From NCBI GenBank assembly GCA_022781985.1, contig JALESH010000030.1, positions 3,474 through 67,473 on the forward strand: 64,000 nucleotides of DNA, read 5' to 3'. The position numbers and the translations under genes are program-made. Below are positions 1-64,000 of this stretch, one piece after another. This DNA is from Lachnospiraceae bacterium (GTDB lineage: Bacteria; Bacillota; Clostridia; Lachnospirales; Lachnospiraceae). Under the pieces are notes generated by a model, which saw only the letters and a list, made by a program, of their open reading frames with translations, made no database searches and had not been told where the DNA came from. Position 1 is the first letter of the stretch; each line of letters opens with the position of its first letter.

Positions 1-1
1 C

Positions 2-1126
2 TTTACGGCGCTTTTGCTGGCGGGAGTCTGCAGTGAGGTTACGGAGGCATGGAAGAGAAAGAGGCTGTTTGCAGCCGATATTGCCCGGCTGGCCGGTTTT
101 TATTATCTGTTTATTATCTTTGATGAAATGGTTTCTCCGGCCTCAGATTATTTTACTGTGCTGACGATTTTCTATATTGTCATCCGGTATCTGGAGCTGG
201 CAGAAAAGGGTGAGCGGTTCTGGCTGCCCTATGGGCTTCTGAGCCTGCTGGGGGTCTATACCATGAGCCTGAAGCTGTCTGCGGTGCCCATCCTGCTGCT
301 GACAGCCAGACCTGCTGCGATGCTCATCAGGGATAAGAATATCAGGGGAATCATAGGCTGTATAGGGCTGGGTATCCTGATCCTCCTCCCCTGCTTCCTG
401 CGAAATATATTGATTTCAGGCTGGATGATATATCCCTTTACAGCCATAGACCTGTTTGATGTGGACTGGAAGATCCCAAAAAGCATCGCAGACTATGATG
501 CCAGGGAGATCCGGGTCTGGGGCAGAGGCATCCATGACACGGCAAGGTTCGGGGAATCCATCTGCCAATGGTTTCCCGGCTGGTTTGCCTCCCAGTCTGC
601 TTTGGATCGGGCTGCCATCCTGGGAGCTGCCGCAGCGGTTCCGGCATCTCTTGCAGGCTTCCTGTGGGCGGTGAAAAGAAAAGAGGAAATCCAGAGAGGA
701 CTTATGCTCGGGGCGGTGACCGTCAGTCTGTCCTTTCTGTTCTGGCTGTTTTCTGCGCCCCTCATCAGATACGGGTGTGTATATGTCTGGCTGGCTGCGC
801 CGGTTACCTTCGGAGCCCTGGCACTCCGGCATATCAGGACCAAGACATTCTGGAGACCGGTATATATTCTGGCAGGTCTGCTGGCCTGCTACAAGATCCT
901 CGCGCTGGGAAAGGAAATAGCGGCAGGATATACACCGGAATACCTCATCCTTCAAAAGGATTATGAAAATTATCAGGTAGAAAACTGCCGGATACAAGGA
1001 ATACAATTTTACTATCCGTCCCAGGGGGATCAGACAGGCTACCGGGCTTTTCCATCGGCTCCGGCTATCCCATCGGCAGAGCTTCGGGGAAACAGCCTGA
1101 AGGACGGATTTCGATATAAAAAATAA
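2..1126 (+). CDS. polytopic membrane protein, 5'-truncated by window edge (possible glycan polymerase / GT-C-like)
   Basis: The frame is open from nt 2; the track ORF 14..1126 begins at an internal TTG. The sequence is multi-helix and hydrophobic with a C-terminal soluble tail. It lies directly upstream of fcl/manC. Function is not recognisable by eye. Confidence 0.55.
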   Translation, partial: FTALLLAGVCSEVTEAWKRKRLFAADIARLAGFYYLFIIFDEMVSPASDYFTVLTIFYIVIRYLELAEKGERFWLPYGLLSLLGVYTMSLKLSAVPILLLTARPAAMLIRDKNIRGIIGCIGLGILILLPCFLRNILISGWMIYPFTAIDLFDVDWKIPKSIADYDAREIRVWGRGIHDTARFGESICQWFPGWFASQSALDRAAILGAAAAVPASLAGFLWAVKRKEEIQRGLMLGAVTVSLSFLFWLFSAPLIRYGCVYVWLAAPVTFGALALRHIRTKTFWRPVYILAGLLACYKILALGKEIAAGYTPEYLILQKDYENYQVENCRIQGIQFYYPSQGDQTGYRAFPSAPAIPSAELRGNSLKDGFRYKK

Positions 1127-1182
1127 AGAGATGATCTCAAAATTGAAACCCCCATTCCCAAGAAAGGAGCGTTCCATTTATT

Positions 1183-2133
1183 ATGAACAAATCGGATAAA
1201 ATCTATGTGGCAGGTCATCGGGGCCTGGTAGGCAGTGCCATTGTCAGAAATCTGCAGGAAAAAGGGTACACGAATATTGTGGGCCGGACCCATCAGGAGC
1301 TGGATCTTACCAATCAGGCCGGTGTCATTGGTTTTTTTGAGGAAGAAAGGCCGGATATCGTGGTCCTGGCGGCAGCCAAGGTGGGGGGGATCCATGCCAA
1401 CCATACCAAGCCGGCAGAGTTTGCCTATGAAAATATGCAGGTGCAGTGCAATGTCATCAAATGCTGCCATGACTACAAGGTGAAGAAGCTGCTCTTTCTT
1501 GGCAGCACCTGTATCTATCCCCGTATGGCACAGCAGCCCATACCGGAGGACGCCCTGCTGACAGGTCCGCTGGAGGAGACCAACGAGGCCTATGCCATTG
1601 CCAAAATCTCCGGATTGGAGATGTGTAAATTTTTTAAGAGACAGTACGGAGATGATTTTGTCAGCTGCATGCCCACCAATCTCTATGGGCCCAATGACAA
1701 TTACGATCTGAAGGACTCCCATGTGCTGCCTGCTATGATCCGTAAGTTCCATGAGGCCAGGGAGAGTGGGGCTGAGAGTGTGGAATTATGGGGAACAGGG
1801 AGTCCCCTGAGAGAATTCCTCTATGTGGACGACATGGCAGATGCCTGTGTATTCCTGCTGGAAAATTACAGCGGGGAACAGCATGTGAACATAGGAACCG
1901 GCAAGGAGGTTTCCATCAGGGAGCTGGCCGAAACCGTCTGCAGGACAGTAGGCTTTGAGGGAGAGATCGTCTGGAACAGGGAGATGCCTGACGGTACGCC
2001 CAGGAAGCTCACCAATGTGGATAAGCTGCATGCCATGGGCTGGAGGCATAAGGTGGAGCTGGAGGAGGGCATAAGGCTGGCCTACCAATGGTTCAGGGAG
2101 AATATCGGCAGTGCCAGGATGCAGGGCAGATAG
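1183..2133 (+). CDS. fcl: GDP-L-fucose synthase (GDP-4-keto-6-deoxymannose 3,5-epimerase/4-reductase)
   Basis: N-terminal Rossmann motif [25 protein letters not shown] (YxxxK) and [10 protein letters not shown] blocks are typical of Fcl/WcaG. Length is 316 aa. RBS AAGGAG lies upstream. Confidence 0.9.
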
Positions 2134-2154
2134 GAAAGGAGCAGGGATATTGAT

Positions 2155-3264
2155 ATGGAAAAATACAGCGTGATCATGGCAGGGGGCGGCGGCACCAGGT
2201 TCTGGCCTCTCAGCCGCAGGAGGATGCCCAAGCAGTTTCTGAATCTGACAGGCAGGGATATCATGGTAAATGAGACCATTGACAGAATCACCGGCAATGT
2301 GCCCAGGGAGAATATCTTTATCGTCACCAATGTCTCCCAGGCGGAGGCTATGGAGGCGGCTGTGAAGGGAAGGCTGAAGGAGGGCCGGATCCTGGCGGAG
2401 CCGGCGGCCCGGAATACAGCAGCCTGCATCGGCTATGCGGCAGCAGTGATCCGGAAAAAATATGGAGACGGCGTTATGTGTGTTCTGCCCTCTGACCATT
2501 ATATCAAAGCCAAGGAGGCATATGGGGAGGTAATGGAGTTTGCCATGAAGCTGGCGGAGGAGACAGACCGCCTGGTTACCATAGGCATCAAGCCTACCAA
2601 GCCCGCTACAGGCTATGGTTACATTAAATATAATAAGAAGGTAAAGGAGGTGGGGTATACCATAGGCACAGCCAGCCAGAAAAGAATCGCGGCTTATGAG
2701 GTGTCTGACTTTGTGGAGAAGCCCAATCTGCCTGCAGCCAAGTCCTATCTGAAACAGGGCTGCTATCTCTGGAACAGCGGTATGTTTGTGTGGAAAACCT
2801 CCGTGATATTAAGATATTTTGAGGAGCTTCTGCCTGATGTATATGAATGTCTGATGCAGATAGAGGAGGCCATAGGAACTCCAGGAGAGCAGGAAACCAT
2901 AGACAGGATCTATCCTAAAATCCCCAAAATTTCTATAGATTATGGGATTATGGAGAGGGCTGACAACGTTATTATGCTGGAAGGAGACTTCGGCTGGAAT
3001 GATGTGGGAAGCTGGGATACCCTGGATGCTGTCTATGATACGGATGAAAACAACAATGTGGTGCAGGGGGATCAGATCCACATCGGTTCAAAGAACTGCA
3101 TTGCCTATGGCAGCAAGGACAGGCTGATCGCCACCATCGGATTGGACAATGTGGTGATCGTGGAGACAGAGGATGCCATACTGGTCTGTGACAAGTCCAG
3201 GACCCAGGATGTGAAGAAGGTGGTGGAGCTGCTGGAGGAGCAGGGCCGGGAAGAATATCTATAG
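2155..3264 (+). CDS. manC: mannose-1-phosphate guanylyltransferase (short form, no PMI domain)
   Basis: The MAGGGGTRFWPLSR nucleotidyltransferase signature is followed by EPAARNTA and GYGYI blocks. Length is 369 aa. Confidence 0.88.
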   Translation: MEKYSVIMAGGGGTRFWPLSRRRMPKQFLNLTGRDIMVNETIDRITGNVPRENIFIVTNVSQAEAMEAAVKGRLKEGRILAEPAARNTAACIGYAAAVIRKKYGDGVMCVLPSDHYIKAKEAYGEVMEFAMKLAEETDRLVTIGIKPTKPATGYGYIKYNKKVKEVGYTIGTASQKRIAAYEVSDFVEKPNLPAAKSYLKQGCYLWNSGMFVWKTSVILRYFEELLPDVYECLMQIEEAIGTPGEQETIDRIYPKIPKISIDYGIMERADNVIMLEGDFGWNDVGSWDTLDAVYDTDENNNVVQGDQIHIGSKNCIAYGSKDRLIATIGLDNVVIVETEDAILVCDKSRTQDVKKVVELLEEQGREEYL

Positions 3265-3291
3265 GATATGCAGCAACGCGATGAATTACGC

Positions 3292-3320
3292 TTTACAGAC
3301 GAAACAGCCCATGATATGAT
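3292..3320 (+). promoter_or_regulatory. sigma-A-type promoter (TTTACA-17-TGaTATGAT)
   Basis: -35 TTTACA at 3292..3297, a 17-nt spacer, TG at 3312..3313 and -10 TATGAT at 3315..3320, in the gap after manC. Confidence 0.5.
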
Positions 3321-3335
3321 TCATCTGATTAAGGA

Positions 3336-3773
3336 ATGGGAATGAGGCAGGAAAGGCAGGCAGTTTTCATGGAAGTGTGTTTGGAACAGGACAGGGCAGA
3401 GGAAACAGAGCTGATCGAATGGGTGACCGGCATCATGCTGGATGTAGGAGTGCCTGCACATCTGAAAGGCTATCACTATCTTCGTGCGGCCATTATCATG
3501 GCCAGGGAGGATATGGAAGTGGTGGGAAGCGTGACCAAGCTTCTCTATCCTGAAATTGCCAAAAGGTTCAGAACCACAGATCAGAAGGTGGAAAGGGCCA
3601 TTCGCAATGCCATCGAGGTATCCTGGACGAGAGGCAATGCAGATACCTTTGAAGATATCTTCGGTTATTCCAGTCTGACAGGTAATACCAGACCCACCAA
3701 CAGTGAATATATAGCACAGATTGCTGACAGGATAGGACTGCATATGCGGAGCAGGACAGAAGCCTGTGTATAG
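3336..3773 (+). CDS. Spo0A C-terminal (DNA-binding) domain-only protein, no receiver domain
   Basis: The run GVPAHLKGYHYLRAAI...LLYPEIAKRF.TTDQKVERAIRNAIEVSWTRGN...FGY...KPTNSEYIAQIADRI is near-colinear with the Spo0A effector domain as I recall it. The protein is only 145 aa. An alternative start at 3342 has better SD spacing. Confidence 0.85.
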   Translation: MGMRQERQAVFMEVCLEQDRAEETELIEWVTGIMLDVGVPAHLKGYHYLRAAIIMAREDMEVVGSVTKLLYPEIAKRFRTTDQKVERAIRNAIEVSWTRGNADTFEDIFGYSSLTGNTRPTNSEYIAQIADRIGLHMRSRTEACV

Positions 3774-3798
3774 AATCGGATAAGGCAGATATGGACAA

Positions 3799-3832
3799 GG
3801 AATCCCATGTGAGGGATTCTTTTTCTTTATTT
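3799..3832 (+). terminator. rho-independent terminator
   Basis: An 8-bp stem GGAATCCC / GGGATTCT (one G-U pair) with loop ATGTGA, followed by TTTTTCTTTATTT. Confidence 0.6.
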
Positions 3833-3862
3833 GTGGATTTAGAGCATGTTTCTACAAGCTGT

Positions 3863-3891
3863 TTGAGGTTTTGGAAAATATATGATAGAAT
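3863..3891 (+). promoter_or_regulatory. sigma-A-type promoter (TTGAGG-17-TGaTAGAAT)
   Basis: -35 at 3863..3868, a 17-nt spacer, extended -10 TG at 3883..3884 and -10 TAGAAT at 3886..3891. It lies 30 nt upstream of the GT2 gene start. Confidence 0.45.
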
Positions 3892-3921
3892 ATAGGACAA
3901 AATATACGGAGTGGTGAAAGG

Positions 3922-4851
3922 ATGGACTTGCTTAGTGTAATCGTTCCCTGCTACAACGAGGAGGAGAACGTTTTCGATTTTTATGAAGAATTGATGAAGA
4001 ACGCTCCATTTTTCCGGGAAAGGGATATGGAGGTGGAGCTTTGGTTTATTGACGATGGTTCCGGTGACCGGACATCTCACAGGGTAAAGGAGCTGGCGGC
4101 CGGGGACAAGCGTGTGCATCTGGTTTCCTTTTCCAGGAATTTCGGAAAGGAAGCTGCTATCTACGCCGGATTTCAAAAGGCGGGCGGAGATTATGTTGTG
4201 CTGATGGACTGTGACCTTCAGGATCCGCCGTCACTGCTGCCCGGGATGTTTGCCTATATAGACCAGGGCTATGACTCTGTTGCCACCAGAAGGGTGACCA
4301 GGAAGGGGGAGCCCTTCATCCGTTCCATGCTGGCCAGAGCCTTTTACCGGATTATGAATAAGCTCTCTAGGACGGAGATCGTGGACGGAGCCAGGGATTA
4401 CCGACTGATGAAGAGATGTGTAGTGGACGCCGTCCTGTCTCTGACCGAATACAACCGTTTTACCAAAGGGATCTTCGGCTGGGTGGGCTTTGAGACGAAG
4501 TGGCTGGAATATGAAAATGTACAGAGGAGAAAGGGAGAGACGAAGTGGTCCTTCTGGAAGCTCTTTGTGTATTCCCTGGATGGGATCACGGCATTTTCCA
4601 CGGCTCCCCTGGCTCTGGCTTCGGTCATGGGGGTACTGTTCTGCATCATGGCCTTCTTGCTGATCATCTTTACCATAGTCAGGAAGCTTATGTTTGGCGA
4701 TCCCACCTCGGGCTGGCCCTCACTGGTATGTATTATCTCCCTGATCAGCGGTGTGCAGCTCTTCTGTCTGGGCATTGTGGGACAGTATCTTTCCAAAACC
4801 TATATGGAAGTGAAGAATCGGCCCATGTATCTGGTGAAGGAGGAAATTTAA
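3922..4851 (+). CDS. GtrB/CsbB/ArnC-like polyprenyl-phosphate glycosyltransferase (GT2 with two C-terminal TM helices)
   Basis: SVIVPCYNEEEN, IDDGSGD, SRNFGKEAA, MDCDLQDPP and RDYRLM motifs, then two C-terminal hydrophobic helices ending in the GIVGQYL.K.Y.EVKNRP tail typical of GtrB-like enzymes. Confidence 0.85.
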   Translation: MDLLSVIVPCYNEEENVFDFYEELMKNAPFFRERDMEVELWFIDDGSGDRTSHRVKELAAGDKRVHLVSFSRNFGKEAAIYAGFQKAGGDYVVLMDCDLQDPPSLLPGMFAYIDQGYDSVATRRVTRKGEPFIRSMLARAFYRIMNKLSRTEIVDGARDYRLMKRCVVDAVLSLTEYNRFTKGIFGWVGFETKWLEYENVQRRKGETKWSFWKLFVYSLDGITAFSTAPLALASVMGVLFCIMAFLLIIFTIVRKLMFGDPTSGWPSLVCIISLISGVQLFCLGIVGQYLSKTYMEVKNRPMYLVKEEI

Positions 4852-4927
4852 CAGCAGCCATAAAATCAGAAAAAGAGCCTGGGCTGTAAAGAGCACAAAC
4901 AGTCTGAGCGCAGAAGGTGAGGATGAA

Positions 4928-5680
4928 ATGGAGAGCCTGGTCAGCATCATCGTACCGGTGTACAATGCCGGTGCCTATATAGAAGAAACCATTCGGATGG
5001 TATGCAGGCAGACCTGGGGAAGCTGGGAGCTTCTGTTGGTGGATGACTGCTCCCGGGATGAGAGCCGGGCGGTCATAGAGAGCTATTGTGAAAAGGATAA
5101 AAGAATCCGACTCATTGCAAAGGAGAACAATGAGGGGGCGGCTCTGGCGAGAAATACAGGCCTGGAGCATGCCGGGGGAAGATATATCGCCTTTTTGGAT
5201 GCGGACGATGTGTGGCTGCCGGAGAAGCTGGAGAAGGAGTTGGCATTTATGAGGCGGAAGTCGGCGGCCTTCGTATTCACTGCTTATGAATTTGGGGATG
5301 AAAATGCCCGTGGGACAGGAAAGGTGGTGTCCGTACCGGAGCAGCTCACCTACAGGGAGGCACTTTCCAGGACAGTCATCTTTACCAGCACTGTTATGTT
5401 TGATTTGGAGAAAATAGGGAAGGAACTGATCAGGATGCCGGATGTGGCCAGCGAGGATACGGCTACATGGTGGAAAATCCTGAGAAACGGCTACACGGCC
5501 TATGGACTGAATCAGGTACTTGCCATATACAGGAGGCCGGCCAGATCCCTGTCCTCCAACAAATTTCTGGCTGTCAGGAGAATATGGAACCTGTATAGAA
5601 AGGAAGAAAAGCTGCTCCTGCCGGAGTGTCTCCGGTATTTTGCAGGCTGGGCCTGCAGGGCAGTATTAAGGCGGATATAG
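4928..5680 (+). CDS. glycosyltransferase family 2 (TuaG/WcaA-like)
   Basis: VSIIVPVYNAGAYI, LLLVDDCSRDES and FLDADDVW (DxD) motifs. The protein is soluble and 250 aa. Confidence 0.85.
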   Translation: MESLVSIIVPVYNAGAYIEETIRMVCRQTWGSWELLLVDDCSRDESRAVIESYCEKDKRIRLIAKENNEGAALARNTGLEHAGGRYIAFLDADDVWLPEKLEKELAFMRRKSAAFVFTAYEFGDENARGTGKVVSVPEQLTYREALSRTVIFTSTVMFDLEKIGKELIRMPDVASEDTATWWKILRNGYTAYGLNQVLAIYRRPARSLSSNKFLAVRRIWNLYRKEEKLLLPECLRYFAGWACRAVLRRI

Positions 5681-5684
5681 AAGT

Positions 5685-7079
5685 ATGGTGATAAAGGAAA
5701 AGAACAAAGAAGCGAAGAAAAGAGCGATCCTGCTGCTGCTGTCCCTGGCAGGGATGTGTATGCAGTTGGCAGTCTATGCCTATGTCTGGCTGGAGGTTTA
5801 TTATCCCTATCTGGCCCGGCTGGGCAGGGTAAATTTTTATCTCAATGCCCATGTGCTGGTACTCCTGCTTTATCTGATCCTGCTCTTCTTTTTTGAGAAT
5901 ACCTACGGCGGGCTGAAAATAGGGTATCTCAAGCCCATGGAGGTATATTTCTCCCAGGTCTTCTCCCTTCTGGCAGTAAATGTGATCTCCTATATCCAGA
6001 TTTCCCTGCTCAGGAACTGGATTGCACCGGTACAGCCCATGCTGGCAGGCATGGCGGTACAGATGGCAGTCTCGGCTGTATGGACCTGGTTTTGCCATGC
6101 TGTATACCGGAGGATTTTCCGGCCCCGAAGGCTTCTGTTAATCTACGGAGAGCGGCCTATCAGGGATATACTGAATAAATTTGCCAGCAGAAAAGACAAG
6201 TTTGAGATCAAAAAATGCATGCATGTGGGAGAGGGGGCCGAAGCAATAGAGAAGGAGGCGGCAGAGGGCTATGATGCTCTGGTACTCTGGGATATTCCTA
6301 CCCAAAGCAGGAACACCCTGCTGAAGTTCTGCTATGGCAGATCCCTCCGGGTGTATATGATGCCAAAGATCAGCGATGTGCTGATCCAGGGCTCGGAGCA
6401 GCTCCATCTGTTTGATACCCCCATTTTCCTCAACAGGGAGACGCCCCTTACTGTGGAGCAGAGAGCGGTGAAACGGCTCATAGATGTGATCTGCGCCCTG
6501 GCGCTGCTGGTGGCGGCCGCCCCTTTTATGCTGATTACGGCTGTGGCAGTCAAGCTCTATGACGGAGGCCCGGTATTATACAGACAGGTGCGGTGTACCA
6601 GGGATCAGAAGGAATTTTTGATCCTGAAATTCAGAAGCATGCGTGTGGATGCGGAAAAGGATGGGGTGGCCCGGCTGGCTGCAAAAAATGATTCCAGGAT
6701 CACGCCTGTAGGGAAATTGATCAGGGCGGTGAGAATCGATGAGCTCCCCCAGCTCTTTAATATTCTAAGGGGAGAGATGTCCTTCATAGGTCCCCGTCCG
6801 GAGCGGCCGGAGATCATCGCCCAATATGCGGAGGAGATGCCGGAGTTTGTTTTCAGGATGAAGGTAAAAGCGGGGCTGGCAGGCTATGCACAGGTGTACG
6901 GAAAGTACAATACCACCCCCTATGATAAGCTCAAGCTGGATCTGGCATATATCGAAAACTATACGGTGTGGCTGGATATCAAGCTGATGCTGCTCACATT
7001 AAAAATTCTGTTCAGGCCGGAAAGCACTGAGGGTATAGATGTCACCCAGATCACTGCCATGAAAAAGGAAGAGGAATAA
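5685..7079 (+). CDS. polyprenyl glycosylphosphotransferase, large WbaP/CpsE type (initiating enzyme)
   Basis: An N-terminal multi-TM region and central domain precede the C-terminal sugar-transferase core: KR.ID...A...L....P...I...VK...GPV.Y.Q.R......F...KFRSM...A......RIT.VG..IR...IDELPQL.N.L.G.MS.IGPRPE. Confidence 0.88.
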   Translation: MVIKEKNKEAKKRAILLLLSLAGMCMQLAVYAYVWLEVYYPYLARLGRVNFYLNAHVLVLLLYLILLFFFENTYGGLKIGYLKPMEVYFSQVFSLLAVNVISYIQISLLRNWIAPVQPMLAGMAVQMAVSAVWTWFCHAVYRRIFRPRRLLLIYGERPIRDILNKFASRKDKFEIKKCMHVGEGAEAIEKEAAEGYDALVLWDIPTQSRNTLLKFCYGRSLRVYMMPKISDVLIQGSEQLHLFDTPIFLNRETPLTVEQRAVKRLIDVICALALLVAAAPFMLITAVAVKLYDGGPVLYRQVRCTRDQKEFLILKFRSMRVDAEKDGVARLAAKNDSRITPVGKLIRAVRIDELPQLFNILRGEMSFIGPRPERPEIIAQYAEEMPEFVFRMKVKAGLAGYAQVYGKYNTTPYDKLKLDLAYIENYTVWLDIKLMLLTLKILFRPESTEGIDVTQITAMKKEEE

Positions 7080-8137
7080 TGGAAAATCAAAGATATATGC
7101 AGGAGGGGCTGGATTGGAAGAGGCTGCTGCTCCTGACGAGAAAAAAAATCTGGATGCCGGCGGCGGCAGCGGCGGCGGGTGCCTTGCTGGGGGGAGGCAT
7201 CTATCTGCTGCTGCATTTGGTATTGCTGCCTGAGAGGGAGTATCAGTCTGTGGGGAAATTTTATCTGGATTTTAACTGTGACCCCGAGGATTACAACCAG
7301 CTTTCCTACAATGGCTATACCTGGAATGACCTGATGGACACGGATCCTATCCTGGATTATACTATGGAGCTGCTTCCTCCGGAGGTGGACAGACAGACAG
7401 TGGCGGCAGCCACCAGGGCGGAGATCCTGTCGGACATCCGGCTGCTGACAGTGACTGTCACCGCGCCGGCCCCGGAGCTGGCAGAGCTGATCATGGAGGC
7501 TACCGGGGCATCCCTGGTACACCTGGGAGAAACTGATGGGCTGTTCCGCAGCATCAGGATCTACGGGATCACGGAGGCTGCGCAGATCCTGTGGGATAAC
7601 CGGACATGGAGTGCGGTGGTGACGGGGGCGGTATTGGCACTGTTTGTATCGGTGATGGCACTGGCCTTTTATTACGTATTGGACGATTCTGTCTATGTGG
7701 AGCGGGATGTGGAGAGGCGCTATGGAATAACGGCTATGGGAGTGCTGGCAGCGGGCGATCCGGCTACAGAGACAGGCAGTGCCGGAATCTTTTATGCCAA
7801 CTACAGCTATCTCTGCCGGGGGCTTGGTGAGGTGGCCTTTCTCAGTGCAGACAGCAGAGAGGATGCGGAGAGGGCAGAGCAGGCAGTCGGAAACCAGGAG
7901 CAGCCGCAGCGCCTGGCGGCCGGTATGCCCCAGACCGGAGAGGATTACAGGAGGCTGCGTGAAAAGGATGGAGTGATTCTGGCCATACGCTACGGCGGCA
8001 GGAATGGAAGGGCTGTTGAGCGGCTGCTGGATCAGCTCAGGCGGCAGGACTGCACCGTACTGGGAGCAGTGATCGTGGAGGCTGACAGACAGTTTCTGAA
8101 AAGGTATTATGGACGGAAGGAAAGGACAGAGGGATAG
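7079..8137 (+). CDS. Wzz/chain-length-determinant-like membrane protein with degenerate kinase-like tail
   Basis: Its ATG overlaps the upstream stop (ATAATGG). An N-terminal TM helix, a roughly 150-aa external segment and a second TM helix give Wzz topology. The C-terminal roughly 130 aa (GVILAIRYGGRNGRAVERLL..L....C.VLGAVIVEAD) resemble the back half of a BY-kinase, but no Walker A GxxxxGK[ST] is present. Confidence 0.6.
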   Translation: MENQRYMQEGLDWKRLLLLTRKKIWMPAAAAAAGALLGGGIYLLLHLVLLPEREYQSVGKFYLDFNCDPEDYNQLSYNGYTWNDLMDTDPILDYTMELLPPEVDRQTVAAATRAEILSDIRLLTVTVTAPAPELAELIMEATGASLVHLGETDGLFRSIRIYGITEAAQILWDNRTWSAVVTGAVLALFVSVMALAFYYVLDDSVYVERDVERRYGITAMGVLAAGDPATETGSAGIFYANYSYLCRGLGEVAFLSADSREDAERAEQAVGNQEQPQRLAAGMPQTGEDYRRLREKDGVILAIRYGGRNGRAVERLLDQLRRQDCTVLGAVIVEADRQFLKRYYGRKERTEG

Positions 8138-8139
8138 GG

Positions 8140-8919
8140 ATGGAGCTGCAGGTATTGGTTTCAGCAGTGGATCAGGATGTGGCCGGGATGGCCGAGAGGA
8201 TGAATCTGGAAACGGAGGCAATCATCATCAATCAGTGCAGCCGCTTTGCCTATGAGGAGTATGAGCACAGGGGCTGCAGGATACGGTGCTACAGCCTGGC
8301 TGAGCGAGGCGTGGGATTGTCCAGGAACAATGGCCTGATGCGTGCCGATGGGGAACTGTGCCTGTTTGGGGATGAGGACATTGTCTATGACTGCGGGTAT
8401 GGTGCCCGGATAGAGGAAGCCTTTGCCCGGCGTCCGGAGGCGGACATGCTTCTGTTTAATGTGAGGGTGGCGCCTGCCAGAAAAACCTACTGGAATGAGG
8501 GGGAGAAAAGGGTTCGCTGGTATAATTACGGCAGATATCCGGCCTACAGTATGGCGGCCAGGACAGAGTCCCTCCACAGGGCCAATATCAGCTTTTCCCT
8601 CTTGTTTGGCGGGGGGGCCAGATACAGCAATGGGGAGGACAGCCTGTTTCTTCGGGATTGTCTGAGGGCGGGACTGAGGATTCTGGCCCTTCCGGTGGTC
8701 ATCGGCGAAGAAAAGGAGAGGGAATCCACCTGGTTTCATGGATATAACGATAAATTCTTCAGAGACAGGGGCGTGCTGTATCATTATCTGTATGGAAGGA
8801 TGGCCCTTCCCTTTTCTCTGCGTTTTCTGATGGCCCATGGAAAGGAAATGTGCAGTGAGATAGGATGGAGGAAAGCCTGGGAGCTGATGCTGGAGGGCAT
8901 ACGGGAAGGGAAGGGCTGA
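8140..8919 (+). CDS. GT-A fold glycosyltransferase (family-2-like)
   Basis: 259 aa. FGDEDIVY provides a DxD-type motif, with GVGLSRNNG upstream. It is tightly packed after the Wzz-like gene. Confidence 0.6.
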   Translation: MELQVLVSAVDQDVAGMAERMNLETEAIIINQCSRFAYEEYEHRGCRIRCYSLAERGVGLSRNNGLMRADGELCLFGDEDIVYDCGYGARIEEAFARRPEADMLLFNVRVAPARKTYWNEGEKRVRWYNYGRYPAYSMAARTESLHRANISFSLLFGGGARYSNGEDSLFLRDCLRAGLRILALPVVIGEEKERESTWFHGYNDKFFRDRGVLYHYLYGRMALPFSLRFLMAHGKEMCSEIGWRKAWELMLEGIREGKG

Positions 8920-8938
8920 AAGGAGCAGGTATATTAAT

Positions 8939-10072
8939 ATGGTCTTTTATATACTGACAGCGCTGCTGACCATAGGGCTTGCAGCGGCAGTGAGGGTGCT
9001 GCCGGCAGAAAAAGGGACAGGACATAGGGGAGAAAATACGGGGATAAGCAGGCGGCAGGCAGTGAATGGGCTGTGCCTGTTTTGTATTTTTATGGTTTTA
9101 TTTGGGGTATCGGCCTGCCGGATGAATGTGGGGAATGACTATGCCAAATACGTGGAGTTCATGCACCTCATTGCCTGTGATGCCTACAGCTATGTGCCTA
9201 CGGAGGTGGGCTTTAATGCATTGGTGACAGTGCTGTATGAGCTGACAGGAGGTGAGAATTTCCTGCTTGTCTTTGCAGTTTTCGCCTTTGCTACCCTCTG
9301 GCTGTTTTTAAAGGCCATGTATGAGCAGAGTGACAGCTTTGGATGGAGCTTTTTCCTGTTTATGGCTTTCGGGCTCTATTTTTCTACCTTTAATACGGTG
9401 CGATATTATCTGGCCCTGGGCCTGGCCTTGTATTCGGTCAAATATGTCCTGAGGAGGGAATGGGTAAGGTTTATCCTGCTGGTGCTGCTGGGCGCGGCCT
9501 TTCATAAGTCCATGCTGGTGGTTATCCCTCTGTATTTCTTGGCCGGCCTGGCATGGAAGAAATGGCAGCTCGCTCTGATGGCCCTGTTTTGCAGCACCTT
9601 TTTCTTCCTGCAGGATTTTTATTTGAGAGCGGTGGTGTTTCTGTATCCTTCCTATGAGGATACGGAGTATCTGGAGGGAGGAGTCAGCTGGTTCAACATC
9701 CTGCGGTGTACGGGAGTGCTGGTACTTTCCCTGTTATATTATAAGCAGGCAGTGGCAGGCAGCAGGAGAAACCGGTTCTATTTCTTCTGCAATCTGGGGG
9801 CATTGGTACTTTATGTCTGCTGTTCCTTTTTGCCCATCATAACCAGGATCGGATATTATCTGAATGTGACGCAGATTTTGTTTATTCCCGCCATACTGGG
9901 GAGGATTGAGGACAGAAGGCAGAGGAGATTCTGGAGCGGAGCAGTGGCTCTGGCGGCGGTGGGATATTTTGCACTGTATTTGCTGCGGGCGGATCAGGAC
10001 GGGATCAGGGTGCTGCCCTATCAGACGTTTATGTTTCATGACATGGTGCCGATTTTGTCGGACGTGAATTAG
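8939..10072 (+). CDS. EpsG-family membrane protein (Wzy-type repeat-unit polymerase candidate)
   Basis: About 11 predicted TM helices. GNDYAKYVEFM, PTEVGFN, R.YLALGLAL and AAFHKS blocks resemble the EpsG family. Confidence 0.75.
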   Translation: MVFYILTALLTIGLAAAVRVLPAEKGTGHRGENTGISRRQAVNGLCLFCIFMVLFGVSACRMNVGNDYAKYVEFMHLIACDAYSYVPTEVGFNALVTVLYELTGGENFLLVFAVFAFATLWLFLKAMYEQSDSFGWSFFLFMAFGLYFSTFNTVRYYLALGLALYSVKYVLRREWVRFILLVLLGAAFHKSMLVVIPLYFLAGLAWKKWQLALMALFCSTFFFLQDFYLRAVVFLYPSYEDTEYLEGGVSWFNILRCTGVLVLSLLYYKQAVAGSRRNRFYFFCNLGALVLYVCCSFLPIITRIGYYLNVTQILFIPAILGRIEDRRQRRFWSGAVALAAVGYFALYLLRADQDGIRVLPYQTFMFHDMVPILSDVN

Positions 10073-10107
10073 GGTCCGGTTGATTATTGGAAATATAGCT
10101 TAACTGA

Positions 10108-10136
10108 ATGACATTGCATAAAATATATGTTAAAAT
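10108..10136 (+). promoter_or_regulatory. sigma-A-type promoter (ATGACA-17-TGtTAAAAT)
   Basis: Located in the AT-rich 143-nt gap. -35 at 10108..10113, a 17-nt spacer, TG at 10128..10129 and -10 at 10131..10136. Confidence 0.45.
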
Positions 10137-10215
10137 AGAAATACCGCGTAGTTACTGTATTTTAATTGAAATGAGATGACAAACGAGCCAGTCAATAATT
10201 AAGGGGGGTCAGAAG

Positions 10216-13200
10216 ATGAAAAAAATAGTGATCGCATCATTTGTAATGTGTCTTCTGCTGTTGGGTCTGTTTCCAGCTACGCTTATGCAGACGAATGCCG
10301 CTGAAAAGCGCGATCTCAATCCAGGGGAATCGGCACTGGGAAGTGAGATTAACTTGCAGGTCGGAGACAGGATAGTAGACGGCCTTGGCAGTTACGCTTA
10401 CGGTACAGACGGGACGAGCAGCCAGGTGCAGCCAATTGTATGGAATGTACTTGATACAAAAACGAATATGGATCAGGCAGAAGAAAACGATGGCTTGTTT
10501 CTTGTATCAAAGAATGTATTGGATTGGACACTTTGGAATGAATATGAAATACGAAACGGCAAGTATTACAAAGAAGGAGCAGAGACCTTTGCAAACGAGT
10601 GGGAAGGCTCTATTGCCCAGGCCTGGTGCAGAAATTTTTACGAAAGTACCATAAGGACAAGCATCGGTGGGGATAAGACGATACCTACCAGTAGGACGGA
10701 TGAATCCATAACCCTGAATAATTGCTGGAATGGAAATACCTACAGCTTCGGAGCAAGCAAAATTGAGAATGAGAGGGTATTCTTTCTGTCTGTAAGAGAA
10801 ATCAAGGATTATTTTGCAGATGATGCACAGAGGGCAGCTTCAGGAGCTGTTGTATTTTACTGGACCCGCTCTCCTCATGATAAGGCGGGAAATGACCCAA
10901 GAGCATGTTATATCCACAATGACGGTCTGATAGGCCGCCATATGGGTGTGGATCCATATGGTGCCCGCCCTGCCTTGAATCTTGACTATAAAGAGCTTTG
11001 GTTTAAGAAAGTGGCAGATGGGGAGTATAGAATCGTAACCGAAGAAGAAGCGAATAATCCCACTGAAGGGTCGGAGGCCGGAGGAGACGACACAACCGGA
11101 CAGGAGGGCGCTGATGAAGCCGAAAAGCAATACATTGATGTTGAGGGCGTAAGGGTAGAGGTTGATACCATACAGAAAAACGGACCGGACAGGGAAAACA
11201 TCGTGTGGGTAATCGCAGGTGACGGGTATACAGAGTCCGAGATGACGAAGTATAGGGCAAGAGTAGATGAAGTTTGTGAATATTTTTTCCAACTGGAGCC
11301 CTATAAGCAGTTTAAGGATAAGATCAACATTTATGCCCTTAAGACGATTTCAAAAACCTCCGGCCTCGGAACGGGAGAGGGCGGTGAAAATGATACATTT
11401 TTCGGAATTCATCAAAGCTCGGGCATTCTGGCCGACATAGGCGACCATGGACTGGAATTTATGCGTCTGTCATGTGAGGCACTGAAAGAAAGCATTGCAG
11501 ACTCGGATGCAGCGATTACCTCCTACCAGATTATCAGCAATAGCAATGAGTATTACGATGCCGGGTATCTAAACGGCATGCTGAGTATTTTTACGGGTAA
11601 TTCTGCTTCCATCGACATGGCGGTTCATGAAATGGGACATACTCATGGGCTTATAGACGAACATAATTCTAATTCCTACGGGGTGAATGCTGCAAATAAA
11701 TTAAAAGGAGAAACTCCTGATGTAAACAGCCTTTCCTGGAGAAAATTTCTGGGGTACAAGGGAGTGGGAGCCTATGAAAAGCTCAGCTATCCTCAGGTTA
11801 CGCCAAAATACAGCTGTATGATGAATGATTATGCGGAGTATTGTCCCGTATGTAAGGCACACGTCTTTAATCATCTGAATCTGAGGCTTGAGTACAATAA
11901 TAGATTCATGCTCTACCAGGACGATATCGAAATTACAACGGCGGAAGAACCGGGATACAGAATTGAGGGCGGAAATATCTATGATGTCCACTCCAATTAT
12001 GAAGGCACGGTAATCAACACCATAGGTTCAGGAAACATAACAGAGGCAAATGGAAACAGTCTTGAGGCACGGACAATCGTGAAAAGCTATGCCGACGAAC
12101 CCCAGAACTATAAGCTTAAGCTGGAAATAAAGGCTCAGGACGGAAGCGTAAAGTATGCCGCCCAAAAGACATTTACACTTTTGTGTAATGAACTGGAATC
12201 CATATCCGTTGTTACCGAAGAGCTCAGCGGACTGGTAGAGGGTGACACCATAGAGGCAACACTGGATAAGGTAGGCAGAAGCGCGCCGCTGAAGCCGTCG
12301 AATAAGATTATCGTAGAGAATCCAAACGCGCTGACGGCAGAGGAGAAAAAGGCAGTTGAAGACGCGGTCAGGGAAGCAAATCAGAATATCTTTCCGGAGG
12401 GAACCGAGGTAAAAGCCGGGGACAACGGAGAGGTGAGGATTACTTATCCGGACGGGGCAGCCGACACAATGCAGATTGCAGAGCTGGTAGAGGAAAGAAC
12501 AGTAATCAGCTATACGGTAACCTTCAACAGTGACGGCGGAAGCGCAGTGGAACCTAAGACAGTAATCGATAATGAGGCAGTGACAGAGCCGGAAAGACCG
12601 ACCAGAGAGGGATATATTTTTGTAGGCTGGTATCTGGGAGAATCCGAAACACTCTATGATTTTACCGCACCGGTAAGGCAGAACATCACCCTGAGGGCAA
12701 AATGGCGGGTAACCGAGGACTATAATAATGAGGAAGGGGCAGTGACACCCGAAACTCCTGCTGTGCCTGTAATGCAGACAGTGGCAGCCCCTACCTTCTC
12801 ACCCAACGGAGGAACCTTTGATAAGGCACAGAGTGTATCCATTACCTCTGCAACTGCGGGCGCAAAAATCTACTACACCACTGACGGCTCTGCGCCTACT
12901 GAAAGGAGTACGGCTTATACAAAGGCCATCAATGTAGATAAGAGCATGACCATCAAGTCGATTGCAGTGAAGGACGGAATGACAAACAGTGATGTGGCTG
13001 AGGCAGTTTTTGTTATTGAGATGAAAGCGGAAAAGCCTTGGATATTTGAGGATGTAAACGTAAATGCCAGCAACTGGAAATATCAGAGTGTTAAATATGT
13101 TTATGACAATGATATTATGGGTGCCATTTCAGGAACCAAAGAGTTCCAGCCGGATCGTCCGCTGAGCAGATCCATGTTCGCAACGGTGCTTTACCGTATG

Positions 13201-13614
13201 GCAAACTCCCCGAAGGTCGTATTTGAGAACAAATTTATAGATGTGCCTGCGGGAGAATGGTACAGTGATGCGATTCTCTGGGCATATAAAAATAAGATCG
13301 TCTCCGGCTACACCGATGGCAGCTTTGGTATTGATGATAATATCACCCGTGAGCAGATTGCAAAGATGCTCTATGAGTATGCAAAGGTATGCAAGCATGA
13401 CATCAGTGAGAGAAATGACCTTGGCTCCTTTACGGATCAAGCTAAGGTGAGCGGCTGGGCAGTAGAGTACATGCAGTGGGCAACCGCAATGAAGATGATC
13501 ACCGGTAAGCCCAATGATGATCAGAAGACCTACCGCATGGAGCCAAAGGGAGATGCAACCAGGGCAGAGTGCGCAGCGATGCTGACACGTTTTGCAGAGA
13601 AATATGATAAATGA
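10216..13614 (+). CDS. secreted, SLH-anchored multidomain M64-family (IgA-protease-like) zinc metalloprotease
   Basis: Signal peptide MKKIVIASFVMCLLLLGLFPATLMQTNA|AE. DUF6273-like N-terminal domain (IVWNVLD...VFFLSVREI...YWTRSP...GARPALNL). M64-like core (IVWVIAGDGYTESEM...) with HEMGHTHGLIDEH at 11626..11664. One Listeria-Bacteroides-type repeat (YTVTFNSDGG...EGYIFVGWY). A chitobiase-C-like domain (FSPNGGTF...IYYTTDGSAPT). Three C-terminal SLH repeats. Confidence 0.8.
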   Translation: MKKIVIASFVMCLLLLGLFPATLMQTNAAEKRDLNPGESALGSEINLQVGDRIVDGLGSYAYGTDGTSSQVQPIVWNVLDTKTNMDQAEENDGLFLVSKNVLDWTLWNEYEIRNGKYYKEGAETFANEWEGSIAQAWCRNFYESTIRTSIGGDKTIPTSRTDESITLNNCWNGNTYSFGASKIENERVFFLSVREIKDYFADDAQRAASGAVVFYWTRSPHDKAGNDPRACYIHNDGLIGRHMGVDPYGARPALNLDYKELWFKKVADGEYRIVTEEEANNPTEGSEAGGDDTTGQEGADEAEKQYIDVEGVRVEVDTIQKNGPDRENIVWVIAGDGYTESEMTKYRARVDEVCEYFFQLEPYKQFKDKINIYALKTISKTSGLGTGEGGENDTFFGIHQSSGILADIGDHGLEFMRLSCEALKESIADSDAAITSYQIISNSNEYYDAGYLNGMLSIFTGNSASIDMAVHEMGHTHGLIDEHNSNSYGVNAANKLKGETPDVNSLSWRKFLGYKGVGAYEKLSYPQVTPKYSCMMNDYAEYCPVCKAHVFNHLNLRLEYNNRFMLYQDDIEITTAEEPGYRIEGGNIYDVHSNYEGTVINTIGSGNITEANGNSLEARTIVKSYADEPQNYKLKLEIKAQDGSVKYAAQKTFTLLCNELESISVVTEELSGLVEGDTIEATLDKVGRSAPLKPSNKIIVENPNALTAEEKKAVEDAVREANQNIFPEGTEVKAGDNGEVRITYPDGAADTMQIAELVEERTVISYTVTFNSDGGSAVEPKTVIDNEAVTEPERPTREGYIFVGWYLGESETLYDFTAPVRQNITLRAKWRVTEDYNNEEGAVTPETPAVPVMQTVAAPTFSPNGGTFDKAQSVSITSATAGAKIYYTTDGSAPTERSTAYTKAINVDKSMTIKSIAVKDGMTNSDVAEAVFVIEMKAEKPWIFEDVNVNASNWKYQSVKYVYDNDIMGAISGTKEFQPDRPLSRSMFATVLYRMANSPKVVFENKFIDVPAGEWYSDAILWAYKNKIVSGYTDGSFGIDDNITREQIAKMLYEYAKVCKHDISERNDLGSFTDQAKVSGWAVEYMQWATAMKMITGKPNDDQKTYRMEPKGDATRAECAAMLTRFAEKYDK

Positions 13615-13668
13615 TCACAGTGCAAAATGATGCCAAGGGATTGTTCGGGAAGACCACAGGAAAATGAG

Positions 13669-13710
13669 AGCCTGCCCGGCAGTGAAAGAAACTGCCGGGC
13701 AGGCTTTATG
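13669..13710 (+). terminator. rho-independent terminator
   Basis: A perfect 15-bp stem AGCCTGCCCGGCAGT (13669..13683) pairs with ACTGCCGGGCAGGCT (13691..13705) around loop GAAAGAA. The U-tract (TTTATG) is short. Confidence 0.7.
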
Positions 13711-13759
13711 TATGAAAAAATAGTTGGTCACTGAACCGAAAGAGGATTTGACTGTCTGG

Positions 13760-13788
13760 TTGAAAAACAATCTGTAAGATGATAAAAT
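13760..13788 (+). promoter_or_regulatory. sigma-A-type promoter (TTGAAA-17-TGaTAAAAT)
   Basis: -35 at 13760..13765, a 17-nt spacer and an extended -10, with -10 at 13783..13788. It overlaps the first ATG (13779) of the track ORF, which argues for the 13818 start. Confidence 0.55.
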
Positions 13789-13817
13789 TCTACAGAGATA
13801 AAAAGGGGAGAAAGAGC

Positions 13818-14654
13818 ATGGATATAGCTATGATTAAATTCAGCATAGTAGTGGTCTGCCTGAATCCCGGGCAGGGCCTGAAACGGACGGTGGAAAGTAT
13901 TCTGGCGCAGACCTGCGGGGACTATGAGATCCTGGTAAAGGATGGCATGTCCTCCGACGGCAGCGTGGAAGCCCTGCCGCCGGAGGAACGGATACGCATC
14001 ATCCGTCAAAAGGATAAGGGCATCTACGATGCCATGAATCAGGCAGTGGAGCAGGTGAGGGGAAGGTATGTTTACTTCCTGAACTGCGGAGACTTTTTTT
14101 TTGACCGGGACGTATTGCATCGTGTGGAAATTGAAATTGAAAAAAAAGAAACGAGGATAAAACAGTCAGGGGGGATACAAGCAGCTCCCCGGTATATTTT
14201 CTACGGTGATATCCATGAGCGCCGGACCGGTCAGCGGGTGCCCTCCAATCCTTCCCTGGATGCCTTTGGCTGCTATCGGAATGTACCCTGCCACCAGGCC
14301 TGCTTCTATGGGGCTGGCCTGATGCGGGAGAAGGGCTTTGATCTCAGCTACAGGGTAAGGGCGGATTATGATCATTTCCTGTGGTGCTTTTTCAGGGGAA
14401 AGGCGGAGCCGGTATATATGCCCATGGTCGTGGCCGATTATGAGGGTGGGGGCTTTTCCGAGACCCGGGAGAACCGGAGGATATCTGCCCGGGAGCACAG
14501 AGAAATTGTGGAAAAATATATGAAGCCCTCACAGGTTCGCCGATATCGGGCAGTGATGTTCCTGAGTCTGTCCTGGCTGCGTACCTGGCTGTCGGAGAAT
14601 AAGGCTACTGCCCGGGTATACAATAAGATCAAGAGAAGGATATATAAAAGCTAA
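13818..14654 (+). CDS. glycosyltransferase family 2
   Basis: FSIVVVCLNPG, KDGMSSDGS and LNCGDFF (DxD-like) motifs. RBS GGGGAG lies 7 nt before the ATG at 13818. The gene contains T9 (14094..14102) and A8 (14140..14147) tracts. Confidence 0.8.
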   Translation: MDIAMIKFSIVVVCLNPGQGLKRTVESILAQTCGDYEILVKDGMSSDGSVEALPPEERIRIIRQKDKGIYDAMNQAVEQVRGRYVYFLNCGDFFFDRDVLHRVEIEIEKKETRIKQSGGIQAAPRYIFYGDIHERRTGQRVPSNPSLDAFGCYRNVPCHQACFYGAGLMREKGFDLSYRVRADYDHFLWCFFRGKAEPVYMPMVVADYEGGGFSETRENRRISAREHREIVEKYMKPSQVRRYRAVMFLSLSWLRTWLSENKATARVYNKIKRRIYKS

Positions 14655-14673
14655 AAGGAGCAGGGAAATAGAG

Positions 14674-15990
14674 ATGAGAGTGCTGTGGCTGTGCAATATT
14701 ATGATTCCGGCGATCGGGGAAGCTTTGGGGCTGCCCTGCAGCAACAGGGAAGGGTGGCTTACCGGCCTCTATGAAAGGCTGAGATCCCGGGGAGAAAAAG
14801 AGGGACAGGCCGGGAGAAAAGGGGAAATAGAGCTGGGTATCTGTTTTCCGGTGCCAAGGCTTCCCCGGGAGGTGATCCGAAGGTGCAGCGGGAGGCCGGG
14901 ATTTTCCATAGAGGGGGCGGAGTGCTATCCCTTTGTGGAGAATCTGGCGGCGCCGGAAAGGTATGATCCCTCACTGGAGGGGCAGCTTCGCAGGGCTCTG
15001 GAGGATTTCAGGCCCGATCTGGTGCATATCTTCGGGACTGAATTTCCTCATGCCCTGGCTATGGCCAGAGCCTATGACAGGCCGGAGCGGACGCTGGTGG
15101 GGCTCCAGGGCATCTGCTATGCCTGCGCGGAGTCCTATATGGCGGATCTGCCGGAGAGGGTCATAGCCGGGCGGACCTTCAGGGACTGGTTAAAAAAGGA
15201 CAGCATCCTGCAGCAGCAGGAGAAATTTCGCCGCCGGGGAGAGAGGGAGAGAGAGGTGCTTGGAAGGGTCGGGCACGTCACCGGAAGGACGGATTTTGAC
15301 CGGAGAGAGGCTGCAGCCTGCAATGCAAAGGCTGTTTATCATTTTATGAACGAGACCATGCGCCGGCCCTTTTACAGCGGCAGGTGGGAACCATCGGCCT
15401 GTACTCCCTGCCGTATTTTCCTGAGCCAGGGGGACTATCCGCTGAAGGGCTTCCACTATGTGCTGAGAGCGCTGCCAGAGATACTGGAGACATACCCCCG
15501 GACCCGTGTCTGTGTGGCAGGCAGCAGTGTGATAAATTTTGCTTCCTGGAAGGACAGGATTAAAATTTCCTCCTATGGAAGGTATTTGCTGGAGCTGATC
15601 AGGGAGCATGGGCTGGAAGGACATGTGGAGATGCTGGGCAGGCTGTCTGCAGAGGAGATGAAGGAGCAGCTTTTGAAAAGCAGCCTCTTTCTCTGTCCCT
15701 CCTCTCTGGAGAATTCTCCCAACTCTCTGGCCGAGGCCATGCTCCTGGGGGTGCCCTCGGCGGCCTCCCGGACGGGTGGGATCCCCTCTCTGCTGGCGGA
15801 GGAAAAGGAGGGGCTGCTGTTCCGGCCGGGTGACGTAAAGGGACTGGCGGAAGCGGTGATGAGGATATGGAGAGAGCCGGAGGAAGCCGCCCGGAGAGCA
15901 GAGGCAGGGAGGATGCGGGCCATGGAGCTCTACGATGGGGAGAAGAATTACAGAAGACTTCTGGAAATCTACAGGGAGATATGTCTATGA
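14674..15990 (+). CDS. glycosyltransferase family 4 (GT-B, retaining type)
   Basis: C-terminal EnsPNSLAEAMLLGVPSAASRTGGIPSLL...G.L is the E-x7-E GT4 signature region. Length is 438 aa. Confidence 0.8.
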   Translation: MRVLWLCNIMIPAIGEALGLPCSNREGWLTGLYERLRSRGEKEGQAGRKGEIELGICFPVPRLPREVIRRCSGRPGFSIEGAECYPFVENLAAPERYDPSLEGQLRRALEDFRPDLVHIFGTEFPHALAMARAYDRPERTLVGLQGICYACAESYMADLPERVIAGRTFRDWLKKDSILQQQEKFRRRGEREREVLGRVGHVTGRTDFDRREAAACNAKAVYHFMNETMRRPFYSGRWEPSACTPCRIFLSQGDYPLKGFHYVLRALPEILETYPRTRVCVAGSSVINFASWKDRIKISSYGRYLLELIREHGLEGHVEMLGRLSAEEMKEQLLKSSLFLCPSSLENSPNSLAEAMLLGVPSAASRTGGIPSLLAEEKEGLLFRPGDVKGLAEAVMRIWREPEEAARRAEAGRMRAMELYDGEKNYRRLLEIYREICL

Positions 15991-17156
15991 AGCTGACCTT
16001 TGTATCCAACTATATCAACCACCACCAGATTCCTTTTTCCGATGCCTGCTGCAGGGAGCTGGATGGGGAATATTATTTCATACAGACCCAGCCCATGGAG
16101 GAGGAGCGGATCGCCATGGGCTGGGACAGGGAGGCAGGCAGGCTTCCCTATGTCAGGGAAATGGATAAGGAAGAAGCATTGTGCCGGAAGCTGATTCTGG
16201 AAAGCGATATCGCCATATTTGGCTGGAGCGGCCGGGAGGACCTGATGGATGAGCTGATCAGGAGACGGCTGGAGGCAGGCAGGCCGGTGCTGAGGGTGAG
16301 CGAAAGACTGTACAGGGAGGGGCAGTGGAGGGCTGTTTCCCCCAGGGGGCTGCTGAAAAAATACAGACAGCACACCAGATACCGGAAGCAGCCCATGTGC
16401 CTGCTGTGCGCCGGCGCCTATGTGGCTTCTGACTTTCATATCATTCGGGCATATCCGGAGAAAATGCTGCGTTTCGGCTATTTTCCGGAGACCCGGCACT
16501 ATACCGATGAGCAGCTTCGGGAGATGAAGGAAAAGGACGGAAGGGTGCATATCCTGTGGGCAGGCCGTTTTCTTCCCCTGAAGCATCCTGAGTTCGCAGT
16601 CAGGATCGGGGGGGAGCTGAAGCGGGAGCAGAGGGACTTCCACATCCATATGGCAGGCGGCGGAGAGCTGGAGGCAGAGCTGAGAGAGCAGGTGGAGAGC
16701 CGGGGACTGCAGGAATATGTGACCTTTTATGGATATACCGCGCCCGGGGAGGTGCGCCGGATGATGGAAAAATGCCATATCCACCTGTTCACCAGCAACC
16801 ACTTGGAGGGCTGGGGCGCAGTAGTCAATGAGGCCATGAACAGCGGCTGTGCGGTGGTAGCCAGCGGGGAGGCAGGGGCCGTTCCCTTTTTGCTCCGGCA
16901 CGGAGAAAATGGGTTGATATACCGAAGAGACTCCTATGAGGAATTTGCCGGCCTGGTAAAGCGGCTGGCGGCCGACCGGGAGCTGACGGCCGGGCTTGGC
17001 CGGGAGGCTTACAGAACCATCGTGGACTTGTGGAATGCGGAGCATGCGGCGGCGGAGCTGATCCGGTTCTGCAGGGGGCTGCTGGAGGGCAGGATCGTGC
17101 CGGCAGGAGAGGGTCCCCTGAGCAGGGCACCCATTATCGTGCCGGGGAGATATTAA
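15987..17156 (+). CDS. glycosyltransferase family 4-like (GT-B)
   Basis: The ATG at 15987 overlaps the upstream TGA (ATGA), with SD AGGGAG 9 nt upstream. The track's 15867 start is a 5' over-extension. C-terminal HLEGWGAVVNEAMNSGCAVVAS...G..P is a GT-B signature. Confidence 0.75.
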   Translation: MKLTFVSNYINHHQIPFSDACCRELDGEYYFIQTQPMEEERIAMGWDREAGRLPYVREMDKEEALCRKLILESDIAIFGWSGREDLMDELIRRRLEAGRPVLRVSERLYREGQWRAVSPRGLLKKYRQHTRYRKQPMCLLCAGAYVASDFHIIRAYPEKMLRFGYFPETRHYTDEQLREMKEKDGRVHILWAGRFLPLKHPEFAVRIGGELKREQRDFHIHMAGGGELEAELREQVESRGLQEYVTFYGYTAPGEVRRMMEKCHIHLFTSNHLEGWGAVVNEAMNSGCAVVASGEAGAVPFLLRHGENGLIYRRDSYEEFAGLVKRLAADRELTAGLGREAYRTIVDLWNAEHAAAELIRFCRGLLEGRIVPAGEGPLSRAPIIVPGRY

Positions 17157-17172
17157 TTTTTTATGGCTTTTA

Positions 17173-17201
17173 TTGCCATTTTACCTGCCGGGGATTATAA
17201 T
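17173..17201 (+). promoter_or_regulatory. sigma-A-type promoter (TTGCCA-17-TATAAT)
   Basis: -35 at 17173..17178, an exact 17-nt spacer and a consensus -10 TATAAT at 17196..17201. It heads the GT2 plus pse gene block. Confidence 0.55.
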
Positions 17202-17245
17202 TTTGGTGCTTGCTGCAAATAAAAAGGAAGAAGGATGGAGAGATC

Positions 17246-18241
17246 ATGCAGGATTTAATCAGTGTCATAGTACCTGTGTATAATATTCTGGACTGCCTTC
17301 CCCGATGCGTGGAGTCCATCTGCCGGCAGACCTATTCCAATCTGGAAATCATACTGGTGGATGACGGCTCCACCGATGGAACGGAGAGGCTGGTGGAGGA
17401 GCTGGCGGCACAGGATTCCAGAATCCGTGTTTTTCATAAGGAAAACGGGGGTTCCTCCTCTGCCAGAAACCTGGGGATCCGTCAGGCCAAGGGAAGGTGG
17501 CTGGGCTTTGTGGACAGTGACGATTTTATCGGGCCCCGGATGTATGAGAGGCTGGCAGAGGCCCTCCTGAGGGAGGGGCTGCCTATGGCTCAGATCTCCC
17601 GGGACGAGATCGACGAGAAGGGGAACCGCCTGCCCGACGTCTGTGAGCCTCCTGAGCAGCCCTTTGTGTGCAGGCCCGGAGCATTCATGCGCCAGCTCCT
17701 CCTTCACCGGGGGGACTGCTCCTACTGCACCAAGCTGACCTCCCGGGAGCTTTTTGAAAAAAATACCTTTCCGGAGGGCGTGCTCAATGAGGACTTCCAC
17801 CTCCTGATCAGGATGCTCCGGGATATTCAGGGCGTGGCCATCCTCCCCCAGCAGGACTACCATGTTTTCTACCGCGCCGGCAGCAACACCAGAAAACGCT
17901 CCAAGGATGAATTTTCCAGAGTCTTTGTGGACATTGTAGATAATGCAGATCTGGCTGCGACCATAGTGGAAGAAAAGTATCCGGAGCTGAAGCCGGAGGC
18001 TATCCGGTTTTCCCTTTGCCAGAGGCTGGACTACCTGCTGCACATCCCTGTGTCCCGGATGAACAGGGAAAACAGCTTCTACAGGTCTGTGGTGGCCTAT
18101 CTGAGAAGGCACTGGCGGGACACCCTCTCCAATCCCTGCCTGACAGGGCGGGACAGATGGTACCTGCTGCTGCTGACTGCGGCGCCGGGAACGGTCCGCC
18201 GGGTACACCGGTGGAAAATGAAGATATCGGGACAGATGTAG
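17246..18241 (+). CDS. glycosyltransferase family 2
   Basis: ISVIVPVYNILD, ILVDDGSTDGT, GSSSARNLG and FVDSDDF motifs. The start at 17246 follows GGATGGAGAG. Confidence 0.8.
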   Translation: MQDLISVIVPVYNILDCLPRCVESICRQTYSNLEIILVDDGSTDGTERLVEELAAQDSRIRVFHKENGGSSSARNLGIRQAKGRWLGFVDSDDFIGPRMYERLAEALLREGLPMAQISRDEIDEKGNRLPDVCEPPEQPFVCRPGAFMRQLLLHRGDCSYCTKLTSRELFEKNTFPEGVLNEDFHLLIRMLRDIQGVAILPQQDYHVFYRAGSNTRKRSKDEFSRVFVDIVDNADLAATIVEEKYPELKPEAIRFSLCQRLDYLLHIPVSRMNRENSFYRSVVAYLRRHWRDTLSNPCLTGRDRWYLLLLTAAPGTVRRVHRWKMKISGQM

Positions 18242-18318
18242 CCATCCCTCCGGGTTTATGTTATACTGTAGCTTTAGAAGGGGTGCAGTGATAGAAATAA
18301 GAAGGTTGAGGAATAAAA

Positions 18319-19320
18319 ATGTTAAATGATAAAACGATTCTGATCACCGGAGGGACAGGCTCCTTCGGCAGATGCTTTGCCAGATACATGCTGGAGCATT
18401 ATGAGTCTAAGAAAATCATTATCTACTCCAGGGATGAGTTCAAGCAGTTTATGATGGCCAATGAATTTAAGGAATATGAAGACAGGCTTCGTTTTTTTAT
18501 CGGGGACGTGCGGGACAGGGAGAGGCTGAGGCGTGCCCTGGAGGGAGTGGATTATGTGATCCATGCAGCGGCCCTGAAGCAGGTACCGGCCTGTGAATAC
18601 AATCCCAATGAGGCCATTAAGACAAATATTCATGGAGCGCAGAATGTGATCGATGCGGCGCTGGACAGCCAGGTAAAGAAGGTGGTAGCCCTGTCCACTG
18701 ACAAGGCAGTCAACCCGGTGAATCTCTATGGGGGCACCAAGCTGGTATCGGACAAGCTTTTTATCGCGGCCAATGCCTATGCAGGCACCAAGGACATCAG
18801 CTTTTCCATCGTCAGATACGGCAATGTGGCAGGAAGCCGGGGGTCGGTTATTCCCTTTTTCCGCAATATCATCAAAAACGGCGGTACAGAGCTGCCCATT
18901 ACGGACTATCGTATGACCCGGTTCTGGATCAGCCTGACCCAGGGGGTGGAGCTGGTGATCAAGGCCCTGGAGGAGGCCACGGGAGGGGAGACCTTTATCA
19001 GCAGGATCCCTTCCTTTAAGATTACCGATCTGGCCCAGGCCATGCTGCCGGGCTGCCGGATGCCTGAGGTGGGTATCCGCCCCGGGGAGAAGCTTCATGA
19101 GATCATGGTGACGGCGGAGGATTCCTATACCACCTATGAATACGACAGGCATTTCATCGTATATCCCCAGATGGTGTGGAACAATAAGCAGCAGCCCGAC
19201 CTCAGCGGCAGGAAGGTGGCAGAGGGCTTTTCCTACAGCTCTGACAACAATACCCAGTGGCTTACCGTGGAGGAGATCAGAGAGCTGCTGGACAGCGCAG
19301 AACTGGAAAAACAGGCCTGA
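18319..19320 (+). CDS. pseB: UDP-N-acetylglucosamine 4,6-dehydratase (inverting)
   Basis: MLNDKTILITGGTGSFG...IIYSRDE.KQ...F.IGDVRD...L......DYVIHAAALKQVP..EYNP.EAIKTNI.GA.NVI.AA is colinear with PseB/FlaA1 as I recall it. Confidence 0.9.
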   Translation: MLNDKTILITGGTGSFGRCFARYMLEHYESKKIIIYSRDEFKQFMMANEFKEYEDRLRFFIGDVRDRERLRRALEGVDYVIHAAALKQVPACEYNPNEAIKTNIHGAQNVIDAALDSQVKKVVALSTDKAVNPVNLYGGTKLVSDKLFIAANAYAGTKDISFSIVRYGNVAGSRGSVIPFFRNIIKNGGTELPITDYRMTRFWISLTQGVELVIKALEEATGGETFISRIPSFKITDLAQAMLPGCRMPEVGIRPGEKLHEIMVTAEDSYTTYEYDRHFIVYPQMVWNNKQQPDLSGRKVAEGFSYSSDNNTQWLTVEEIRELLDSAELEKQA

Positions 19321-19333
19321 AAGGAGCAGAATC

Positions 19334-20530
19334 ATGGAAAAACCGGCGATTTGCGGAGGGACACCGGTAAGGGACAGTAAGATACATTATGGGCATCAGT
19401 ATATCGATGAGGAGGATATCCGGGCTGTGGTGGAGGTGCTGAAAAGCGACTATCTCACCTGCGGGCCAAAGATCGGCCGGCTGGAGGAGAAGCTCTGCCG
19501 GGTCACCGGAGCAAAGTATGCTGTGGTCTGCAGCAGCGGTACCGCAGCTCTGCACATAGCCTGTCTGGCAGCAGGGGTACAGGCCGGGGATGAGGTGATC
19601 ACCACGCCGGTCACCTTTGCGGCCTCGGCCAACTGTGCCCTCTACTGCGGAGCCAGGCCGGTTTTTGCGGATATCAACGAGAAGACCTACAATATAGACC
19701 CGGCCTGTGTGGCTGCCTGCGTGACCGAAAGGACCAAGGCAGTAGTGGCAGTAGACTTTACAGGGCAGTCCGTGGAGCTGGATGCCCTGTTGGGCATCTG
19801 CAGGGAAAACGGCCTGGTGCTGATAGAGGACGGCGCCCATGTCATCGGCACCAGATACAGGGGCAGACCCAATGGCTCCCTGGCGGATATGACCACCTTC
19901 AGCTTCCATCCGGTGAAGACGGTGACAGGAGGGGAGGGGGGAGCCGTGCTGACCAACAGTGAGGAATATTACCGCAGGCTGCTGCTGTACAGGACCCACG
20001 GCATCACCAGAGACCGGGAGCTGATGGAGCATGACTGCCACGGGCCCTGGTATTATGAGCAGATAGACCTGGGCTACAACTACCGTATGACCGATATGCA
20101 GGCAGCATTGATCATCAGCCAGCTGGACAAGCTGCCGTTGTTTTCTGCCAGGAGAAAGGAGATCGTCCGCAGGTATGACCAGGCCTTTGCCGGACTCCCC
20201 CAGCTGGCCCTGCAGCAGGAGATTCCCCAGTCAGATACCACCAGGCATCTGTATATTCTGCGTCTGGTGCCGGAGAGGCTGAGGATAGACAGGAGGCAGT
20301 TTTTTGATGCTCTGTCAGCGGAAAACATCTGCTGCAACGTGCACTATATTCCCACCTATTATTTCCCCTACTATGAACGGCTGGGATATGAGAGAGGGAT
20401 CTGTCCCAGGGCGGAGAAGCTGTATGAGGAGATCATCAGCCTGCCCCTGTACTATGGTATGACGGATCAGGATGTGGAGGATGTTATCCGGGCGGTGACC
20501 AGGATCGCCGTTTATTTTGAGAAGGGTTGA
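19334..20530 (+). CDS. pseC: UDP-4-amino-4,6-dideoxy-N-acetyl-beta-L-altrosamine transaminase
   Basis: The start at 19334 follows AAGGAG; the track's 19136 start is an over-extension inside pseB. YGHQYIDEEDI..V.EVL.SD.LT.GP and FSFHPVKT.T.GEGG (PLP lysine) are present. It sits next to pseB. Confidence 0.88.
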   Translation: MEKPAICGGTPVRDSKIHYGHQYIDEEDIRAVVEVLKSDYLTCGPKIGRLEEKLCRVTGAKYAVVCSSGTAALHIACLAAGVQAGDEVITTPVTFAASANCALYCGARPVFADINEKTYNIDPACVAACVTERTKAVVAVDFTGQSVELDALLGICRENGLVLIEDGAHVIGTRYRGRPNGSLADMTTFSFHPVKTVTGGEGGAVLTNSEEYYRRLLLYRTHGITRDRELMEHDCHGPWYYEQIDLGYNYRMTDMQAALIISQLDKLPLFSARRKEIVRRYDQAFAGLPQLALQQEIPQSDTTRHLYILRLVPERLRIDRRQFFDALSAENICCNVHYIPTYYFPYYERLGYERGICPRAEKLYEEIISLPLYYGMTDQDVEDVIRAVTRIAVYFEKG

Positions 20531-20535
20531 AAAAG

Positions 20536-21561
20536 ATGAAGCTGAGCATTATCGTGCCGGTTTATAATATGGCAGCAGATGGGAAATTGGAATATTGCCT
20601 GGACTCTCTGGTGAATCAGACAGTGGAGGACTATGAGATCATCGCTGTGGACGACTGCTCCGCCGATGGATCGCCGGATATCCTGAGAGCCTATGAGAGC
20701 CGGTTTCCGGACAGGTTCCGCGGGATATACTCCCAGGTCAACAGGCATCAGGGCGGAGCAAGAAATGCCGGCATCAGGGCGGCAAAGGGAGACTGGATCG
20801 GCTTTATCGACAGCGATGACTGGATCGCCCCCGATATGTATGAGCGTCTGATCAGAAAAGCGGAGGAAACCGGAGCGGATCTGGTGGGCTGCGACTACTG
20901 TCTTACAGAGGAGCATTCCATGCAGGCGGGACAGGTGGTTCCCAACAATAAAAGGAGCCAGACAGGAGTCCTGGACGATGATAAGAGACGGAGCCTGATC
21001 CTGGACGGGGGCAGCCTGGTGGTAAAGATATTTCGGCGTTCCATGATCCTGGAGAGGGAGCTTTGGTTTCCGGAGAACATCTTCTATGAGGACAACGCGC
21101 TGGGCAATTCCTATCTGATCCTGGCAGAGCATTTTGAATACATCCAGGAGCCGCTGTACTATTATTATCAGCACAGCGCCTCCACAGTCCACACCATTTC
21201 CCCCGGACGCTGTGAGGATCGGATGACAGCAGGGAGGCTGATGCTGGAGGAGGCCAGGCGGCATGGGTATTATGAAAAATATCTTCCCGAGCTGGAATAC
21301 AGCTTTACCCTGCTGTTTTATATCAACACCCTGTTTACCTATATGGCGGGGGTAAAGGGAGCCAGGTATGGGTTTGTCCGAAGGCTGGGGCAGGAGATGA
21401 AGGCAGCCTTTCCCCATTTCCAGAGCAATCCCTATTATGGAGAGAGAACCCATGAGGAAGAGAAGCGGCTGATTCGGATGCAGCAGAGATCCACACTTTT
21501 TTTTATGCTGTATTACCGGCTTCTGTGGGCCTGGAGGAAATGGCGGAAGGCCCATGGGTGA
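20536..21561 (+). CDS. glycosyltransferase family 2
   Basis: LSIIVPVYNMA, IIAVDDCSADGS, GGARNAGI and FIDSDDW motifs. Confidence 0.8.
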   Translation: MKLSIIVPVYNMAADGKLEYCLDSLVNQTVEDYEIIAVDDCSADGSPDILRAYESRFPDRFRGIYSQVNRHQGGARNAGIRAAKGDWIGFIDSDDWIAPDMYERLIRKAEETGADLVGCDYCLTEEHSMQAGQVVPNNKRSQTGVLDDDKRRSLILDGGSLVVKIFRRSMILERELWFPENIFYEDNALGNSYLILAEHFEYIQEPLYYYYQHSASTVHTISPGRCEDRMTAGRLMLEEARRHGYYEKYLPELEYSFTLLFYINTLFTYMAGVKGARYGFVRRLGQEMKAAFPHFQSNPYYGERTHEEEKRLIRMQQRSTLFFMLYYRLLWAWRKWRKAHG

Positions 21562-21580
21562 AGGAAAGGACAGGTCTTTC

Positions 21581-23767
21581 ATGGAGATAGGAAGTATTTA
21601 TGAGATAAGCCCGGATGCGGCGGCAGGGACGGACAGGGAGGCAGCCCTGCCTCCTCTCAGGCTGAAGGAAGTGGAGAAGTATGGAAAAAAATACTGCCGC
21701 TTTACAGGCTCGGGAAGGGAGGCCATCGCCCTGGCGCTGAGGAGCCTGGAGGCAGACAGACCCGGACTGAACAAGTGCTGCCTGCTTCCGGCCTATATGT
21801 GTGACTCGGTTTTTTTCCCTTTCCTGCGGGCAGGCTGGAGGATTCATTTTTATCATCTGGATGAGGAGCTGGCAGCGGATCCGGAAAGCCTGGGAAGCCA
21901 GGTGGAGCATATAAGGCCGGGCCTGCTTTTTATCCATCCCTACTATGGCATGGATACATGGAAGCCGCTGCGGCCTTTGCTGCCCCGATGGCAGGCAGAG
22001 GGAGTCTGTATCATGGAGGATGTGACCCAGTCCTATTATCTGGAGACGGCGGGCAGGGAAGCTGACTATGTGGTAGGAAGCCTGAGAAAATGGTATCCGA
22101 TACCGGATGGGGGCTTTGTGGCTTCCCATCGGCCGCTGCCGGAGGCGCTGTCGGATCATCGGGAGTTTGTGGGGAGCCGGCTGCAGGTGCTGACGGAAAA
22201 GTGGGAATACCTGCATGGGATGGGTGAACCGGAGGAAAAAAGGGCCCGGAAGGAGGACTACCTGGGCAAAAACCGGAGGCTGGAGAAGGAGCTGGACGGT
22301 TATGCCGGCATCAGCGGGCTGTCGGAGGTGTCAGCCCGCCTGCTGGCCGGAACTGAGGAAGGGGAGTGCCGCCGCAGAAGGGAGGAGAACCATAGGTTTC
22401 TCCTTCATAAAATCCTTCATAGCCCCGGCATAAAGGAATCCGGCATCCGTCCCCTCCCTTCCCGTCAGGAGGGGGCAGCCCCCTTGTACCTTGCGGTCTG
22501 TGCAGGAGACAGGGATGGGCTGCAGGCTTATCTACGGGAGAGAAATATCTTTGCCCCTGTGCTCTGGCCCCCGGGAGAGGAGAATGAGGGCTGTCTGAGG
22601 GAAAAGGAGCGGTGGGTCTATGATCATCTGCTGGCCCTGCCCATAGACCAGAGGTATGGGCAGGAGGAGATGGGATATATCGCCGGGACACTGGAGGAGT
22701 ATGGGCAGACTCCGGTCATAGGCATACGGGCAGATGCCAACGGACAGATCGGCGCAGGACATATCATGCGGTGTATTACCATAGCCGGGCAGCTTATCCG
22801 GAGAGGGGCGCGGGTGCTGTTTTTTACAGCGGACACCTATGCCCATCCCATGCTGGAGGAGGCAGGGCTGCCCTATGTGTGCCTGCACAGTACCTGGAAT
22901 CGGATGGAGGAAGAAACGGAGGCGCTGAAAAAGGAGCTGCAGCAGGCAGGCTGCCGCAAACTGCTGGTGGATTCCTACCAGGCCACAGAAAGGTATTTTC
23001 GCAGCCTGGAGGACAGCTGTGCGCTGATCTGTATGGACGACTGCTTCCAGGAAATCTATCCTGTGGATATGGTCATCAACTACAATGCCTACCATACCCG
23101 CTTCCCTTACAGGGAGGCCTATGGGGACAGGGCAAGGCTGCTGCTGGGAACCTCCTATGTGCCTCTGCGTGAAGAGTTCCGTCCTGTTTTGCAGAAGGAA
23201 TCCGGACAGCCCCTGCAGGTGCTGCTCAGCTCCGGGGGAGGGGATGTATACAATGCCCTTTCCGGCATCCTGGGGGAAGCCCTGGGGGATGGAGGGCAGG
23301 GGAAGGATACCTTCAGGGAGGTGATTTTCCATGTGGTGGTGGGGAGGTTTCATGAGCACCGGCAGGAGCTGGAGCGGCTGGCAGACCATTTTCCCAATAT
23401 CAGGCTGCATTATAATGTGACGGAGATGGCAGAGCTGATGAGCCGGTGTCAGGGAGCCGTGTCTGCGGCGGGCACGGTGCTGTTTGAGCTCTGTGCCATG
23501 GAGGTGCCCACGGTATTTTTTGTCAGTGCGGACAACCAGCAGTATGACAGTGAATTTTTTGCCCGGGAAGAGCGGATGCTGTTTGCAGGAGACATCAGGA
23601 CAGACAGGAGGGGCTGTCTGGAAAATATCTGCATCCGGCTGCAGTCCCTGCTGGCAGATGAGGGGATGCGGGAGAAAATGAAAAAAAAGCTGCATGAGGT
23701 CACAGACGGCCGGGGGGCTGACCGGATTGCAGAGGAGATCCTGAGGCTGAAAGGGAGGAAAGCATGA
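21581..23767 (+). CDS. pseG: fusion protein: DegT-like PLP-fold domain (N) + UDP-2,4-diacetamido-2,4,6-trideoxy-beta-L-altropyranose hydrolase PseG (C)
   Basis: The C-terminal half is PseG-like: IGIRADANGQIGAGHIMRCITIA, VINYNAY....Y.......LLLGTSYVPLREEF and LLSSGGGDVYN. The N-terminal roughly 370 aa look like a divergent DegT/fold-type-I enzyme: GSGREAIALAL, LLPAYMCDSV and GSLRKWYPIPDGG, with a Lys in the PLP position. Confidence 0.75.
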   Translation: MEIGSIYEISPDAAAGTDREAALPPLRLKEVEKYGKKYCRFTGSGREAIALALRSLEADRPGLNKCCLLPAYMCDSVFFPFLRAGWRIHFYHLDEELAADPESLGSQVEHIRPGLLFIHPYYGMDTWKPLRPLLPRWQAEGVCIMEDVTQSYYLETAGREADYVVGSLRKWYPIPDGGFVASHRPLPEALSDHREFVGSRLQVLTEKWEYLHGMGEPEEKRARKEDYLGKNRRLEKELDGYAGISGLSEVSARLLAGTEEGECRRRREENHRFLLHKILHSPGIKESGIRPLPSRQEGAAPLYLAVCAGDRDGLQAYLRERNIFAPVLWPPGEENEGCLREKERWVYDHLLALPIDQRYGQEEMGYIAGTLEEYGQTPVIGIRADANGQIGAGHIMRCITIAGQLIRRGARVLFFTADTYAHPMLEEAGLPYVCLHSTWNRMEEETEALKKELQQAGCRKLLVDSYQATERYFRSLEDSCALICMDDCFQEIYPVDMVINYNAYHTRFPYREAYGDRARLLLGTSYVPLREEFRPVLQKESGQPLQVLLSSGGGDVYNALSGILGEALGDGGQGKDTFREVIFHVVVGRFHEHRQELERLADHFPNIRLHYNVTEMAELMSRCQGAVSAAGTVLFELCAMEVPTVFFVSADNQQYDSEFFAREERMLFAGDIRTDRRGCLENICIRLQSLLADEGMREKMKKKLHEVTDGRGADRIAEEILRLKGRKA

Positions 23768-24489
23768 GTGCCATAGCGATTATTACGGCCAGAGGGGGAA
23801 GTAAGCGGATACCGGGAAAGAATAAGAGGGAATTTCTGGGAAAGCCCATTATCTGCTATTCCATAGAAGCAGCCCTGGGATCGGGGCTGTTTGACGAGGT
23901 GATGGTATCCACCGATGATGAGGAGATCGCGGAGATAGCCAGGAGGGCAGGGGCCAGTGTCCCCTTTATGAGGAGTGAGAGCGCCTCGGACGATTTTGCC
24001 ACCACCGACGATGTGCTCCTGGAGGTATTGGAGGAATATGAAAAAAGAGGAAGGACCTTTGCCTACATGGCCTGCCTGTATCCCACGGCCCCCTTTGTGA
24101 CGGCAGAGAAGCTGAGGGAGGCTTTCCGGGTGATGAAGGAAAAGGATGCCTCCGGCATCATGCCGGTGGTACGGTTTTCCTTTCCGCCCCAGAGAGGCAT
24201 GTGGGTGCGGGAGGGCAGGCTGGAATACTGCAGCCCGGAGGATGCGCCGAAGCGATCCCAGGATCTGGAGCCGGTATACCATGACTGCGGACAGTTCTAC
24301 TGTTATCAGGTAGAGCGCTACCGTGCAGGGCGGGGAGAGCTGCCGGGGGGGTATTACCCCATTGTCATGTCTGAGGAAGAGGTACAGGATATTGATAACC
24401 TGTGGGACTGGAGGCTGGCAGAGATCAAGTATGGGATGCTGGAGTCATGCAGCAGGAAGGAGCGCCGCGGAAATGGACAAGAGGATTAA
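23764..24489 (+). CDS. pseF: pseudaminic acid cytidylyltransferase
   Basis: AIITARGGSKRIPGKNKREFLGKPII.YSIEAAL....FDEV.VSTDD.EIA.IA is a CMP-nonulosonate synthetase signature. Its ATGA overlaps the upstream stop. Confidence 0.85.
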   Translation: MSAIAIITARGGSKRIPGKNKREFLGKPIICYSIEAALGSGLFDEVMVSTDDEEIAEIARRAGASVPFMRSESASDDFATTDDVLLEVLEEYEKRGRTFAYMACLYPTAPFVTAEKLREAFRVMKEKDASGIMPVVRFSFPPQRGMWVREGRLEYCSPEDAPKRSQDLEPVYHDCGQFYCYQVERYRAGRGELPGGYYPIVMSEEEVQDIDNLWDWRLAEIKYGMLESCSRKERRGNGQED

Positions 24490-25528
24490 GATAGGAAGCC
24501 GGTATATAGGGGAGGGGGAAAGAACCTTCTTGGTGGCGGAGGTATCGGCCAACCACCTGCAGGATTACGGCCGGGCGGAGGCCATTATCAGAGCGGCGGC
24601 AGAGGCCGGGGCGGATGCCGTGAAGCTGCAGACCTATACCCCGGATACCATTACCATGGATTGTGACAGCGATTACTTCCAGATCACCCAGGGCACCATC
24701 TGGGATGGAACCACCCTGTATCAGCTCTATGAGGAAGCTTATACCCCCTGGGAATGGCAGCCCGGGCTGATGAAGCTGGCCAATGAGCTGGGCATGGAAT
24801 GCTTTTCCTCCCCCTTTGACTTCACCGCAGTGGATTTTATGCAGGAGATGGATATGCCGGCCTATAAGGTGGCTTCCTTTGAGATCACCGATATCCCGCT
24901 GATACGCAGGATCGCCCGGATCGGCAAGCCGGTGATCCTGGCCACCGGAATCGCCTATCTGGAGGATATAGAGAGAGCGGTCCGGGTATGCAGGGAGGAG
25001 GGGAATGACCAGATCATCCTGCTGAAATGCACCTCGGCCTATCCCTCCCCCCTGGAGGATATGAATCTGAGGGTGATCCCCAATATGGCCCGGGTGTTTG
25101 ACTGCCTCACCGGCCTCTCCGACCACAGCATGGGCACTGCAGCCGCAGTGGCAGGGGTGGCCCTGGGGGCCAGGATGGTAGAGAAGCATCTGACCTTGGC
25201 AAGGGCAGACGGAGGGCCGGATGCCGCCTTTTCCATGGAGCCTGCAGAGTTCAGGCAGATGGCAGAGGATATCCGGAGGGTGGAAAAGGCACTGGGAAGG
25301 GTAACCTATGAGCTGACAGAGAAGCAGAAAAGGAGTCGAGAGGACGGCCGTTCCCTCTTTGTGGTACAGGATGTTAAGGCAGGCCAGGCCTTCACGGAAG
25401 AGAACCTCCGCTCTATCCGCCCTGCCTTCGGCCTGCATACGATGTACTATGAGGAGGTATTGGGTAAAACCGCAGCTGAGGATATCTCCCGGGGGACGCC
25501 TCTGGCCTGGAGGCATATCCGCCAGTAA
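24473..25528 (+). CDS. pseI: pseudaminic acid synthase
   Basis: The start at 24473 (MDKRIKIGSRYIGEGERTFLVAEVSANH...AGADAVKLQTYTPDT.T) overlaps the pseF 3' end by 17 nt. A C-terminal SAF/antifreeze-like domain is present. The track's 24323 start is an over-extension. Confidence 0.9.
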   Translation: MDKRIKIGSRYIGEGERTFLVAEVSANHLQDYGRAEAIIRAAAEAGADAVKLQTYTPDTITMDCDSDYFQITQGTIWDGTTLYQLYEEAYTPWEWQPGLMKLANELGMECFSSPFDFTAVDFMQEMDMPAYKVASFEITDIPLIRRIARIGKPVILATGIAYLEDIERAVRVCREEGNDQIILLKCTSAYPSPLEDMNLRVIPNMARVFDCLTGLSDHSMGTAAAVAGVALGARMVEKHLTLARADGGPDAAFSMEPAEFRQMAEDIRRVEKALGRVTYELTEKQKRSREDGRSLFVVQDVKAGQAFTEENLRSIRPAFGLHTMYYEEVLGKTAAEDISRGTPLAWRHIRQ

Positions 25529-25558
25529 GGGAAATCAGCAGGGACAGGAGGAAGAAGG

Positions 25559-26776
25559 GTGCAGAAAACGATGATGATTCTGGGAGCCAGTGCGCTCCAG
25601 GTGCCGGCCATAAGAAAAGCAAAGGAGCTGGGCTACCGGATTATTCTGGTGGACTATGATGAGAATGCAGTGGGCTTTCCCCTGGCAGACGTTAAGCTGG
25701 TGGTCAGCACCCTGGATCAGGAGGAGGTGTATAGGCAGGCCCTGATCTATCAGCCCGATGTGGTGATCACCTCCGCCAGTGACGGTCCGGTGCGGACGGC
25801 GGCATACGTCAATGAGAGGCTGGGCAGGCAGCCGGATCTGTCCTATGAGGATGCGGTCTGTGCCACAATGAAAAATCATATGAGGGACCGGCTGAGGGAA
25901 AACGGGGTTCCCATCCCCGCCTACTACGCTGTTCAGAGCTTTGAGGAGCTGAAGACGGCGGCAGCCCTGCTGAAGGGCCGCTGCATCGTGAAGCCCTCGG
26001 ACAATGCAGGAAGCAGGGGGGTAGTGCTTGTAGAGGAAGACGCCTCCGGGAAGGAAGAGGAGCTGCGCCGGATCTATGAGTACAGCAGAAGCTGCTCCAG
26101 AAACGGCATCCTGATGGCAGAGGAATATATGGAGGGGCCCGAGGTGAGCGTGGAGGCCATGACGGTGAAGGGACAGACCACCATCCTCACCATTACCGAC
26201 AAATTCCTTACCCCTCCGCCCTACTTCGTGGAGCTGGGCCACAGTCAGCCCAGCAGACTGGAGGAGGGGGCGCAGGAGAGGATCAGGGAGATTGCCCTGC
26301 AGGCGGTAAAGGCTATCCGGCTGGTGAACGGCCCCTCCCATACCGAGGTGAAGGTCACCAGGGACGGCCCCAGGATCGTGGAGATCGCGGCCAGGCTGGG
26401 AGGGGACTTTATTACCTCCAGGCTGGTACCTCTGTCTACCGGCGTGGATATGGTAGGCAGCTCTGTGCTCCTGGCTGCGGGAGGGGAGGTGGATCTTGCC
26501 CCGAAGCAGAGCCGGGGCGCGGCCATCTGCTTTATTCCGGCAGCCTCAGGCATCCTCAGGAGCATGGATGTAGATCCGGCAGTCTATGAGATGGAAGGGG
26601 TGGAGGAAGTGGTTTTGTATAAAACGCCGGGGGAGGCAGTGAGCGGAACCAGATCCAGCAATGACAGGCTGGGACATGTGATCGCTGTGGGCAGGAGCCC
26701 GGAGGAGGCCATGGAGAGGGCAAAGCAGGCCGCTTCACTTATCCGGCCTGAGGTGATGGAACGGAGAGAGCGATGA
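25559..26776 (+). CDS. ATP-grasp domain enzyme (carboxylate-amine ligase candidate)
   Basis: ILGAS.LQVPAI.KAKELGY..I.VD pre-ATP-grasp domain, then KPSDNAGSRGV, AEEYMEGPE.SVE and a HTEVK...GP.IVEIAARLGGD core. The GTG start at 25559 has better SD spacing than the ATG at 25571. Confidence 0.8.
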   Translation: MQKTMMILGASALQVPAIRKAKELGYRIILVDYDENAVGFPLADVKLVVSTLDQEEVYRQALIYQPDVVITSASDGPVRTAAYVNERLGRQPDLSYEDAVCATMKNHMRDRLRENGVPIPAYYAVQSFEELKTAAALLKGRCIVKPSDNAGSRGVVLVEEDASGKEEELRRIYEYSRSCSRNGILMAEEYMEGPEVSVEAMTVKGQTTILTITDKFLTPPPYFVELGHSQPSRLEEGAQERIREIALQAVKAIRLVNGPSHTEVKVTRDGPRIVEIAARLGGDFITSRLVPLSTGVDMVGSSVLLAAGGEVDLAPKQSRGAAICFIPAASGILRSMDVDPAVYEMEGVEEVVLYKTPGEAVSGTRSSNDRLGHVIAVGRSPEEAMERAKQAASLIRPEVMERRER

Positions 26777-27849
26777 AAGAGAGGATATATGTCTGCCATA
26801 CATATTATCATGTGTATGTGGCATGTCTGAAGGAATGGAACCTGCCCGGGGAAAGGCGGGGAAAGGCGGATCTGGTGCTCAGTACCATGTCCAATGATTT
26901 CGGGGATCTGAGGGAGCGGGCTGAAAGCTGCGGCCTGTTCGGACATGTGTATATGTTCGAGGAAAAGGAGGACATCTGCTTCCCCCGGGTCATGAAGTAT
27001 CATGAGGATAAGGGAAATCTGATCCTCAACCTGTTCAGCCGGATCAGATATACAAAGCTTCTGGGGAAGGCACAGGAGCCCTATGTGCCGGTGGATTTCA
27101 GGCAGTACGGGGATATCTATGTTTTCTGTGACTCCGATCCCATCGGGTATTACTTAAGCTGGAGGCGGATCCCCTATCATGCCCTGGAGGACGGCCTGGA
27201 CTGTATCAGCACCTACGATACCGCCCGGTATGACAATCGGGGGCATTTCAGGCTGAAAGCCCTTCTGGCAGCCTTCAATCTTATCTTTATCCAGAATGGG
27301 TGGGGAAAATACTGTCTGGACATGGAGGTAAACAATATCTCCATTCTGCCCTATCCCTGCCCGAAATATATAGAAAAGCCCAGGAGCGAGCTGGCCGCCG
27401 GACTGGATGAAAAGGGGAAGGAGCTGCTGGTGCGGCTGTTTATTGCGAATATGGAGGAGCTTGTCAGCAGGCTGAAGGAGGCAGGAAATAAAAACAAGGT
27501 ATTGCTGCTGACAGAGCCGCTGTGCAGCCTGGAGGTGCGGGAAAGAATATTCCGTGACTGTATTGAGCAGTATGGAAGGATAGACGGGGGGGATTCGGTG
27601 GTGCTGATCAAGCCCCATCCCCGGGATGCGCTGGATTATCAGCAGATTTTTTCCGAGCATATCATACTGGACGGGAAATTTCCCATGGAGGTGCTCAACT
27701 ATATCCCGGGGCTGAGCTTCCGCCGGGTGATCTCTGTGTTTACGGTGGTGCATGCCATCCATTTTGCGGAGGAGATCATCTGCCTGGGGGAGGACTTTAT
27801 GGATCAGTATGAGGCACCGGAGCTGCACAGGCAGAATGAGATGATCTAG
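26773..27849 (+). CDS. GT52-like (sialyltransferase-family) glycosyltransferase, candidate pseudaminyltransferase
   Basis: The N-terminal IYVCHTYYHVYVA resembles the GT52 opening motif. KPHPRD (HP at 27616..27621) resembles the sialyltransferase HP motif. It lies immediately after the pse genes with an ATGA overlap. Family assignment is by recall only. Confidence 0.55.
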   Translation: MKERIYVCHTYYHVYVACLKEWNLPGERRGKADLVLSTMSNDFGDLRERAESCGLFGHVYMFEEKEDICFPRVMKYHEDKGNLILNLFSRIRYTKLLGKAQEPYVPVDFRQYGDIYVFCDSDPIGYYLSWRRIPYHALEDGLDCISTYDTARYDNRGHFRLKALLAAFNLIFIQNGWGKYCLDMEVNNISILPYPCPKYIEKPRSELAAGLDEKGKELLVRLFIANMEELVSRLKEAGNKNKVLLLTEPLCSLEVRERIFRDCIEQYGRIDGGDSVVLIKPHPRDALDYQQIFSEHIILDGKFPMEVLNYIPGLSFRRVISVFTVVHAIHFAEEIICLGEDFMDQYEAPELHRQNEMI

Positions 27850-27878
27850 AGCGTGTTGGAAGAAAGCAAGGTGTGGAA

Positions 27879-28868
27879 ATGGATGCAAGAGGAAACATAC
27901 TATATTTGGTAGTCCCCTGCTATAACGAGGAGGATGGGCTGGAGCATGCTGCCGGGGTGATGGCTGAGAAGCTGGAGAGGCTGATGAGAGCGGAAAAAAT
28001 CTCTCAGGAGAGTCGGATCCTGCTGGTGGATGACGGGAGCCGGGACAATACCTGGCGGATTATTTCCGGGCTGTGCGGGCAGGACAGCCTGTTCTGCGGC
28101 ATCCGGTTTTCCAGAAATTACGGCCATCAGAGCGCCATTCTGGCAGGAATGATGAAGGCCAGGCTGCATGCGGACATGGCGGTCACCATCGATGCCGATC
28201 TGCAGCAGGATATCGAGGCTCTGGATCAGTTTATCACATGCTATCAGGAGGGGGCTGAGATCGTCTACGGCATTCGGAACAACCGGGACACGGACGGATG
28301 GTTCAAGAGGATGACAGCCACCTGCTTCTACAGGCTGCTGGAGCTGCTGGGCTGCCACATCATTCCCAACCATGCGGACTACCGTCTCCTGTCCAGGGCG
28401 GCCCTGGACGCGCTGGCCGAATATGGGGAGGTAAATCTGTTTCTGAGGGGCCTGATTCCTGCCATGGGCTTTCCCTCGGATGTGGTGTATTTTGATGTGA
28501 AAAAGCGGGAGGCCGGCCGGTCCAAATATACGCTGGGGAAAATGCTTTCCCTGGCCGCTGACGGCATCACCTCCATGAGCATCCGTCCCATCCGCCTGAT
28601 CACGGTGCTGGGCTTTCTGGTCAGCCTGTTCAGCCTGGGAATGATCATCAAGTGCCTGACAGACTGGGTGCTGGGCAACAACCTCCAGGGCTACACCACC
28701 ACGCTGCTGGTTTCCCTGAGCCTGGGAGGGCTGACGCTGTTCTCCCTTGGCATCGTGGGAGAGTATGTAGGAAAAATATACCTGGAGACCAAGTCTAGGC
28801 CCAGGTATATTGTGGATGCAGTCATATGGAAGGATGCGGCCTCCGGCCCCGGAAAGGAGCATGGTTAA
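27879..28868 (+). CDS. GtrB/ArnC-like polyprenyl-phosphate glycosyltransferase (GT2 with C-terminal TM helices)
   Basis: YLVVPCYNEEDGL, LLVDDGSRDNT, SRNYGHQSA, IDADLQQD and ADYRLLSR motifs. Two C-terminal TM helices end in GIVGEYVGKIYLETKSRP. A GTG at 27873 is an alternative start. Confidence 0.85.
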   Translation: MDARGNILYLVVPCYNEEDGLEHAAGVMAEKLERLMRAEKISQESRILLVDDGSRDNTWRIISGLCGQDSLFCGIRFSRNYGHQSAILAGMMKARLHADMAVTIDADLQQDIEALDQFITCYQEGAEIVYGIRNNRDTDGWFKRMTATCFYRLLELLGCHIIPNHADYRLLSRAALDALAEYGEVNLFLRGLIPAMGFPSDVVYFDVKKREAGRSKYTLGKMLSLAADGITSMSIRPIRLITVLGFLVSLFSLGMIIKCLTDWVLGNNLQGYTTTLLVSLSLGGLTLFSLGIVGEYVGKIYLETKSRPRYIVDAVIWKDAASGPGKEHG

Positions 28869-29777
28869 ATGGGATATACAGAGATACATGCGGATGACTA
28901 TGCCCTGTCGCCCGCTGCATCGGAGGATATTTTAAAGTGCATTAGGGCAGGGAGGCTGGACAGCCTCAGCGTGCTCACCAACATGTCCTGCTATGAGGAG
29001 GATGCCCGGCGCTATCTGGCGGAGAGGAAGGGGTGGCAGAAGGAGCCACTGCTTTCTGTCCACCTCAACTTTATGGAGGGACGCTGTCTGTCCCCTGCCT
29101 CCTGCCTGCCCCATCTGGCAGACAGGAACGGTTTTTTCCGGGCTACCTGGGGACAGCTTCTTTTCTGGAGCTTTTGTCCCGGAAAATATCAGGCCATAAA
29201 GAAGGAGCTGAAGACCGAGATCAGGGCGCAGACGGAAGGCTTTATCCGGTATTTCGGCAGGGAGAGGGTCCTCCGCTTCGACGGACACCAGCACACCCAG
29301 ATGCTGCCTGTTGTCTATCAGGCATTGTTTGAGGTCATAAGGGAAGAGGGCTATCAGACGGAATATGTTCGGGTGACGAAGGAGCCGGTGCTCCCCTACC
29401 TGATGCGGCCCTCCCTCTGGAAGACATACCGGCCGGTGAACCTGGTGAAAAACCTGCTGCTGAACCTTCTGGCCATAGGGATGGAAAGAAGGACCCGGCA
29501 GGAGATAGGGAGCCGGCAGCCCATGCTCCTGTGGGGAGTCATGCTCAGCGGCAGGATGGATCAGAAGCGGGTTGGCATGCTCCTGCCTCTTATGAAGGAA
29601 AGAGCAGGGAGGAAGGGAAGGACGCTGGAGATCCTCTTCCATCCGGGAGCCTCCCGGCCGGAGGAGCTGGGGGAGGAATTCATCCATGAGGAAGCCAGGA
29701 GGTTTTATCTTTCCCGGGGCAGGAGGGAGGAGTTTGACACGGTGATGGGATTGCAAACCGGTCAGGGAATATGCTAG
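28869..29777 (+). CDS. YdjC/ChbG/HpnK-family carbohydrate deacetylase
   Basis: HADDYALSPA....IL.CI..G.LDSLSVLTNM and FDGHQHTQMLPVV are metal-binding D/H motifs of the YdjC family. The ATG directly abuts the upstream TAA. Confidence 0.8.
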   Translation: MGYTEIHADDYALSPAASEDILKCIRAGRLDSLSVLTNMSCYEEDARRYLAERKGWQKEPLLSVHLNFMEGRCLSPASCLPHLADRNGFFRATWGQLLFWSFCPGKYQAIKKELKTEIRAQTEGFIRYFGRERVLRFDGHQHTQMLPVVYQALFEVIREEGYQTEYVRVTKEPVLPYLMRPSLWKTYRPVNLVKNLLLNLLAIGMERRTRQEIGSRQPMLLWGVMLSGRMDQKRVGMLLPLMKERAGRKGRTLEILFHPGASRPEELGEEFIHEEARRFYLSRGRREEFDTVMGLQTGQGIC

Positions 29778-29780
29778 AAT
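29751..29780 (+). promoter_or_regulatory. sigma-A-type promoter (TTGCAA-18-TGcTAGAAT), internal to 3' end of the deacetylase gene
   Basis: -35 at 29751..29756, an 18-nt spacer, TG at 29772..29773 and -10 at 29775..29780. Confidence 0.45.
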
Positions 29781-29826
29781 ATAATGATCTTTTTGTTTGA
29801 AAAATAAAGGCAGAGGGAACGAAGCT

Positions 29827-31578
29827 GTGAAGAAAATATTTAAGAAGCTGAATATCTTATTGGATAAAAGACAGAAAAAGATCATGGTATTCCTGGTATT
29901 TGCCATGCTCATCGGCGCAGCCCTAGAGCTGCTGGGGGTGGGACTGATCTATCAGGTGGCCACGGTCATTACAGACCCGGATATCCTGGAGAAGAACCGC
30001 AGGCTGGCAGAGCTGTACGGGCTCCTGCATATGCAGAGCATGGAGCAGTTTTCCATCCTCATCATGGCCTGCCTGATCGTTGTATTTGCGGCCAAGAATG
30101 CCTATCTCTTCTTTCAGAGCAGGCTGCAGTTCCGGTTCGTCTACAGCAATCAGTTCGCCACCTCCAGAAGGATGATGATCAATTTCATGAAGAGGCCCTA
30201 TGAGTATTATCTCAATGCAGACACCTCCGTCATCCAGAGGAGCATCACCTCAGATGTAAACAATATGTACGGACTCATCCTGAGCCTGCTCCAGCTCATC
30301 AGCGAGGTTATCGTATTTGTCTGCCTGACGGTCTACTGCCTGATGACGGATGTGGTGATGACGGTGACTGTGGCGGCTCTGCTGGTGGTTGTGCTGATAG
30401 TGATCAAGTGGATATTAAAGCCCATCATGCGCAAGGCAGGGGAAGAAAACCAGGACTACTACAGCGGGCTTTACAAATGGATCGATCAGTCCGTCATGGG
30501 GATCAAGGAGATCAAGGTAGCCAACAAGGAGAGCTATTTTATCAATGAATACTGTAAATGCGGCGCAGGCTATGTGAGCGCGGTGCAGAGGTACAACCTG
30601 TACAATGCCACCCCCAGGCTGCTGATTGAGACGGTGGCCATCGCGGGCATGCTGATCTATATGATGATGCGGATTGCCGAGGGGACAGCGGTGACGGCTA
30701 TCATGCCCCAGCTTCTGACCCTGGCGGTATCCGCCATGCGTCTCATCCCCAGTGCCAACCGGATCAATAATTATCTGACCTCCATCGCCTATTTTGAACC
30801 CTTTTTCATGGGAGTGACAGACAGCCTGCAGGACGAGATCAGGGATAAGAATGTGAACTACGATGAAGCAGCCTACAGAGAGAGGCGGCAGGTGGAAAAG
30901 CTGCCGGTGAAAAAGGAGATTCTCTTAAAGGACATTACCTATAAATATCCCAATTCGGAGGTGCTGATCTTTGACCATGCGGACATGTCTGTTCCGGTAG
31001 GCAGGTCCGTAGGGATCGTAGGAGCCTCGGGAGCCGGGAAGACCACGGTGGTGGATATCCTGCTGGGGCTGCTGAAGCTGCAGTCCGGCCGGATACTGGC
31101 AGACGGGACAGAGGTAAGGGAGCACTATGAAGCCTGGCTCAAAAATATCGGCTATATCCCCCAGACTATTTTTATGCTGGATTCCACCATCCGCAGGAAT
31201 GTGGCCTTCGGTTATGAGGAGGAGGAGATCCGGGATGAAAAGGTGTGGAGAGCATTAAAGGAAGCACAGCTGGACGAGTTTGTAAGGGGACTTCCCGAAG
31301 GACTGGATACCGGAATCGGAGAGAGAGGAATCCGTCTGTCAGGAGGACAGAGACAGCGGATCGGCATTGCCAGGGCGCTGTACGAGGATCCGGAGGTGCT
31401 GGTGCTGGACGAGGCTACGTCGGCACTGGATAATGATACGGAGGCAGCCATCATGGACTCCATCAACCGCCTCCATGGACGCAAGACCCTGATCATCATT
31501 GCCCACAGGCTCCAGACCATAGAAAAATGTGACCTGGTATACCGGGTGGAGCAGGGAAGGATCCTCAGGGAAAGGTAA
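29827..31578 (+). CDS. ABC exporter, fused TMD-NBD half transporter (MsbA/PglK-like)
   Basis: Six N-terminal TM helices. Walker A GASGAGKTT, signature LSGGQRQR and Walker B VLVLDEATSALD. The start is uncertain: the track gives TTG at 29797. I prefer GTG at 29827 (SD GAGGG 9 nt upstream, downstream of the predicted promoter). Confidence 0.85.
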   Translation: MKKIFKKLNILLDKRQKKIMVFLVFAMLIGAALELLGVGLIYQVATVITDPDILEKNRRLAELYGLLHMQSMEQFSILIMACLIVVFAAKNAYLFFQSRLQFRFVYSNQFATSRRMMINFMKRPYEYYLNADTSVIQRSITSDVNNMYGLILSLLQLISEVIVFVCLTVYCLMTDVVMTVTVAALLVVVLIVIKWILKPIMRKAGEENQDYYSGLYKWIDQSVMGIKEIKVANKESYFINEYCKCGAGYVSAVQRYNLYNATPRLLIETVAIAGMLIYMMMRIAEGTAVTAIMPQLLTLAVSAMRLIPSANRINNYLTSIAYFEPFFMGVTDSLQDEIRDKNVNYDEAAYRERRQVEKLPVKKEILLKDITYKYPNSEVLIFDHADMSVPVGRSVGIVGASGAGKTTVVDILLGLLKLQSGRILADGTEVREHYEAWLKNIGYIPQTIFMLDSTIRRNVAFGYEEEEIRDEKVWRALKEAQLDEFVRGLPEGLDTGIGERGIRLSGGQRQRIGIARALYEDPEVLVLDEATSALDNDTEAAIMDSINRLHGRKTLIIIAHRLQTIEKCDLVYRVEQGRILRER

Positions 31579-31616
31579 GGAGCCCGGCAGATTTTGGAAG
31601 GAGCTGGAGGATAAAG

Positions 31617-32075
31617 ATGATAAAACAGATCAGAGATATGTATTTCCGGTTTGAGGAAACCATAAATTATCTCTTTTTTGGAGGACTGGCCTTTTTTGTA
31701 AACATGGGTGCCTATAAGCTGGCTGCGTGGGTACTGGGGGCTGACAATGAAAAGGTGGCGCTGGTTCTGGCTGCCACCATGTTTGCCTGGGTGGCGGCGG
31801 TTCTCTTTGCCTACTGGACAAACCGTACCTTTGTATTTAAAAGCAGGGTAAAGGACAGGCAGGGCATATGGAAGGAATTTACCGCCTTTGTAGGTGCCAG
31901 GGTAGTCACCGGGCTGCTGGAGCTGCTGCTCATGTATGTGCTGGTGGATCTGGTGGATGTGGATGATATGATATCCAAATTTATATGCAATGTAGTGGTC
32001 ATAGCTTCCAACTATGTCTTCAGTAAGCTATGGGTGTTTAAAAAATTAGATTTTCAGAAAAAAGAGATAAGGTAG
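31617..32075 (+). CDS. GtrA-family small membrane protein (polyprenyl-phosphate-sugar flippase candidate)
   Basis: 152 aa with four TM helices. INYLFFGGLAFFVN...Y and F.FKS..... resemble the GtrA-like family. Strong GGAGG RBS. Confidence 0.8.
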   Translation: MIKQIRDMYFRFEETINYLFFGGLAFFVNMGAYKLAAWVLGADNEKVALVLAATMFAWVAAVLFAYWTNRTFVFKSRVKDRQGIWKEFTAFVGARVVTGLLELLLMYVLVDLVDVDDMISKFICNVVVIASNYVFSKLWVFKKLDFQKKEIR

Positions 32076-32104
32076 CAGGGCCGGAAGGCTATGAAAGGGG
32101 CAGG

Positions 32105-33238
32105 GTGATCATGATGGAAAAGGCCGGGAGACAGGCGAACTACGAGCTGTTAAGGATCATAGCCATGTGGATGGTCATCACCCTCCACTATCTGAACCAC
32201 ACAGGGATGCTGCCGGCTGCGGGAGAGGATATGGTCCTCAGCAGGGCAGCGGCGCTTTTGATCGAGTCCTTCTGTATCATTGCGGTGAACCTGTATGTGA
32301 TGATCAGCGGCTATTTTCTTTCCCTTTCGGATTTCAGTCTCACCAGGCTTCTGCGCCTGCTTTGCCAGGTCTGGTTCTATTCCCTGCTGCTGCTGTTGGT
32401 CATGGGGGGGCTGGGAGCAGACATCGGATGGCAGGAGGAGGGGATATACAGCCTGCTGCCCTTCCTTTTTCCCATCCGGGCAGAGCACTACTGGTTCGCC
32501 ACCTCCTATGTGATCCTGTATCTGCTGACGCCCATCCTCAACACGGCAGTGCGCCATATGGGCAGGCGCTCCTTTCAGGTCACCCTGGCGGGCCTGCTTC
32601 TGTTCTTTTCAGTAAGCAAAAGCGTGGTGCCGCTGCAGTTCGTCACGGACAGCTTCGGCTATGATTTTGGCTGGTTCATCTGTGTCTACCTGACAGGGGC
32701 CTATTTCAGGCGCTGCCGGGCCGGGTGGGAAAAGGATACGGCCTTAAGCCCCTGGCTGGTCTACATTGCCTGCTCCCTCCTGACCTTCGGGACAGCGCTG
32801 TGGGCCTTTTATTTCAGCGGGACAGCAGGGGGGGCTGCCTATCTCACCGCCCTGCCCTTCCACTACAACTTCATCCTCTGTCTGGCCGCAGCCGCAGCCC
32901 TGTTCTGCGCCTTTGGCCGCATCAGGATACAGGAGGGGCGGGCCTCCCGGCTGATCTGCCGTCTCTCCTCCCTCACCTTCGGTGTATACCTCTTTCACGA
33001 GCACATCCTCCTCCGCAGCCGCTGGATCGGATATATAGAGGCCTGCATCGGCAGGGCAGCAGACCTTCCGGTGCCCCTGTTCCTTCTCCACTGGCTGTTC
33101 TCCGTCCTACTGATCTACGCCGCAGGAAGCCTGGTGGATGCACTGCGGCTGTATATTTTCCGTCTGGCCGGAAGCTATACAGCCGGAACCCCTGCGGCAG
33201 TCCACCTGAAAAGGCTGGAGGAAGAACTGAAATCATAA
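32105..33238 (+). CDS. acyltransferase family 3 membrane protein (glycan O-acetyltransferase candidate)
   Basis: The N-terminal NYELLRIIAMWMVITLHY (catalytic His region) and about 10 TM helices fit acyltransferase-3. ATG at 32111 is an alternative start. Confidence 0.8.
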   Translation: MIMMEKAGRQANYELLRIIAMWMVITLHYLNHTGMLPAAGEDMVLSRAAALLIESFCIIAVNLYVMISGYFLSLSDFSLTRLLRLLCQVWFYSLLLLLVMGGLGADIGWQEEGIYSLLPFLFPIRAEHYWFATSYVILYLLTPILNTAVRHMGRRSFQVTLAGLLLFFSVSKSVVPLQFVTDSFGYDFGWFICVYLTGAYFRRCRAGWEKDTALSPWLVYIACSLLTFGTALWAFYFSGTAGGAAYLTALPFHYNFILCLAAAAALFCAFGRIRIQEGRASRLICRLSSLTFGVYLFHEHILLRSRWIGYIEACIGRAADLPVPLFLLHWLFSVLLIYAAGSLVDALRLYIFRLAGSYTAGTPAAVHLKRLEEELKS

Positions 33239-33263
33239 AATTCAAAGGAAAGGAACCCAGCCC

Positions 33264-34973
33264 ATGCAGCCACTCATGAAAACAGCCGAAAAGTGGATAT
33301 TTCCCCTCCTGCTCCTGCTCTATCCCCTTCTGCTGCTGAATCAGGGAATCGATATCACAGACACCACCTACTCCCTGGGCTATTACCGCTTCATGGAGGA
33401 GATGGACATCACCTGGGTGCTGGCTACCTGGCTGGCCAATCTCACCGGAGCGATGCTGATGAGGCTGCCTATGGGGGATACTCTGCTGGGCATGAATTTC
33501 TATACCGGCCTGATCGTATCGGCTATCTCCCTCCTGTGCTACTATGGCCTGTCCCGGTGGATGCCCCGGTGGATCCTGTTCTTGGGAGAGATCATCGCCC
33601 TGAGCCTGTGCTGGTGTCCTACCACCATCCTGTATAACTATCTGACCTATCTGCTTTTTGCCCTGGGCAGCCTCCTGCTCTGCCGGGCTGTCTGTGAGGG
33701 GAAGGACGGTTATTTTCCGGCGGCAGGGGTCTGCCTGGGAGTGAATGTGCTGGTACGCTTCTCCAATCTGGCAGAAGCGGGGCTCATCGCTGTGGTGTGG
33801 TATGCGGGATGGCTGAATCGGGAGAAAATGGCCGCCACAGTCAGAAAAACAGGGCTGTGCCTGGCCGGATATCTGGCGGGAATGGGTAGTATTTTACTGG
33901 CAATCGGAGTAAAATATGGAGCAGGAGCCTTTATGGGGATGGTAAAGAGCCTGTTTGGAATGACCAGGGAGGCCTCTGACTATACCCTGGCGGGGATGCT
34001 GCTGGCTACTGCGGATGCCTATTGGGCGGGCCTGAAATGGATGGCCTTTATGCTGCCCTGCATCGGTGCGGGAGCAGTGATGTTTCTGGCGGCAAAGGGA
34101 AGGCTGGAACGGGGAAAGAGGATTCTGTACTGTCTGGGCATCCTGATATTGCTGCGTTTTTATTGGGGAAGGGGGATGTTTTCCTTCCGGTATTATAACG
34201 AGGGCAGCGTCTTCCAGTGGATGATGCTCTTCCTCATTCTTTCCATCCTCTGCTGTATGGCGGAAATCGGCGGCCTGCTGGATGGGGATGCGCAGCAGAA
34301 GGCGCTGGCAGCCCTGGTGCTGGCTGTTATCCTTCTCACGCCCCTGGGCAGCAACAACTATACCTATCAGAATATGAACAATCTGTTTATCCCGGCTCCC
34401 TATACCCTCTGGAGCTGCTTCCGCATCTGGCAGAAAACCAGGGGAAGGAGCATCCATTTTCCCTGGCAGGCATTGATGGCCCTGATTCTGCTGATGACGC
34501 TGGTGCAGGGCATTGGCTTTGGCTGCAGCTATGTATTCCGGGATGGGATCTATGGGGAGGCACGGGATGCCCGGGTGGAAAACAGCCCGGTTTTGAAGGG
34601 GATGTATACCAACAGGCAGAATGCGGAGAGCCTGTCGGAGCTGATTTCCTTCTGCAGGGAAGAGGGGATCGGGGAGGAGCCGGTGCTGCTGTGGGGAAAT
34701 GCCCCCGGCCTCAGCTATATACTGGATGTACCCTCCGCCATCTTTACCACCTGGCCCGAGATACCCAGCAACACCGGGGAGGCGCTGGAGAGAGCGCTGG
34801 CAGAGCTGGACTGGGAGCCTGCAGTGATTCTCCACAACGATACGGGCAGGCCCTTTGAGGAAGGGGAGAAGTCAGGGCTGATCCTGGAGTTTATCCGGAC
34901 CCGTGGCTACACCTGTGTCTTTGAAAATGCAAACTATAAGGTATATCGGGCTGCATTCCAGCAGGGCCTGTGA
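33264..34973 (+). CDS. polytopic membrane protein, GT-C-like glycosyltransferase candidate
   Basis: 569 aa with more than 10 TM helices and a roughly 150-aa C-terminal soluble domain. The acidic motif D-I-T-D (33351..33362) sits right after the first TM helix, as in GT-C enzymes. No family recognised by eye. Confidence 0.5.
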   Translation: MQPLMKTAEKWIFPLLLLLYPLLLLNQGIDITDTTYSLGYYRFMEEMDITWVLATWLANLTGAMLMRLPMGDTLLGMNFYTGLIVSAISLLCYYGLSRWMPRWILFLGEIIALSLCWCPTTILYNYLTYLLFALGSLLLCRAVCEGKDGYFPAAGVCLGVNVLVRFSNLAEAGLIAVVWYAGWLNREKMAATVRKTGLCLAGYLAGMGSILLAIGVKYGAGAFMGMVKSLFGMTREASDYTLAGMLLATADAYWAGLKWMAFMLPCIGAGAVMFLAAKGRLERGKRILYCLGILILLRFYWGRGMFSFRYYNEGSVFQWMMLFLILSILCCMAEIGGLLDGDAQQKALAALVLAVILLTPLGSNNYTYQNMNNLFIPAPYTLWSCFRIWQKTRGRSIHFPWQALMALILLMTLVQGIGFGCSYVFRDGIYGEARDARVENSPVLKGMYTNRQNAESLSELISFCREEGIGEEPVLLWGNAPGLSYILDVPSAIFTTWPEIPSNTGEALERALAELDWEPAVILHNDTGRPFEEGEKSGLILEFIRTRGYTCVFENANYKVYRAAFQQGL

Positions 34974-35001
34974 TGCCTTGGAAAGGAGCATGGCTATATA
35001 C

Positions 35002-36141
35002 ATGATCAATTTTAATGTACCTCCCTTCACGGGAAAAGAACTGGAATATATGCGGCAGGCAGTGGAAAACCAGAAGATCTGCGGAGACGGTGAGTTTACC
35101 GGAAGGTGCAGCCGTTGGATCGAGGAGAAGACGGGAACCCGCAAATGCCTGCTGACCACCTCCTGTACCCATGCGCTGGAGATGGCCGCGCTGCTGGCGG
35201 ATATTCAGCCGGGGGATGAGGTGATCATGCCCTCCTATACCTTCGTCTCCACGGCCAATGCCTTTGTGCTCAGGGGGGCGAAGGTGGTGTTTGTGGATAT
35301 CCGCCCGGATACCATGAATATCGACGAGGAGCTGATCGAGGCTGCGGTGACGGAAAAAACCAGGGCCATTGCGGTAGTCCACTATGCCGGAGTGAGCTGT
35401 GAGATGGACAGGATCATGGAGATTGCAAAACGCCATGGGCTGGCGGTGATCGAGGATGCTGCCCAGGGGATCATGGCCTCCTATAAGGGAAGGGCCTTGG
35501 GAACCATAGGCGACTTCGGCTGCTTCAGCTTCCATGAGACCAAGAACTACAGCATGGGTGAGGGCGGGGCGCTCCTGCTCCGGGATGAGAAGCATATTGA
35601 GGCTGCAGAGATAGTCAGGGAAAAGGGGACAGACAGAAGCAGGTATTTCCGGGGGCAGGTGGATAAATACCGCTGGGTGGACTTCGGCTCCTCCTATTTG
35701 CCCAGTGACATGAACGCAGCCTATCTCTATGCCCAGCTGGAGCTGGCAGAGGAGATCAACCAGGTCCGCCTGAGTCGGTGGAACCGCTACTATGAGAGGC
35801 TGAAGGTGCTGGAGGAGAGGGGAGCGGCAGAGCTGCCGGTCATCCCCCTGGGCTGTACTCATAACGGGCATATGTTTTATCTGAAGGCAAAGGATGTGGA
35901 GGAGCGGACCGCATTGATTCAATTCCTCAAAGAAAGAGGGATCCTGGCGGTTTTCCATTACATCCCCCTGCATTCGGCCCCGGCAGGTCTCAGGTTCGGG
36001 CGTTTTCACGGAGAGGACAGACACACCACCAAGGAAAGCGAAAGGCTGCTGAGGCTTCCCATGTACTACAGCCTGACAGAAGAAGAAGTGGATCATATTG
36101 CCGGCAGGGTAAGGGAATTCTATGGCTATGAGAGGACATAA
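35002..36141 (+). CDS. wecE: dTDP-4-amino-4,6-dideoxygalactose transaminase-like (WecE/RffA-type)
   Basis: Long near-identical runs to E. coli WecE as I recall it: MPSYTFVSTANAFVLRGAKVVFVD.RPDTMNIDE, YKGRALGTIG..GCFSFHETKNY, REKGT.RS..FRGQVDKY.W and FHYIPLH..PAG..FG.FHGEDR.TTKESERLLRLP. The MINFNVPP start at 35002 matches the WecE N-terminus. The ATG at 34990 lies only 1 nt after the SD. Confidence 0.88.
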   Translation: MINFNVPPFTGKELEYMRQAVENQKICGDGEFTGRCSRWIEEKTGTRKCLLTTSCTHALEMAALLADIQPGDEVIMPSYTFVSTANAFVLRGAKVVFVDIRPDTMNIDEELIEAAVTEKTRAIAVVHYAGVSCEMDRIMEIAKRHGLAVIEDAAQGIMASYKGRALGTIGDFGCFSFHETKNYSMGEGGALLLRDEKHIEAAEIVREKGTDRSRYFRGQVDKYRWVDFGSSYLPSDMNAAYLYAQLELAEEINQVRLSRWNRYYERLKVLEERGAAELPVIPLGCTHNGHMFYLKAKDVEERTALIQFLKERGILAVFHYIPLHSAPAGLRFGRFHGEDRHTTKESERLLRLPMYYSLTEEEVDHIAGRVREFYGYERT

Positions 36142-38041
36142 GCTTTTCATTCGTTTGAAACAAAAGGAAAACAGCATACTGGCAGCCCTGCTGGTGCTCC
36201 TCCTCTGTGCTATCATCGGCATCAGGTATGACTATTACTATGATCTGAATGACGATGTGGTCATGAAGGATATCCTGTCGGGGGTCTATACCGGCAGCCC
36301 GGAGGGACGGAATATTCAGATGCTCTATCCCCTGGGTGGGGTCATAGCCCTGGCTTACCGCCTCCTTCCCGGGATCCCGGTATATGGGATCTTCCTGTGC
36401 CTGTGCCAGTTCGGCTGCATCTGGCTGGTGGTGCGCAGGAGCCTGGATCGGGGAAGGTCAGCCCTGTCCAGGGTGCTGCTGCTGGGAGGGGAGGTTATCT
36501 TCATCCTGGCGCTGCTGACAGGGCATCTGGTTTTCGTCCAGTACACCTTTACCAGCGCCATGCTGGCGGCGGCAGCCGCCTTTTTGTTCATCACGTCGGG
36601 GCAGGATGGTTCGGAGACAGGCAAGGCCGCTTTTATCAGGAAGAGCCTGCCCTGCATCCTGACAGCCCTGCTGTCCTATCTCTTTCGGACGGAGCTGATG
36701 CTGCTGCTGCTGCCCCTGCTCTGTGTGGCCGGCGTGTACAGGTGGTCCCTGGAGGAAAGGGTATTTACCAGGGAGAATTTTATAAAATATCTCTCAGTGA
36801 TGGGTGCTGTACTGGCCGGCATGGCGGTTCTGTGGGGCCTGAACAGGGCGGCCTACAGCAGCGGGGAATGGAAGGAGTTTCTCCGTTTCTTTGACAGCCG
36901 CACAGAGGTCTATGATTTTCAGGGCATCCCTCCCTATGAAGGAAATGAGGGGCTGTATGAGAGCCTGGGTATGACAGAGGGGGAACAGTATATGCTGCTG
37001 GATCAGTATAATTTCGGCCTAGAGGAAGGGCTGGATGCAGCCATGCTGGATGAGATCTCGGCATATCAGGCAGGAATCAGGCAAAAGGACAGCTCCTTTT
37101 TATCCCTGTTTGCAGAAAAGCTCAGGCTTTCTCTCTACCGCACCTTACACAGGAGCAGGGATGATTCCCCCTGGAACCTGGCAGTGGCGCTGGGCTATCT
37201 GTGGGTGACGGCAGCCATGGCGCTGGGCGTGCTGCAGAGGCGCGCAGAGGGAGAGACAGGACAGGGAAGGGGCTGCAGAATAAGGAGGGTCATGGGCGGT
37301 CTGGCCGGGGAGCTGTGGAAGCCCCTTTTCCTCTATGCTGTGAGGACGGCTCTGTGGCTGTTTATCCTCATTCGGGGAAGGGATCCGGTGAGGATCACCC
37401 ACTCCCTGTATCTGATGGAGCTCTGCATCCTGGCAGCCATGCTGCAGACAGAGTGGGGACGGCTCAGGACAGGAGCAGGGAGCGCCAAAGAAAAATCCGG
37501 GACAGCCTGCCCCGCCGTTTTCCGGGCAGTCTGCAGGGCAGCTTGTCCTGCATTCCTGACGGTGCTGATGGCGGCAGCCCTGCCGGAGCGTATGGCGGAG
37601 ACTGACAGAGAGTATACGGCCCGGGAGGCCGCCTGTCTGGTGGACAGGGGGATGAAGGAGTACAGCAGGGCCCATGAGGGTGATTTTTATTTCATGGACG
37701 TGTACTCCTCGGTGTCCTATCCGGCAGAGCCCTATGCCTCCACTCCTTATTCGGAGAAGCTGTTTGCAGAGACAGACAACAGGTTGGGCAACTATGACCT
37801 CATGGGCGGGTGGCTGGTGAAAAGCCCCCTGTATAAAAGGAAGCTGGAGCGGTTTGGAATCCCTTCCATGGAGGAGGGGCTTTTGTATATGGAGAATGTA
37901 TACATGATGGCAGAGCTGGAGAAGGGAACGGACTATGTCAGGGATTATTTTGCGGACCGGGGGATAGAGGTCATTCTGATACAGAAGGACAGGATCTGTG
38001 ATCTCATTGGGGTATATAAGATAGAACCGGCAGGGCAGTGA
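36122..38041 (+). CDS. polytopic membrane protein, GT-C-like glycosyltransferase candidate
   Basis: 639 aa. It overlaps the wecE-like 3' end by 20 nt. An acidic cluster DYYYDLNDD (36230..36256) follows the first TM helix. It has many TM helices and a C-terminal soluble domain. Confidence 0.5.
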   Translation: MAMRGHKLFIRLKQKENSILAALLVLLLCAIIGIRYDYYYDLNDDVVMKDILSGVYTGSPEGRNIQMLYPLGGVIALAYRLLPGIPVYGIFLCLCQFGCIWLVVRRSLDRGRSALSRVLLLGGEVIFILALLTGHLVFVQYTFTSAMLAAAAAFLFITSGQDGSETGKAAFIRKSLPCILTALLSYLFRTELMLLLLPLLCVAGVYRWSLEERVFTRENFIKYLSVMGAVLAGMAVLWGLNRAAYSSGEWKEFLRFFDSRTEVYDFQGIPPYEGNEGLYESLGMTEGEQYMLLDQYNFGLEEGLDAAMLDEISAYQAGIRQKDSSFLSLFAEKLRLSLYRTLHRSRDDSPWNLAVALGYLWVTAAMALGVLQRRAEGETGQGRGCRIRRVMGGLAGELWKPLFLYAVRTALWLFILIRGRDPVRITHSLYLMELCILAAMLQTEWGRLRTGAGSAKEKSGTACPAVFRAVCRAACPAFLTVLMAAALPERMAETDREYTAREAACLVDRGMKEYSRAHEGDFYFMDVYSSVSYPAEPYASTPYSEKLFAETDNRLGNYDLMGGWLVKSPLYKRKLERFGIPSMEEGLLYMENVYMMAELEKGTDYVRDYFADRGIEVILIQKDRICDLIGVYKIEPAGQ

Positions 38042-38078
38042 CCGGAAGCCCGGAAACAGGCCGGAGGGAGGCGGATAT

Positions 38079-39623
38079 ATGCAGCAGAATCAGCATGCAG
38101 ACCGGAAGGAGCAGCTACAGCAGGACGGGCCTGTGATGATAAGGGGAGAAAGGATCATCCTGCGCCCCATGGAGGAGCAGGATACAGAGAATATCATAAA
38201 ATGGAGGAACAGCCCCAGGGTACGGAGCTGCTTTATCTACCGGGAGGATTTCACCCCGGAGGGCCACCGCAGGTGGACAGATACCATGATCCGGAAGGGA
38301 CTGGCCCTGCAGTTTATCCTGTGTGAAAAGGAGGGAGGCCGGCCGGTGGGCAGTGTCTACCTCCGGGACATAGATCGGGAGAAAAAGGAGGCGGAATACG
38401 GCATCTTCATCGGGGAGGAGGAGGCAGTCGGAAGGGGCTGGGGCTCAGAAGCGGCCCGGCTGGCGGTGGACTATGCCTTTGAGCAGATGGGGATGGAGAG
38501 AGTGTTCCTGCGGGTCTTCACCGACAATATACCGGCGGTCAAAAGCTATGAAAGGGCAGGCTTTGTCCGGGACGGTATCTTAAAGGACGTGGAGTGCTCC
38601 GATGGGGAGAAAAAGGATATGCTCCTGATGTCGGTGAGCCGGGAGAAGGAGAAGCTGGTCAGCTTTGTCATTCCCTGCTACCGTTCGGAGCAGACCCTGT
38701 CCGGAGTGGTGGCGGAGATAAAGACTGCCATGGGACTTCTCCAAAAGGAGGGGAAAAAGTATGACTATGAGATCATCCTGGTCAACGACTGTTCCCCTGA
38801 TGATACCTTTTTTGTGATCCGGGGCCTCTGCAGGGAGGATGAAAGAATCAAAGGCATCAATCTGGCCAAAAATTTCGGGCAGCATGCGGCACTGATGGCA
38901 GGCTTCCAATTCGTAAAAGGAGACATCACCGTCTGTCTGGACGATGATGGACAGACTCCGGCAGATGAGGTGGGAAAGCTGCTGGCTGCCATTGAGGAGG
39001 GCCTGGATGTGGTGTATGCAAAATACCAGCACAAAAGGCACTCCCTCTTCCGCAACTTCGGCACCTATATGAATGAGGAAATGGCCAGAGTCATGCTGGG
39101 AAAGCCAAAGGAGCTCTACGTTTCCAGTTATTTTGCAGCCCGGCGCTTTGTGATAGAGGATATGAAAAGGTATACCAATGCTTATCCCTATGTGATCGGC
39201 CTGGTGCTGCGAGCAGCAGGAAGGGTGGGCAACGTGTCTGTGGCTCACAGAGAGCGGGAGGTGGGGGCATCGGGCTATACCTTCGGCAAGCTCCTGGGGC
39301 TGTGGTTTAACGGGTTCACGGCTTTCAGTGTAAAGCCCCTGCGGATCGCCACTGCCATAGGCTGTACCTGCTCCGCGGCAGGGTTTCTCTACGGTATCTA
39401 TACGGTGATCAAAAAGTGGGTCAACCCCCATGTGCCGCTGGGCTTCAGCTCCCTGATGGCAGCTACCGTATTTATGGGCGGCATGACCATGATGCTGCTG
39501 GGACTGGTGGGGGAGTATGTAGGCAGGATGTATATTTCCATGAATAATTCCCCTCAATATGTAATCCGGGAGATGATCAATGAAGAGATCAATGAAGACA
39601 TCCATAAAAAACAGATTTCATAA
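38079..39623 (+). CDS. fusion protein: GNAT N-acetyltransferase (PseH/WecD/RimL-like subfamily) + GtrB/ArnC-like polyprenyl-phosphate GT2
   Basis: The N-terminal roughly 185 aa are GNAT-like: RPMEEQDTENIIKWRNSPRVR, AEYGIFIGEEEAVGRGWG and ERAGF. The remainder is GT2-like: SFVIPCYRSE, ILVNDCSPDDT, AKNFGQHAA and CLDDDGQTP. Two C-terminal TM helices end in GLVGEYVGRMY...NNSPQY. Confidence 0.8.
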   Translation: MQQNQHADRKEQLQQDGPVMIRGERIILRPMEEQDTENIIKWRNSPRVRSCFIYREDFTPEGHRRWTDTMIRKGLALQFILCEKEGGRPVGSVYLRDIDREKKEAEYGIFIGEEEAVGRGWGSEAARLAVDYAFEQMGMERVFLRVFTDNIPAVKSYERAGFVRDGILKDVECSDGEKKDMLLMSVSREKEKLVSFVIPCYRSEQTLSGVVAEIKTAMGLLQKEGKKYDYEIILVNDCSPDDTFFVIRGLCREDERIKGINLAKNFGQHAALMAGFQFVKGDITVCLDDDGQTPADEVGKLLAAIEEGLDVVYAKYQHKRHSLFRNFGTYMNEEMARVMLGKPKELYVSSYFAARRFVIEDMKRYTNAYPYVIGLVLRAAGRVGNVSVAHREREVGASGYTFGKLLGLWFNGFTAFSVKPLRIATAIGCTCSAAGFLYGIYTVIKKWVNPHVPLGFSSLMAATVFMGGMTMMLLGLVGEYVGRMYISMNNSPQYVIREMINEEINEDIHKKQIS

Positions 39624-41487
39624 ACTCACATCCCTTTTCCCTGCCGCCTGTGCTGCCGGCCCGGCCCTGCCCGGCATCTCTCTGGCTGCCGTGCTCTGCC
39701 TGCCCAGGCTGCTGAATCTGCAGGGAAGGGAGCTGGCGGTGAGCAACAGCTGGTTCTCTGTCCTGGTATGGGCAGCGCTCTGGCTCCTGCTGAGAAGGGC
39801 AGAGGCTGTCTGCCGGCAGGATGGGAAGGAAGGAAGAGGCCGGGCGGCGGCAGGGCTTCTGGCCTTTTTTTTCAGCCTGTGCCTGGCCTTCGGCAGGGAG
39901 CTGGACTCTGTGGGAAATGTGGACTTTACCGACGGGCTCATGTGGCTGTCCATCCTGGTGTGGACAGTGGTTTTCACCCCCCTGATCCTGGCAGGGTGGA
40001 TAGGGCTGGAAAAATCCGGGGAAAGCGGACAGCCCCCAGGGAGCAGGCCGGTGGGACGGCTGGCAGGAGCTGTAGCATGGTGGGAGGGGCTGTCGGCAGG
40101 CAAGCAGGCAGTGCTCACTGCAGCCTTTTTTCTGCTGAGCTGGCTGCCTGTCTTCCTGGCTGTTTATCCCGGCTTTTTTGTCTATGATGCCCAGGACGAG
40201 CTGCTGCAGGCGCAGACCAGGCAGTTTACCACCCATCATCCCCTGCCCCATGTGGTTCTGCTGGGGGGCATCATACTGGCGGTGCATAAGCTGACAGGCT
40301 CTTATAATGCAGGGATCGCAGCCTATACCCTGCTCCAGATGGCAGTACTGGCGGGCCTGTTTTCCTGTGTGATTTCTTATATGAAAAAGAACGGCGCGGC
40401 ACTCTGGCTGCGGGCTGCGGGCATTCTCTATTTTGCCCTTTTTCCGGTTATCGTCATGTTTTCCCTCTGCTCCGCCAAGGATGGGATTTTCAGCGGAGCG
40501 CTGCTGCTGCTTTTGCTGGCGGTTCTGGATATGGCAAAGGACAGGGAAGCCTTTTTCAGCAGCCGGAAGGGGCCGCTGATTTTTTTCAGCTCCGCCCTGG
40601 TGATGATGAGCTTCCGTCACAATGGGATGTATGCCCTGCTGGTGATGGCACCCATCCTGCTGGCAGCCATGAAGGGCTGCAGGAAAAGGCTTGGTCTCCT
40701 GCTGGCATGGGTCTTTGCCGCCTGGCTTTTGTGCAGTAAAGGGCTTGGGGCAGCCCTGTCAGCGGAGGATCCGGGCAGCCAGGAGCTGCTCACCGTGCCC
40801 ATCCAGCAGCTGGCCCGTGTCTACCGGTATGAGAAGGAGAGCCTGACGGAGGAACAGTGCAGGACTCTGTACGAGATCCTGCCGGAGGAGGCGCTTGCCA
40901 GATATAACCCAAAGCTTTCGGACGGGGTAAAGGTGGACTTTCAGAATGAGGCCTTCCGGAGCCGTCCGGCAAGGTACGCAAGGCTCTGGCTGGAGCTGGC
41001 GGTTTCCCACCCCTTCACCTTCGTGAACGCCTGGCTGATGACCTCCTACGGCTTCTGGTACCCGGATACGGTGATAGATGTGTACCGGGGAAACAGTGTA
41101 TTCACCTACACCTATGAGGACAGCTCCTTCTTCGGCTACGAGGTGGAGCAGCCCGGTGTGAGGGAGAGCAGGCTCCCCTGGCTGGAGGAATGCTACCGCC
41201 GGATGTCCCTGGAGATCACTCAGCAGAGGATTCCCGTGGTCTCCATGCTGTTCTCCCCGGGCTTCCTCTTCTGGCTCTATGCCTTTACCGCAGGCTATGT
41301 CTTCTATCGGAGAAAATACAGCCTGATGCTTCCCTTTGCCCTGCTGTTGCTGGTATGGCTGACTGTGCTCCTGGGCCCTACCTGCCTGCCCAGATACGTG
41401 CTCATCCTCTGGTTTGCCCTCCCGGTGCTCCCGGGCCTGCTGCTGTCCGCTCCCTCCCGGGGCACGGCATCCGGGCCCGGCTTGTAA
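39580..41487 (+). CDS. polytopic membrane protein, GT-C-like glycosyltransferase candidate
   Basis: 635 aa. It overlaps the upstream gene by 44 nt. A YDAQDE motif (40186..40200) follows a TM helix. There are more than 12 hydrophobic helices and an external loop of about 120 aa. Confidence 0.5.
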   Translation: MKRSMKTSIKNRFHKLTSLFPAACAAGPALPGISLAAVLCLPRLLNLQGRELAVSNSWFSVLVWAALWLLLRRAEAVCRQDGKEGRGRAAAGLLAFFFSLCLAFGRELDSVGNVDFTDGLMWLSILVWTVVFTPLILAGWIGLEKSGESGQPPGSRPVGRLAGAVAWWEGLSAGKQAVLTAAFFLLSWLPVFLAVYPGFFVYDAQDELLQAQTRQFTTHHPLPHVVLLGGIILAVHKLTGSYNAGIAAYTLLQMAVLAGLFSCVISYMKKNGAALWLRAAGILYFALFPVIVMFSLCSAKDGIFSGALLLLLLAVLDMAKDREAFFSSRKGPLIFFSSALVMMSFRHNGMYALLVMAPILLAAMKGCRKRLGLLLAWVFAAWLLCSKGLGAALSAEDPGSQELLTVPIQQLARVYRYEKESLTEEQCRTLYEILPEEALARYNPKLSDGVKVDFQNEAFRSRPARYARLWLELAVSHPFTFVNAWLMTSYGFWYPDTVIDVYRGNSVFTYTYEDSSFFGYEVEQPGVRESRLPWLEECYRRMSLEITQQRIPVVSMLFSPGFLFWLYAFTAGYVFYRRKYSLMLPFALLLLVWLTVLLGPTCLPRYVLILWFALPVLPGLLLSAPSRGTASGPGL

Positions 41488-41510
41488 ACCGTGAGTAACT
41501 GTGCTATACT
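41482..41510 (+). promoter_or_regulatory. sigma-A-type promoter (TTGTAA-17-TGcTATACT)
   Basis: -35 at 41482..41487 (overlaps the upstream stop), a 17-nt spacer, TG at 41502..41503 and -10 at 41505..41510. Confidence 0.45.
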
Positions 41511-41533
41511 ACCCATGATTTAGGAGAAATAAT

Positions 41534-44224
41534 ATGTATAAAATAGTAAAAAAGAGCCGTGCCATACAGTGTGTGGTCCTGTTGATGGTTCTGTTTGTGA
41601 TGATCACCATCTATCCCATACGCATGTGGAAGGAAACCATCCCCTCTGTCAGCAACCAGATCCTGGCAGGGGCCTCTGATTTTGTGGATGAAGACTATAT
41701 GCTGCAGCGTTTTATTGCCCAATACAACCATCTGGGCACGGTGAATCTCTATATCACCGAATTTGAAAACGGCTGGGACAGGGATCAGAAGGTGGAATCC
41801 TTCATCTTCCGTATGCTGGACTCCAATATGGAGATCCTGTTTGAGGAGGAGGTGGACACACGGTTCGCCGATATTCCCGGCTTTTGCTCCATATATATCA
41901 ATGAGGACCTGGAGGTGGGGAAGGATTATTACTTCTTCCTGCAGGGCAATAAGGGCAGCCGGATGCGGTTTGGCCTGGAGGAAACCGCCTCCGCAGGCAC
42001 CCGGTATGTCAGCCGCCTGATCTTCAACTACGATCAGCTGGAGGGCTATAACATCATCGGGGAATATAATTACTCAGTGCCTCTGAGAAAGCATAAGGTG
42101 TTTATGCTGTATGGGGTTCTGCTGGCATTTGCAGCAGTATTTACCGGGGCGGTGGAGCTGTATTTCAGAAAGTCCGGGAGGGACAGGCTGATCACCGTGG
42201 AGAGTGCCTTTCGGTTTACGGCCAATGCCCTCATCGGTGCGGGCACCCTGGCTGCCATATGGACCATCACCATCCGACGGTTTTTCAGCGGACTGCTCAC
42301 GGATAATGTCTTTTATACCATAGGCACCCTGCTCTCCAGCCTGGTTCTGCTCTATTGGGTCAACCATAAGAAAAAGAGAGAGGCCTATGAGCCTCTGATC
42401 AAAAAACTCAAGGCCCATGGGCAGGATCTGCTCCAGACCGTATTTCTGGCAGCTTCCGTATGGGCCTGCTGCAGCTATATGAATGGTCTGTATGACATCC
42501 ATCACAGACTGGCTGAGAGACAGTTCCTGGTCTTCTTTACTCTGGCGGCTCTCTGCATGGCCGGGAGGAAGGAGATATTCAACAGGCTGCTGCCGATTTA
42601 CGGAGTGGCGGCAGCAGCTGTGATCCTGTGGTATCATACCTATTATGTAGACTATATCGCCATGGACGAATGGGATATCCGGATCCTCAGATGGGGGATC
42701 CTGGCGGTGGCGCTGGCAGGATATTTCATCCTGAGCCTGGCGGTCCAGCTTGTGCTGAGGCTGGTGAGGAAGCAGGGGGGAGTAAGGCTCTCTCTCTGGT
42801 TCGGCCTGCTTCTGGGTGTTTTCTTTGTACTGCTGGCGGCATACAGGAACACCAGGCAGTGGCCTCTGGTTTTGGTGATTGCCTATACCCTGTTCTATAT
42901 CCGGTATGCCCTCTGGGATAAAAAGGCCCATTTGCTGCAAAATATATGTAACGGACTGCTGCTGCACTTCCTCTGCAGTATGGTGTTCTGCTTTGTACGC
43001 AGGCCCTTCCTGTCCTGGATCTATCCCCGGTATCCGTTTATCTTCCATACGGTGACGGTGACGGCAGTCTATATGACGTTCATCCTCTGTGCGGCCCTGA
43101 TCAGGCTCACGGAAAAGTACCGGGGGATACTCCGGTCAGATGAAAAGCATAAGCTGAAGGAGCTATGGAAGGAGCTGTTCCTGTTCGGCGCCTCTGCAGC
43201 CTACATGCTGTTCACCTGCTCCAGGACAGGCTTTCTGGCGGTGGCGGCGATGATGGCGGTGGTGCTGGGACTGACGGCCCTGGGTCTGGGAAAGGGCTGG
43301 CTGAAAGCCCTGGGCAGGCTGCTGGGGGCCATGACCTGTGCGGTGGCGCTCTGCTTCCCCATCATCTTTACGGCCCAGAGGATCCTGCCGGCGGTATGCA
43401 ATAATGTGTTCCGATACGAGGTAGAGACCTATCCGGATGCCATTACCAGGGGGAATGAATGGGACTCCATGTATTATATTACAGTAGAACGGTTTGCAGA
43501 GGTGTTCAATAACAAGATCTTCGGCATACCGGAGGGAGGCAGCACCTCCTATGAGAGAAGCGAGGAGTATCAGCAGTACCGTGCAAAACGCTTCAACAGC
43601 CAGGGCGATGTGGTCTGGGAGGGCAGCGTGGCCGACATGTACGGGGAGGAGAGCGCGGAAGCCGGAGATACAGAGGGATTAAATGTGATCAGCACCCGTA
43701 CGGAGGAAGAAAGGGCAGCCGATGAGGCCGCAGCCTCTAGGGCAGAGGAAGAGGAGCCCGAGGAGGAAGAGGAGGAAGAGGAGGAAGCCAGTATCTATGA
43801 AACTGCCGAGGACTATGCCAACGGCAGGATGGATATCTTCCGTGCCTATCTGGATCAGCTGGATATGAAGGGGCATGAGGAGATGGGAGCGGTGCTGCCT
43901 GACGGCACCACTGCGGTGCATGCCCACAACATCTACCTCCAGGTGGCCTATGACCATGGCATTTTGGTGGGCATCCTGTTTGTGGCGGTAGGTGCGGCAG
44001 GGTTTATCCAGGCCTGTATCTATTATAAGAGAAAAAATGAACTGGTACCCTGTGCGGCCCTGCCCGCCGGGGCTGTGATCGCCTTTGCTACGGCGGGCCT
44101 GGTGGAGTGGATCTTCCATCTCTGCAATCCGGCTGGGCTGGTGGTGCTCCTGGTGATGGCACCCCTCCTGTTCGATATGGGAAAAAAGGATAAATCTAAT
44201 GGAAAGAAAGAAAAAACCCTTTAA
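41534..44224 (+). CDS. O-antigen-ligase-like (Wzy_C domain) large membrane protein; glycan ligase / O-oligosaccharyltransferase / polymerase candidate
   Basis: 896 aa. FTCSRTGFLAVAAMMAVV and AHNIYLQVAYDHGILVGILF match the O-antigen ligase family signature as I recall it. It has a roughly 170-aa external N-terminal domain and a roughly 170-aa loop containing a poly-Glu run. Confidence 0.7.
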   Translation: MYKIVKKSRAIQCVVLLMVLFVMITIYPIRMWKETIPSVSNQILAGASDFVDEDYMLQRFIAQYNHLGTVNLYITEFENGWDRDQKVESFIFRMLDSNMEILFEEEVDTRFADIPGFCSIYINEDLEVGKDYYFFLQGNKGSRMRFGLEETASAGTRYVSRLIFNYDQLEGYNIIGEYNYSVPLRKHKVFMLYGVLLAFAAVFTGAVELYFRKSGRDRLITVESAFRFTANALIGAGTLAAIWTITIRRFFSGLLTDNVFYTIGTLLSSLVLLYWVNHKKKREAYEPLIKKLKAHGQDLLQTVFLAASVWACCSYMNGLYDIHHRLAERQFLVFFTLAALCMAGRKEIFNRLLPIYGVAAAAVILWYHTYYVDYIAMDEWDIRILRWGILAVALAGYFILSLAVQLVLRLVRKQGGVRLSLWFGLLLGVFFVLLAAYRNTRQWPLVLVIAYTLFYIRYALWDKKAHLLQNICNGLLLHFLCSMVFCFVRRPFLSWIYPRYPFIFHTVTVTAVYMTFILCAALIRLTEKYRGILRSDEKHKLKELWKELFLFGASAAYMLFTCSRTGFLAVAAMMAVVLGLTALGLGKGWLKALGRLLGAMTCAVALCFPIIFTAQRILPAVCNNVFRYEVETYPDAITRGNEWDSMYYITVERFAEVFNNKIFGIPEGGSTSYERSEEYQQYRAKRFNSQGDVVWEGSVADMYGEESAEAGDTEGLNVISTRTEEERAADEAAASRAEEEEPEEEEEEEEEASIYETAEDYANGRMDIFRAYLDQLDMKGHEEMGAVLPDGTTAVHAHNIYLQVAYDHGILVGILFVAVGAAGFIQACIYYKRKNELVPCAALPAGAVIAFATAGLVEWIFHLCNPAGLVVLLVMAPLLFDMGKKDKSNGKKEKTL
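43760..43786 (+). repeat. perfect 9-bp x3 tandem repeat (GAGGAGGAA)3 inside a 14-codon acidic run
   Basis: Read directly. Codons 43745..43786 encode EEEEPEEEEEEEEE. The last 27 nt are three exact GAGGAGGAA units, in frame. Confidence 0.9.
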
Positions 44225-46073
44225 TGCAAAACTGTTTTACAGAAGGACCTGCCTGATTATTTATGATATCATCAGTATCATTTTTTCAGGCTATATGGCA
44301 CTGCTGATCCGGTATGAGTTCCGTATGGACGACATACCGGAGCATTTCATGGAGCCTGTCACCAGGTTTCTGCCCGTGAATATCGTGCTCACGCTTTTTA
44401 TATTCTATCTGTTCCGGCTCTATCACAGCCTGTGGGCCTTTGCCGGGGAGACGGAGCTGCAGAATCTGGTGATGGCCTGCGTGGGCTCGGCAGTGGTCAA
44501 TGCGGTAGGCCTGCAGTTTGTGAAGATCACGCAGCAGCCGGTTCCCAAAAGCTATTATATCCAGTATCTCTTCGTGCTCATCACGATGATCTTTGCCAGC
44601 CGCTTTTCCTACCGCTTCCTGCGTAGTCTCAAGCATAAGCAGCAGAATAAGAAAAACGGCATATCGGTGATGGTGATCGGCGCCGGAGAGGCTGCCAACG
44701 TGATCATCAAGGAAATCGTCAACAGTAACTTCAGCACCATGGTGATCCGCTGCATCATCGACGATGACAAGGGAAAGTGGGGCAGCTATATCCAGGGCAT
44801 CAAGGTGCTGGGAGGCAGGGAGAAGATCATAGAGTGCGCGGACATCTACGAGATCGACGAGATCATAGTGGCCATGCCCTCCATCTCCCGTTCCGAGCTG
44901 CGCAAGATCTTGGAGATCTGCAAGGAGACCAGCTGTAAGCTGCGGGCCCTGCCGGGGATGTACCAGCTTGTGAATGGCGAGGTGAACGTCAGCAAGCTGA
45001 GGGATGTGGAGGTAGAGGACCTGCTGGGCCGGGAGCCTATTACGGTGGATATGGACTCCATCCTGGGCTATGTACAGAATAAGGTGGTGCTGGTGACAGG
45101 CGGCGGAGGCTCCATCGGCAGTGAGCTCTGCAGGCAGATCGCCAGCCACCGGCCAAGGCAGCTGATCATCCTGGATATTTATGAGAACAATGTGTATGAT
45201 GTCCAGCAGGAGCTGAAGCGGCGGTATCCCGAGCTGAAGCTGGTGGTGCTCATCGCCTCCGTCAGAAATACCAACCGGATGAACTGGATCTTTGAGAACT
45301 ACAGACCCGATATCGTCTACCATGCGGCGGCCCACAAGCATGTGCCCCTGATGGAGGACAGTCCCAACGAGGCAGTGAAGAACAACGTTTTCGGAACCTG
45401 GAAGACAGCGCAGGCCTCTGCCTTTTATGGGGTGAAGCGGTTTGTCCTCATCTCTACGGACAAGGCAGTGAATCCCACCAATATCATGGGAGCCAGCAAG
45501 CGTATCTGTGAAATGATCATACAGACCTTCAACAACCATTACGAAACCGAGTTTGTGGCTGTGCGCTTTGGCAATGTACTGGGCAGCAACGGCAGTGTGA
45601 TCCCTCTTTTCAGGAAGCAGATCATGGCGGGAGGACCGGTGACAGTGACCCATCCTGATATCATCCGCTATTTCATGACCATTCCCGAGGCAGTCTCCCT
45701 GGTATTACAGGCCGGGGCCTATGCCAAAGGAGGGGAGATCTTTGTGCTGGATATGGGAGAGCCGGTAAAGATCCTGGATCTGGCACAGAATCTGATCCGC
45801 CTGTCGGGCTATCGGGTAGGAGAGGATATCCGGATAGAGTTTACCGGACTCAGGCCGGGAGAGAAGCTGTATGAGGAGCTGCTCATGGATGAGGAGGGCA
45901 TGAAGGAGACGGCCAACAGGCTGATTCATATCGGAAAGCCTATAGAGATCAATGAGACTGAATTTTTTATACAGCTGAAAAATCTGAAAGAGGCATCCAG
46001 GAACGAGAGCCGGGATATCCGTCCCATGATCCGGGCCATCGTCCCTACCTATACCTATACAACAGAAACATAG
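44199..46073 (+). CDS. membrane-anchored UDP-GlcNAc 4,6-dehydratase (CapD/PglF/EpsC family)
   Basis: Four N-terminal TM helices. Two Rossmann regions (VMVIGAGEAA; VLVTGGGGSIGSEL). YHAAAHKHVP, ISTDKAVNPTN.MGASKR and VRFGNVLGS.GSVIP blocks. Confidence 0.88.
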   Translation: MERKKKPFNAKLFYRRTCLIIYDIISIIFSGYMALLIRYEFRMDDIPEHFMEPVTRFLPVNIVLTLFIFYLFRLYHSLWAFAGETELQNLVMACVGSAVVNAVGLQFVKITQQPVPKSYYIQYLFVLITMIFASRFSYRFLRSLKHKQQNKKNGISVMVIGAGEAANVIIKEIVNSNFSTMVIRCIIDDDKGKWGSYIQGIKVLGGREKIIECADIYEIDEIIVAMPSISRSELRKILEICKETSCKLRALPGMYQLVNGEVNVSKLRDVEVEDLLGREPITVDMDSILGYVQNKVVLVTGGGGSIGSELCRQIASHRPRQLIILDIYENNVYDVQQELKRRYPELKLVVLIASVRNTNRMNWIFENYRPDIVYHAAAHKHVPLMEDSPNEAVKNNVFGTWKTAQASAFYGVKRFVLISTDKAVNPTNIMGASKRICEMIIQTFNNHYETEFVAVRFGNVLGSNGSVIPLFRKQIMAGGPVTVTHPDIIRYFMTIPEAVSLVLQAGAYAKGGEIFVLDMGEPVKILDLAQNLIRLSGYRVGEDIRIEFTGLRPGEKLYEELLMDEEGMKETANRLIHIGKPIEINETEFFIQLKNLKEASRNESRDIRPMIRAIVPTYTYTTET

Positions 46074-46096
46074 AAAATGAAGGGAGGATATACAAA

Positions 46097-47227
46097 ATGG
46101 AGAAAAAGCGGATTTACCTTTCCTCCCCTACCATGCATGGTAAGGAGCAGGAGTTTGTAAAAGAGGCATTTGATACCAACTGGGTCGCGCCGCTGGGGCC
46201 CAATGTGGATGCATTGGAAAAGGAGATGGAAGCCTTTACGGGGGCCGGGCACGCTGCGGCACTGAGCGCAGGGACGGCAGCCATCCATCTGGCCCTGCGG
46301 CTGCTGGGGGTGAAGGAGGGGGACGTGGTATTCGTGTCCTCTCTTACCTTCTGCGCCACCTGCAATCCCATCGTCTATGAGAAGGCAGCGCCGGTTTTCA
46401 TCGACTCTGAGAGGGACACTTGGAATATGTGCCCACGGGCACTGGAAAGGGCCTATGAAAAATATCCCCATCCCAAGGCAGTGATTCTGGTTCACCTGTA
46501 TGGGACTCCGGCCAGGCTGGACGAGATCATGAACATATGCAGGGAGCATGGCACTCCCCTGATCGAGGACGCGGCAGAATCCCTGGGCAGTACCTACAGA
46601 GGAAGGCATACGGGAACCTTTGGAAGCTTCGGCATCTATTCCTTTAACGGCAATAAGATCATTACCACCTCCGGCGGCGGCATGCTGGTATCTCCGGAGG
46701 AGGAGCAGATCCGAAGGGCCAGGTTTCTGGCCACCCAGGCCAGGGATCCGGCCAGACATTACCAACACTCCCAGATAGGCTTCAACTACCGGATGAGCAA
46801 TGTGACAGCAGGAATCGGCCGGGGGCAGCTTATGTTCCTGGAGGAGCATAAGCGCCTCAAGAAGGAGATTTACCGCACCTACAGCGAGGCCTTTGAGGAG
46901 ATACCGGAGATTACCATGAATCCTCTGAACCCGGAGGGAGATGCCAACTGCTGGCTTTCCTGCATGACCCTGGAGGAGGGCTGCAGGGTCACACCGGATA
47001 GGATCATGGATGCTCTGGAAAAGGAAAATGCGGAAAGCCGCCCGATCTGGAAGCCCCTGCATCTCCAGCCGGTATTTGCGGAATGTGATTTTGTGACGGC
47101 GGAGGGAGGCCCGGAGAGTGTGTCGGAGGACATATTCCGAAGAGGCCTGTGCCTGCCCAGTGACATCAAGAACACGGAGGAGGACATGGAGCTGATCATA
47201 GGAACCGTGAAATCGCTGTTTGAATAG
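46097..47227 (+). CDS. DegT/PglE/EpsN-type aminotransferase (UDP-4-keto-6-deoxy-HexNAc 4-aminotransferase)
   Basis: IYLSSPTMHGKEQEFVKEAFDTNWVAPLGP and YSFNGNKIITTSGGGML (PLP Lys) motifs. It sits next to the dehydratase. Confidence 0.88.
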   Translation: MEKKRIYLSSPTMHGKEQEFVKEAFDTNWVAPLGPNVDALEKEMEAFTGAGHAAALSAGTAAIHLALRLLGVKEGDVVFVSSLTFCATCNPIVYEKAAPVFIDSERDTWNMCPRALERAYEKYPHPKAVILVHLYGTPARLDEIMNICREHGTPLIEDAAESLGSTYRGRHTGTFGSFGIYSFNGNKIITTSGGGMLVSPEEEQIRRARFLATQARDPARHYQHSQIGFNYRMSNVTAGIGRGQLMFLEEHKRLKKEIYRTYSEAFEEIPEITMNPLNPEGDANCWLSCMTLEEGCRVTPDRIMDALEKENAESRPIWKPLHLQPVFAECDFVTAEGGPESVSEDIFRRGLCLPSDIKNTEEDMELIIGTVKSLFE

Positions 47228-47243
47228 GCAGGGCCGGGAGGGT

Positions 47244-47894
47244 ATGAGCATGATATACGGAAAATATATAAAGAGGCTGCTGGATTTTATCCTGTCCCTT
47301 CTGGGTATTATCGTCCTCAGCCCGTTGCTTCTGATCCTGGCTGTGCTGGTACGCTGCAGGCTGGGAAGTCCTATTCTGTTCCGGCAGGAGAGGCCGGGCA
47401 AGGATGAAAAGATCTTTACCCTCTGCAAATTCCGGACCATGACGGATCAGAAGGATGACCGGGGCAGGCTCCTGCCGGACAGCCAGAGGCTCACCGGATT
47501 CGGCAGGCTGCTCAGGGCCTCCAGCCTGGATGAGCTGCCGGAGCTATTCAATATCCTCAGAGGGGACATGAGCATCATCGGGCCCAGGCCCCTGCTGGTC
47601 TCCTACCTGCCTTATTATACCCGGGAGGAGAGGAAGCGCCATACAGTGCGTCCCGGACTTACCGGACTGGCACAGGTCAGCGGCAGGAATTTTATAGACT
47701 GGGACAGGCGGCTGGAAAAGGATGTAGAGTATGTGGACCGGCTCTCCTTCAGGATGGATCTGAAGGTGCTGTGGCTCACGGTGAAAACGGTGCTGGGCCG
47801 CAGCAGTGAGGTGGCAGAGGATACCCAGGCAGTGGAAGGAAATTTTGCGCAGATCAGACAGAAGCGGCTGGATGAGACGGGAAGGCTGAAATAG
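47244..47894 (+). CDS. small monotopic phosphoglycosyl transferase (PglC/EpsL/WecP-core type, initiating enzyme)
   Basis: KR..DFILSLLG.IVLSP.....L.VR...GSPILF.Q.RPG.....F...KFRTM...D......RLT.FG..LR..SLDELPEL.NIL.GDMS.IGPRP. The ATG at 47244 follows GGGAGGG. Confidence 0.85.
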   Translation: MSMIYGKYIKRLLDFILSLLGIIVLSPLLLILAVLVRCRLGSPILFRQERPGKDEKIFTLCKFRTMTDQKDDRGRLLPDSQRLTGFGRLLRASSLDELPELFNILRGDMSIIGPRPLLVSYLPYYTREERKRHTVRPGLTGLAQVSGRNFIDWDRRLEKDVEYVDRLSFRMDLKVLWLTVKTVLGRSSEVAEDTQAVEGNFAQIRQKRLDETGRLK

Positions 47895-47939
47895 GAGAAG
47901 GCCGGGATTTGCGCGGGCAGAAGGAGCGTGGTGATAGCG

Positions 47940-48923
47940 ATGAATATATTGATTTTAAGCGCGGGGACAAGAAATAAGGTAGTACAGTATTTTAAGTGGG
48001 AGCTGGGGGAGACAGGCATGGTTCTGGCCACGGACTGCTCCGGTCTGGCCCCTGCGGTGTATGAGGCAGATCAGTTCTTTCTGGTTCCCAGGATATCTGC
48101 GCCGGATTATCTGGACAGGGTGCTGGATATCTGCAAAAGGGAGAGGGTGGACGGGGTCTTTTCCCTGATCGACCCGGAGCTGAGCCTGCTGGCCAGGGAG
48201 AGGGAGCGTTTTCTGGAGGTGGGCGCCACCCCCATTGTCTCCCCCTATGAGCTGGTGGAAACCTGCCTGGATAAGTACAGGATGTATCAGCTGCTGTGTG
48301 AGATGGGCATCCCTACAGGGAGGTGCTATGTGGACAGGGAGGAGTTTTACCGGGCCGTGGAGGAGGGCCTCATCTCTTATCCTGTTTTCGTGAAGCCCGT
48401 CAGGGGAAGCGCCAGTATGAATATCAATATGGTCAGGAGCCGGGAGGAGCTGGAGGTGCTCTTTCACCTGTATGACGACCTGATGATACAGGAGTACATG
48501 GATGGGACAGAGTATGGCGCAGATGTGTACGTGGATATGCTCAGCGGAAGGTGTACCTCCCTGTTTGTAAAGGAAAAACTCAGGATGCGGGCCGGGGAGA
48601 CGGATAAGTCGGTTTCCGTCAGGGATGACAGGCTCTTCGGGCTGATAGAAAATTTTGTGGAAACCTGCGGTTTCTGTGGTATGATAGACATAGATATTTT
48701 CCGGATAGAGGACACCTATTATATTTCGGAGGTCAATCCCCGGTTTGGAGGAGGCTATCCCCATGCCTATGAATGCGGGGTAAATTTTCCCGCCCAGGTG
48801 CTCCGGAATCTGAAGGGAGAGAGCAATCCCCCCTCCATAGGCGGCTACCAAACCGGGATCTGTATGATGAAGTACAATGAGGTCACAGTCATGGATATGA
48901 AGAATATGGAGATGGTCAGATAG
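47940..48923 (+). CDS. ATP-grasp domain enzyme (carboxylate-amine ligase candidate)
   Basis: MNILILSAG.R...V..F pre-domain, KP..GSAS..I, IQEYM.G.EY..DVY and EVNPRFGGGYP core motifs. It resembles the CPS-large-subunit-like ATP-grasp proteins found in glycan loci. Confidence 0.75.
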   Translation: MNILILSAGTRNKVVQYFKWELGETGMVLATDCSGLAPAVYEADQFFLVPRISAPDYLDRVLDICKRERVDGVFSLIDPELSLLARERERFLEVGATPIVSPYELVETCLDKYRMYQLLCEMGIPTGRCYVDREEFYRAVEEGLISYPVFVKPVRGSASMNINMVRSREELEVLFHLYDDLMIQEYMDGTEYGADVYVDMLSGRCTSLFVKEKLRMRAGETDKSVSVRDDRLFGLIENFVETCGFCGMIDIDIFRIEDTYYISEVNPRFGGGYPHAYECGVNFPAQVLRNLKGESNPPSIGGYQTGICMMKYNEVTVMDMKNMEMVR

Positions 48924-50012
48924 ATGAGCAGGATTTTAATTTTGTCCAATTCCTCCGGCGGCCTGTATGATTTCAGGAACGAGCTGCTGGTGGAGCTGTT
49001 AAAAGAGCATCATGTCATCGTCAGCATACCGGATGATGTAAAAAAGAAGGAGCTGGAGGAGGAGGGCTGCCGGATCATCCCCACCCCCATCAACAGGAGA
49101 GGAGTGGATCCCAGGGAGGATATGAGGCTGCTCCTGTCCTATCGCAGGCTGCTCCGGGAGGCAGAGCCGCATCTGGTGCTGACCTATACCATAAAGCCCA
49201 ATGTATACGGCGGGCTGGCCTGCAGGCTGGCCCGCATCCCCTACCTGTCCACCATTACCGGACTGGGAGGCGGCTTCGACAGGAAAGGGCTGTTTCTGAG
49301 GCTGATCATCTCCCTGTATCGGACAGGCTTAAAGGGGGCGGCCTGTGTCTTTTTCCAGAACAGGGAGAACCTGGGCATTTTTGAAGGCTGGAGCATCCGG
49401 GGGAAAAAATCCCGTCTGGTCAGCGGCTCCGGGGTCAATCTGGAGCGGCATGTCTGTGAGGCATATCCGGCGGAAGGAAAGACCACCCTGCTTTTTGTGG
49501 GTAGGGTGATGAAGGAAAGGGGCATCCTGGAGTTTCTGGAGGCTGCGGTACGTCTCCACAGGGAGGATGTGGAGTTTGCCATACTGGGCTACTGCGACGA
49601 GGATTACCAGGCTATGCTGGATGAGTATGAGGAGAAGGGCGTGATCAGGCAGTGGGGGTTTCACACAGAGGTACACCCCTATCTGAGCAGGGCTTCCGCT
49701 GTGGTGGTGGCATCCTTCCACGAGGGCATGTCCAATGCCCTGATCGAGGCTGCAGCCACCGGCCGGCCGGTGATCGCATCCCGTATCAGCGGCTGTAAGG
49801 AGGCTTTTGAGGAGGGGATTACCGGCTTTGGCTTTACGCCGGGAGATGCAGACGGGCTGATAGAGGCCATTGAGAAATTCCTGAGCCTTTCCTGGGAGCA
49901 GCAGGCCCTCATGGGCAGGGCGGCCCGAGCCAAGATGGAGAGAGAGTTTGACAGGAATACAGTGACCCAGGCATATATACAGGAGATCCGGGAAGTTCTG
50001 TTTGGCAAATAG
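48924..50012 (+). CDS. glycosyltransferase family 4 (GT-B)
   Basis: The N-terminal ILILSNSSGGLYDFR.EL is typical of capsule-type GT4. The C-terminal HEGMSNALIEAAATGRPVIASRISGCKE.....TG signature is present. Confidence 0.8.
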   Translation: MSRILILSNSSGGLYDFRNELLVELLKEHHVIVSIPDDVKKKELEEEGCRIIPTPINRRGVDPREDMRLLLSYRRLLREAEPHLVLTYTIKPNVYGGLACRLARIPYLSTITGLGGGFDRKGLFLRLIISLYRTGLKGAACVFFQNRENLGIFEGWSIRGKKSRLVSGSGVNLERHVCEAYPAEGKTTLLFVGRVMKERGILEFLEAAVRLHREDVEFAILGYCDEDYQAMLDEYEEKGVIRQWGFHTEVHPYLSRASAVVVASFHEGMSNALIEAAATGRPVIASRISGCKEAFEEGITGFGFTPGDADGLIEAIEKFLSLSWEQQALMGRAARAKMEREFDRNTVTQAYIQEIREVLFGK

Positions 50013-50040
50013 GATCCCGGACTTTGGAAGGAGAATGGTT

Positions 50041-51360
50041 ATGAATTTGGATTTGTTTGAAAAGCTGGTCAGTGGGGAGGAGAAGCTTTCCCTAGTAGGA
50101 CTGGGATATGTGGGGATGCCCATCGCAGTAGCCTTTGCAAAAAAAATCAAGGTGATCGGCTTTGACTTAAATGAAAAGAAGGTGGAGCTGTATCGCTCCG
50201 GGGTGGATCCTACCAATGAGGTGGGGGATGAGGTGATCCGAAATACATCCGTGGACTTTACCGCCGATGCCTCCAGATTAAAGGAGGCAAAATTCCATAT
50301 CGTGGCAGTGCCTACACCGGTGAATGAGGATCATACGCCGGATCTTTCCCCTCTGGAGGGCGCCAGCCGTCTGCTGGGACAGAACCTGACCAGGGGTTCT
50401 GTGGTGGTATATGAGTCCACTGTATATCCGGGGGTGACGGAGGATATCTGCGTGCCTATCCTGGAGCGGGAGTCGGGCCTGAGGTGCGGAGTGGACTTCC
50501 GTGTGGGCTATTCTCCCGAGAGGATCAATCCGGGGGATAGGGTGCACCGTCTGGAAACCATCGTGAAGATCGTATCAGGGATGGATGAGGAGACTCTGGA
50601 GACAGTGGCCAGGGTCTATGAGCTGGTAGTGGAGGCCGGCGTATACCGCGCGGAGTCCATCCGGGTGGCAGAGGCCGCAAAGGTGATCGAGAACAGCCAG
50701 AGAGATATCAATATCGCCTTTATGAATGAGCTGTCCATTATCTTCCATAAGATGGGGATCGATACCAAGGAGGTACTGGCAGCAGCCGGCACCAAGTGGA
50801 ACTTTTTGAATTTTGCCCCCGGACTGGTGGGCGGACACTGCATCGGTGTGGATCCCTACTATCTCACCTACAAGGCGGAACAGCTGGGTTATCACTCCCA
50901 GATCATTCTGTCCGGACGCCGGATCAATGACGATATGGGAAAATATGTGGCAGAGAGCCTGGTAAAGAACCTGATCAGGACCGGGGCCGCTGTAAGCGGG
51001 GCCAGGGTGGCCATCCTGGGCTTTACCTTCAAGGAAAACTGCCCGGACACAAGGAACACCAAGGTCATTGATATCTACCGGGAGCTGGGAGAATACGGCA
51101 TCACCCCCATGGTGGTGGATCCTGAGGCAGATGCGGAGGAGGCAGGGCAGCTGTACGGCATCACCTTCCAGAAGCTGGAGGATATCAGGGATATGGATGC
51201 GGTCATCATAGCCGTGGCTCACGCCAGCTTCCAGGAGCTGTCCCCGGAGAGGATTGCTTCCTTCTTCCATCCGGATCATAAGGTAAAGGTACTGATGGAT
51301 CTGAAGGGGCTGTTTGACAGAAAGGAATATCAGAAGGATTATTTATATTGGAGGCTGTGA
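50041..51360 (+). CDS. UDP-N-acetylhexosamine 6-dehydrogenase (TviB/WbpO/CapL-like nucleotide-sugar dehydrogenase)
   Basis: LVGLGYVGMP.A.AF NAD site, VPTPV, ESTVYPG.TE, GYSPERINPGD, AE.AKVIEN.QRD.NIA and GLVGGHCIGVDPYYL catalytic Cys. The start is at 50035 or 50041, after GGAAGGAGA. Confidence 0.85.
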   Translation: MNLDLFEKLVSGEEKLSLVGLGYVGMPIAVAFAKKIKVIGFDLNEKKVELYRSGVDPTNEVGDEVIRNTSVDFTADASRLKEAKFHIVAVPTPVNEDHTPDLSPLEGASRLLGQNLTRGSVVVYESTVYPGVTEDICVPILERESGLRCGVDFRVGYSPERINPGDRVHRLETIVKIVSGMDEETLETVARVYELVVEAGVYRAESIRVAEAAKVIENSQRDINIAFMNELSIIFHKMGIDTKEVLAAAGTKWNFLNFAPGLVGGHCIGVDPYYLTYKAEQLGYHSQIILSGRRINDDMGKYVAESLVKNLIRTGAAVSGARVAILGFTFKENCPDTRNTKVIDIYRELGEYGITPMVVDPEADAEEAGQLYGITFQKLEDIRDMDAVIIAVAHASFQELSPERIASFFHPDHKVKVLMDLKGLFDRKEYQKDYLYWRL

Positions 51361-52790
51361 TCAGAAAAAACCGGAAAGCTACAAAAAGGATAAAGGCAGT
51401 CAGGCCCTGGCTCCTGCCGGGACTGCTGCTGGCAGTGTTCTGGGGCATGTTTGCCGTCTATGGGCCGGGGATCTACAATGACTCGGACCAGTATATCAAG
51501 ATGCACATCCACAGGGAGCCTCTCTATCCCCTGTTTCTGGCCGCCCTGCGGGGCATATTCGGGGAGGGCTGGCTGACCGCCATGGGAATCCTCCAGAATG
51601 GACTTGCGGCAGTGAGCATATGGGTTTTTGCCCGATACATGGCCGGAAGGTTCAGATTGAACTGGCTGGAGGAGGGGATCCTGGCTCTGCTGGGGCTGAT
51701 GCCCCACATGATGACCATGTTTTTTTCCTCCCTCCATCTGTTCCTGACCAATTCGGTGATGAGCGAGGCTCTCTGCCTGCCTCTGTTTCTGCTGTTTATG
51801 ACGGCCTGCTTCGGGATGTGCCTGGAGGAGGAGAGGAAAAAGAGGAGAGAAATGACAGGCCTAGCCCTGGCGCTGGCCTTTCTGCTGTCCCTCACCCGCA
51901 GCCAGATGCTGCTGGCGGTGCTGCTGTGGACGGCAGTGCTGGGAGGCAGGATTCTGCTGGAAAAAAAAGAGAAGGGACAGGGGGCAGGGGCCAGGCTGCC
52001 TGCCCTGCTGGCGGCGCTCACGGCGGCCCTGCTGGTATTTGCCCTGCGAACCCTGTCGGTAAGAACCTATAATCTGGTTTTCAACGGCCGTTTTATCAAC
52101 AATACCTACGGAGCCGTAAATACCCTGACCAATATTCTCTATGCTGCAGACAGATTCCATGGAGAGAGGATCTCAGACCCGGAGGCCAGGGAGTTCTTTT
52201 ATCTTATGTATGACCTTACGGAGGAGAGGCAGGCCAATTATAAATATGCGGGGAAGGGATGGACCCGGAGGGCGGAGCATCTGGAGCAGTGGCATGACAC
52301 CATCAAATACGAGATGATCGAGGATGTTTTCTATCAGGCCTATGATAAGACGGTGACCACGGACTACATTGAGCAGAACCTGATGGCAGATGAAACAGCG
52401 GCAAGGATCATAGCAGGCATCCTTCCGGGCTGCTTTCTCCGGTGGCTGGGCAATTATCTGGCAGTGGCAGCCTATGGACTGATCCGAAGCATCGCAGTGG
52501 TGCATCCATTGCTCAACCAGGCGGCGGCCCTGATCTATCTTTCCGTGCCTCTGCTGGCCTGGCTGGTCCGCAGGCGGGGCGGAGAGAGAGGAATCATAGT
52601 GGTGATGGCCATAGCCCTGCTGGCTGTCCTGGCCAATGCAGCAGCAGTGTCTGTGACCATCATGTGTCTGTCCAGATATATGATCTATGGATTTACCACA
52701 TTCTACGCAGGGTATTTCCTGCTGCTGCGGGAAATAAGGAAGAGCTATTGGAGGAGAAGGGCTCCGTCTGAGAAAGGAGGGCGGTCATAG
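51348..52790 (+). CDS. polytopic membrane protein, GT-C-like / polymerase candidate
   Basis: 480 aa. An N-D-S-D motif (51477..51488) follows the first TM helix. It has about 9 TM helices and a roughly 110-aa soluble loop. The start codon is uncertain (TTG 51348 or GTG 51357, neither with good SD spacing). Confidence 0.5.
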   Translation: MEAVIRKNRKATKRIKAVRPWLLPGLLLAVFWGMFAVYGPGIYNDSDQYIKMHIHREPLYPLFLAALRGIFGEGWLTAMGILQNGLAAVSIWVFARYMAGRFRLNWLEEGILALLGLMPHMMTMFFSSLHLFLTNSVMSEALCLPLFLLFMTACFGMCLEEERKKRREMTGLALALAFLLSLTRSQMLLAVLLWTAVLGGRILLEKKEKGQGAGARLPALLAALTAALLVFALRTLSVRTYNLVFNGRFINNTYGAVNTLTNILYAADRFHGERISDPEAREFFYLMYDLTEERQANYKYAGKGWTRRAEHLEQWHDTIKYEMIEDVFYQAYDKTVTTDYIEQNLMADETAARIIAGILPGCFLRWLGNYLAVAAYGLIRSIAVVHPLLNQAAALIYLSVPLLAWLVRRRGGERGIIVVMAIALLAVLANAAAVSVTIMCLSRYMIYGFTTFYAGYFLLLREIRKSYWRRRAPSEKGGRS

Positions 52791-52791
52791 G

Positions 52792-53547
52792 ATGATAGAT
52801 CCGGTCAGCCACAGAGGCTATTATGAGTATGGAAAAGTCAATGCCCAAATGGGGATGGCTACTGAAAACGGAGAGAAATTTGCCCTGGGCCAGGAGGGCA
52901 TGGAGAAGGACCACAGTCAGAAAAAAGGAAAAAAGAAGGTGGGGGAGGCCGATGGAGTGGTGGTGGAGCTCTCCGGCCAATCCGGCGGGAAGCAGGGGAG
53001 GGGAGCAGATACCGGAGCAGAGCCGGGGGCCGCTGGTTTGGGAACGGATTTCACCCGGATCGGCTCCGGCCTGGGGGCGCTGGGCTCCGGCCTCCGGCTA
53101 TGGGGCGCAAGCCTGGCAAGGCTGGTCACCAATTTCTTTTCCGGCCTGAGAAAGGCAGTTTCCGATTTCTGGAACTCAGACAGCCCTGCCGCCCCGGCCG
53201 GGGCGGAGGAGATCGTAGAGGCAGAGATCGTGTCCGCCGAGGACAGGATGGGGGAGGAGGGAGCAGCGGATGAGGACGGCGTGGTAGCTGATGTGACAGA
53301 GGAGACCGTCATCTCCGATGAGGCTCCGCTCCTGCTGCTGCCCGCCTTGCCGGTTTCCAAAGGGACTGAGGGGGATCCCCCGGAGCAGATGCCGGAGTCT
53401 CCCGGCGATACAGGCCAGGTCAGGTATGTAAAAGACTCGGATCTTCTCACCCACTATGACAGGAGAGGCAAGCTGGTACGGCTGAACGGCGCAGACAGGG
53501 ATCGGATCCTCCATGGGGAAAGGAGCGCCAGAAGATACAGGCGGTGA
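52792..53547 (+). CDS. hypothetical protein, Gly/Ala/Glu-rich and probably largely disordered
   Basis: Good RBS (GAAAGGAGGG). The ATG lies 1 nt after the upstream stop. The composition is low-complexity and no family is recognised. Coding status rests on position and RBS only. Confidence 0.4.
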   Translation: MIDPVSHRGYYEYGKVNAQMGMATENGEKFALGQEGMEKDHSQKKGKKKVGEADGVVVELSGQSGGKQGRGADTGAEPGAAGLGTDFTRIGSGLGALGSGLRLWGASLARLVTNFFSGLRKAVSDFWNSDSPAAPAGAEEIVEAEIVSAEDRMGEEGAADEDGVVADVTEETVISDEAPLLLLPALPVSKGTEGDPPEQMPESPGDTGQVRYVKDSDLLTHYDRRGKLVRLNGADRDRILHGERSARRYRR

Positions 53548-53562
53548 GGGGCTTCTGCCTGA

Positions 53563-53637
53563 TTTTGGAAGTCTGTTTTGAAAGTCAAAAAAAGTTGAAA
53601 ATGGTTGTTTTTTATGATATCATTGTTGAAAATGGTT
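53563..53637 (+). repeat. two pairs of short direct repeats sharing a TTG[GA]AA core, in a promoter region
   Basis: TTTTGGAAGTC (53563..53573) and TTTTGAAAGTC (53576..53586) differ at one position. GTTGAAAATGGTT at 53594..53606 recurs exactly at 53625..53637, 31 bp apart. Confidence 0.85.
53595..53623 (+). promoter_or_regulatory. sigma-A-type promoter (TTGAAA-17-TGaTATCAT)
   Basis: -35 at 53595..53600 (inside the first 13-bp repeat), a 17-nt spacer, TG at 53615..53616 and -10 at 53618..53623. It lies 46 nt upstream of the STAS gene. Confidence 0.5.
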
Positions 53638-53668
53638 TTGTCAGCCTAAAAAGGAGGAAGCAATAGAT

Positions 53669-53965
53669 ATGACTATTGATAAGATTTTAAAAGGAAAGGA
53701 ACTCATACTGAATCTGGCAGGGCGACTGGATGCCACCACCGCTCCTGCGCTGGAAAGTGAGCTGAAGGCCTACATAGATGAGCTGGAGATGCTGACCATT
53801 GATTTCAAGGGTCTGGAGTATGTTTCATCTGCAGGACTGCGTGTGCTGCTCTTTGCCCAGAAGGTGATGAATAAGCAGGGCAAGATGGTGATCCGCAATG
53901 TAAATGAAACCATAAACGAGATTTTTGAGGTGACAGGCTTTATCGACATACTCACCATCGAATAA
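53669..53965 (+). CDS. STAS-domain anti-sigma-factor antagonist (SpoIIAA/RsbV-like)
   Basis: 98 aa. L.L.GRLD..TAP.LE.EL and DFKGLEYVSSAGLRVLL carry the conserved Ser pair (53825..53830). Strong AAGGAGGAAG RBS. Confidence 0.88.
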   Translation: MTIDKILKGKELILNLAGRLDATTAPALESELKAYIDELEMLTIDFKGLEYVSSAGLRVLLFAQKVMNKQGKMVIRNVNETINEIFEVTGFIDILTIE

Positions 53966-54014
53966 GGGATGAGTATTTTGCCAGACATACTAAGCTAATG
54001 GAGGAAGTCCCCAG

Positions 54015-57000
54015 ATGGACACAAGGAAAACGAATAGTATGAGGAAATTGAGTCAGTCCCAGACTGCTGTGATACAAAGTGAGCTGGCTTTTGCCGGCAA
54101 AGCGCAGAATGTGATCTCTGTCAGGCTGCGTCTCTGGGGGCTGGAGGCATCTGCGATAAAGGCTGCGGCAGAGCAGGTTTTTGCATCGGCGGACATTTTT
54201 ACGGCAGAGCTGATCCGGGAAAGGGAGGCCTTTTATTTCCATGTGGGCAGCAGGCAGGCAGCGGAGTGCAGTGTCCTGCCGGCCATGGAAGAGGAAGAGG
54301 CAAAAGCTTATATGGAGGAGGGGGACTGCCGGCCCCTGGGCTTTCCGGAGGAGCTCTGCAGGGCAGTGGTCATCCCCATAGAGGAAGGGGGCGCGGCGCT
54401 TTATGTCCGTTTCCATCATGTCATCATGGATGGATACGGGATGAGCCTGTTTGCCCAGAGGGTATTGGATGTCCTGTCAGGGAAAGAGGCAGAAAGATCG
54501 GTATTTTTTAAGGAAGAGAGCGGGGAGGCCCATGCAGACAGGGAGAGTGCTGAGGGCAAGGGCATCCGCACAGAGGACAGGGACTTTTGGGCAGGCTTTT
54601 TCCAGGATGCGGAATTCGAGCCTGCTATTTTTGCAGAGGTTCCCAGGAGTCTGAACCGGAGGGTCTTTGAGTACAGCCTGGACCGGACTGTCATGGCAGG
54701 CCTGGAGAGGACGGCGGCAGCCTGCGGGGTCAGCATACCCTATGTGCTGGCGGGAGCCTATGCTGTTTACCTGGCGGAGGCTACAGATAAGAAGGATGCA
54801 GTCTTCCTGATGCCCAGGCTGAACCGTCTGCCGGAGGAGAGGGACACCCTGGGCTGCTTTACCCTGCTGGTGCCTGTCCGTGTACATATTGAACAGGGAG
54901 ACAGCTTTGCCCGGATCTGCCGCAGGGTGCAGGAGGCTGCCCAGGAGGCATCGGCCCGGAAGCAGACGGGCTTCGGAGAGATCCTGAATATTCTTCGGGA
55001 TGAGAATGTGGCGGCGGATTCCCTGTCAGAGTATGTTTTTAATTTTTACCGTTTTCAAATCCATACGGATCTGACCTATCAATTAGATATTAGTGTGGCC
55101 GGAGCCATGCACAATCATCTCACATGGAGTATTTTCAGAAAGGAAGATAGCCTTTCCTTCCGGCTGGATATGAGGGACGGTGTCTATGATGAGGAAAGGG
55201 CGGGATTTTTTATAGACGGCATCCTGCAGATTCTGGAGAGGGCAGACCGGGAGACGGAGGTAGGCAGCCTGTCTGTGACAGGAAAAAAGGAAGAGGAAAA
55301 GCTCCTGGCTGTGAGAGGCAGGGAGATTGAAATAGACAGAACAGAGACCATTCCCTCCCTGTTCAGGAAGGCGGCAGCCCAATATAAGGATCGCCCGGCA
55401 CTGTATGCGGGAAAGGACAGCCTCACCTTCGGGGAGCTGGACAGGGTGTCAGACAGGATCGCTGCTGCCCTGATGGCAGAGGGCGTGGAGAGCGGCAGCA
55501 GGGTGGCTTTCATGCTGCCTAGGGACATCCGGCTGATCCCCACCATGCTGGGGATATTGAAGACGGGAGCTATCTTTATCCCGGTGGATCCGGGCTATCC
55601 CAGGGACAGGGTGCGTTATATCCTGGAGGACAGCGACGCGGCTGTTCTGATCTCATCAGGGAGCGTGGAGGAGGCTTCCGGGCATAGGTATCTGGAGGTG
55701 GATGACCTGCTGGGATTTCCCGGGACAGACAGCAGCTTCCCCCGGATCCTTCAGGACCAGCCTGCCTATATGATCTATACCTCGGGCACCACAGGACGGC
55801 CCAAAGGGGTGATCCTGTCCCATCGGGGCATCATCAACATCGTCCATCCTGAAAACAATCCCTTCAACAGAGATATCGTCAGGAACTGCAGGGGAATTAC
55901 AGCCATCGGCTCCATCTGCTTCGATATTTCTCTTTTTGAGATATTTGTGCCCCTGCTGAACGGGCTGTTTGTGGAGCTGGGCAATGAAAAATCCATGCTG
56001 GATGCAGGAGAGCTGGCAAAGCATATCCTGGCCCATAAGGCTGATATTCTGCACTGCACTCCCTCCAGGATCGTGTCCTATCTGGGGAACAGCGACTTTG
56101 TGGGTGCGCTGCAGACGGTAAAGGCTGTGCTTTCTGCAGGGGAGGTGCTTCCCCGGAGCCTGGTGGATGAGCTGAAGAATGACTACGGCATCCGTATTTA
56201 TAACGGATACGGACCTACAGAGACCACCATAGGAGCCACCATTACAGAGGACGGAGATGAGAAAACCATCGGCAGGCCCATCGCCAATATGGGGGTTCTC
56301 CTGCTGAACCGGAACAGAAAGATAGTGCCCTATGGGGCGGCCGGGGAAATCTGCATCTATGGACTGGGGGTTGGCCTGGGCTACCGGAACCGCCCGGAGG
56401 AAACCGCAGAGAAGTTTACAGAGTACCAGGGCCGGCTTATTTACCGTACCGGTGATATCGGCCACTTTGCAGAGGACGGCAGCCTGATCTACCATGGCAG
56501 AAACGACAGGCAGATCAAGCTGCGGGGGCTGAGGATCGAGCTCTCGGAGATCGAGAAGGTGATCGGCTCCTTTAAGGGGATTTCCCAGGTGCACTGTATG
56601 ATCCGTACCATCGACAGGATGGAGCATCTGGCCGCGTTCTATACGGCGGAGACTGGGAAAAAGATAGAGCAGGAGAAGCTGCTGGAGCACATGAGAAGGC
56701 AGCTTACCTCCTATATGGTGCCGGATATCTTGAAGGAGCTGGAATCCATGCCCCAGACGCCCGGCGGCAAGACCGACCTGAAGGCCTTGAAGCAGATACC
56801 CATAGAGTACAGCCGCCAGTACAGGGCGCCGAAGAACAGGCTGGAAAAGCAGATCTGCCTGGCATTTTCCTCTGTGCTGGATAAGGAAAAGGTGGGGGCA
56901 GACGATAATTTCTTTGAAATGGGAGGGGATTCCCTGTCCGTCCCTGCGCTGCTCATGGAGATAGAGGACAGATTGGAGACAGAGGGACAGGAGCTGCTGG

Positions 57001-58253
57001 AGTTCGGTGATATTTTCAAGTATCCCACCCCTGCCCTGATCGCGGAGAAGATCGCCGGAAAGGTGAGGGAGGAGCCCCAGTACAGGATCGATGGGCTGGA
57101 TTACAGCGGTATCGATGAGTACCTCTCCGTGCCGGAGGGCAGGGAGGCAGTGAAAAGGAACCTGGGCAATATCCTGCTCACAGGCGTGACGGGCTATCTG
57201 GGCATCCATATCCTCATCGACCTGCTGGGCAGGCCGGAAAGCTTTGGGAAGGTGTTCTGTCTGGCCAGGGGCAACGCCAAGCTGTCCGCATCAAGACGGG
57301 TCAGAGGCACCCTGTTCTATTATGCAGAGGAGGATTTTACGGAGAGCTACGGCAGTAAGTGGGAGGTGGTGGAAGGGGATATCACAGATCCCAGGATCTT
57401 CAGGGAGGAATTTAATGAAAAGATCGACACCATCATCAATTCCGCAGCCAATGTGGCCCATTTTGCATACGGAGACGCCCTGGAGCAGGTAAATACCAGA
57501 GGGGTGGAAAATCTGATCGAATATGCGGTAGCCCAGGGGGCTGAGCTGTGCCAGGTGTCCACCATCAGCGTGGGCGGTGTATACCGGGCGGGAGAGGAGC
57601 ATGGGAGCCTGACGGAACAGAATCTGTACATCGGCCAGGAGATCCACAATCAGTATATTTATTCCAAGTATCTGGCGGAATATGCCATGCTTCGGGCAGG
57701 TGTGGACCGGGGGCTTTCCATCAAGCTCATGCGGGTGGGGAACCTGCAGGGCAGAAGCCGGGACGGGGAGTTCCAGATGAATATGAAGACCAATGCCTTT
57801 ACCCGCAGGCTGGCAGCCTATATCAGGATGGGAGCTATCCCCAGGTCGGTTTATGATTCCAGCGTGAATTTTTCTCCGGTGGATGAAACGGCGCATATGA
57901 TCGTATCCCTTGCCATGCTGGAGGGGGTACATACGGCTTTTCATGTGTACCCGCCGGAGGAGGCTGCGTTTAACAATCTGGTGGCAGCCCTTGAAAAGAT
58001 CGGACACAGGATCAGGCTGGTTTCGGATGAGGAGTTCGGCGCCATGCTGAGAGCTATGAAAAAATCCCGGGAAGGGGCCGATTCTGTGGAGGGGCTGCTG
58101 ACAGATATCAATCCCGGAGAGTACTGGGATATCCCCATTCTCCAGAGCTGGACCAACCATATGCTGGAGCTGCTGGGTGAGTGCTGGCAGCCCCTCACGG
58201 AAGAGTATCTGAACCGCTATCTGCTGGCCCTGGATGGGATGGATATGTTTTAA
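54015..58253 (+). CDS. single-module nonribosomal peptide synthetase, domain order C-A-T-R (terminal thioester reductase)
   Basis: C domain: HHVIMDG at 54414..54434. A domain: YTSGTTGRPKG at 55776..55808, plus NGYGPTETT, GEICIYG.GVGLGY, YRTGD and PGGKTD. T domain: FFEMGGDSLS with GGDSLS at 56922..56939. R domain: TGVTGYLG at 57180..57203 and Y-I-Y-S-K. Confidence 0.9.
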   Translation: MDTRKTNSMRKLSQSQTAVIQSELAFAGKAQNVISVRLRLWGLEASAIKAAAEQVFASADIFTAELIREREAFYFHVGSRQAAECSVLPAMEEEEAKAYMEEGDCRPLGFPEELCRAVVIPIEEGGAALYVRFHHVIMDGYGMSLFAQRVLDVLSGKEAERSVFFKEESGEAHADRESAEGKGIRTEDRDFWAGFFQDAEFEPAIFAEVPRSLNRRVFEYSLDRTVMAGLERTAAACGVSIPYVLAGAYAVYLAEATDKKDAVFLMPRLNRLPEERDTLGCFTLLVPVRVHIEQGDSFARICRRVQEAAQEASARKQTGFGEILNILRDENVAADSLSEYVFNFYRFQIHTDLTYQLDISVAGAMHNHLTWSIFRKEDSLSFRLDMRDGVYDEERAGFFIDGILQILERADRETEVGSLSVTGKKEEEKLLAVRGREIEIDRTETIPSLFRKAAAQYKDRPALYAGKDSLTFGELDRVSDRIAAALMAEGVESGSRVAFMLPRDIRLIPTMLGILKTGAIFIPVDPGYPRDRVRYILEDSDAAVLISSGSVEEASGHRYLEVDDLLGFPGTDSSFPRILQDQPAYMIYTSGTTGRPKGVILSHRGIINIVHPENNPFNRDIVRNCRGITAIGSICFDISLFEIFVPLLNGLFVELGNEKSMLDAGELAKHILAHKADILHCTPSRIVSYLGNSDFVGALQTVKAVLSAGEVLPRSLVDELKNDYGIRIYNGYGPTETTIGATITEDGDEKTIGRPIANMGVLLLNRNRKIVPYGAAGEICIYGLGVGLGYRNRPEETAEKFTEYQGRLIYRTGDIGHFAEDGSLIYHGRNDRQIKLRGLRIELSEIEKVIGSFKGISQVHCMIRTIDRMEHLAAFYTAETGKKIEQEKLLEHMRRQLTSYMVPDILKELESMPQTPGGKTDLKALKQIPIEYSRQYRAPKNRLEKQICLAFSSVLDKEKVGADDNFFEMGGDSLSVPALLMEIEDRLETEGQELLEFGDIFKYPTPALIAEKIAGKVREEPQYRIDGLDYSGIDEYLSVPEGREAVKRNLGNILLTGVTGYLGIHILIDLLGRPESFGKVFCLARGNAKLSASRRVRGTLFYYAEEDFTESYGSKWEVVEGDITDPRIFREEFNEKIDTIINSAANVAHFAYGDALEQVNTRGVENLIEYAVAQGAELCQVSTISVGGVYRAGEEHGSLTEQNLYIGQEIHNQYIYSKYLAEYAMLRAGVDRGLSIKLMRVGNLQGRSRDGEFQMNMKTNAFTRRLAAYIRMGAIPRSVYDSSVNFSPVDETAHMIVSLAMLEGVHTAFHVYPPEEAAFNNLVAALEKIGHRIRLVSDEEFGAMLRAMKKSREGADSVEGLLTDINPGEYWDIPILQSWTNHMLELLGECWQPLTEEYLNRYLLALDGMDMF

Positions 58254-58282
58254 AATACATAAGAAAGGATTAAATAAATTAT

Positions 58283-59722
58283 ATGATTATAGTTGCATTA
58301 TGGGGCTTTGCAGTTTTTCTGGCATCAGTCTTTGCAGTTCTGCTCAGCGCCGCCACCTTGGAGTCAAAGCATAAGCTGAGAACCAGGGTGATGGTCTGGC
58401 TGGCGGCAGGTCTGGTGGGCTACGGCATTTCCTTCATTTCTTACATGGTCAATCTTTATAATGACACAGTAGGGATACTCGGATTGTCTGTTGTTGTATG
58501 TATCATTGTGGATTGGCTGTATGAGGGAACTCGCTCCGCTAAGCTTTTCGTGGCTCTTGTTTCCTGTTTGATTGCCAACGTGACCACCTTTATGTTTTGC
58601 GGAACCACAGATACTCTGCTGGCGGGCAGGCTGGGGCTGATGAAGGAAAGTCCCTATGAGGTATCCAACATCCTGTTTTTCATTGGCATAAAGATCGTAG
58701 TATATACGTTCTTTTATATATTATATATTAAATTTTTACGAGGAAAAATCTGTGAAATGATCCAGTCACTGTCCGGGAAGATGTCCCATTATGTGGCGGC
58801 TCCCCTGATTTCCGTAATAGGCTTTTATATTATTAACCTGTTCACTAATCAGAATGGGATTTTTCCCAATCATTACTGGTTCTTTCCGCTCTACCTGACC
58901 ATATGTGTAATCTTCGTGGTAGAATTTGTACTGCTTATCAATTCTGTTATGCAGACGGCTACAGCCATGAAGAATGAGGCAGAGCTGAATGTGGCCACCA
59001 ATATTCAGCAGTCTATGCTGCCCTGTATCTTTCCTGCATTTCCGGAAAGGAAGGAATTTGACATTTATGCCTCCATGGCTCCTGCCAAGGAGGTGGGCGG
59101 TGACTTCTATGATTTCTTTATGGTGGATGAAAGGCATCTGGCCATCGTAATGGCTGATGTGTCGGGAAAGGGCGTCCCCGCCGCCTTGTTTATGGTCATC
59201 GGCAAGACACTGCTCAAGGATCATACACAGCCCGGAAGGGATCTGGGAGAGGTATTTGGCGAGGTCAACAATCTGCTGTGCGAAGCCAACAGCGAAGGGC
59301 TTTTTATTACCGTATTTGAGGGTGTGCTGGATCTGGTGACAGGGGAGTTTGTCTTTGTCAATGCGGGCCATGAGCCGCCGTACATCTGCAAGAAGGGCGG
59401 AGAGTTCGAACTGCATCAGATCCGCGCAGGCTTTGTATTGGCCGGCATGGAGGATACTCGCTACCGCGCAGGCTGCATTACCTTGGAGGAAGGGGATAAG
59501 CTGTTCCAGTATACCGACGGTGTGACGGAGGCTACCAGTGCCCAGAATGAGCTGTACGGCAAAGACAGGCTGCAGAAGGTGCTGGCTGCCAACAGCAGCA
59601 AGGCGCCTGCAGAGATACTGCCGGCTGTAAAGGCCGATATTGACCTGTTTGTGGGCTCAGCCCCTCAGTTTGATGACATCACAATGCTTTGTCTGGAGTA
59701 TAAGGTCAGGATGCAGACGTAA
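58283..59722 (+). CDS. SpoIIE/PP2C-family serine phosphatase with polytopic N-terminal membrane (sensor) domain (RsbU/SpoIIE-like)
   Basis: The N-terminal roughly 230 aa form about 7 hydrophobic helices. They are followed by A.NIQQSMLP, EVGGDFYDFF, MADVSGKGVPAALFM, YTDGVTEA and QFDDIT PPM motifs. Confidence 0.88.
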   Translation: MIIVALWGFAVFLASVFAVLLSAATLESKHKLRTRVMVWLAAGLVGYGISFISYMVNLYNDTVGILGLSVVVCIIVDWLYEGTRSAKLFVALVSCLIANVTTFMFCGTTDTLLAGRLGLMKESPYEVSNILFFIGIKIVVYTFFYILYIKFLRGKICEMIQSLSGKMSHYVAAPLISVIGFYIINLFTNQNGIFPNHYWFFPLYLTICVIFVVEFVLLINSVMQTATAMKNEAELNVATNIQQSMLPCIFPAFPERKEFDIYASMAPAKEVGGDFYDFFMVDERHLAIVMADVSGKGVPAALFMVIGKTLLKDHTQPGRDLGEVFGEVNNLLCEANSEGLFITVFEGVLDLVTGEFVFVNAGHEPPYICKKGGEFELHQIRAGFVLAGMEDTRYRAGCITLEEGDKLFQYTDGVTEATSAQNELYGKDRLQKVLAANSSKAPAEILPAVKADIDLFVGSAPQFDDITMLCLEYKVRMQT

Positions 59723-59737
59723 TAAGGAGGATGGAAG

Positions 59738-60145
59738 ATGAATGAATTGACGATTGATGCAACCGTTAACAATATTGAAGCTGTAACATCCTTTGTAGAA
59801 GAGAAGCTGGCGCCGTTCCATCTTCCGGTAAAGAGCCAGAGGCAGATCAATGTGGCTATAGACGAGCTGTTCGGGAATATCGCGTTATATGCCTACAATC
59901 CTGATAAAGGTATGGCAGTGGTCCGGGTGGAGTTCGGTGACGATCCACCGTCGGTGACCATTACCTTTATCGACAGGGGGACGCCCTATGATCCGCTGGC
60001 AAGGCCGGATCCTGATGTGACGCTTTCTGCAGAGCAGAGGAAGATCGGAGGGCTGGGCATCTACATGGTGAAAAAAAGCATGGATGATGTCTCATACGAA
60101 TACCGGGATGGGCAGAACATCCTGCGCATCACAAAAAACATATAG
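59738..60145 (+). CDS. anti-sigma-factor-type serine kinase (SpoIIAB/RsbW-like HATPase_c)
   Basis: 135 aa. N-box-like DELFGNIA.YAY, D.G.PYDP, and a G-box GGLGIYMVKKSMD. It starts 15 nt after the phosphatase gene. Confidence 0.85.
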   Translation: MNELTIDATVNNIEAVTSFVEEKLAPFHLPVKSQRQINVAIDELFGNIALYAYNPDKGMAVVRVEFGDDPPSVTITFIDRGTPYDPLARPDPDVTLSAEQRKIGGLGIYMVKKSMDDVSYEYRDGQNILRITKNI

Positions 60146-60160
60146 ACCAAATCAGGAAAA

Positions 60161-60204
60161 TAAGGCTGGAATAGCTGGCGAACAGAGCTACTCCGGCCTT
60201 TTGT
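60161..60204 (+). terminator. rho-independent terminator
   Basis: A 15-bp stem pairs AAGGCTGGAATAGCT (60161..60175) with AGCTACTCCGGCCTT (60185..60199), with one mismatch and one G-U pair. It is followed by TTTTG. Confidence 0.6.
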
Positions 60205-60241
60205 AGAACAAAAGAATGGATGGGTGCAGGGGAAAATATCT

Positions 60242-60814
60242 ATGCAGATGATAATCCGGAAGGGGTTAATAGAGCTTATATATAAGGATTTGCAAGAAAA
60301 GAAGATTATTTACCTGAGCGCTCCCTGCGGCTGGGGAAAGACTGTGCTTTTGCAGCAGATTGCAGATTTTCTCAGGAGCAGGAGAGAGGAGTGTGTGTTC
60401 CTGCATACACAGGAGGAAGTGGGGCAGGGCCTGGTTTCGGCTACCCATCCAAAGGGTGAGACAGAGAAGGAGGCCCAAATCTTTCTGGTAGATAATCTGG
60501 AAGAGTGGCTGATGTCAGGCAGGATGGAAGCGCTGATGAACCATATTCATATCGGGAGAAAGGAAAATAAGTTTATATTGGGAGGCAGGATCCCGCTGCC
60601 GGTCCAGCTGGTTCCCTATAAGATCTGTTCCCAGATCTCAATCTACGGCAGGGATAAATTGAAATATTCCCGGGAGGAGTTGGATCAGATGTGCGATGGA
60701 CTGAGCCGGGGGAACAGCAGGGAGCAGCTCCGGAGCATGTACGAGGTATGCGGGGGAATGCCCCTGCTGCTGGCTGTAGCCGGGGATCTGCTGGAGGAAG
60801 AAGGCTATGCTTGA
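60242..60814 (+). CDS. P-loop NTPase module of a LAL/MalT-type regulator (separate ORF)
   Basis: Walker A APCGWGKT (60320..60343) and Walker-B-like IFLVDNLEEW. The ORF ends in TGA overlapping the ATG of the next ORF (ATGCTTGA). ATG at 60242 follows AGGGGA; the track starts at GTG 60224. Confidence 0.6.
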   Translation: MQMIIRKGLIELIYKDLQEKKIIYLSAPCGWGKTVLLQQIADFLRSRREECVFLHTQEEVGQGLVSATHPKGETEKEAQIFLVDNLEEWLMSGRMEALMNHIHIGRKENKFILGGRIPLPVQLVPYKICSQISIYGRDKLKYSREELDQMCDGLSRGNSREQLRSMYEVCGGMPLLLAVAGDLLEEEGYA

Positions 60815-62651
60815 TTACAGGATACTTGGAAAATGCTATGAGGAATGCTTCCGGTACTATGAGGCTGTCTGCTTTAAGGCTTATCCCGGTGAGTACCAGA
60901 CCATCCTGCTGAAAACAGCTTTTTTCCCTGGTATAAATCAGGAGCTGCTGATGCAGGTGTTTGACTGCAGCGAGACGGACAGCAAGAGGATATTAGGCGA
61001 TCTGTGTGAGGTGTATGGGGCACTCATCCCTCAGTCAGAGGGGGAGTATGTCCTGGAAGAATTTCTGAGGATGTTTCTGCAGAAGCGCCAGACCGTCTAT
61101 CTGAATGTGGGGGAGATGGACAGGGTATATAAAAAAGCATACGAATACTATGTATCAGGGGCCAAGTGGAAGGAAGCGGTGAGATATGCCCACTTAAGCG
61201 GTGATATACAGGGAGTGGTGAGATGCCTGCATGAGGCATTGACAGAAAATGAGCTGGAAGGCTGCTGGCAGGATCTGCAGCCTTACCTGGAGAGTGTGCC
61301 GGAGCCCTATGTCACCGGTGATCCTGTCCTCCTCTATGCTTATGCCATGCTGGAAGCACTGTATGGCAATAAAAAGGAGTCTGAGCGTTATGCGGGGATT
61401 TTGGAACGGCGCAGGAGGGAAACACCGGAGGATTCTGAGGAATTTGCTTTACTGCAGTCTGCCTGTGAGTTCCTGCAGGCACATCTGCCCTACCGGGAGC
61501 CGGAGGAGCTGTTCCTTTGGCTGGAGCATACGGATGGCTGCCGGAAATATCCATGGCATAGGATCAGCCTGAGCAGCGGGCAGCCCAGCTTTCTCCATGG
61601 AGACAGAGACTTCAGCATATATATGGGCGGCAGGGAGGCTCTGGAAAAAGCGGCAGAAGGGCTGAAGGCCCTTATGCAGGATGACTGTGACGGCATCCAG
61701 GAGGTGATCCTGGGGGAGGTCGCCTATGAAAAGGGTGACCTGGATGAGGCGGTGACGCTGCTGGCAAAGGGGATCAGCAGCGCCTCAGGCAAGAATGAGG
61801 AGACAGTATATGTAGCAAGCATGCTGCTGGCTAAGATCATGTACGTAAGGAACCAGCCGGAGCAGGCCCGGAATGTGGTAAGGGGAATGGAGCGCAGGCT
61901 GGCAGGAAGTGACAGCCTGTATGCCAGAGCCAATCTGGAGGCCTTTCAGATCTATATCCGTATGCTGCAGGGGGAAAGCCGGGCGGCAGCGGATTGGGCC
62001 CGGTACAGTGCCCCTCAGGAGCAGGATGTGTTCATTACCCTGGACAGCTACTGCTATATGGTAAAGATCTATGCTTATATCATGATGGACCATACAGAAA
62101 CTGCCCTGCTGATCCTGTACCGGATCCTGTCATATGCCAGGGAATATCACAGGAAGTACGACGAGCTGCACATGCGTCTGCTTGAAATCATCATCCTGTA
62201 TGGAAAAAAGGGAAGGAAATGGGTGACCATGCTGGGGGAGCTACTGGAGGAAACCCAGCAGTATGGCATGGTGCGTCTGTATGCGGACCGGGGGGCTCTG
62301 CTGTACCCTGTATTAAAAAGCTATGAGGAGTACAGAAAAACGGAAGATACAGGCAGAACCATAGACCCCGGCTATTATAAAAAGATAAGGGAACAGACCG
62401 GGAATTTAGCCCTGGTTTACCCCGGCTTCAGTACGCAGAAAAAGGAATATGAGGAGCTGAACCGGCACGAGCAGGATGTACTCAGGCTGCTCTGTGGAGG
62501 GCTGAAAAATGCAGAGATTGCAGACCGTCTGTTTGTGACGGAAAACACGGTGAAATATCATCTTAAAAAGATATATCAGAAGCTGCAGGTGGGCAGCCGC
62601 AATGAAGCGGTCGCTAGGGCCATGGAACTGGAAATGAAAGGGCAGGAGTGA
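60807..62651 (+). CDS. LuxR-family transcriptional regulator, helical/TPR-like sensor region + C-terminal HTH (MalT/LAL-type, lacking its own NTPase)
   Basis: The C-terminal L..HEQDVLRLLCGGLKNAEIADRLFVTENTVKYHLKKIYQKLQV.SRNEAV.RA is a classic LuxR/FixJ HTH. The upstream roughly 540 aa are alpha-helical repeat-like. Confidence 0.8.
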   Translation: MLDYRILGKCYEECFRYYEAVCFKAYPGEYQTILLKTAFFPGINQELLMQVFDCSETDSKRILGDLCEVYGALIPQSEGEYVLEEFLRMFLQKRQTVYLNVGEMDRVYKKAYEYYVSGAKWKEAVRYAHLSGDIQGVVRCLHEALTENELEGCWQDLQPYLESVPEPYVTGDPVLLYAYAMLEALYGNKKESERYAGILERRRRETPEDSEEFALLQSACEFLQAHLPYREPEELFLWLEHTDGCRKYPWHRISLSSGQPSFLHGDRDFSIYMGGREALEKAAEGLKALMQDDCDGIQEVILGEVAYEKGDLDEAVTLLAKGISSASGKNEETVYVASMLLAKIMYVRNQPEQARNVVRGMERRLAGSDSLYARANLEAFQIYIRMLQGESRAAADWARYSAPQEQDVFITLDSYCYMVKIYAYIMMDHTETALLILYRILSYAREYHRKYDELHMRLLEIIILYGKKGRKWVTMLGELLEETQQYGMVRLYADRGALLYPVLKSYEEYRKTEDTGRTIDPGYYKKIREQTGNLALVYPGFSTQKKEYEELNRHEQDVLRLLCGGLKNAEIADRLFVTENTVKYHLKKIYQKLQVGSRNEAVARAMELEMKGQE

Positions 62652-62662
62652 CGGAGGAAGAT

Positions 62663-63532
62663 ATGGCGGAGTATGACAGCCGGGATAGGAAACAGAAGAC
62701 AAGGGAGGAGAGCAGAAAAAGGCTGAAGGAGACAGTCTGGCGTCTGACGGCGCCCGTACATGTGACCTTAAATTCTTATAAGGAGCACGAGAGGATCGAG
62801 GGCTACTATGAATTTAAGGACTACAGGCATGTTTTTCAGTGCGACAGGCTGCTGAAGCTGGAAACTGTGTACGGAAGGGTGCAGATGGGCTACAATCCCA
62901 ATCGCAGGAGAAGCTTTCTCTTTGCCAATATGAAGACCAATCTCTACGATACGGTCAGCTTTGGCTATCAGAAGAGCATGAAGGAATATCAGCGGCGGCC
63001 GGAGCAGAAGCGGGGAGGCAAAAATATGGCCTATGTGTCAGGCCGGAAAAAAAATGCTGCAGTTCTGCTGGAGAAAACAGAGAGCAGGCCCTGGTCTGAA
63101 GGTGCGCTAAGACCCTATTTCCACAATGCCAATCTGGAGGTCATACTGAAGACGATGCCCTTTTTCCATGCGGAGGCGGAGCGGGAACAGCTGCAGCAGG
63201 TCCGGGAAAGGATGCGCCTGCTGCAGGAGCAGGTCCGGGATAATGCCCGGAAGGGGGAATATGAAAGAAACAGGGGTCTGCAGCAGAGGCTCCGTGAGCT
63301 GGGAGAGGAGTCGGAGCTTCTGCAGTCCATATTGCGCAGGAAGGATGCAGGAAGAAGGGGTTTTATCCGAAAAATCAACTATGCCTTTGATATAGAGAAG
63401 CACCAGATGTTCCAATATTACAGAGAGCAGAGGCTGAAGTCATCCCGGGAACAGATATCCGCCATCGATCAGCAGGCGGATGAGGAGGGTAATTCTTCGG
63501 AGAATAAGGAGCAGAGCGATCAGAATGAATAA
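62663..63532 (+). CDS. hypothetical protein (charged, coiled-coil-rich C-terminal half)
   Basis: ATG at 62663 follows GGAGG; the track's GTG at 62648 overlaps the upstream stop. No family recognised. The sequence is Lys/Arg/Glu-rich, with heptad-like runs (REQLQQVRERMRLLQEQVRD). Confidence 0.5.
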   Translation: MAEYDSRDRKQKTREESRKRLKETVWRLTAPVHVTLNSYKEHERIEGYYEFKDYRHVFQCDRLLKLETVYGRVQMGYNPNRRRSFLFANMKTNLYDTVSFGYQKSMKEYQRRPEQKRGGKNMAYVSGRKKNAAVLLEKTESRPWSEGALRPYFHNANLEVILKTMPFFHAEAEREQLQQVRERMRLLQEQVRDNARKGEYERNRGLQQRLRELGEESELLQSILRRKDAGRRGFIRKINYAFDIEKHQMFQYYREQRLKSSREQISAIDQQADEEGNSSENKEQSDQNE

Positions 63533-64000
63533 AGGGAAGTTTTTTGAGGAGGCATGCCGGATCCTTGAGCTGTCGGAGGAAGAAAAAAGACTGGCTGAGG
63601 AGCTTTTGGAGGGGCCGGCTGCCCTGGATAAGATAAAGAACAGGGGAGGGGGTAATCTGTCTCCTGTTTTTGCACATATGCAGGACCGGGTATGCCTGTA
63701 CCCTGTCTTTATGGCCTACGTCAACGGAGAGCTGCCTGCAGCAGAGAGCGGGGAGCTGCCTCCCGGGATGGAGCTGCTGTTTCCCCGGCAGGAAAAGCTC
63801 TATGGGGAGAGGGAGGTCGTGGAGGACCTACAGAGCCTGTTTGAAGACAGGAACCAGGACAGGCCTCTTTGCTGCGTGGTGCTGGAAAATGAGGAAGGGA
63901 GCTCCCGTTTCGCAGCAGAGCAGGCGGCCTGCCGGCTGGGCATGCCCCTGCTTCTATGGGATGGCGTGGAGACAGCGTGGCCGGAGCTTTTGCTGACTGC
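63525..64000 (+). CDS. hypothetical protein, 3'-truncated by window edge
   Basis: This ORF is not in the supplied track because it has no stop in the window. The ATG at 63525 overlaps the upstream gene by 8 nt. I translated 158 codons by hand (MNKGKFFEEACRILELSEEEKRLAEELLEGPAALDKIKNRGGG...AACRLGMPLLLWDGVETAWPELLLT) and found no stop. Its composition looks far more protein-like than the Cys/Arg/Trp-rich track ORF 63670..63996. Confidence 0.5.
   Translation, partial: MNKGKFFEEACRILELSEEEKRLAEELLEGPAALDKIKNRGGGNLSPVFAHMQDRVCLYPVFMAYVNGELPAAESGELPPGMELLFPRQEKLYGEREVVEDLQSLFEDRNQDRPLCCVVLENEEGSSRFAAEQAACRLGMPLLLWDGVETAWPELLLT

Follow-up and report, generated by a model that had tools for sequence, protein, structure and literature searches.

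A predicted Arn-like, Gtr-type side pathway for a 4-acetamido-4,6-dideoxyhexose in a glycan locus of a gut Lachnospiraceae bacterium

The window, that is, the whole 64,000-nt stretch of DNA analysed here, carries the following features:

18319–25528, + strand: pseudaminic acid genes, encoding PseB, PseC, a PseG fusion, PseF and PseI, without PseH (NCBIfam equivalog scores)
27873–28868: GtrB-type GT2, immediately followed by the next feature
28869–29777: YdjC protein
31617–32075, + strand: small membrane protein of the GtrA family, candidate flippase of the lipid-linked sugar (Pfam GtrA_DPMS_TM, 76.3 bits)
32105–33238, + strand: Acyl_transf_3 membrane acyltransferase, a conserved neighbour (Pfam PF01757, 109 bits)
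33264–34973, + strand: 569-aa polytopic protein of no family, possibly a further GT-C (synteny with WecE, hydropathy)
35002–36141, + strand: WecE-type dTDP-4-keto-6-deoxy-D-glucose 4-aminotransferase, predicted product dTDP-Fuc4N (NCBIfam models, identity to E. coli WecE)
36122–38041, + strand: 639-aa polytopic membrane protein of no Pfam family, candidate GT-C-fold glycosyltransferase with a C-terminal beta-rich soluble domain (AF2 model, Foldseek)
38079–39623, + strand: GNAT::GT2 fusion, 514 aa (one ORF with both domains)
38151–38633, + strand: GNAT domain of the fusion, residues 25–185, predicted PseH-like N-acetyltransferase for a nucleotide-linked 4-amino-4,6-dideoxyhexose (Pfam, NCBIfam)
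38649–39584, + strand: ArnC/GtrB-type polyprenyl-phosphate glycosyltransferase domain of the fusion, residues 191–502, with C-terminal membrane helices (PDB matches, Pfam, NCBIfam)
39580–41487, + strand: DUF6020 polytopic protein, 635 aa, candidate GT-C (Pfam PF19484, AF2 model, Foldseek)

The transaminase, likened to WecE in a preliminary description of this DNA, passes both NCBIfam models for that enzyme (NF008687, 640.6 bits for a cut-off of 375; TIGR02379, 635.9 bits for a cut-off of 434.85). This DegT-family protein is 69% identical to E. coli WecE (PDB 4PIW) over 360 aa, with the lysine of the HETK motif aligned between the two. The preliminary description was also accurate in the way it joined these genes: the stop of the transaminase at 36141 overlaps the ATG of the 639-aa ORF at 36122 by 20 nt, and the stop of the fusion at 39623 overlaps the ATG of the 635-aa ORF at 39580 by 44 nt. 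As it had further stated, neither RmlA nor RmlB is found among the scanned ORFs of the window.

The 514-aa ORF indeed contains both a GNAT and a GtrB/ArnC-type GT2 domain, ArnC ranking ahead of GtrB. The GNAT half matches Pfam Acetyltransf_3 at 92.4 bits. Its best NCBIfam match is PseH (TIGR03585), at 82 bits for a cut-off of 93.1, while the score against the WecD model (21.9 bits, cut-off 219) sets it apart from that enzyme; G118, G120 and G122 are invariant. The GT2 half matches Pfam Glycos_transf_2 at 93.9 bits and, among NCBIfam models, is closest to ArnC (172 bits, far from the equivalog cut-off of 529). Its nearest solved structures are those of ArnC (9HWJ, 9BHC and 8VXH, approximately 150 bits), followed by GtrB (approximately 119 bits) and DPMS (47 bits); D288-D289-D290 are invariant. 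One C-terminal hydrophobic helix (residues 456–474) passes the hydropathy scan, and the full-length alignment to the two-helix ArnC suggests a second. The E-values behind these sequence assignments are far beyond chance. ArnC is known to accept only the N-acylated 4-amino sugar (10.1101/2025.01.29.634835).

Database searches for the fused architecture, as proposed in the preliminary description, returned more than 120 clusters with 54–81% identity, and gene neighbours were compared in 85 related loci. Two genes usually encode the GNAT and the GT2, which are neighbours in 81 of the 85 loci in spite of very different contexts. Fusion took place independently on at least two occasions: it is seen in two distinct clades, whose linkers differ; in the clade of the window, the stop codon between the halves and the start methionine of the GT2 have been lost relative to relatives with separate adjacent genes. 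That neighbours have fused repeatedly suggests that they act in consecutive steps. A sugar 4-aminotransferase (WecE, PseC or a third DegT type) lies no more than one gene upstream in approximately 64 of the roughly 71 loci assessable for its position. WecE is the commonest partner, occupying this place in 38 of these loci and being directly adjacent in six, whereas PseC or another non-WecE DegT precedes the pair in 27 or 28 related loci (about a third). In the GT2 tree as in the GNAT tree, a single clade gathers the pairs that go with PseC or the third DegT type; thus, the lineage of the pair tracks the type of aminotransferase.

An unrelated contig, L041, presents this arrangement in one tight string: WecE-GNAT-GT2, two 4-TM EamA/SMR-like proteins (ArnE/F-like), a 490-aa polytopic protein, RmlA and RmlB. 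Scores are 641 bits for WecE, 89.9 bits for the GNAT (PseH model) and 172.5 bits for the GT2 (ArnC model), with RmlA (473 bits, cut-off 361) and RmlB (513 bits, cut-off 365) above threshold. The string lies in a housekeeping context (hrcA-grpE-dnaJ-prmA) on a contig without pse genes, and this minimal operon encodes no other use for the WecE product. It supports the order envisaged in the preliminary description, namely amination, N-acetylation and loading on undecaprenyl phosphate followed by transfer outside the membrane by a GT-C enzyme, a logic that the conserved pair and its aminotransferase neighbour also back.

A peculiarity of the window is that it encodes five of the six Pse enzymes (NCBIfam equivalog scores and cut-offs: PseB 536/408, PseC 461/423.5, PseG 181/153.6, PseI 486/340, PseF 274/206) and no PseH-like GNAT other than the domain in the fusion. 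The preliminary description had foreseen that this domain might prove to be the missing PseH, and the scan is compatible with the domain also, or instead, serving pseudaminic acid synthesis. Fuc4N, L-Ara4N and the product of PseC have the same C1–C4 configuration, so that the domain probably covers the missing PseH step as well. A stricter alternative, in which the GNAT would act solely as PseH on UDP-4-amino-4,6-dideoxy-beta-L-AltNAc, and the GT2 would either load the resulting 2,4-diacetamido-2,4,6-trideoxy-L-altrose on undecaprenyl phosphate, in a side branch of the Pse pathway, or have no link to WecE, strikes us as rather unlikely, though deserving serious attention. Every GNAT of the family has PseH as its best NCBIfam match (82–97.5 bits), and the Kineothrix orthologue, named PseH in NCBI, exceeds the cut-off at 97.5 bits. 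In nine loci PseC is next to the pair or at one gene's distance; L067 has the order PseB-PseC-GNAT-GT2, and in L090 a further fused homologue adjoins PseC with no WecE within 10 kb. Moreover, the donors of ArnC are UDP-beta-L sugars with a 4-acylamido group (10.1101/2025.01.29.634835). The predominance of WecE among the partners and the L041 string argue against it, as does L078, where a true PseC coexists with a separate DegT-GNAT-GT2 trio. The PDB sequence matches of the domain are SpeG- and AAC(6')-like, with no solved PseH among them, and if the domain served only as PseH, the conserved module would contain no N-acetyltransferase for the WecE product.

The preliminary description also assigned transfer outside the membrane to one or both of the polytopic proteins flanking the fusion and called for their structures to be predicted. 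This fits the predicted fold of the 639-aa protein, which is present in 23 of the 25 long loci of the WecE class. Its AF2 model (pLDDT 88.2, pTM 0.90) retrieves ArnT first from the PDB (5EZM, Foldseek E 2.6e-4, probability 1.0), then Pmt4, Pmt1/2, AglB and ALG3, so that its five best matches are all GT-C enzymes, although TM-scores are only 0.38–0.43. From the confident model with ArnT as best structural match, the protein has an ArnT-like GT-C fold and is a candidate glycosyltransferase. A simple hydropathy scan gives it at least seven strongly hydrophobic segments, and D37, N43, D44, D45 and D50, in the first loop directly after TM1, are invariant.

The proposal fares less well for the DUF6020 protein (Pfam PF19484, E 1.3e-40), which has 13 hydrophobic segments, an invariant YPGFFVYDAQ-E motif and a place in 20 of the 25 loci. 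Its model (pLDDT 80.5, pTM 0.82) is weakly GT-C-like: the best Foldseek matches (Pmt4, STT3, Pmt1, AglB, AftA, ArnT) are GT-C enzymes, as are most of those with higher probability, but at E-values of 0.17 or above. A third polytopic protein, of 569 aa, yields no Pfam, NCBIfam or PDB-profile match; it has nine hydrophobic segments and a conserved G28 and D33 after TM1. Its gene is directly upstream of WecE in 23 of the 25 loci and occurs also in the class lacking the 639-aa protein; among the membrane proteins it has the closest link to WecE. The acyltransferase gene accompanies 24 of these loci and the GtrA-family gene 12.

We consider it unlikely that one or both flanking proteins are polymerases, ligases, flippases or acyltransfer helpers, the real transferase being the 569-aa protein or another. 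The modest structural scores and the tighter linkage of the 569-aa protein favour this possibility, as does the lack of profile similarity among the three polytopic families; the ArnT match, the invariant acidic residues and the GT-C character of the DUF6020 matches oppose it. A polytopic protein, of a family that differs between loci, always lies directly 3' of the GT2, as gtrC does after gtrB. The DUF6020 protein, as a candidate GT-C immediately following the lipid-sugar synthase, occupies this canonical GtrC position. With three GT2s of the GtrB type and no fewer than three polytopic candidates in one locus, the pairings between them are ambiguous, which counts against the pathway favoured below.

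It is quite improbable that the GT2 is an ordinary GtrB/CsbB/PgfS-type enzyme using UDP-Glc or UDP-GlcNAc, with the GNAT modifying something else and WecE close by mere crowding in a large glycan operon: PgfS is admittedly its second-best model (147 bits), the ArnC equivalog threshold is far off and the locus is rich in glycan genes, among them two more GT2s of the GtrB type, but the persistence of the pair across unlike contexts, its independent fusions, its aminotransferase neighbours and matching trees, and the L041 operon all speak against it.

The preliminary description went too far in finding here, with the YdjC protein as deacetylase, a counterpart to each step of an Arn-like pathway, since YdjC and its adjoining GT2 look like a separate cassette. 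Homologues of both are absent from all 85 related loci, and no conserved deacetylase or ArnD-type deacylase belongs to the module across them. The two genes thus probably form a unit of their own rather than a step of the WecE-fusion module. The order GtrB-type GT2 then YdjC recalls the Und-P-HexNAc synthase and YdjC deacetylase of Francisella (FlmF2/NaxD/FlmK) and Bordetella (LgmA/LgmC/LgmB), from which it differs in this isolation from the related loci.

Among known systems, the Arn pathway of polymyxin resistance (PmrHFIJKLM), which adds L-Ara4N to lipid A in E. coli and Salmonella, has the same sequence of components: a 4-aminotransferase (ArnB, here WecE), 4-N-acylation, an ArnC-type GT2 acting on Und-P, a small-protein flippase (the ArnE/F-like pair in L041) and a GT-C, with the likeness extending to the ArnC and ArnT matches above. 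L-arabinose is homomorphous to D-galactose and Fuc4N is the 5-methyl homomorph of Ara4N; Fuc4NAc is thus the 5-methyl analogue of Ara4FN. Unlike Arn, which starts from a UDP-pentose, formylates it with the ArnA formyltransferase domain and has that domain fused to a decarboxylase, the window's module is predicted to use a dTDP-6-deoxyhexose and has a GNAT acetyltransferase fused to the ArnC-like enzyme; it includes no conserved ArnD-type deacylase, and its GT2 scores below the ArnC equivalog cut-off. The acceptor must also differ, lipid A being absent from the Gram-positive host.

The module resembles the Gtr-type systems (GtrA/GtrB/GtrC, CsbB/GtcA/YfhO, GacI/GacL, PgfS/PgfM) in combining a protein of the GtrA family with a GT2 of the GtrB type that ends in membrane helices and has PgfS as its second-best model; the polytopic GT-C candidate encoded directly after this GT2 is likewise variable. 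The donors of those systems are common ones (UDP-Glc, UDP-GlcNAc, UDP-Gal), for which no dedicated tailoring of the sugar is required, whereas the present module includes an aminotransferase and an acetyltransferase of its own, and its GT-C candidates come from undescribed families (one without a Pfam model, one DUF6020). The enterobacterial common antigen route (RmlA/RmlB, WecE, WecD, WecF) has an orthologous WecE and the same predicted nucleotide sugar, dTDP-Fuc4NAc; its acetyltransferase is WecD rather than a PseH-like enzyme, and WecF, a cytoplasmic Leloir enzyme, adds the sugar to an Und-PP-linked repeat, in contrast to the Und-P carrier and outside transfer predicted here. As for PseH itself, the substrate class (a nucleotide-linked 4-amino-4,6-dideoxyhexose) would be shared, but the window's GNAT falls short of the equivalog cut-off, and members of its family are joined to, or lie beside, a lipid-carrier glycosyltransferase and occur also with WecE, RmlA and RmlB away from any pse genes.

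Altogether, we favour, with some reserve, the view that the four genes from wecE to the DUF6020 gene, with GtrA, constitute an Arn-like, Gtr-type three-component side pathway carrying a 4-acetamido-4,6-dideoxyhexose via undecaprenyl monophosphate to a cell-surface acceptor. The substrate of WecE would be dTDP-4-keto-6-deoxy-D-glucose, supplied by RmlA and RmlB from genes outside the window, and its product dTDP-4-amino-4,6-dideoxy-D-galactose (dTDP-Fuc4N). In the fusion, the PseH-like GNAT domain at the N-terminus would N-acetylate the 4-amino group, and the C-terminal ArnC-like GT2 domain, to which the product may be channelled, would transfer the sugar to undecaprenyl phosphate at the inner membrane face. 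GtrA would then flip the lipid-linked sugar, and a GT-C enzyme, possibly the DUF6020 protein encoded just after the fusion, the ArnT-like protein of 639 aa, or both, would move it to a wall glycopolymer, lipoteichoic acid or surface protein. In this gut Lachnospiraceae bacterium, a single fused enzyme probably N-acetylates a WecE-made 4-amino-6-deoxy sugar, for which Fuc4NAc is the predicted acetylated candidate, and loads it on the lipid carrier of the membrane, for later attachment outside the cell.

All genes in the window lie on the forward strand, tightly packed, and form one large glycan locus. The genes around the module studied here, in their order along the strand, are:

18319-25528, + strand: PseB, PseC, PseG, PseF and PseI, of the pseudaminic acid (Pse) pathway
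25559-26776, + strand: L-amino-acid-ligase-type ATP-grasp enzyme
26773-27849, + strand: GT52-like enzyme
27873-29777, + strand: GtrB-type GT2, then YdjC-family protein (28869-29777)
next, + strand: PglK-like ABC exporter
31617-32075, + strand: GtrA-family protein
next, + strand: Acyl_transf_3 protein
33264-34973, + strand: 569-aa polytopic protein
35002-36141, + strand: WecE-like transaminase
36122-38041, + strand: 639-aa polytopic protein
38079-39623, + strand: GNAT::GT2 fusion protein
39580-41487, + strand: 635-aa polytopic protein (DUF6020)
downstream of DUF6020, + strand: 896-aa protein with faint Wzy_C similarity
44199-48923, + strand: membrane-anchored PglF-like 4,6-dehydratase, LegC-family transaminase (377 bits, cut-off 420), small PglC-like phosphoglycosyltransferase, PylC-like ATP-grasp enzyme
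further downstream, + strand: GT4 and sugar dehydrogenase

The fusion protein is encoded by a single ORF of 514 codons, with a GNAT domain at residues 25-185 and a GT2 domain at residues 191-502. The former matches Pfam Acetyltransf_3 with 92.4 bits (gathering score 25.4) and has a glycine-rich acetyl-CoA loop in which G118, G120 and G122 are invariant across 12 homologues; its sequence places it in the GNAT superfamily. Its best NCBIfam model is PseH (TIGR03585), at 82.0 bits for a curated cut-off of 93.1. Orthologues and relatives score between 82.7 and 97.5 with this model, the Kineothrix orthologue lying above the cut-off. The WecD models are failed by a wide margin (NF008212, 21.9 bits vs 219; TIGR02382, 19.5 vs 195). 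The GT2 domain matches Glycos_transf_2 with 93.9 bits, and D288, D289 and D290 of its DXD region are invariant. ArnC is its best NCBIfam model (172 bits) and PgfS the second-best (147 bits); among solved structures, three ArnC entries come closest (~150 bits), ahead of GtrB (~119) and DPMS (47). Fusion residues 192-503 align with ArnC 8-317 (~150 bits) and GtrB 28-329 (119 bits), and a hydropathy scan finds a hydrophobic C-terminal helix at residues 456-474. This domain is predicted to be a GT2-family polyprenyl-phosphate glycosyltransferase of the ArnC/GtrB/DPMS type; at 172.2 bits with the ArnC equivalog model NF007986 (cut-off 529), it is ArnC-like and not an ArnC orthologue. Pfam and NCBIfam domains and ORF calls thus agree with the preliminary description, in which one polypeptide joins a GNAT to a GtrB/ArnC-type GT2 and then overlaps a 635-aa ORF by 44 nt.

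In the public annotation the fusion gene is called as a 331-aa product, database protein P0061, whose start is an internal Met (near residue 184), so that the whole GNAT domain is lost. By the domain assignment this Met falls inside the GNAT (residues 25-185). Since full-length homologues are conserved, we treat the P0061 start as a gene-calling artefact; annotation built on it would overlook the fusion.

A database search for the architecture and its gene neighbours, as the preliminary description had proposed, returned more than 120 protein clusters (54-81% identity) carrying GNAT and GT2 in one chain. The named fused homologues are all from Lachnospiraceae, and that of Kineothrix sp. MB12-C1, assembly GCA_030863805.1, bears the NCBI name PseH. 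In addition, 85 related loci were compared, 80 of them from a metagenome scan with an alignment as query; a genome-contig search with the fusion sequence alone gave only two true relatives. Class-B loci were annotated by tblastn and our own ORF calls, and no protein among the top 120 was closer to them than ~72%.

The GNAT adjoins the GT2 in 81 of the 85 loci, mostly as a separate gene (71 loci by an automated check, in which L013 was probably miscalled). Among these loci, fusion is limited to the window clade and a separate clade formed by L003 and L036. In the unfused relatives, the GNAT ends at a stop codon and the GT2 opens with M(K/E)K(V/I)SFVIPCYRS. At the junction in the window clade the stop and the GT2 Met have both been lost (…KKDMLLMSVSREKEKLVSFVIPCYRS), whereas the L003/L036 junction has a different, longer linker. 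Since these neighbours have fused repeatedly and independently, there is good reason to think that both activities act sequentially on the same molecule. A further fused homologue lies next to PseC in locus L090. There (10001-21602) the gene for the fused protein, P0079, converges with that of a true PseC orthologue, and no further pse gene lies within 10 kb; the surroundings hold membrane glycosyltransferases of the GtrII, PMT_2 and STM0557 types.

The DegT-family transaminase passes both NCBIfam WecE models, NF008687 with 640.6 bits (cut-off 375; residues 1-374 on model positions 1-374 of 375) and TIGR02379 with 635.9 bits (cut-off 434.85). Over 360 aa it shares 69% identity with the E. coli WecE sequence of PDB 4PIW, and the K of HETK, presumably the PLP-binding lysine, aligns at position 181 in both. 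Its predicted activity is that of the WecE/RffA dTDP-4-amino-4,6-dideoxygalactose transaminases. The 20-nt overlap with the 639-aa ORF, also described earlier together with the WecE likeness, was recovered in the ORF calls. An identity of 69% is high for a Lachnospiraceae protein compared with an enterobacterial one and points to a transfer of wecE across phyla by horizontal routes. WecE/RffA orthologues occur in the flagellar glycosylation islands of Clostridium butyricum, where dTDP-Fuc4N is predicted with no lipid-carrier context (PMC13317340).

The structures of the two polytopic proteins flanking the fusion, which the preliminary description had suggested predicting, gave unequal results. 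The 639-aa protein matches no Pfam or NCBIfam family. When its model, built from a 34-sequence alignment (pLDDT 88.2, pTM 0.90), is compared with PDB, GT-C enzymes take the top five places: ArnT leads (E 2.6e-4), followed by Pmt4, Pmt1/2, AglB and ALG3, with modest TM-scores of 0.38-0.43. In the 639-aa family D37, D44, D45 and D50 are invariant and lie directly after TM1, where the catalytic carboxylates of GT-C enzymes are located. The model argues for a GT-C fold glycosyltransferase. DUF6020 (pLDDT 80.5) is matched best by Pmt4, STT3 and Pmt1, at E 0.17-1.2; the higher-probability structure matches are mostly GT-C enzymes, and since none is better than E 0.17, we call this protein GT-C-like only tentatively. 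Its family has no profile match among PDB sequences.

The 569-aa protein, which is the polytopic protein most constantly adjoining WecE in related loci, gave no Pfam, PDB-profile or hhalign match. Profile-profile comparison of the 639-aa, 569-aa and DUF6020 families with one another yielded nothing above 1.6% probability. Loci without the 639-aa and DUF6020 families have another, non-homologous polytopic protein directly after the GT2; the HMMs of the three families miss the proteins at this position in class A' loci and in locus L041. Such replacement resembles Gtr systems, in which gtrB is conserved and the gtrC after it varies. The DUF6020 family has ~1,500 matches and the 639-aa family, which lacks a Pfam model, ~970 proteins; our literature search found no paper that names DUF6020.

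To characterize the enzyme feeding the GNAT-GT2 pair, homologues of every window protein were mapped on the related loci and the nearest upstream transaminase was classified in the ~71 loci with enough upstream sequence. WecE lies within one gene upstream in 38 of them and is directly adjacent in 6 of these. A third DegT type, best matched by the PseC model but with 249 bits well under its cut-off, is directly adjacent in 17, and a true PseC orthologue is adjacent or one gene away in 9. Neighbour-joining trees of the GT2 and of the GNAT both unite in one clade those pairs that go with PseC or with the third DegT type; the lineage of the pair thus tracks the type of transaminase. Loci with this third DegT type (L024, 3168-16523; also L020, L023, L066-L076 and L080) have the DegT gene directly before separate GNAT and GT2 genes. 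They also carry a DAO-type FAD oxidoreductase, three more GT2s, a paralogue of DUF6020, a member of the GtrII family and several polytopic proteins without a family.

The strongest alternative reading concerns the GNAT domain. The window PseB, PseC, PseG, PseF and PseI all score above their equivalog cut-offs, so that five of the six Pse enzymes are present, and the fusion GNAT is the sole PseH-like domain in the 64 kb, no stand-alone PseH being found. It may thus also serve as PseH of this pathway, and a Pse intermediate, in place of Fuc4NAc, could be what is loaded on the carrier. Against this stands L041, a metagenome contig on which a compact, tightly packed operon (7286-15204) is inserted after the housekeeping genes hrcA-grpE-dnaJ-prmA. 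It encodes, in order, a 4-TM protein, WecE (641 bits), a GNAT of the same family (89.9 bits, PseH model), an ArnC-like GT2 (172.5 bits, ArnC model), two EamA/SMR-like 4-TM proteins that recall ArnE/ArnF of Arn, a 490-aa polytopic protein of no family, RmlA (473 bits, cut-off 361) and RmlB (513 bits, cut-off 365). No pse genes are found at this locus, and hence the GNAT family is not confined to a PseH role. Judged from its gene content, L041 would be a self-contained route from glucose-1-phosphate to a lipid-linked 4-acetamido-6-deoxyhexose.

Two other candidates for the PseH function were discarded: a stand-alone 155-aa GNAT of L003, which reaches only 31.7 bits, and the N-terminal half of a 737-aa window protein (21554-23767). 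The C-terminal half of the latter is PseG (181 bits, cut-off 153.6), and for the ~385 residues before it no more than a faint DegT/ColD-like resemblance was seen (E ~0.3-0.4 against PDB). PseG homologues of related loci are ~350 aa long and lack this extension. The ATP-grasp and GT52-like genes that follow the pse cluster may point to some derivative of Pse and to a transferase for Pse.

The preliminary description had also enlisted the YdjC-family protein as deacetylase of an Arn-like pathway. The related loci do not support this part: neither YdjC nor the neighbouring GT2 (PgfS model, 215 bits; two C-terminal helices) has a homologue in any of the 85, the otherwise syntenic Kineothrix locus included, and on this ground we rejected YdjC as deacetylase of the WecE-fusion module. 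The pair looks like a separate, inserted cassette of lipid-HexNAc synthase and deacetylase, similar to the GT2-deacetylase combinations FlmF2/NaxD and LgmA/LgmC. No deacetylase is conserved in the module across the 85 loci, and a counterpart of the Arn deacylase, ArnD, is thus missing; the transferred sugar is therefore predicted to stay N-acetylated. In agreement with the earlier reading, RmlA and RmlB are absent among the scanned ORFs of the window; the two ORFs considered as candidates, at 1183 and at 2155, are Fcl-like and ManC-like.

The genes at 44199-48923 are kept together in nearly all WecE-class loci; their products probably synthesise and prime an initiating sugar of the N-acylated, bacillosamine-like kind. 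A 1132-aa protein (10216-13614), encoded in the middle of the glycan locus, has an M64 peptidase domain, three SLH domains, and repeats of the Rib and Listeria-Bacteroides types; it is possibly a wall-anchored surface protein and conceivably a glycosylation target.

In the pathway that we propose, WecE would make dTDP-Fuc4N, the GNAT domain of the fusion would acetylate it and the ArnC-like domain would load the acetylated sugar on undecaprenyl phosphate. GtrA (GtrA_DPMS_TM, 76.3 bits) would flip the lipid-linked sugar, and DUF6020, the 639-aa GT-C protein or both would transfer it to an acceptor. By gene content, the GtrA-family protein, the fusion GT2 and the 639-aa protein make up a three-component, Gtr-type system. 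ArnC takes only an N-acylated donor, and the residues recognising the formamido group were not defined in the ArnC structure paper (10.1101/2025.01.29.634835). Given this restriction, tying an acetyltransferase to the GT2 makes sense. In their stereochemistry, L-arabinose and D-galactose are homomorphous, and L-altrose differs from D-galactose only as its C5 epimer; from C1 to C4, Ara4N, Fuc4N and the product of PseC therefore have the same configuration, which explains how one GNAT-GT2 pair can serve WecE in some genomes and PseC in others. Hydropathy scanning finds three GtrB-type GT2s with C-terminal helices in the window (at 3922, at 27873 and in the fusion); the pairing of these lipid-sugar synthases with polytopic proteins, like the substrates and the acceptor, is what we infer. 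That the module follows some scheme of amination, acetylation and loading on undecaprenyl phosphate we regard as highly probable; for the Fuc4NAc route in the window we have a mild preference.

A broader and decidedly more tentative idea, which we would not favour at present, is that GNAT and ArnC-like GT2 form a portable cassette that acetylates any arabino/galacto-configured 4-amino nucleotide sugar and loads it on the carrier for extracytoplasmic decoration, placed by different Lachnospiraceae behind WecE, PseC or the third DegT type. The sugars carried would be Fuc4NAc with WecE, 2,4-diacetamido-2,4,6-trideoxy-L-altrose with PseC, or a further sugar with the third DegT type. The window GNAT would then stand at a metabolic fork, supplying the lipid-carrier branch as well as the synthesis of CMP-pseudaminic acid, with the fusion channelling one product and the 639-aa and DUF6020 proteins, of two undescribed GT-C families, acting as transferases.

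What is new in this proposed Arn/Gtr-type three-component system is the predicted sugar, the domain fusion and the uncharacterised GT-C families. Literature searches found nothing on this fusion or on a lipid-carrier route for Fuc4NAc, and combinations of PseH, Und-P and GT-C gave nothing on this system. If the prediction holds, database names will need correcting, the fusion being now called 'GNAT family N-acetyltransferase' or 'PseH', and DUF6020 and the ~970-protein family would gain a first functional handle. We know of no earlier route with a 4-amino-4,6-dideoxyhexose on undecaprenyl monophosphate, and this one would be the first. The repeated fusion would parallel the donor demand of ArnC, which suggests a general gate against free-amine sugars. 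The logic of Arn, familiar above all from the polymyxin resistance of Gram-negatives, would then extend to abundant Gram-positive gut commensals, the Lachnospiraceae, whose surface glycans bear on host immunity and phage susceptibility and are, to our knowledge, almost unstudied.

Follow-up and report, generated by a model that had tools for sequence, protein, structure and literature searches.

Partner switches that act without a sigma factor on an enzyme encoded nearby are represented by SiaABCD, HsbA-HsbD and BgrV-BgrR (PMC8457831). SiaABCD of Pseudomonas aeruginosa works without any sigma factor: its switch protein, when unphosphorylated, binds the enzyme and activates it (PMC8457831, PMC7647112). 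What SiaABCD, HsbR/HsbA-HsbD and BgrSTUWV-BgrR share is a membrane-anchored PP2C phosphatase, a kinase, a small switch protein and an enzyme, all encoded together. Switch genes have also been seen beside nonribosomal peptide synthetases (NRPS). Methanobrevibacter ruminantium M1 carries an NRPS gene, mru0068, whose flanking genes encode two serine phosphatases, an anti-sigma antagonist and a MatE pump, and its genes mru0513-0516 combine a PPTase, a phosphatase, an antagonist and a kinase (PMC2812497). Leahy et al. 2010 offered a one-sentence guess about environment sensing and 'regulating NRPS expression', without comparative or mechanistic analysis and without mention of the 7TM phosphatase type described below (PMC2812497). 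Our search of the literature found no mechanistic study of this adjacency of NRPS and partner switch, which itself was noted in 2010.

Here, we analysed a 64-kb stretch of DNA from a Lachnospiraceae bacterium (the window), in which an NRPS gene stands among the genes of a partner switch. An earlier note on this DNA could match the arrangement to no described system, a statement that the M. ruminantium adjacency of 2010 (PMC2812497) and the SiaABCD, HsbA-HsbD and BgrV-BgrR switches (PMC8457831) overturn.

Results

The window contains four genes on the plus strand, encoding a STAS protein of 98 aa (53669..53965), a C-A-T-R NRPS of 1412 aa (54015..58253), a 7TM-PP2C phosphatase of 479 aa (58283-59722) and an RsbW-type kinase of 135 aa (59738..60145). 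The ORF coordinates agree with the gaps of 49, 29 and 15 nt previously claimed for these four same-strand genes, running from STAS to NRPS to phosphatase to kinase, and before each ORF stands a GGAGG or AAGGA that resembles a Shine-Dalgarno sequence. In the 121-nt gap 5' of the STAS gene lies a sigma-70-like promoter candidate (53595..53623, plus strand; TTGAAA-17 nt-TATCAT with an extended TG). The promoter proposed in the earlier note is present as a site with 10 of 12 matches, but promoter-like sites are not enriched in the region over shuffled sequence (5 seen, 7.6 expected), so that it is position that backs this candidate. Downstream of the kinase gene, folding revealed an intrinsic-terminator-like signal (60162..60205, plus strand), as the same note had proposed: a 14-bp hairpin at 60162-60200 (-21.5 kcal/mol, z = -3.4) followed by UUUUGU, which a simple terminator scan did not pick up.

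The flanks are also as they had been described, with polysaccharide-synthesis genes on the 5' side and, by Pfam, a MalT-TPR/LuxR regulator on the 3' side. The latter is a split MalT/LAL-type regulator (60224..62651, plus strand), in which a 196-aa P-loop ORF overlaps by 8 nt a 614-aa ORF with TPR and LuxR-HTH regions; it is possibly a local transcriptional regulator. Across the 64-kb window, a profile search together with Pfam scans of candidate-sized ORFs turned up no ORF of the sigma70 family, in line with the previous reading. The region is best explained as a self-contained operon of a metabolite synthetase and a partner-switching module without a sigma factor of its own.

Pfam likewise upheld the gene identities first proposed (STAS, NRPS, SpoIIE/PP2C and SpoIIAB/RsbW kinase). 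The STAS protein is of the single-domain, anti-sigma-antagonist type (Pfam STAS, E 7e-16) and exceeds the cut-off of NCBIfam TIGR00377. Its VSSAGL motif spans residues 52-57 (VSSAGLR), and the claim that this motif is of the phospho-acceptor type is supported by alignment with RsbV and SpoIIAA, in which the second serine of the motif, Ser54, falls in register with their phospho-Ser. Ser54, Gly56 and Arg58 are invariant (32/32 homologs); as judged from these alignments, the protein retains the phospho-acceptor serine. The RsbW/SpoIIAB-type serine kinase (Pfam HATPase_c_2, E 2e-22) keeps, by the same kind of comparison, every ATP-binding box, with the N box (E43, N47), G1 (D79, G81) and G2 (G104, G105, G107) invariant in 40/40 homologs. 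Its match to the RsbW structure 6m36 is weak, and it scores well under the NCBIfam equivalog cut-offs for RsbW (33 bits vs 145) and SpoIIAB (22 vs 135).

The phosphatase carries a Pfam SpoIIE/PP2C match at residues 283-473 (E 4e-45). Its N-terminus, already described as polytopic, has 7 predicted TM helices within ~225 residues, and hydropathy delimits a 7-TM intramembrane sensor domain at residues 1-225 (58283..58957, plus strand). A single long helix, residues 200-244, links TM7 to the PP2C/SpoIIE catalytic domain (59015..59722, plus strand; Pfam SpoIIE), in which the aspartates D274, D292, D412, D464 and D465 are invariant and whose fold matches RssB, Rv1364c RsbU-RsbW and SiaA PP2C domains. 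The loops of the 7TM domain are very short, and many of its polar and aromatic residues are invariant; its AF2 model reached a pLDDT of 88.9 and a pTM of 0.84, and the domain matched no Pfam family and no fold in the PDB. The phosphatase, with a seven-helix intramembrane sensor module joined to a PP2C domain, is of the receptor type. Indeed, this rare domain is found joined to GGDEF and histidine-kinase outputs as well, which confirms the suspected sensor as a genuine module and suggests that it acts as a shuffled input for PP2C, GGDEF or histidine-kinase outputs.

How does this module compare with described partner switches? With RsbV/W/U and SpoIIAA/AB/E it shares the three protein families, the phospho-Ser in register and the intact ATP boxes, and SpoIIE is polytopic too. 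In contrast to these systems, it lacks a sigma gene, both within the operon and in the window as a whole, STAS and phosphatase are separated by an NRPS gene of 4.2 kb, and no named family is related to the 7TM domain. The operon resembles switches of the SiaABCD kind in that the switch genes are encoded with the NRPS and no sigma gene, a likeness known from the genes alone, and both the fold comparison and NCBIfam place SiaA among the best matches of the phosphatase, in the former case with its PP2C domain. However, the SiaABCD enzyme is a diguanylate cyclase and not an NRPS, and SiaC is a Thr-phosphorylated DUF1987 protein with a STAS-like fold, whereas the switch protein of the window is a true STAS domain. 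Orthology of the window proteins to SiaA/B/C was ruled out (40 bits against the SiaA model, cut-off 700).

The NRPS consists of one module on the plus strand, with Pfam Condensation (C, about 54120-55304), AMP-binding (A, about 55362-56771), PP-binding (T, about 56853-57047) and NAD_binding_4 thioester reductase domains (R, about 57171-58109; also a TIGR01746 domain). The motifs HHxxxDG, GGDS, TGxTGxLG and YxxxK are invariant in homologs and the A core motifs are intact, and from these motifs the enzyme is a catalytically intact single C-A-T-R module. The closest solved C domains are the starter C domains CDA-C1 and RzmA-Cs. The closest solved T-R structure is the PCP-R of M. ruminantium Mru_0351 (6vtj, E 2e-70), and AusA is the best NCBIfam match and the second-best structural match of the T-R part. 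Since a starter-like C domain is thus combined with a T-R part nearest to aldehyde-releasing reductases, the predicted product should be an N-acylated amino aldehyde (or alcohol). At one cassette locus (L008), a free-standing A-T protein follows the kinase and might serve as an aminoacyl donor in place of an acyl start. Mapped by eye from the core motifs against the GrsA sequence, the A-domain pocket reads D-I-F-H-L-A-G-I-G-K; these ten by-eye positions are invariant across 25 aligned family members, save F641, which is Y in 3. As this pocket is nearly invariant family-wide, all members probably make the same product. We found no STAS-NRPS or kinase-NRPS fusions, and long NRPS homologs hold only low-complexity inserts.

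Guo et al. 2017 (in Cell) and Schneider & Balskus 2018 reportedly described a family of gut Clostridia NRPSs yielding peptide aldehydes and pyrazinones, to which the window NRPS probably belongs. Products of gut reductase-terminated NRPSs have been summarised as dipeptide aldehydes (PMC12327764). The enzyme shares with this family, and with AusA of S. aureus, the terminal reductase and with the family the gut Firmicutes setting; unlike the family, it is single-module and has a putative starter-type C domain. M. ruminantium M1, which also has NRPS and switch genes side by side, differs in its NRPSs of two and four modules and in being an archaeal host.

Is the association of NRPS and switch peculiar to this genome? 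The NRPS and all three switch genes occur together in 11/11 distinct close-family loci (NRPS 46-66% identical) and in 4 Butyricicoccaceae-type loci (NRPS 36-38% identical), and the set was kept in every locus recovered, whether sought from the NRPS or from the 7TM-phosphatase side. Of the conservation proposed for the order STAS-NRPS-SpoIIE-HATPase, it is the gene set that holds, in these 11 + 4 loci; the order is sometimes permuted, with STAS upstream or downstream and the kinase upstream or downstream. PP2C and kinase are fused at two loci (L006, P0203), and cassette genes in relatives overlap or stand 9-24 nt apart. NRPS and PP2C pairwise identities are correlated (r = 0.88), as for co-divergence. 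The flanks are unrelated, comprising ABC/C39 transporters, a sugar transport operon, ribosomal genes, xanthine permeases and an MCP, which speaks against an arrangement unique to this genome or a recent NRPS insertion, the case the earlier note had set against its own reading. The four genes are a conserved, portable functional unit that moves together among unrelated contexts. The MalT/LAL regulator lies outside this cassette, with no homolog adjoining it at any other locus, and 78 of 80 metagenome relatives of the PP2C catalytic domain have no adjacent NRPS.

Switch genes were present at 21/29 reductase-terminated NRPS loci of gut and rumen anaerobes, spanning Clostridia, Bacilli, Bacteroidales and Spirochaetia and including multimodular reductase-terminated NRPSs, vs 0/50 NRPS loci of other bacteria (Fisher p = 6e-13). 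The multimodular loci have another sensor type, TM-extracytoplasmic domain-TM, so that the common denominator is the switch and not the 7TM sensor. The NRPS loci with switch genes often also encode a MATE exporter that ends in an RsbW-like domain. Exporters of this type were found at 25 related loci, of which 13 have an NRPS; when 23 members were scanned with Pfam, MatE scored in 23 and HATPase_c_2 in 20. This fusion hints that the switch is tied to export, a hint that does not apply directly to the window operon, as the MatE::HATPase gene is absent from the 64 kb. Elsewhere, the bracket of STAS and PP2C-kinase genes holds other cargo, for example MatE::HATPase with a GH3 amide synthetase or with a formyltransferase.

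Discussion

As no sigma gene stands beside the switch, it is probably the metabolite pathway itself that the switch controls or responds to. We tentatively favour, by analogy with SiaABCD, a sigma-less partner switch that would act post-translationally on metabolite synthesis or export. A membrane signal would set PP2C activity, and PP2C and kinase would jointly determine whether STAS is phosphorylated on Ser54. Either STAS or the kinase, or both, would then bind a non-sigma target of the metabolite pathway; candidates are the synthetase, the donor or carrier of its acyl group and, in relatives, the MATE exporter with its own RsbW-like domain. Production or export could thereby be gated post-translationally, much as unphosphorylated SiaC, HsbA or BgrV turn on their enzymes. 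The control of transcription would fall to ordinary neighbours, LuxR/MalT in the window and AgrCA-like LytTR systems in many relatives. Against this reading count the lack of STAS-NRPS and kinase-NRPS fusions and the many metagenome relatives of the PP2C catalytic domain that have no NRPS beside them.

Could the module instead be a classical anti-sigma system with its sigma gene at another place in the genome? The kinase would then sequester an ECF-like sigma factor until dephosphorylated STAS frees it to transcribe the NRPS operon and/or other genes, which would agree with the suggestion of 'regulating NRPS expression' by Leahy et al. Sigma70-family ORFs occurred in 6/180 sequences, one of them a cassette locus (L090) with a related sigma gene 6 kb downstream; at a further locus (L156), a related sigma gene lies directly upstream of the MatE::HATPase gene. 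In a distant homolog (L178/L179), STAS-PP2C genes diverge from a kinase and an ECF-like sigma gene, with no NRPS. Together with the sigma gene near the L090 cassette, this homolog leaves room for a sigma factor in trans, and the membrane-tethered kinase of the PP2C-kinase fusions is possibly compatible with an anti-sigma role. However, no sigma gene lies within 8-10 kb of 14/15 distinct cassettes, one locus (L089) has only a broken copy, and the window has none in its 64 kb. The kinase is also the part most diverged from the sigma-linked homolog (28% identity, against 41% for the 7TM-PP2C and 56% for STAS), the cassette travels as a unit between unrelated contexts, and the site 5' of STAS resembles a housekeeping extended -10 promoter. 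Archaea use no bacterial sigma factors, and the same gene set beside an NRPS in an archaeon counts for a cassette that is not centred on sigma. We consider the anti-sigma reading rather unlikely.

A further reading places the NRPS product on the input side: being lipophilic, it would enter the membrane and be sensed by the 7TM domain, and the switch would signal 'product present' outside the operon or as pathway feedback, like a quorum-sensing synthase-receptor pair. The nearly loop-free domain with invariant polar residues within its helices would fit an intramembrane ligand site, and the near-invariant A-domain pocket points to one conserved product, as is typical of signals. Moreover, wherever the flank was sufficient, the 7TM-PP2C subtype adjoins a single-module NRPS, with the distant L178 as the only exception, and the phosphatase is conserved more than the NRPS (64-81% vs 49-66%). 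Product sensing by the membrane domain is less favoured by its GGDEF- or histidine-kinase-joined relatives (31-40% identity), which have no adjacent NRPS, by the sigma-linked homolog that lacks one, and by the quite different sensor of multimodular NRPS loci. On balance, we hold such a circuit to be unlikely. That the NRPS landed by chance inside a partner-switching operon, with no functional relation, is very improbable: although STAS and PP2C stand in ordinary order and without an NRPS in the distant homolog, and PP2C catalytic-domain relatives are found in many other contexts, the link is kept in at least two Clostridia families down to 36% NRPS identity despite permutation and fusions, reappears in four phyla with NRPSs of unrelated architecture, and stands out sharply against other NRPS loci.

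To return to the post-translational switch, we speculate, with considerable doubt, that synthase, receptor and switch would be united in one portable operon, a hitherto unrecognised small-molecule circuit of gut Clostridia, in which phospho-STAS switching would directly gate NRPS activity or release and the 7TM phosphatase would sense the same conserved N-acyl amino aldehyde, and that docking of STAS on MATE-fused RsbW-like domains would govern all of these poorly characterised gut and rumen NRPS clusters. If post-translational control holds true, NRPS synthesis or export would join the short list of non-sigma partner-switching outputs. Two unnamed blocks are worth curating, the 7TM sensor domain of PP2C, GGDEF and histidine-kinase proteins and the MatE::HATPase_c_2 fusion.

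In anaerobes of the human gut and the rumen, few biosynthetic loci are as common as reductase-terminated NRPS clusters, and their peptide-aldehyde products, reported by Guo et al. 2017 to inhibit host proteases, are hard to get from native strains. For the R. bromii product, exhaustive attempts at isolation from culture failed (PMC12327764). A signalling module that travels with gut and rumen NRPS clusters offers a handle on when these clusters switch on.

RESULTS

Organization and surroundings of the cassette

ORF calls and Pfam searches bore out the earlier note's description of four same-strand genes with intergenic gaps of 49, 29 and 15 nt. On the + strand lie a STAS ORF (53669-53965, Pfam STAS), an NRPS ORF (54015-58253, Pfam Condensation, AMP-binding, PP-binding and thioester reductase), a phosphatase ORF (58283-59722, Pfam SpoIIE-type PP2C at residues 283-473 of 479) and a kinase ORF (59738-60145, Pfam HATPase_c_2), each preceded by a Shine-Dalgarno-like sequence. 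The genes had also been read as bracketed by a promoter and a terminator. A rule-based scan found no terminator at the cassette end, and folding of 60162-60200 gave a hairpin (-21.5 kcal/mol, z = -3.4) followed by UUUUGU, so that this part of the reading stood. The promoter-like site (53595-53623; 10/12 matches, extended TG) held as a pattern, but such patterns around the cassette were no commoner than in shuffled sequence. An Rfam search of 50000-64000 returned no RNA elements, an exact-sequence lookup of the window NRPS returned no record, and the PLSDB plasmids gave no match, so that a mobile context is not supported.

The flanks were, by Pfam, the glycan genes (upstream) and the LuxR regulator (downstream) that had been named. 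Nearly all of 1-53547 is a single same-strand polysaccharide-biosynthesis locus of 53 kb, with many GT2/GT4 genes, two Polysacc_synt_2, a DegT aminotransferase, Bac_transf, a PylC-like ATP-grasp, a Wzy-like protein, DUF6020, GtrA, YdjC and UDP-glucose dehydrogenase; its large ORFs without a Pfam match include 36122-38041, 51348-52790 and 52792-53547. Downstream, a MalT/LAL-type regulator is apparently split (60224-62651) into a 196-aa P-loop (STAND-like) ORF and a 614-aa MalT-TPR plus LuxR-HTH ORF that overlap by 8 nt (ATGCTTGA), and is either one gene with a frameshift or a regulator in two parts. We rejected these LuxR/STAND genes as part of the cassette, since a homolog adjoins the cassette at no other recovered locus. 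From 44000 to 64000 every gene is on the + strand and the GC skew stays positive (about +0.07 to +0.25), consistent with a position on the leading strand. A local rise in AT content marks the phosphatase gene (GC 0.46-0.48 versus about 0.55 in the NRPS).

Conservation of the four genes

Is the arrangement particular to this genome? Gut metagenomes and MAGs of Lachnospiraceae, Roseburia, Blautia and Acetatifactor supplied homologs of both the NRPS (49-66% identical) and the phosphatase (60-81% identical). Compared by eye, at least 25 clusters of the NRPS and the phosphatase agree exactly in the length of their longest contig, which suggests that both genes lie on the same contigs. Neighbourhoods collected from both sides, NRPS-seeded and phosphatase-seeded, contained all four cassette genes in 11/11 distinct close-family loci and again in four Butyricicoccus- and Agathobaculum-type loci (L011-L013 and L095), where the NRPS is only 36-38% identical. 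The alternative of an arrangement unique to this genome and created by a recent NRPS insertion, raised in the earlier note, is thereby refuted. The gene set is conserved across genomes, though its order varies: NRPS-PP2C-kinase-STAS in locus L001, kinase-x-STAS-NRPS-PP2C in L004, with phosphatase and kinase fused in L006 and in the homologous protein P0203. In relatives the cassette genes overlap or sit 9-24 nt apart, the cassette flanks are unrelated in each lineage, and pairwise identities of the NRPS and the PP2C co-vary (r = 0.88). The four-gene arrangement is thus both conserved and portable.

Several loci carry additional genes close by. Immediately after the kinase lie a free-standing A-T didomain protein in L008 (14112-15983), possibly an aminoacyl donor for the C domain, and a cNMP-binding-domain protein in L009 (14097-14600) and L010 (10666-11139); in L004 such a protein (15404-15868) lies beyond the kinase with a transporter between, and the three are 154-167 aa long. 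An AgrCA-like GHKL kinase and LytTR regulator pair sits beside the cassette in L008 (5307-7500) and seven other loci. L089 and L090, near-identical contigs from different samples, differ downstream of the cassette in two genes: an ECF-like sigma factor is intact in L090 (16916-17401) and broken in L089 (16881-17400), and an ABC exporter with versus without a C39 peptidase domain distinguishes the two (L089 12022-13602, L090 11448-13634).

Sigma factor genes

As had been noted, no sigma factor gene lies in the window: a profile search with RpoE, SigF and three sigma factors from the loci themselves as seeds found no sigma70-family ORF in the 64 kb, and such ORFs in only 6 of 180 sequences overall. 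In L178 (907-3841) and L179 (1590-4524), a STAS gene (56% identical) is followed by a 7TM-PP2C gene (41% over its full length); an ECF-like sigma factor and a kinase (28%) are divergent from them, and there is no NRPS. An ordinary, sigma-linked form of the 7TM-PP2C module therefore exists, and the NRPS cassette appears to be derived, with the sigma gene lost and the kinase most diverged. Downstream in both loci are four tandem ORFs of ~100 aa without a Pfam match and a radical SAM enzyme.

Switch proteins and membrane sensor

The acceptor and catalytic sites of the switch proteins are intact. Ser54 of the STAS protein, at the alignment position of the RsbV and SpoIIAA phospho-serine, is invariant in 32/32 homologs, as are the N, G1 and G2 boxes of the kinase in 40/40. 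The phosphatase is of receptor type: residues 1-225 form seven predicted TM helices with minimal loops, and in the predicted model (pLDDT 87) one long helix (200-244) leads into the PP2C domain. The 7TM domain (58283-58957) gave only 33 clusters in a search of 1.84 billion representative proteins, no significant Pfam family (best E 0.011) and no relative in a Foldseek search of the PDB (best E 0.31, TM about 0.2); the full-length phosphatase model matched PP2C domains only.

The outputs joined to this domain are PP2C alone, PP2C with a kinase, GGDEF (about 395 aa; proteins P0246, P0248, P0251, P0254 and P0258) and, in the histidine kinase protein P0260, HisKA-HATPase-REC. Shuffling across output domains is the mark of an input domain; because it is combined with such varied outputs, the 7TM domain is a sensor module. 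None of the GGDEF or histidine-kinase proteins has an NRPS nearby, which weakens the idea that the sensor's ligand is the NRPS product.

The NRPS

An alignment of 25 members shows no variation in HHxxxDG, the core motifs of the A domain, GGDS, TGxTGxLG or YxxxK, and from their sequences both the NRPS and the switch proteins look functional. Among solved structures, the C domain comes closest to CDA-C1 and RzmA-Cs, both starter (lipo-initiation) domains, and the T-R didomain to the Mru_0351 PCP-R from Methanobrevibacter ruminantium (E 2e-70), with AusA ranking behind. Ten substrate-pocket positions, mapped by eye from the core motifs against what we take to be the GrsA sequence, were invariant in 25/25 NRPSs except F641 (Y in 3). 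Since the pocket stays nearly invariant despite an overall identity of only 49-66%, the family probably makes a single product, for which an N-acyl amino aldehyde is the simplest candidate. A fusion of STAS or kinase to the NRPS was rejected, as four homologs of ~1510-1523 aa carry only low-complexity C-domain inserts.

The switch and other synthesis genes

We also scanned genomes from the NRPS side. The patterns were core A-domain and reductase motifs, so generic NRPSs dominated the 79 loci, and the unrelated hits served as a negative control. Reductase-terminated NRPS loci from gut or rumen anaerobes accounted for 29/79 (enzymes of one, two or three modules, from Clostridia, Bacilli, Bacteroidales and Spirochaetia); 21 of these have at least one of the STAS, PP2C and kinase genes, and 16 have the full set, against 0/50 loci of actinomycetes, pseudomonads, cyanobacteria and others (Fisher p = 6e-13). 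The link between NRPS and switch thus extends beyond the window's NRPS family. Multimodular loci usually encode phosphatase and kinase as one fusion protein of about 700 aa, whose sensor is TM-extracytoplasmic domain-TM rather than a 7TM bundle, and the NRPS is typically followed by a MATE exporter that ends in an RsbW-like domain. A Pfam scan of 23 members of this exporter family found MatE in 23/23 and HATPase_c_2 in 20/23; members include L009 5795-7567, L019 12313-14085 and 15211-17007, and L092 3585-5321. The MatE::HATPase gene is absent from the window; in 25 loci, of which 13 are NRPS loci, it neighbours genes for STAS and PP2C. We know of no description of a MatE::HATPase_c_2 fusion.

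A phosphatase-seeded metagenome scan gave 80 loci, most sharing the catalytic domain only (35-76% identity), with a kinase in 36, STAS in 22 and an NRPS in only 2. That all phosphatase relatives are NRPS-linked was therefore rejected (78/80 without an NRPS within 7 kb). Next to STAS and PP2C-kinase, or enclosed by them, these loci encode among others MatE::HATPase, amide synthetases of the GH3 type, methyl-, acetyl- and formyltransferases, MFS transporters that carry sensor domains, and a cellulase-glycosyltransferase fusion. From these neighbours, the switch clade keeps company with genes for small-molecule or polymer synthesis and export, and the NRPS cassette is one version of this pattern. 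In four cassettes the STAS and PP2C-kinase genes bracket a GH3-family amide synthetase and MatE::HATPase instead of an NRPS (L017 15712-21116, L019 14827-20234, L100 511-8082, L107 2759-8182), sometimes with a methyltransferase, PPTase or glyoxalase; those of L017 and L019 directly adjoin a multi-module NRPS (three-module in L019).

DISCUSSION

By sequence the cassette qualifies as a partner switch, yet it lacks the adjacent sigma factor gene that normally goes with one. We tentatively favour, at somewhat below even confidence, control of the metabolite pathway through protein-protein binding. The membrane-sensing PP2C and the kinase would set the phosphorylation state of the STAS protein, which would be read out by binding a pathway component: the synthetase, an acyl or carrier donor, or an exporter. 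SiaC, HsbA and BgrV control their enzymes through such binding (PMC8457831); the cassette is alike in logic to SiaABCD-type enzyme-controlling switches, but not orthologous. The strongest hint that RsbW-like/STAS contact occurs on pathway proteins is the MatE::HATPase fusion. Transporters are among the targets that STAS domains regulate (SulP/SLC26, MlaB-MlaF), and a crystal structure of the STAS domain of YchM with acyl carrier protein has been reported, a pairing that a starter-C-domain enzyme needing an acyl-ACP donor would match.

The output could instead be a sigma factor acting in trans. We retain this rival because L178/L179 have the ordinary sigma-linked module and a sigma factor related to theirs lies 6 kb from the L090 cassette, though broken in L089. 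We nevertheless consider it unlikely: 14/15 cassettes have no sigma gene near, the cassette is portable among unrelated contexts and found in four phyla, ordinary transcription regulators recur beside it (AgrCA-like LytTR pairs at at least eight loci, LuxR/MalT in the window), and the same genes were reported adjoining the NRPS mru0068 in an archaeon (PMC2812497).

In the full-text literature, with primary papers on gut peptide-aldehyde NRPSs outside the search, we found the switch-NRPS link only in the genome paper of Leahy 2010, which reported the adjacency once with a one-line guess (PMC2812497), and no analysis of cassette conservation, the 7TM sensor, the MatE::HATPase fusion or a mechanism. 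The NRPS-switch linkage is robust and widespread in the NRPS clusters of gut and rumen, but its proposed function is inferred.

Follow-up and report, generated by a model that had tools for sequence, protein, structure and literature searches.

Within the window, the whole 64,000-nt stretch of Lachnospiraceae DNA that was analysed, an NRPS gene lies second in a row of four genes, all on the + strand, in the order STAS-domain protein, NRPS, seven-helix membrane PP2C phosphatase and RsbW-like kinase (Table 1). The genes are separated by 49, 29 and 15 bp, and each is preceded by a ribosome-binding site, with AGGAGG ahead of the STAS and kinase starts and GGAGGA ahead of the NRPS start codon. The one good promoter-like site lies upstream of the STAS gene, 46 bp 5' of its start, and was the best-scoring site in 53300..62800; no convincing internal terminator was found within the four-gene operon. 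The original prediction called the NRPS stand-alone and did not mention these neighbours. The NRPS gene is one of four in a conserved STAS/PP2C/kinase operon, a context that alters what the NRPS finding is about.

Table 1 Features of the four-gene operon, with positions counted from the first nucleotide of the window
Feature	Position	Strand	Evidence
Sigma-70-like promoter candidate	53595..53623	+	TTGAAA-17-TATCAT with TG, 10/12 consensus matches; consensus match only
STAS-domain protein, anti-sigma-antagonist type, 98 aa	53669..53965	+	PF01740 E 6.8e-16; TIGR00377 70.8 bits, cut-off 53
Single-module NRPS, C-A-T-R, 1412 aa	54015..58253	+	Open ORF, motifs and Pfam domains: Condensation 36-430, AMP-binding 450-790, AMP-binding_C 845-919, PP-binding 947-1011, NAD_binding_4 1055-1296
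Condensation (C) domain, residues 36-430	54120..55304	+	PF00668 E 6.6e-33; HHVIMDG at 54414..54434
Adenylation (A) domain, residues 450-919	55362..56771	+	PF00501 E 1.1e-72; TIGR01733 339 bits, cut-off 317
Carrier (T) domain, residues 947-1011	56853..57047	+	PF00550 E 3.1e-07; Ser973 in GGDSLS at 56922..56939
Terminal thioester reductase (R) domain	57168..58250	+	PF07993 E 6.3e-34; TGVTGYLG, STISV, YIYSK
Membrane PP2C phosphatase, 479 aa	58283..59722	+	PF07228 E 4.2e-45; SpoIIE/RsbU-type catalytic domain
RsbW/SpoIIAB-type serine kinase, 135 aa	59738..60145	+	PF13581 E 2.4e-22

Judged from its sequence, the ORF is under purifying selection and encodes an NRPS whose single module is catalytically intact. 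Pfam recovered every domain of the C-A-T-R architecture that had been proposed for it, and all motifs were located at the predicted sites. The intact HHxxxDG motif reads HHVIMDG (residues 134-140) and occupies exactly the nucleotides expected, the carrier Ser lies in GGDSLS (residues 970-975), and the SDR-type terminal reductase was recognised from its PF07993 match together with TGVTGYLG (1056-1063), STISV and YIYSK (1214-1218), which supply a Rossmann motif and the Ser/Thr-Tyr-Lys triad. We collected 120 full-length orthologues at 49-66% identity. Among them, the carrier Ser was kept in the six commonest motif variants, the R-domain motifs were preserved throughout, and HHxxxDG was kept with one exception, which reads NHIIIDG; H134, H135, D139 and G140 were invariant in a 12-sequence alignment.

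The core motifs A3-A10 of the A domain read YTSGTTGRPKG, FDISLFE, NGYGPTE, YRTGD, GRNDRQIKLRG and PGGKTD. FDISLFE (residues 636-642) keeps its Asp as predicted, and the retention of Asp235 and Lys517 points to an alpha-amino acid substrate. Of the specificity code proposed originally, the unusual character stood and one residue did not: anchoring on the core motifs places a His at position 278, where Ser had been proposed, giving DIFHLAGIGK. This code was identical in 111 of the 120 orthologues, the remaining nine having DIYHLAGIGK with a single F-to-Y change, and the mean identity of the A domain among orthologues was 64%. The A domain is predicted to activate one fixed alpha-amino acid. Because the residues at the pocket bottom of DIFHLAGIGK are small, the substrate is probably large and either hydrophobic or aromatic. 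The amino acid would be loaded on the carrier domain, itself primed by the single Sfp-type PPTase of the genome (contig C54, G000:C54:69992-70675). A second module, an acyl-AMP ligase, a PPTase and an MbtH gene had all been reported absent from the window, which is true of the window and largely true of the genome: outside the NRPS, the genome contains one Condensation match and one AMP-binding match, both on contig C23 and unlinked to the operon, and no MbtH gene was detected in it.

The R domain is divergent, scoring 144.7 bits with TIGR01746 (thioester reductase), under the cut-off of 213, yet R domains of NRPSs with solved structures align with it along its whole length. In the PDB it matched 6VTJ with an E value of 2e-56, the alignment spanning residues 28-391 of a 392-residue query, and its second-best solved relative was the aldehyde-releasing R domain of the aureusimine synthetase AusA (4F6C, E 6e-38), although AusA, with the order A-T-C-A-T-R, is dimodular. 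Driven by NAD(P)H, the R domain here would free an N-acyl alpha-amino aldehyde, possibly reduced on to the alcohol. Mainly on the basis of architecture, the best guess for the product is still an N-acyl amino aldehyde.

The C domain is the least conserved domain of the NRPS, with a mean identity of 44% among orthologues and no more than 20-25% identity to the C domains found in related NRPSs. It begins at about residue 10 of the protein, with no carrier domain or module upstream. This N-terminal position agrees with the starter label given to it originally, for which PDB matches provided weak backing. CDA-C1 came top (2e-13) and RzmA-Cs third in a single-sequence search, both being lipoinitiation C domains. 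When the family profile was used, RzmA-Cs scored 75 bits, the elongation C domain of LgrA 71, BacC 66, TycB 64 and CDA-C1 61, elongation C domains scoring nearly level with starter ones. The C domain resembles the starter type only weakly. Gene clustering of 22 orthologue loci revealed no conserved donor A or T gene near the NRPS. Since the gene is not accompanied by a donor module or carrier, we infer that the C domain would acylate the amino group using acyl-CoA or acyl-ACP of primary metabolism; the N-acyl part of the predicted product is argued for by the position of the C domain and the absence of a conserved donor module.

Alternatively, the C domain might take its acyl group from a dedicated carrier rather than from CoA or FAS-ACP, in which case the product would stay an N-acyl amino aldehyde with a specific acyl chain. 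MxcG- and NpsB/TomB-type C-A-T-R enzymes use carrier-bound donors, and the myxochelin enzyme MxcG, whose aryl donor is delivered by a dedicated carrier protein, has the same domain order as the NRPS here and aligns collinearly with it at 403 bits, the scores with the AusA and MxcG models being far under their equivalog cut-offs (2500 and 2300 bits). The genome offers one candidate donor, a FadD-like ligase on contig C23 which is its only other adenylate-forming enzyme and adjoins a free-standing carrier of 83 aa. However, no dedicated donor carrier travels with the NRPS here, unlike in MxcG, and the C23 trio already has its own C domain. Moreover, among 301 genera, 38 have the trio and 36 of these lack the cassette, and one genome (G054) has the cassette but no C23 trio, making supply by such a carrier very unlikely.

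Reductase-terminated NRPSs of gut Clostridia were reportedly described by Guo et al. 2017 (Cell 168:517), and ruminopeptin is said to have been treated by Schneider et al. 2018. The kinship to this group suggested in the original prediction was borne out: the nearest non-orthologues come from gut anaerobes and are R-terminated NRPSs with two or three modules. They form a separate group, and along the entire terminal C-A-T-R module their identity to the NRPS here is 30-34%. The NRPS here is similar to them in its gut-anaerobe host, its terminal R domain and, presumably, its aldehyde product. In contrast, it forms a separate clade with its own code, DIFHLAGIGK (F-to-Y in 9 of 120), and a very divergent C domain. 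The gut Clostridia enzymes produce di- or tripeptide aldehydes or pyrazinones (PMC8210680, PMC12327764). Unlike the dipeptide-aldehyde family, with its two or more modules, a single module can make neither a dipeptide nor a pyrazinone. Many of the di- and tri-modular NRPSs of this type likewise carry STAS, PP2C and kinase genes, but their sensor is a two-helix PP2C-kinase fusion, whereas the one here is a seven-helix PP2C.

The three partners of the NRPS belong to the same families as RsbV-RsbW-RsbU and SpoIIAA-SpoIIAB-SpoIIE of Bacillus, with catalytic and phospho-acceptor motifs intact. In the STAS protein, the phospho-acceptor Ser54 (the second Ser of VSSAGL) lies at the start of helix 2, presumably aligns with Ser58 of SpoIIAA, and was invariant in all seven NRPS-linked STAS proteins aligned. 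The kinase has an N box DELFGN, a G1 box DRGTPYD and a G2 box GGLGI, and the phosphatase retains GGDFYD, ADVSGKG, TDG and FDDIT. Residues 1-245 of the phosphatase form about seven transmembrane helices according to hydropathy and an AlphaFold model (mean pLDDT 79.5). This membrane half had no Pfam or NCBIfam match, and it is highly conserved, with many invariant polar residues within the helices. Foldseek matched the model to the RsbU/RsbW protein Rv1364c, RssB, SiaA and SpoIIE, always on the catalytic half.

The NRPS clade was found in 3 of the 301 Lachnospiraceae genera sampled, and those orthologues that have a named source come from Lachnospiraceae or from other MAGs and isolates of the gut and rumen. 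In species-representative genomes, the PP2C gene lies directly downstream of the NRPS in all 18 close orthologues; the kinase is present in 17 of these 18 loci, either as a separate protein or as part of a PP2C fusion, and a STAS gene lies within 7 kb in 12 of them. The gene order is shuffled among these loci, some of which have PP2C-kinase fusions. When 22 loci were clustered by gene content, only the NRPS (22/22), the PP2C/kinase (21/22) and the STAS protein (13/22) were broadly shared; G054 encodes a kinase and a STAS protein that are unlinked to its NRPS. Switch parts also flank about half of the distant R-terminated NRPSs with several modules, which are 30-32% identical and occur in Bacteroidales, Spirochaetes, Synergistetes and other Clostridia, and the flanking DNA examined for the other half contained no switch genes. 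These distant cassettes carry fused or differently built sensors, including a PP2C with two helices around a presumably external loop of about 170 residues, and in some relatives a MatE-kinase-like fusion that has lost the G2 box.

This comparison bears on the neighbourhood of the operon in the window, where 121 bp separate its start from the final ORF of a large locus for polysaccharide (36-53 kb), whose products include an ATP-grasp ligase and a TviB-like dehydrogenase. Such proximity could mean that the NRPS acts in decorating the cell-surface glycan of this upstream locus, for example with an amino-aldehyde or amino-alcohol substituent. Yet the 21 other loci of close orthologues all lack these glycan genes beside the cassette, and their flanks instead encode ABC transporters, sugar uptake, ribosomal proteins and others; we regard a role in glycan decoration as extremely improbable.

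The linkage of the NRPS to a PP2C, a kinase and a STAS protein suggests protein-level gating of compound synthesis. Modules of the RsbV/RsbW/RsbU type classically act on sigma factors, and the genome has 12 sigma-70-family genes, so the PP2C, kinase and STAS protein could govern an alternative sigma factor encoded elsewhere, which would direct transcription of the operon and other genes, with the NRPS as co-transcribed cargo. This is decidedly unlikely. No sigma-70-family gene was found in the operon, in any of the 22 close-orthologue loci or linked to the distant cassettes, which occur also in Bacteroidales and Spirochaetes MAGs, and the one SigF-type module of the genome, the sporulation spoIIAA-AB-sigF operon apart on contig C76, owns a separate STAS protein and kinase. 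In addition, the PP2C-kinase fusions and the G2-less MatE-kinase-like fusions point to protein targets other than sigma factors. Unlike the partner-switching modules of Bacillus, no sigma factor is encoded alongside, and the conserved fourth gene encodes a biosynthetic enzyme.

STAS outputs other than sigma factors have precedent in SypA-SypE of Vibrio fischeri (PMC8256260), and the kinase-phosphatase fusion of some relatives is also seen in SypE and Rv1364c. The closest working analogue of the STAS/NRPS/PP2C/kinase operon is SiaABCD of Pseudomonas aeruginosa, in which the unphosphorylated switch protein directly binds and activates an enzyme without a sigma factor (PMC7647112). Sia, like the operon here, encodes a PP2C of the membrane together with a kinase, an enzyme and a STAS-like protein that can be phosphorylated. 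The PP2C domain of SiaA (6K4E) was one of the top structural matches for the phosphatase model (TM 0.82, normalised to the target), and the NCBIfam SiaA model matches it at 2.1e-10, although the two PP2C domains share only 22-23% identity. The Sia enzyme is a diguanylate cyclase, whereas the NRPS fills the enzyme slot here, and SiaC, unlike the STAS protein of this operon, has only a distant resemblance to STAS proteins and carries its phosphate on Thr.

We propose that the operon works like SiaABCD. The membrane PP2C would respond to a cue from the membrane or from outside, which might be the lipophilic NRPS product itself, and together with the kinase would set the phosphorylation state of STAS Ser54; the STAS protein or the kinase would then bind a non-sigma target, most likely the NRPS. 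In relatives with the MatE-kinase-like fusion, the target may be an exporter. An N-acyl amino aldehyde synthetase whose production or release is gated in this SiaABCD-like manner is a reading to which we give an about even chance.

The direction of control could run from the switch to the NRPS, from the NRPS product to the switch, or both ways. Pyrazines and pyrazinones formed from amino aldehydes are known bacterial signals, and in an autoinducer-like circuit the NRPS product would be the input of the switch rather than its target: the membrane domain of the PP2C would sense an aldehyde that is secreted or membrane-active, or else a pyrazine derived from this aldehyde, and the STAS protein would relay the signal to targets elsewhere in the cell. 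The invariant polar residues in the seven-helix sensor fit a ligand site, the distant cassettes swap in two helices with the large, presumably external loop, and no gene is linked to the NRPS more tightly than the PP2C. However, a compact cassette spread across phyla without a conserved output gene poorly fits unlinked, host-specific targets, and an N-acylated single-module product would be unable to cyclise to a pyrazinone. We consider a purely signalling role unlikely, if less so than control of a sigma factor. Under the SiaABCD-like gating that we propose, whether the target is the NRPS or an exporter, the production or release of a reactive aldehyde would be gated at the protein level.

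The plus-strand ORF is open throughout and encodes 1412 residues, in which condensation (C), adenylation (A), carrier (T) and thioester reductase (R) domains follow one another in the order originally predicted. The motifs named in that prediction were also found in place, namely HHVIMDG, FDISLFE, GGDSLS, TGVTGYLG and YIYSK. The A domain exceeded the cut-off of the NCBIfam amino-acid adenylation model (339 vs 317 bits). The R domain was supported by its Pfam match and by near-full-length alignment to two solved NRPS reductases, that of AusA (6e-38) and 6VTJ (E 2e-56), a PCP-R didomain from an archaeal NRPS, but it stayed below the cut-off of the NCBIfam thioester-reductase model (144.7 vs 213 bits), indicating that it is divergent. 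Its closeness to AusA slightly favours a two-electron reduction. With 436 bits, LgrA at first seemed a particularly close relative of the A domain, but this score is an artefact, being the sum of two ~217-bit matches to both LgrA A domains.

Among 5.8 billion proteins searched, more than 120 full-length relatives (~1400 aa, 49-66% identity) were recovered, the named ones being from Lachnospiraceae; with one genome taken per genus, a close orthologue was present in only 3 of 301 Lachnospiraceae genera. The orthologues have kept HHxxxDG, the carrier Ser, the Rossmann motif, ST and YxxxK, and their mean identities are 44% (C), 64% (A), 47% (T) and 58% (R). Some orthologues are ~110 aa longer and were considered as STAS-NRPS fusions, but the surplus consists of C-domain insertions, and no part of a STAS, kinase or PP2C protein is present in them. 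When the ten Stachelhaus positions were anchored via core motifs, the specificity code read D-I-F-H-L-A-G-I-G-K. The original, tentative prediction, D-I-F-S-L-A-G-I-G-K, was right at nine positions and wrong at position 278, which is His rather than Ser. In 111 of 120 orthologues the code is the same, and the other nine carry a single F-to-Y change. Constancy of both motifs and code reflects purifying selection for catalysis and for one single substrate. The first five residues coincide with those of the hydroxyphenylglycine code DIFHLGLLCK. At the pocket bottom, the four residues A, G, I and G are smaller than their counterparts in that code, suggesting that the pocket is deeper and takes a large side chain, hydrophobic or aromatic. 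The window's genome (2.44 Mb in 89 contigs, ~91% complete) encodes a single Sfp-type PPTase, on contig C54, and no MbtH was found in it. Besides the NRPS it has only one C domain and one adenylate-forming enzyme, both on contig C23.

We infer N-acylation by the C domain mainly from the architecture, because this domain is N-terminal, keeps its catalytic motif and has no donor module or carrier conserved nearby. Whether it belongs to the starter type, as had been proposed, was examined in three ways. A single-sequence search gave CDA-C1 (2e-13), bacitracin synthase 3, RzmA-Cs and VibH as the best solved relatives. A 12-sequence family profile placed RzmA-Cs first (75 bits), but the elongation C domain of LgrA scored nearly the same (71 bits), followed by BacC, TycB and CDA-C1 at 61-66 bits. 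Identity to C domains from related multi-module Lachnospiraceae NRPSs was 20-25% irrespective of position, with no preference for first-position over internal domains. We therefore only lean towards a starter-like C domain. The C domain and the adenylate-forming enzyme on C23 belong to a trio comprising a stand-alone C protein (a 483-aa open frame with DHLILDA replacing HHxxxDG), an 83-aa carrier protein and a FadD-like AMP ligase, adjoined by an alpha/beta hydrolase and an SCP2-like ORF. This trio was rejected as an obligate partner of the NRPS, since it is absent from G054, a genome carrying a close NRPS orthologue, and its co-occurrence with the cassette in 2 of 3 genomes is too weak against a background of 38 of 301. 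The C protein of this type occurs in those 38 Lachnospiraceae genera, in many at 55-76% identity, independently of the NRPS cassette.

The NRPS had been described as a stand-alone gene, but it is flanked by genes for a STAS protein and a SpoIIE/PP2C phosphatase, the latter followed by an RsbW-type kinase. The intergenic gaps are 49, 29 and 15 bp, a Shine-Dalgarno sequence precedes every gene (a weaker one, AAAGGA, at PP2C), and the one good promoter-like site lies immediately 5' of the STAS gene. These features point to a single operon. The original observation stands and the original interpretation is supported in part, with one code residue corrected; left unmentioned was the most interesting property of the enzyme, a hard-wired phospho-switch. 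The switch motifs are intact, including the phospho-acceptor Ser of STAS, the N, G1 and G2 boxes of the kinase and the metal-binding motifs of PP2C. Residues 1-245 of PP2C form ~seven predicted transmembrane helices with many invariant polar residues, and this half matched no Pfam or NCBIfam family. The best 50 structural matches to the PP2C model were all PP2C-family phosphatases, led by Rv1364c RsbU-RsbW, RssB, SiaA and SpoIIE, and among the matches listed only the catalytic half was covered.

Features of the NRPS locus and of related loci (positions without a locus or contig prefix are those of the window; residues are those of the NRPS)
Feature	Location	Strand	Remarks
NRPS	54015..58253	+	C-A-T-R
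Condensation	residues 36-430		Pfam, E 6.6e-33
AMP-binding	residues 450-790		Pfam, E 1.1e-72
AMP-binding_C	residues 845-919		Pfam
PP-binding	residues 947-1011		Pfam, E 3.1e-07
NAD_binding_4	residues 1055-1296		Pfam, E 6.3e-34
HHVIMDG motif	54414..54434		
STAS protein	53669..53965		flanks NRPS
SpoIIE/PP2C phosphatase	58283..59722		flanks NRPS
RsbW-type kinase	59738..60145		follows PP2C
P-loop ORF and 614-aa ORF	60224-62651		after kinase
ORF of upstream glycan locus	51348-52790		480 aa
ORF of upstream glycan locus	52792-53547		251 aa
Stand-alone C protein, 83-aa carrier, FadD-like ligase	G000:C23:17949-21229	-	on contig C23 of the window's genome
Cyclic-nucleotide-binding protein	L061:13200-13679		also at five other close-orthologue loci
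PP2C-HATPase_c_2 fusions	L082:11344-13443, L083:10932-12989, L086:10911-12899, L094:4069-6099		~25 more loci; after di-/tri-modular NRPSs, before STAS
MatE-HATPase_c_2 (RsbW-like) C-terminal fusions	L043:12181-13914, L048:1-1657, L050:2807-4552, L062:3011-4831, L057:2910-4664		beside R-terminated NRPSs
Free RsbW-like kinase	L047:10076-10540		genome G168

The linkage between the NRPS and this complete sigma-less switch is strong. STAS, PP2C and kinase genes adjoin the NRPS in all three orthologues at 50-59% identity on unrelated contigs, where gene order is shuffled, one PP2C-kinase fusion occurs and the remaining flanks are wholly different; in G054, the kinase and STAS genes lie on contigs other than that of the NRPS. 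A scan of species-representative genomes, with switch genes called by HMMs, yielded 18 loci with close orthologues. PP2C is directly downstream of the NRPS in all 18, the kinase is present in 17 (the exception being a 3.3-kb contig) and STAS lies within 7 kb in 12. Clustering of all ORFs from 22 loci found no further broadly conserved gene beside the NRPS and the switch; less common neighbours were a MatE exporter (8 loci), a small cNMP-binding protein (6) and a PPTase (4). In the two longest examples examined, the exporter carries a fused kinase-like domain. The sole weak HMM match to such a fusion in the window's genome, on contig C36, is an ordinary histidine kinase. The cNMP-binding protein (~160 aa) consists of a cyclic-nucleotide-binding domain only, is 65-68% identical between loci and is encoded within a few kb 3' of the cassette, in locus L061 immediately behind the kinase; it may be an accessory switch input in one sub-clade. 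In the window, the kinase is followed after 78 bp by a 196-aa P-loop ORF overlapping a 614-aa ORF with MalT-type TPR repeats and a LuxR HTH, the two together looking like the halves of a split LAL/MalT regulator; at other loci, no such pair was found beside the cassette. The genes of the upstream polysaccharide locus are conserved at none of the other loci and hence lie outside the system. Neither of its last two ORFs matches Pfam, and the 480-aa one has a sole weak NCBIfam match, WsfD-like (1.5e-4).

More distant relatives, at 30-34% identity, are R-terminated NRPSs with two or three modules, 2000-3000 aa long and variable in code; they are hosted by Lachnospiraceae, other Clostridia, and MAGs of Bacteroidales, Sphaerochaetaceae and Synergistaceae. 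At about half of these loci, the NRPS is directly followed by a PP2C-HATPase_c_2 fusion of 660-710 aa, in which two transmembrane helices flank a ~170-residue loop, and then by STAS. A STAS/kinase pair 5.5 kb from the NRPS in locus L041 is spoIIA-operon-like and was left out of the counts. Other loci carry MatE-kinase-like fusions. In the three aligned (L043, L048 and L050), the kinase-like domain keeps the N and G1 boxes but has lost the G2 'GGLG' ATP-lid box, and consequently it may bind STAS without phosphorylating it. In locus L047, a free kinase encoded beside a tri-modular NRPS of 2991 aa shares 69% identity with the window's kinase, against only ~31% between the two NRPSs. Either constraint is far stronger on the switch genes than on the synthetases, or switch genes have been swapped between clusters. 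On this comparative evidence, the sigma-less STAS/kinase/PP2C switch is a recurrent companion of gut R-terminated NRPSs, with a constant core and a variable sensor. Evidently, one and the same cassette has passed from phylum to phylum. The clade of the window represents the single-module version of the system, with a seven-helix sensor.

It is possible that, as in the canonical reading, an unlinked sigma factor is the target of the switch, and 12 sigma-70-family genes are present in the genome; we favour the NRPS, or the exporter where the MatE-kinase-like fusion exists, because the cassette crosses phyla as a compact unit and no other gene is conserved with it. The best-documented analogue for such gating at the protein level is SiaABCD, where a membrane PP2C, a kinase and a STAS-like protein control a co-encoded diguanylate cyclase through direct binding (PMC7647112). 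Both systems encode the switch with an enzyme, but the enzyme here is an NRPS rather than a diguanylate cyclase. SypE/SypA and BtrUVW are further switches with outputs other than established sigma factors (PMC8256260). In our proposal, the C domain would N-acylate the residue with an acyl group taken from a CoA or ACP thioester, the R domain would free the product as an aldehyde, and the product might feed back onto the membrane sensor. The relation may possibly run in the opposite direction, with the product being the signal and the outputs lying elsewhere. Our boldest reading is that the switch directly turns NRPS catalysis on and off, that the hitherto undescribed seven-helix sensor reads the lipophilic product as self-protection feedback against a reactive aldehyde, or else a gut cue, and that the product represents a new class of one-residue N-acyl amino aldehydes; we advance this reading tentatively and consider it less likely than not.

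R-terminated NRPSs of gut anaerobes yield peptide aldehydes which inhibit host and bacterial proteases, and we know of no mechanism by which the producers control such reactive compounds. The present NRPS is a new, single-module form of this known kind. A full-text search found no paper tying an NRPS to a partner-switching module, in a body of literature outside which lie the primary gut peptide-aldehyde papers, whose cluster figures may depict these genes without remarking on them. Direct gating, if true, would make this switch the first known protein-level regulator of an NRPS and would offer a handle to switch on gut NRPS clusters whose native products are hard to obtain; for example, isolation of ruminopeptin from culture was unsuccessful (PMC12327764). 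No form of the system is simpler than this locus, which has four genes, a single module and a single fixed amino acid; it is a tractable model whose chemistry involves just one substrate, one acylation step and one reduction step. It is thus suited to asking whether STAS, kinase and PP2C directly control a megaenzyme or exporter, as SiaABC does a diguanylate cyclase, and since the linkage extends across phyla, the answer obtained here would probably hold for many gene clusters from gut and rumen.
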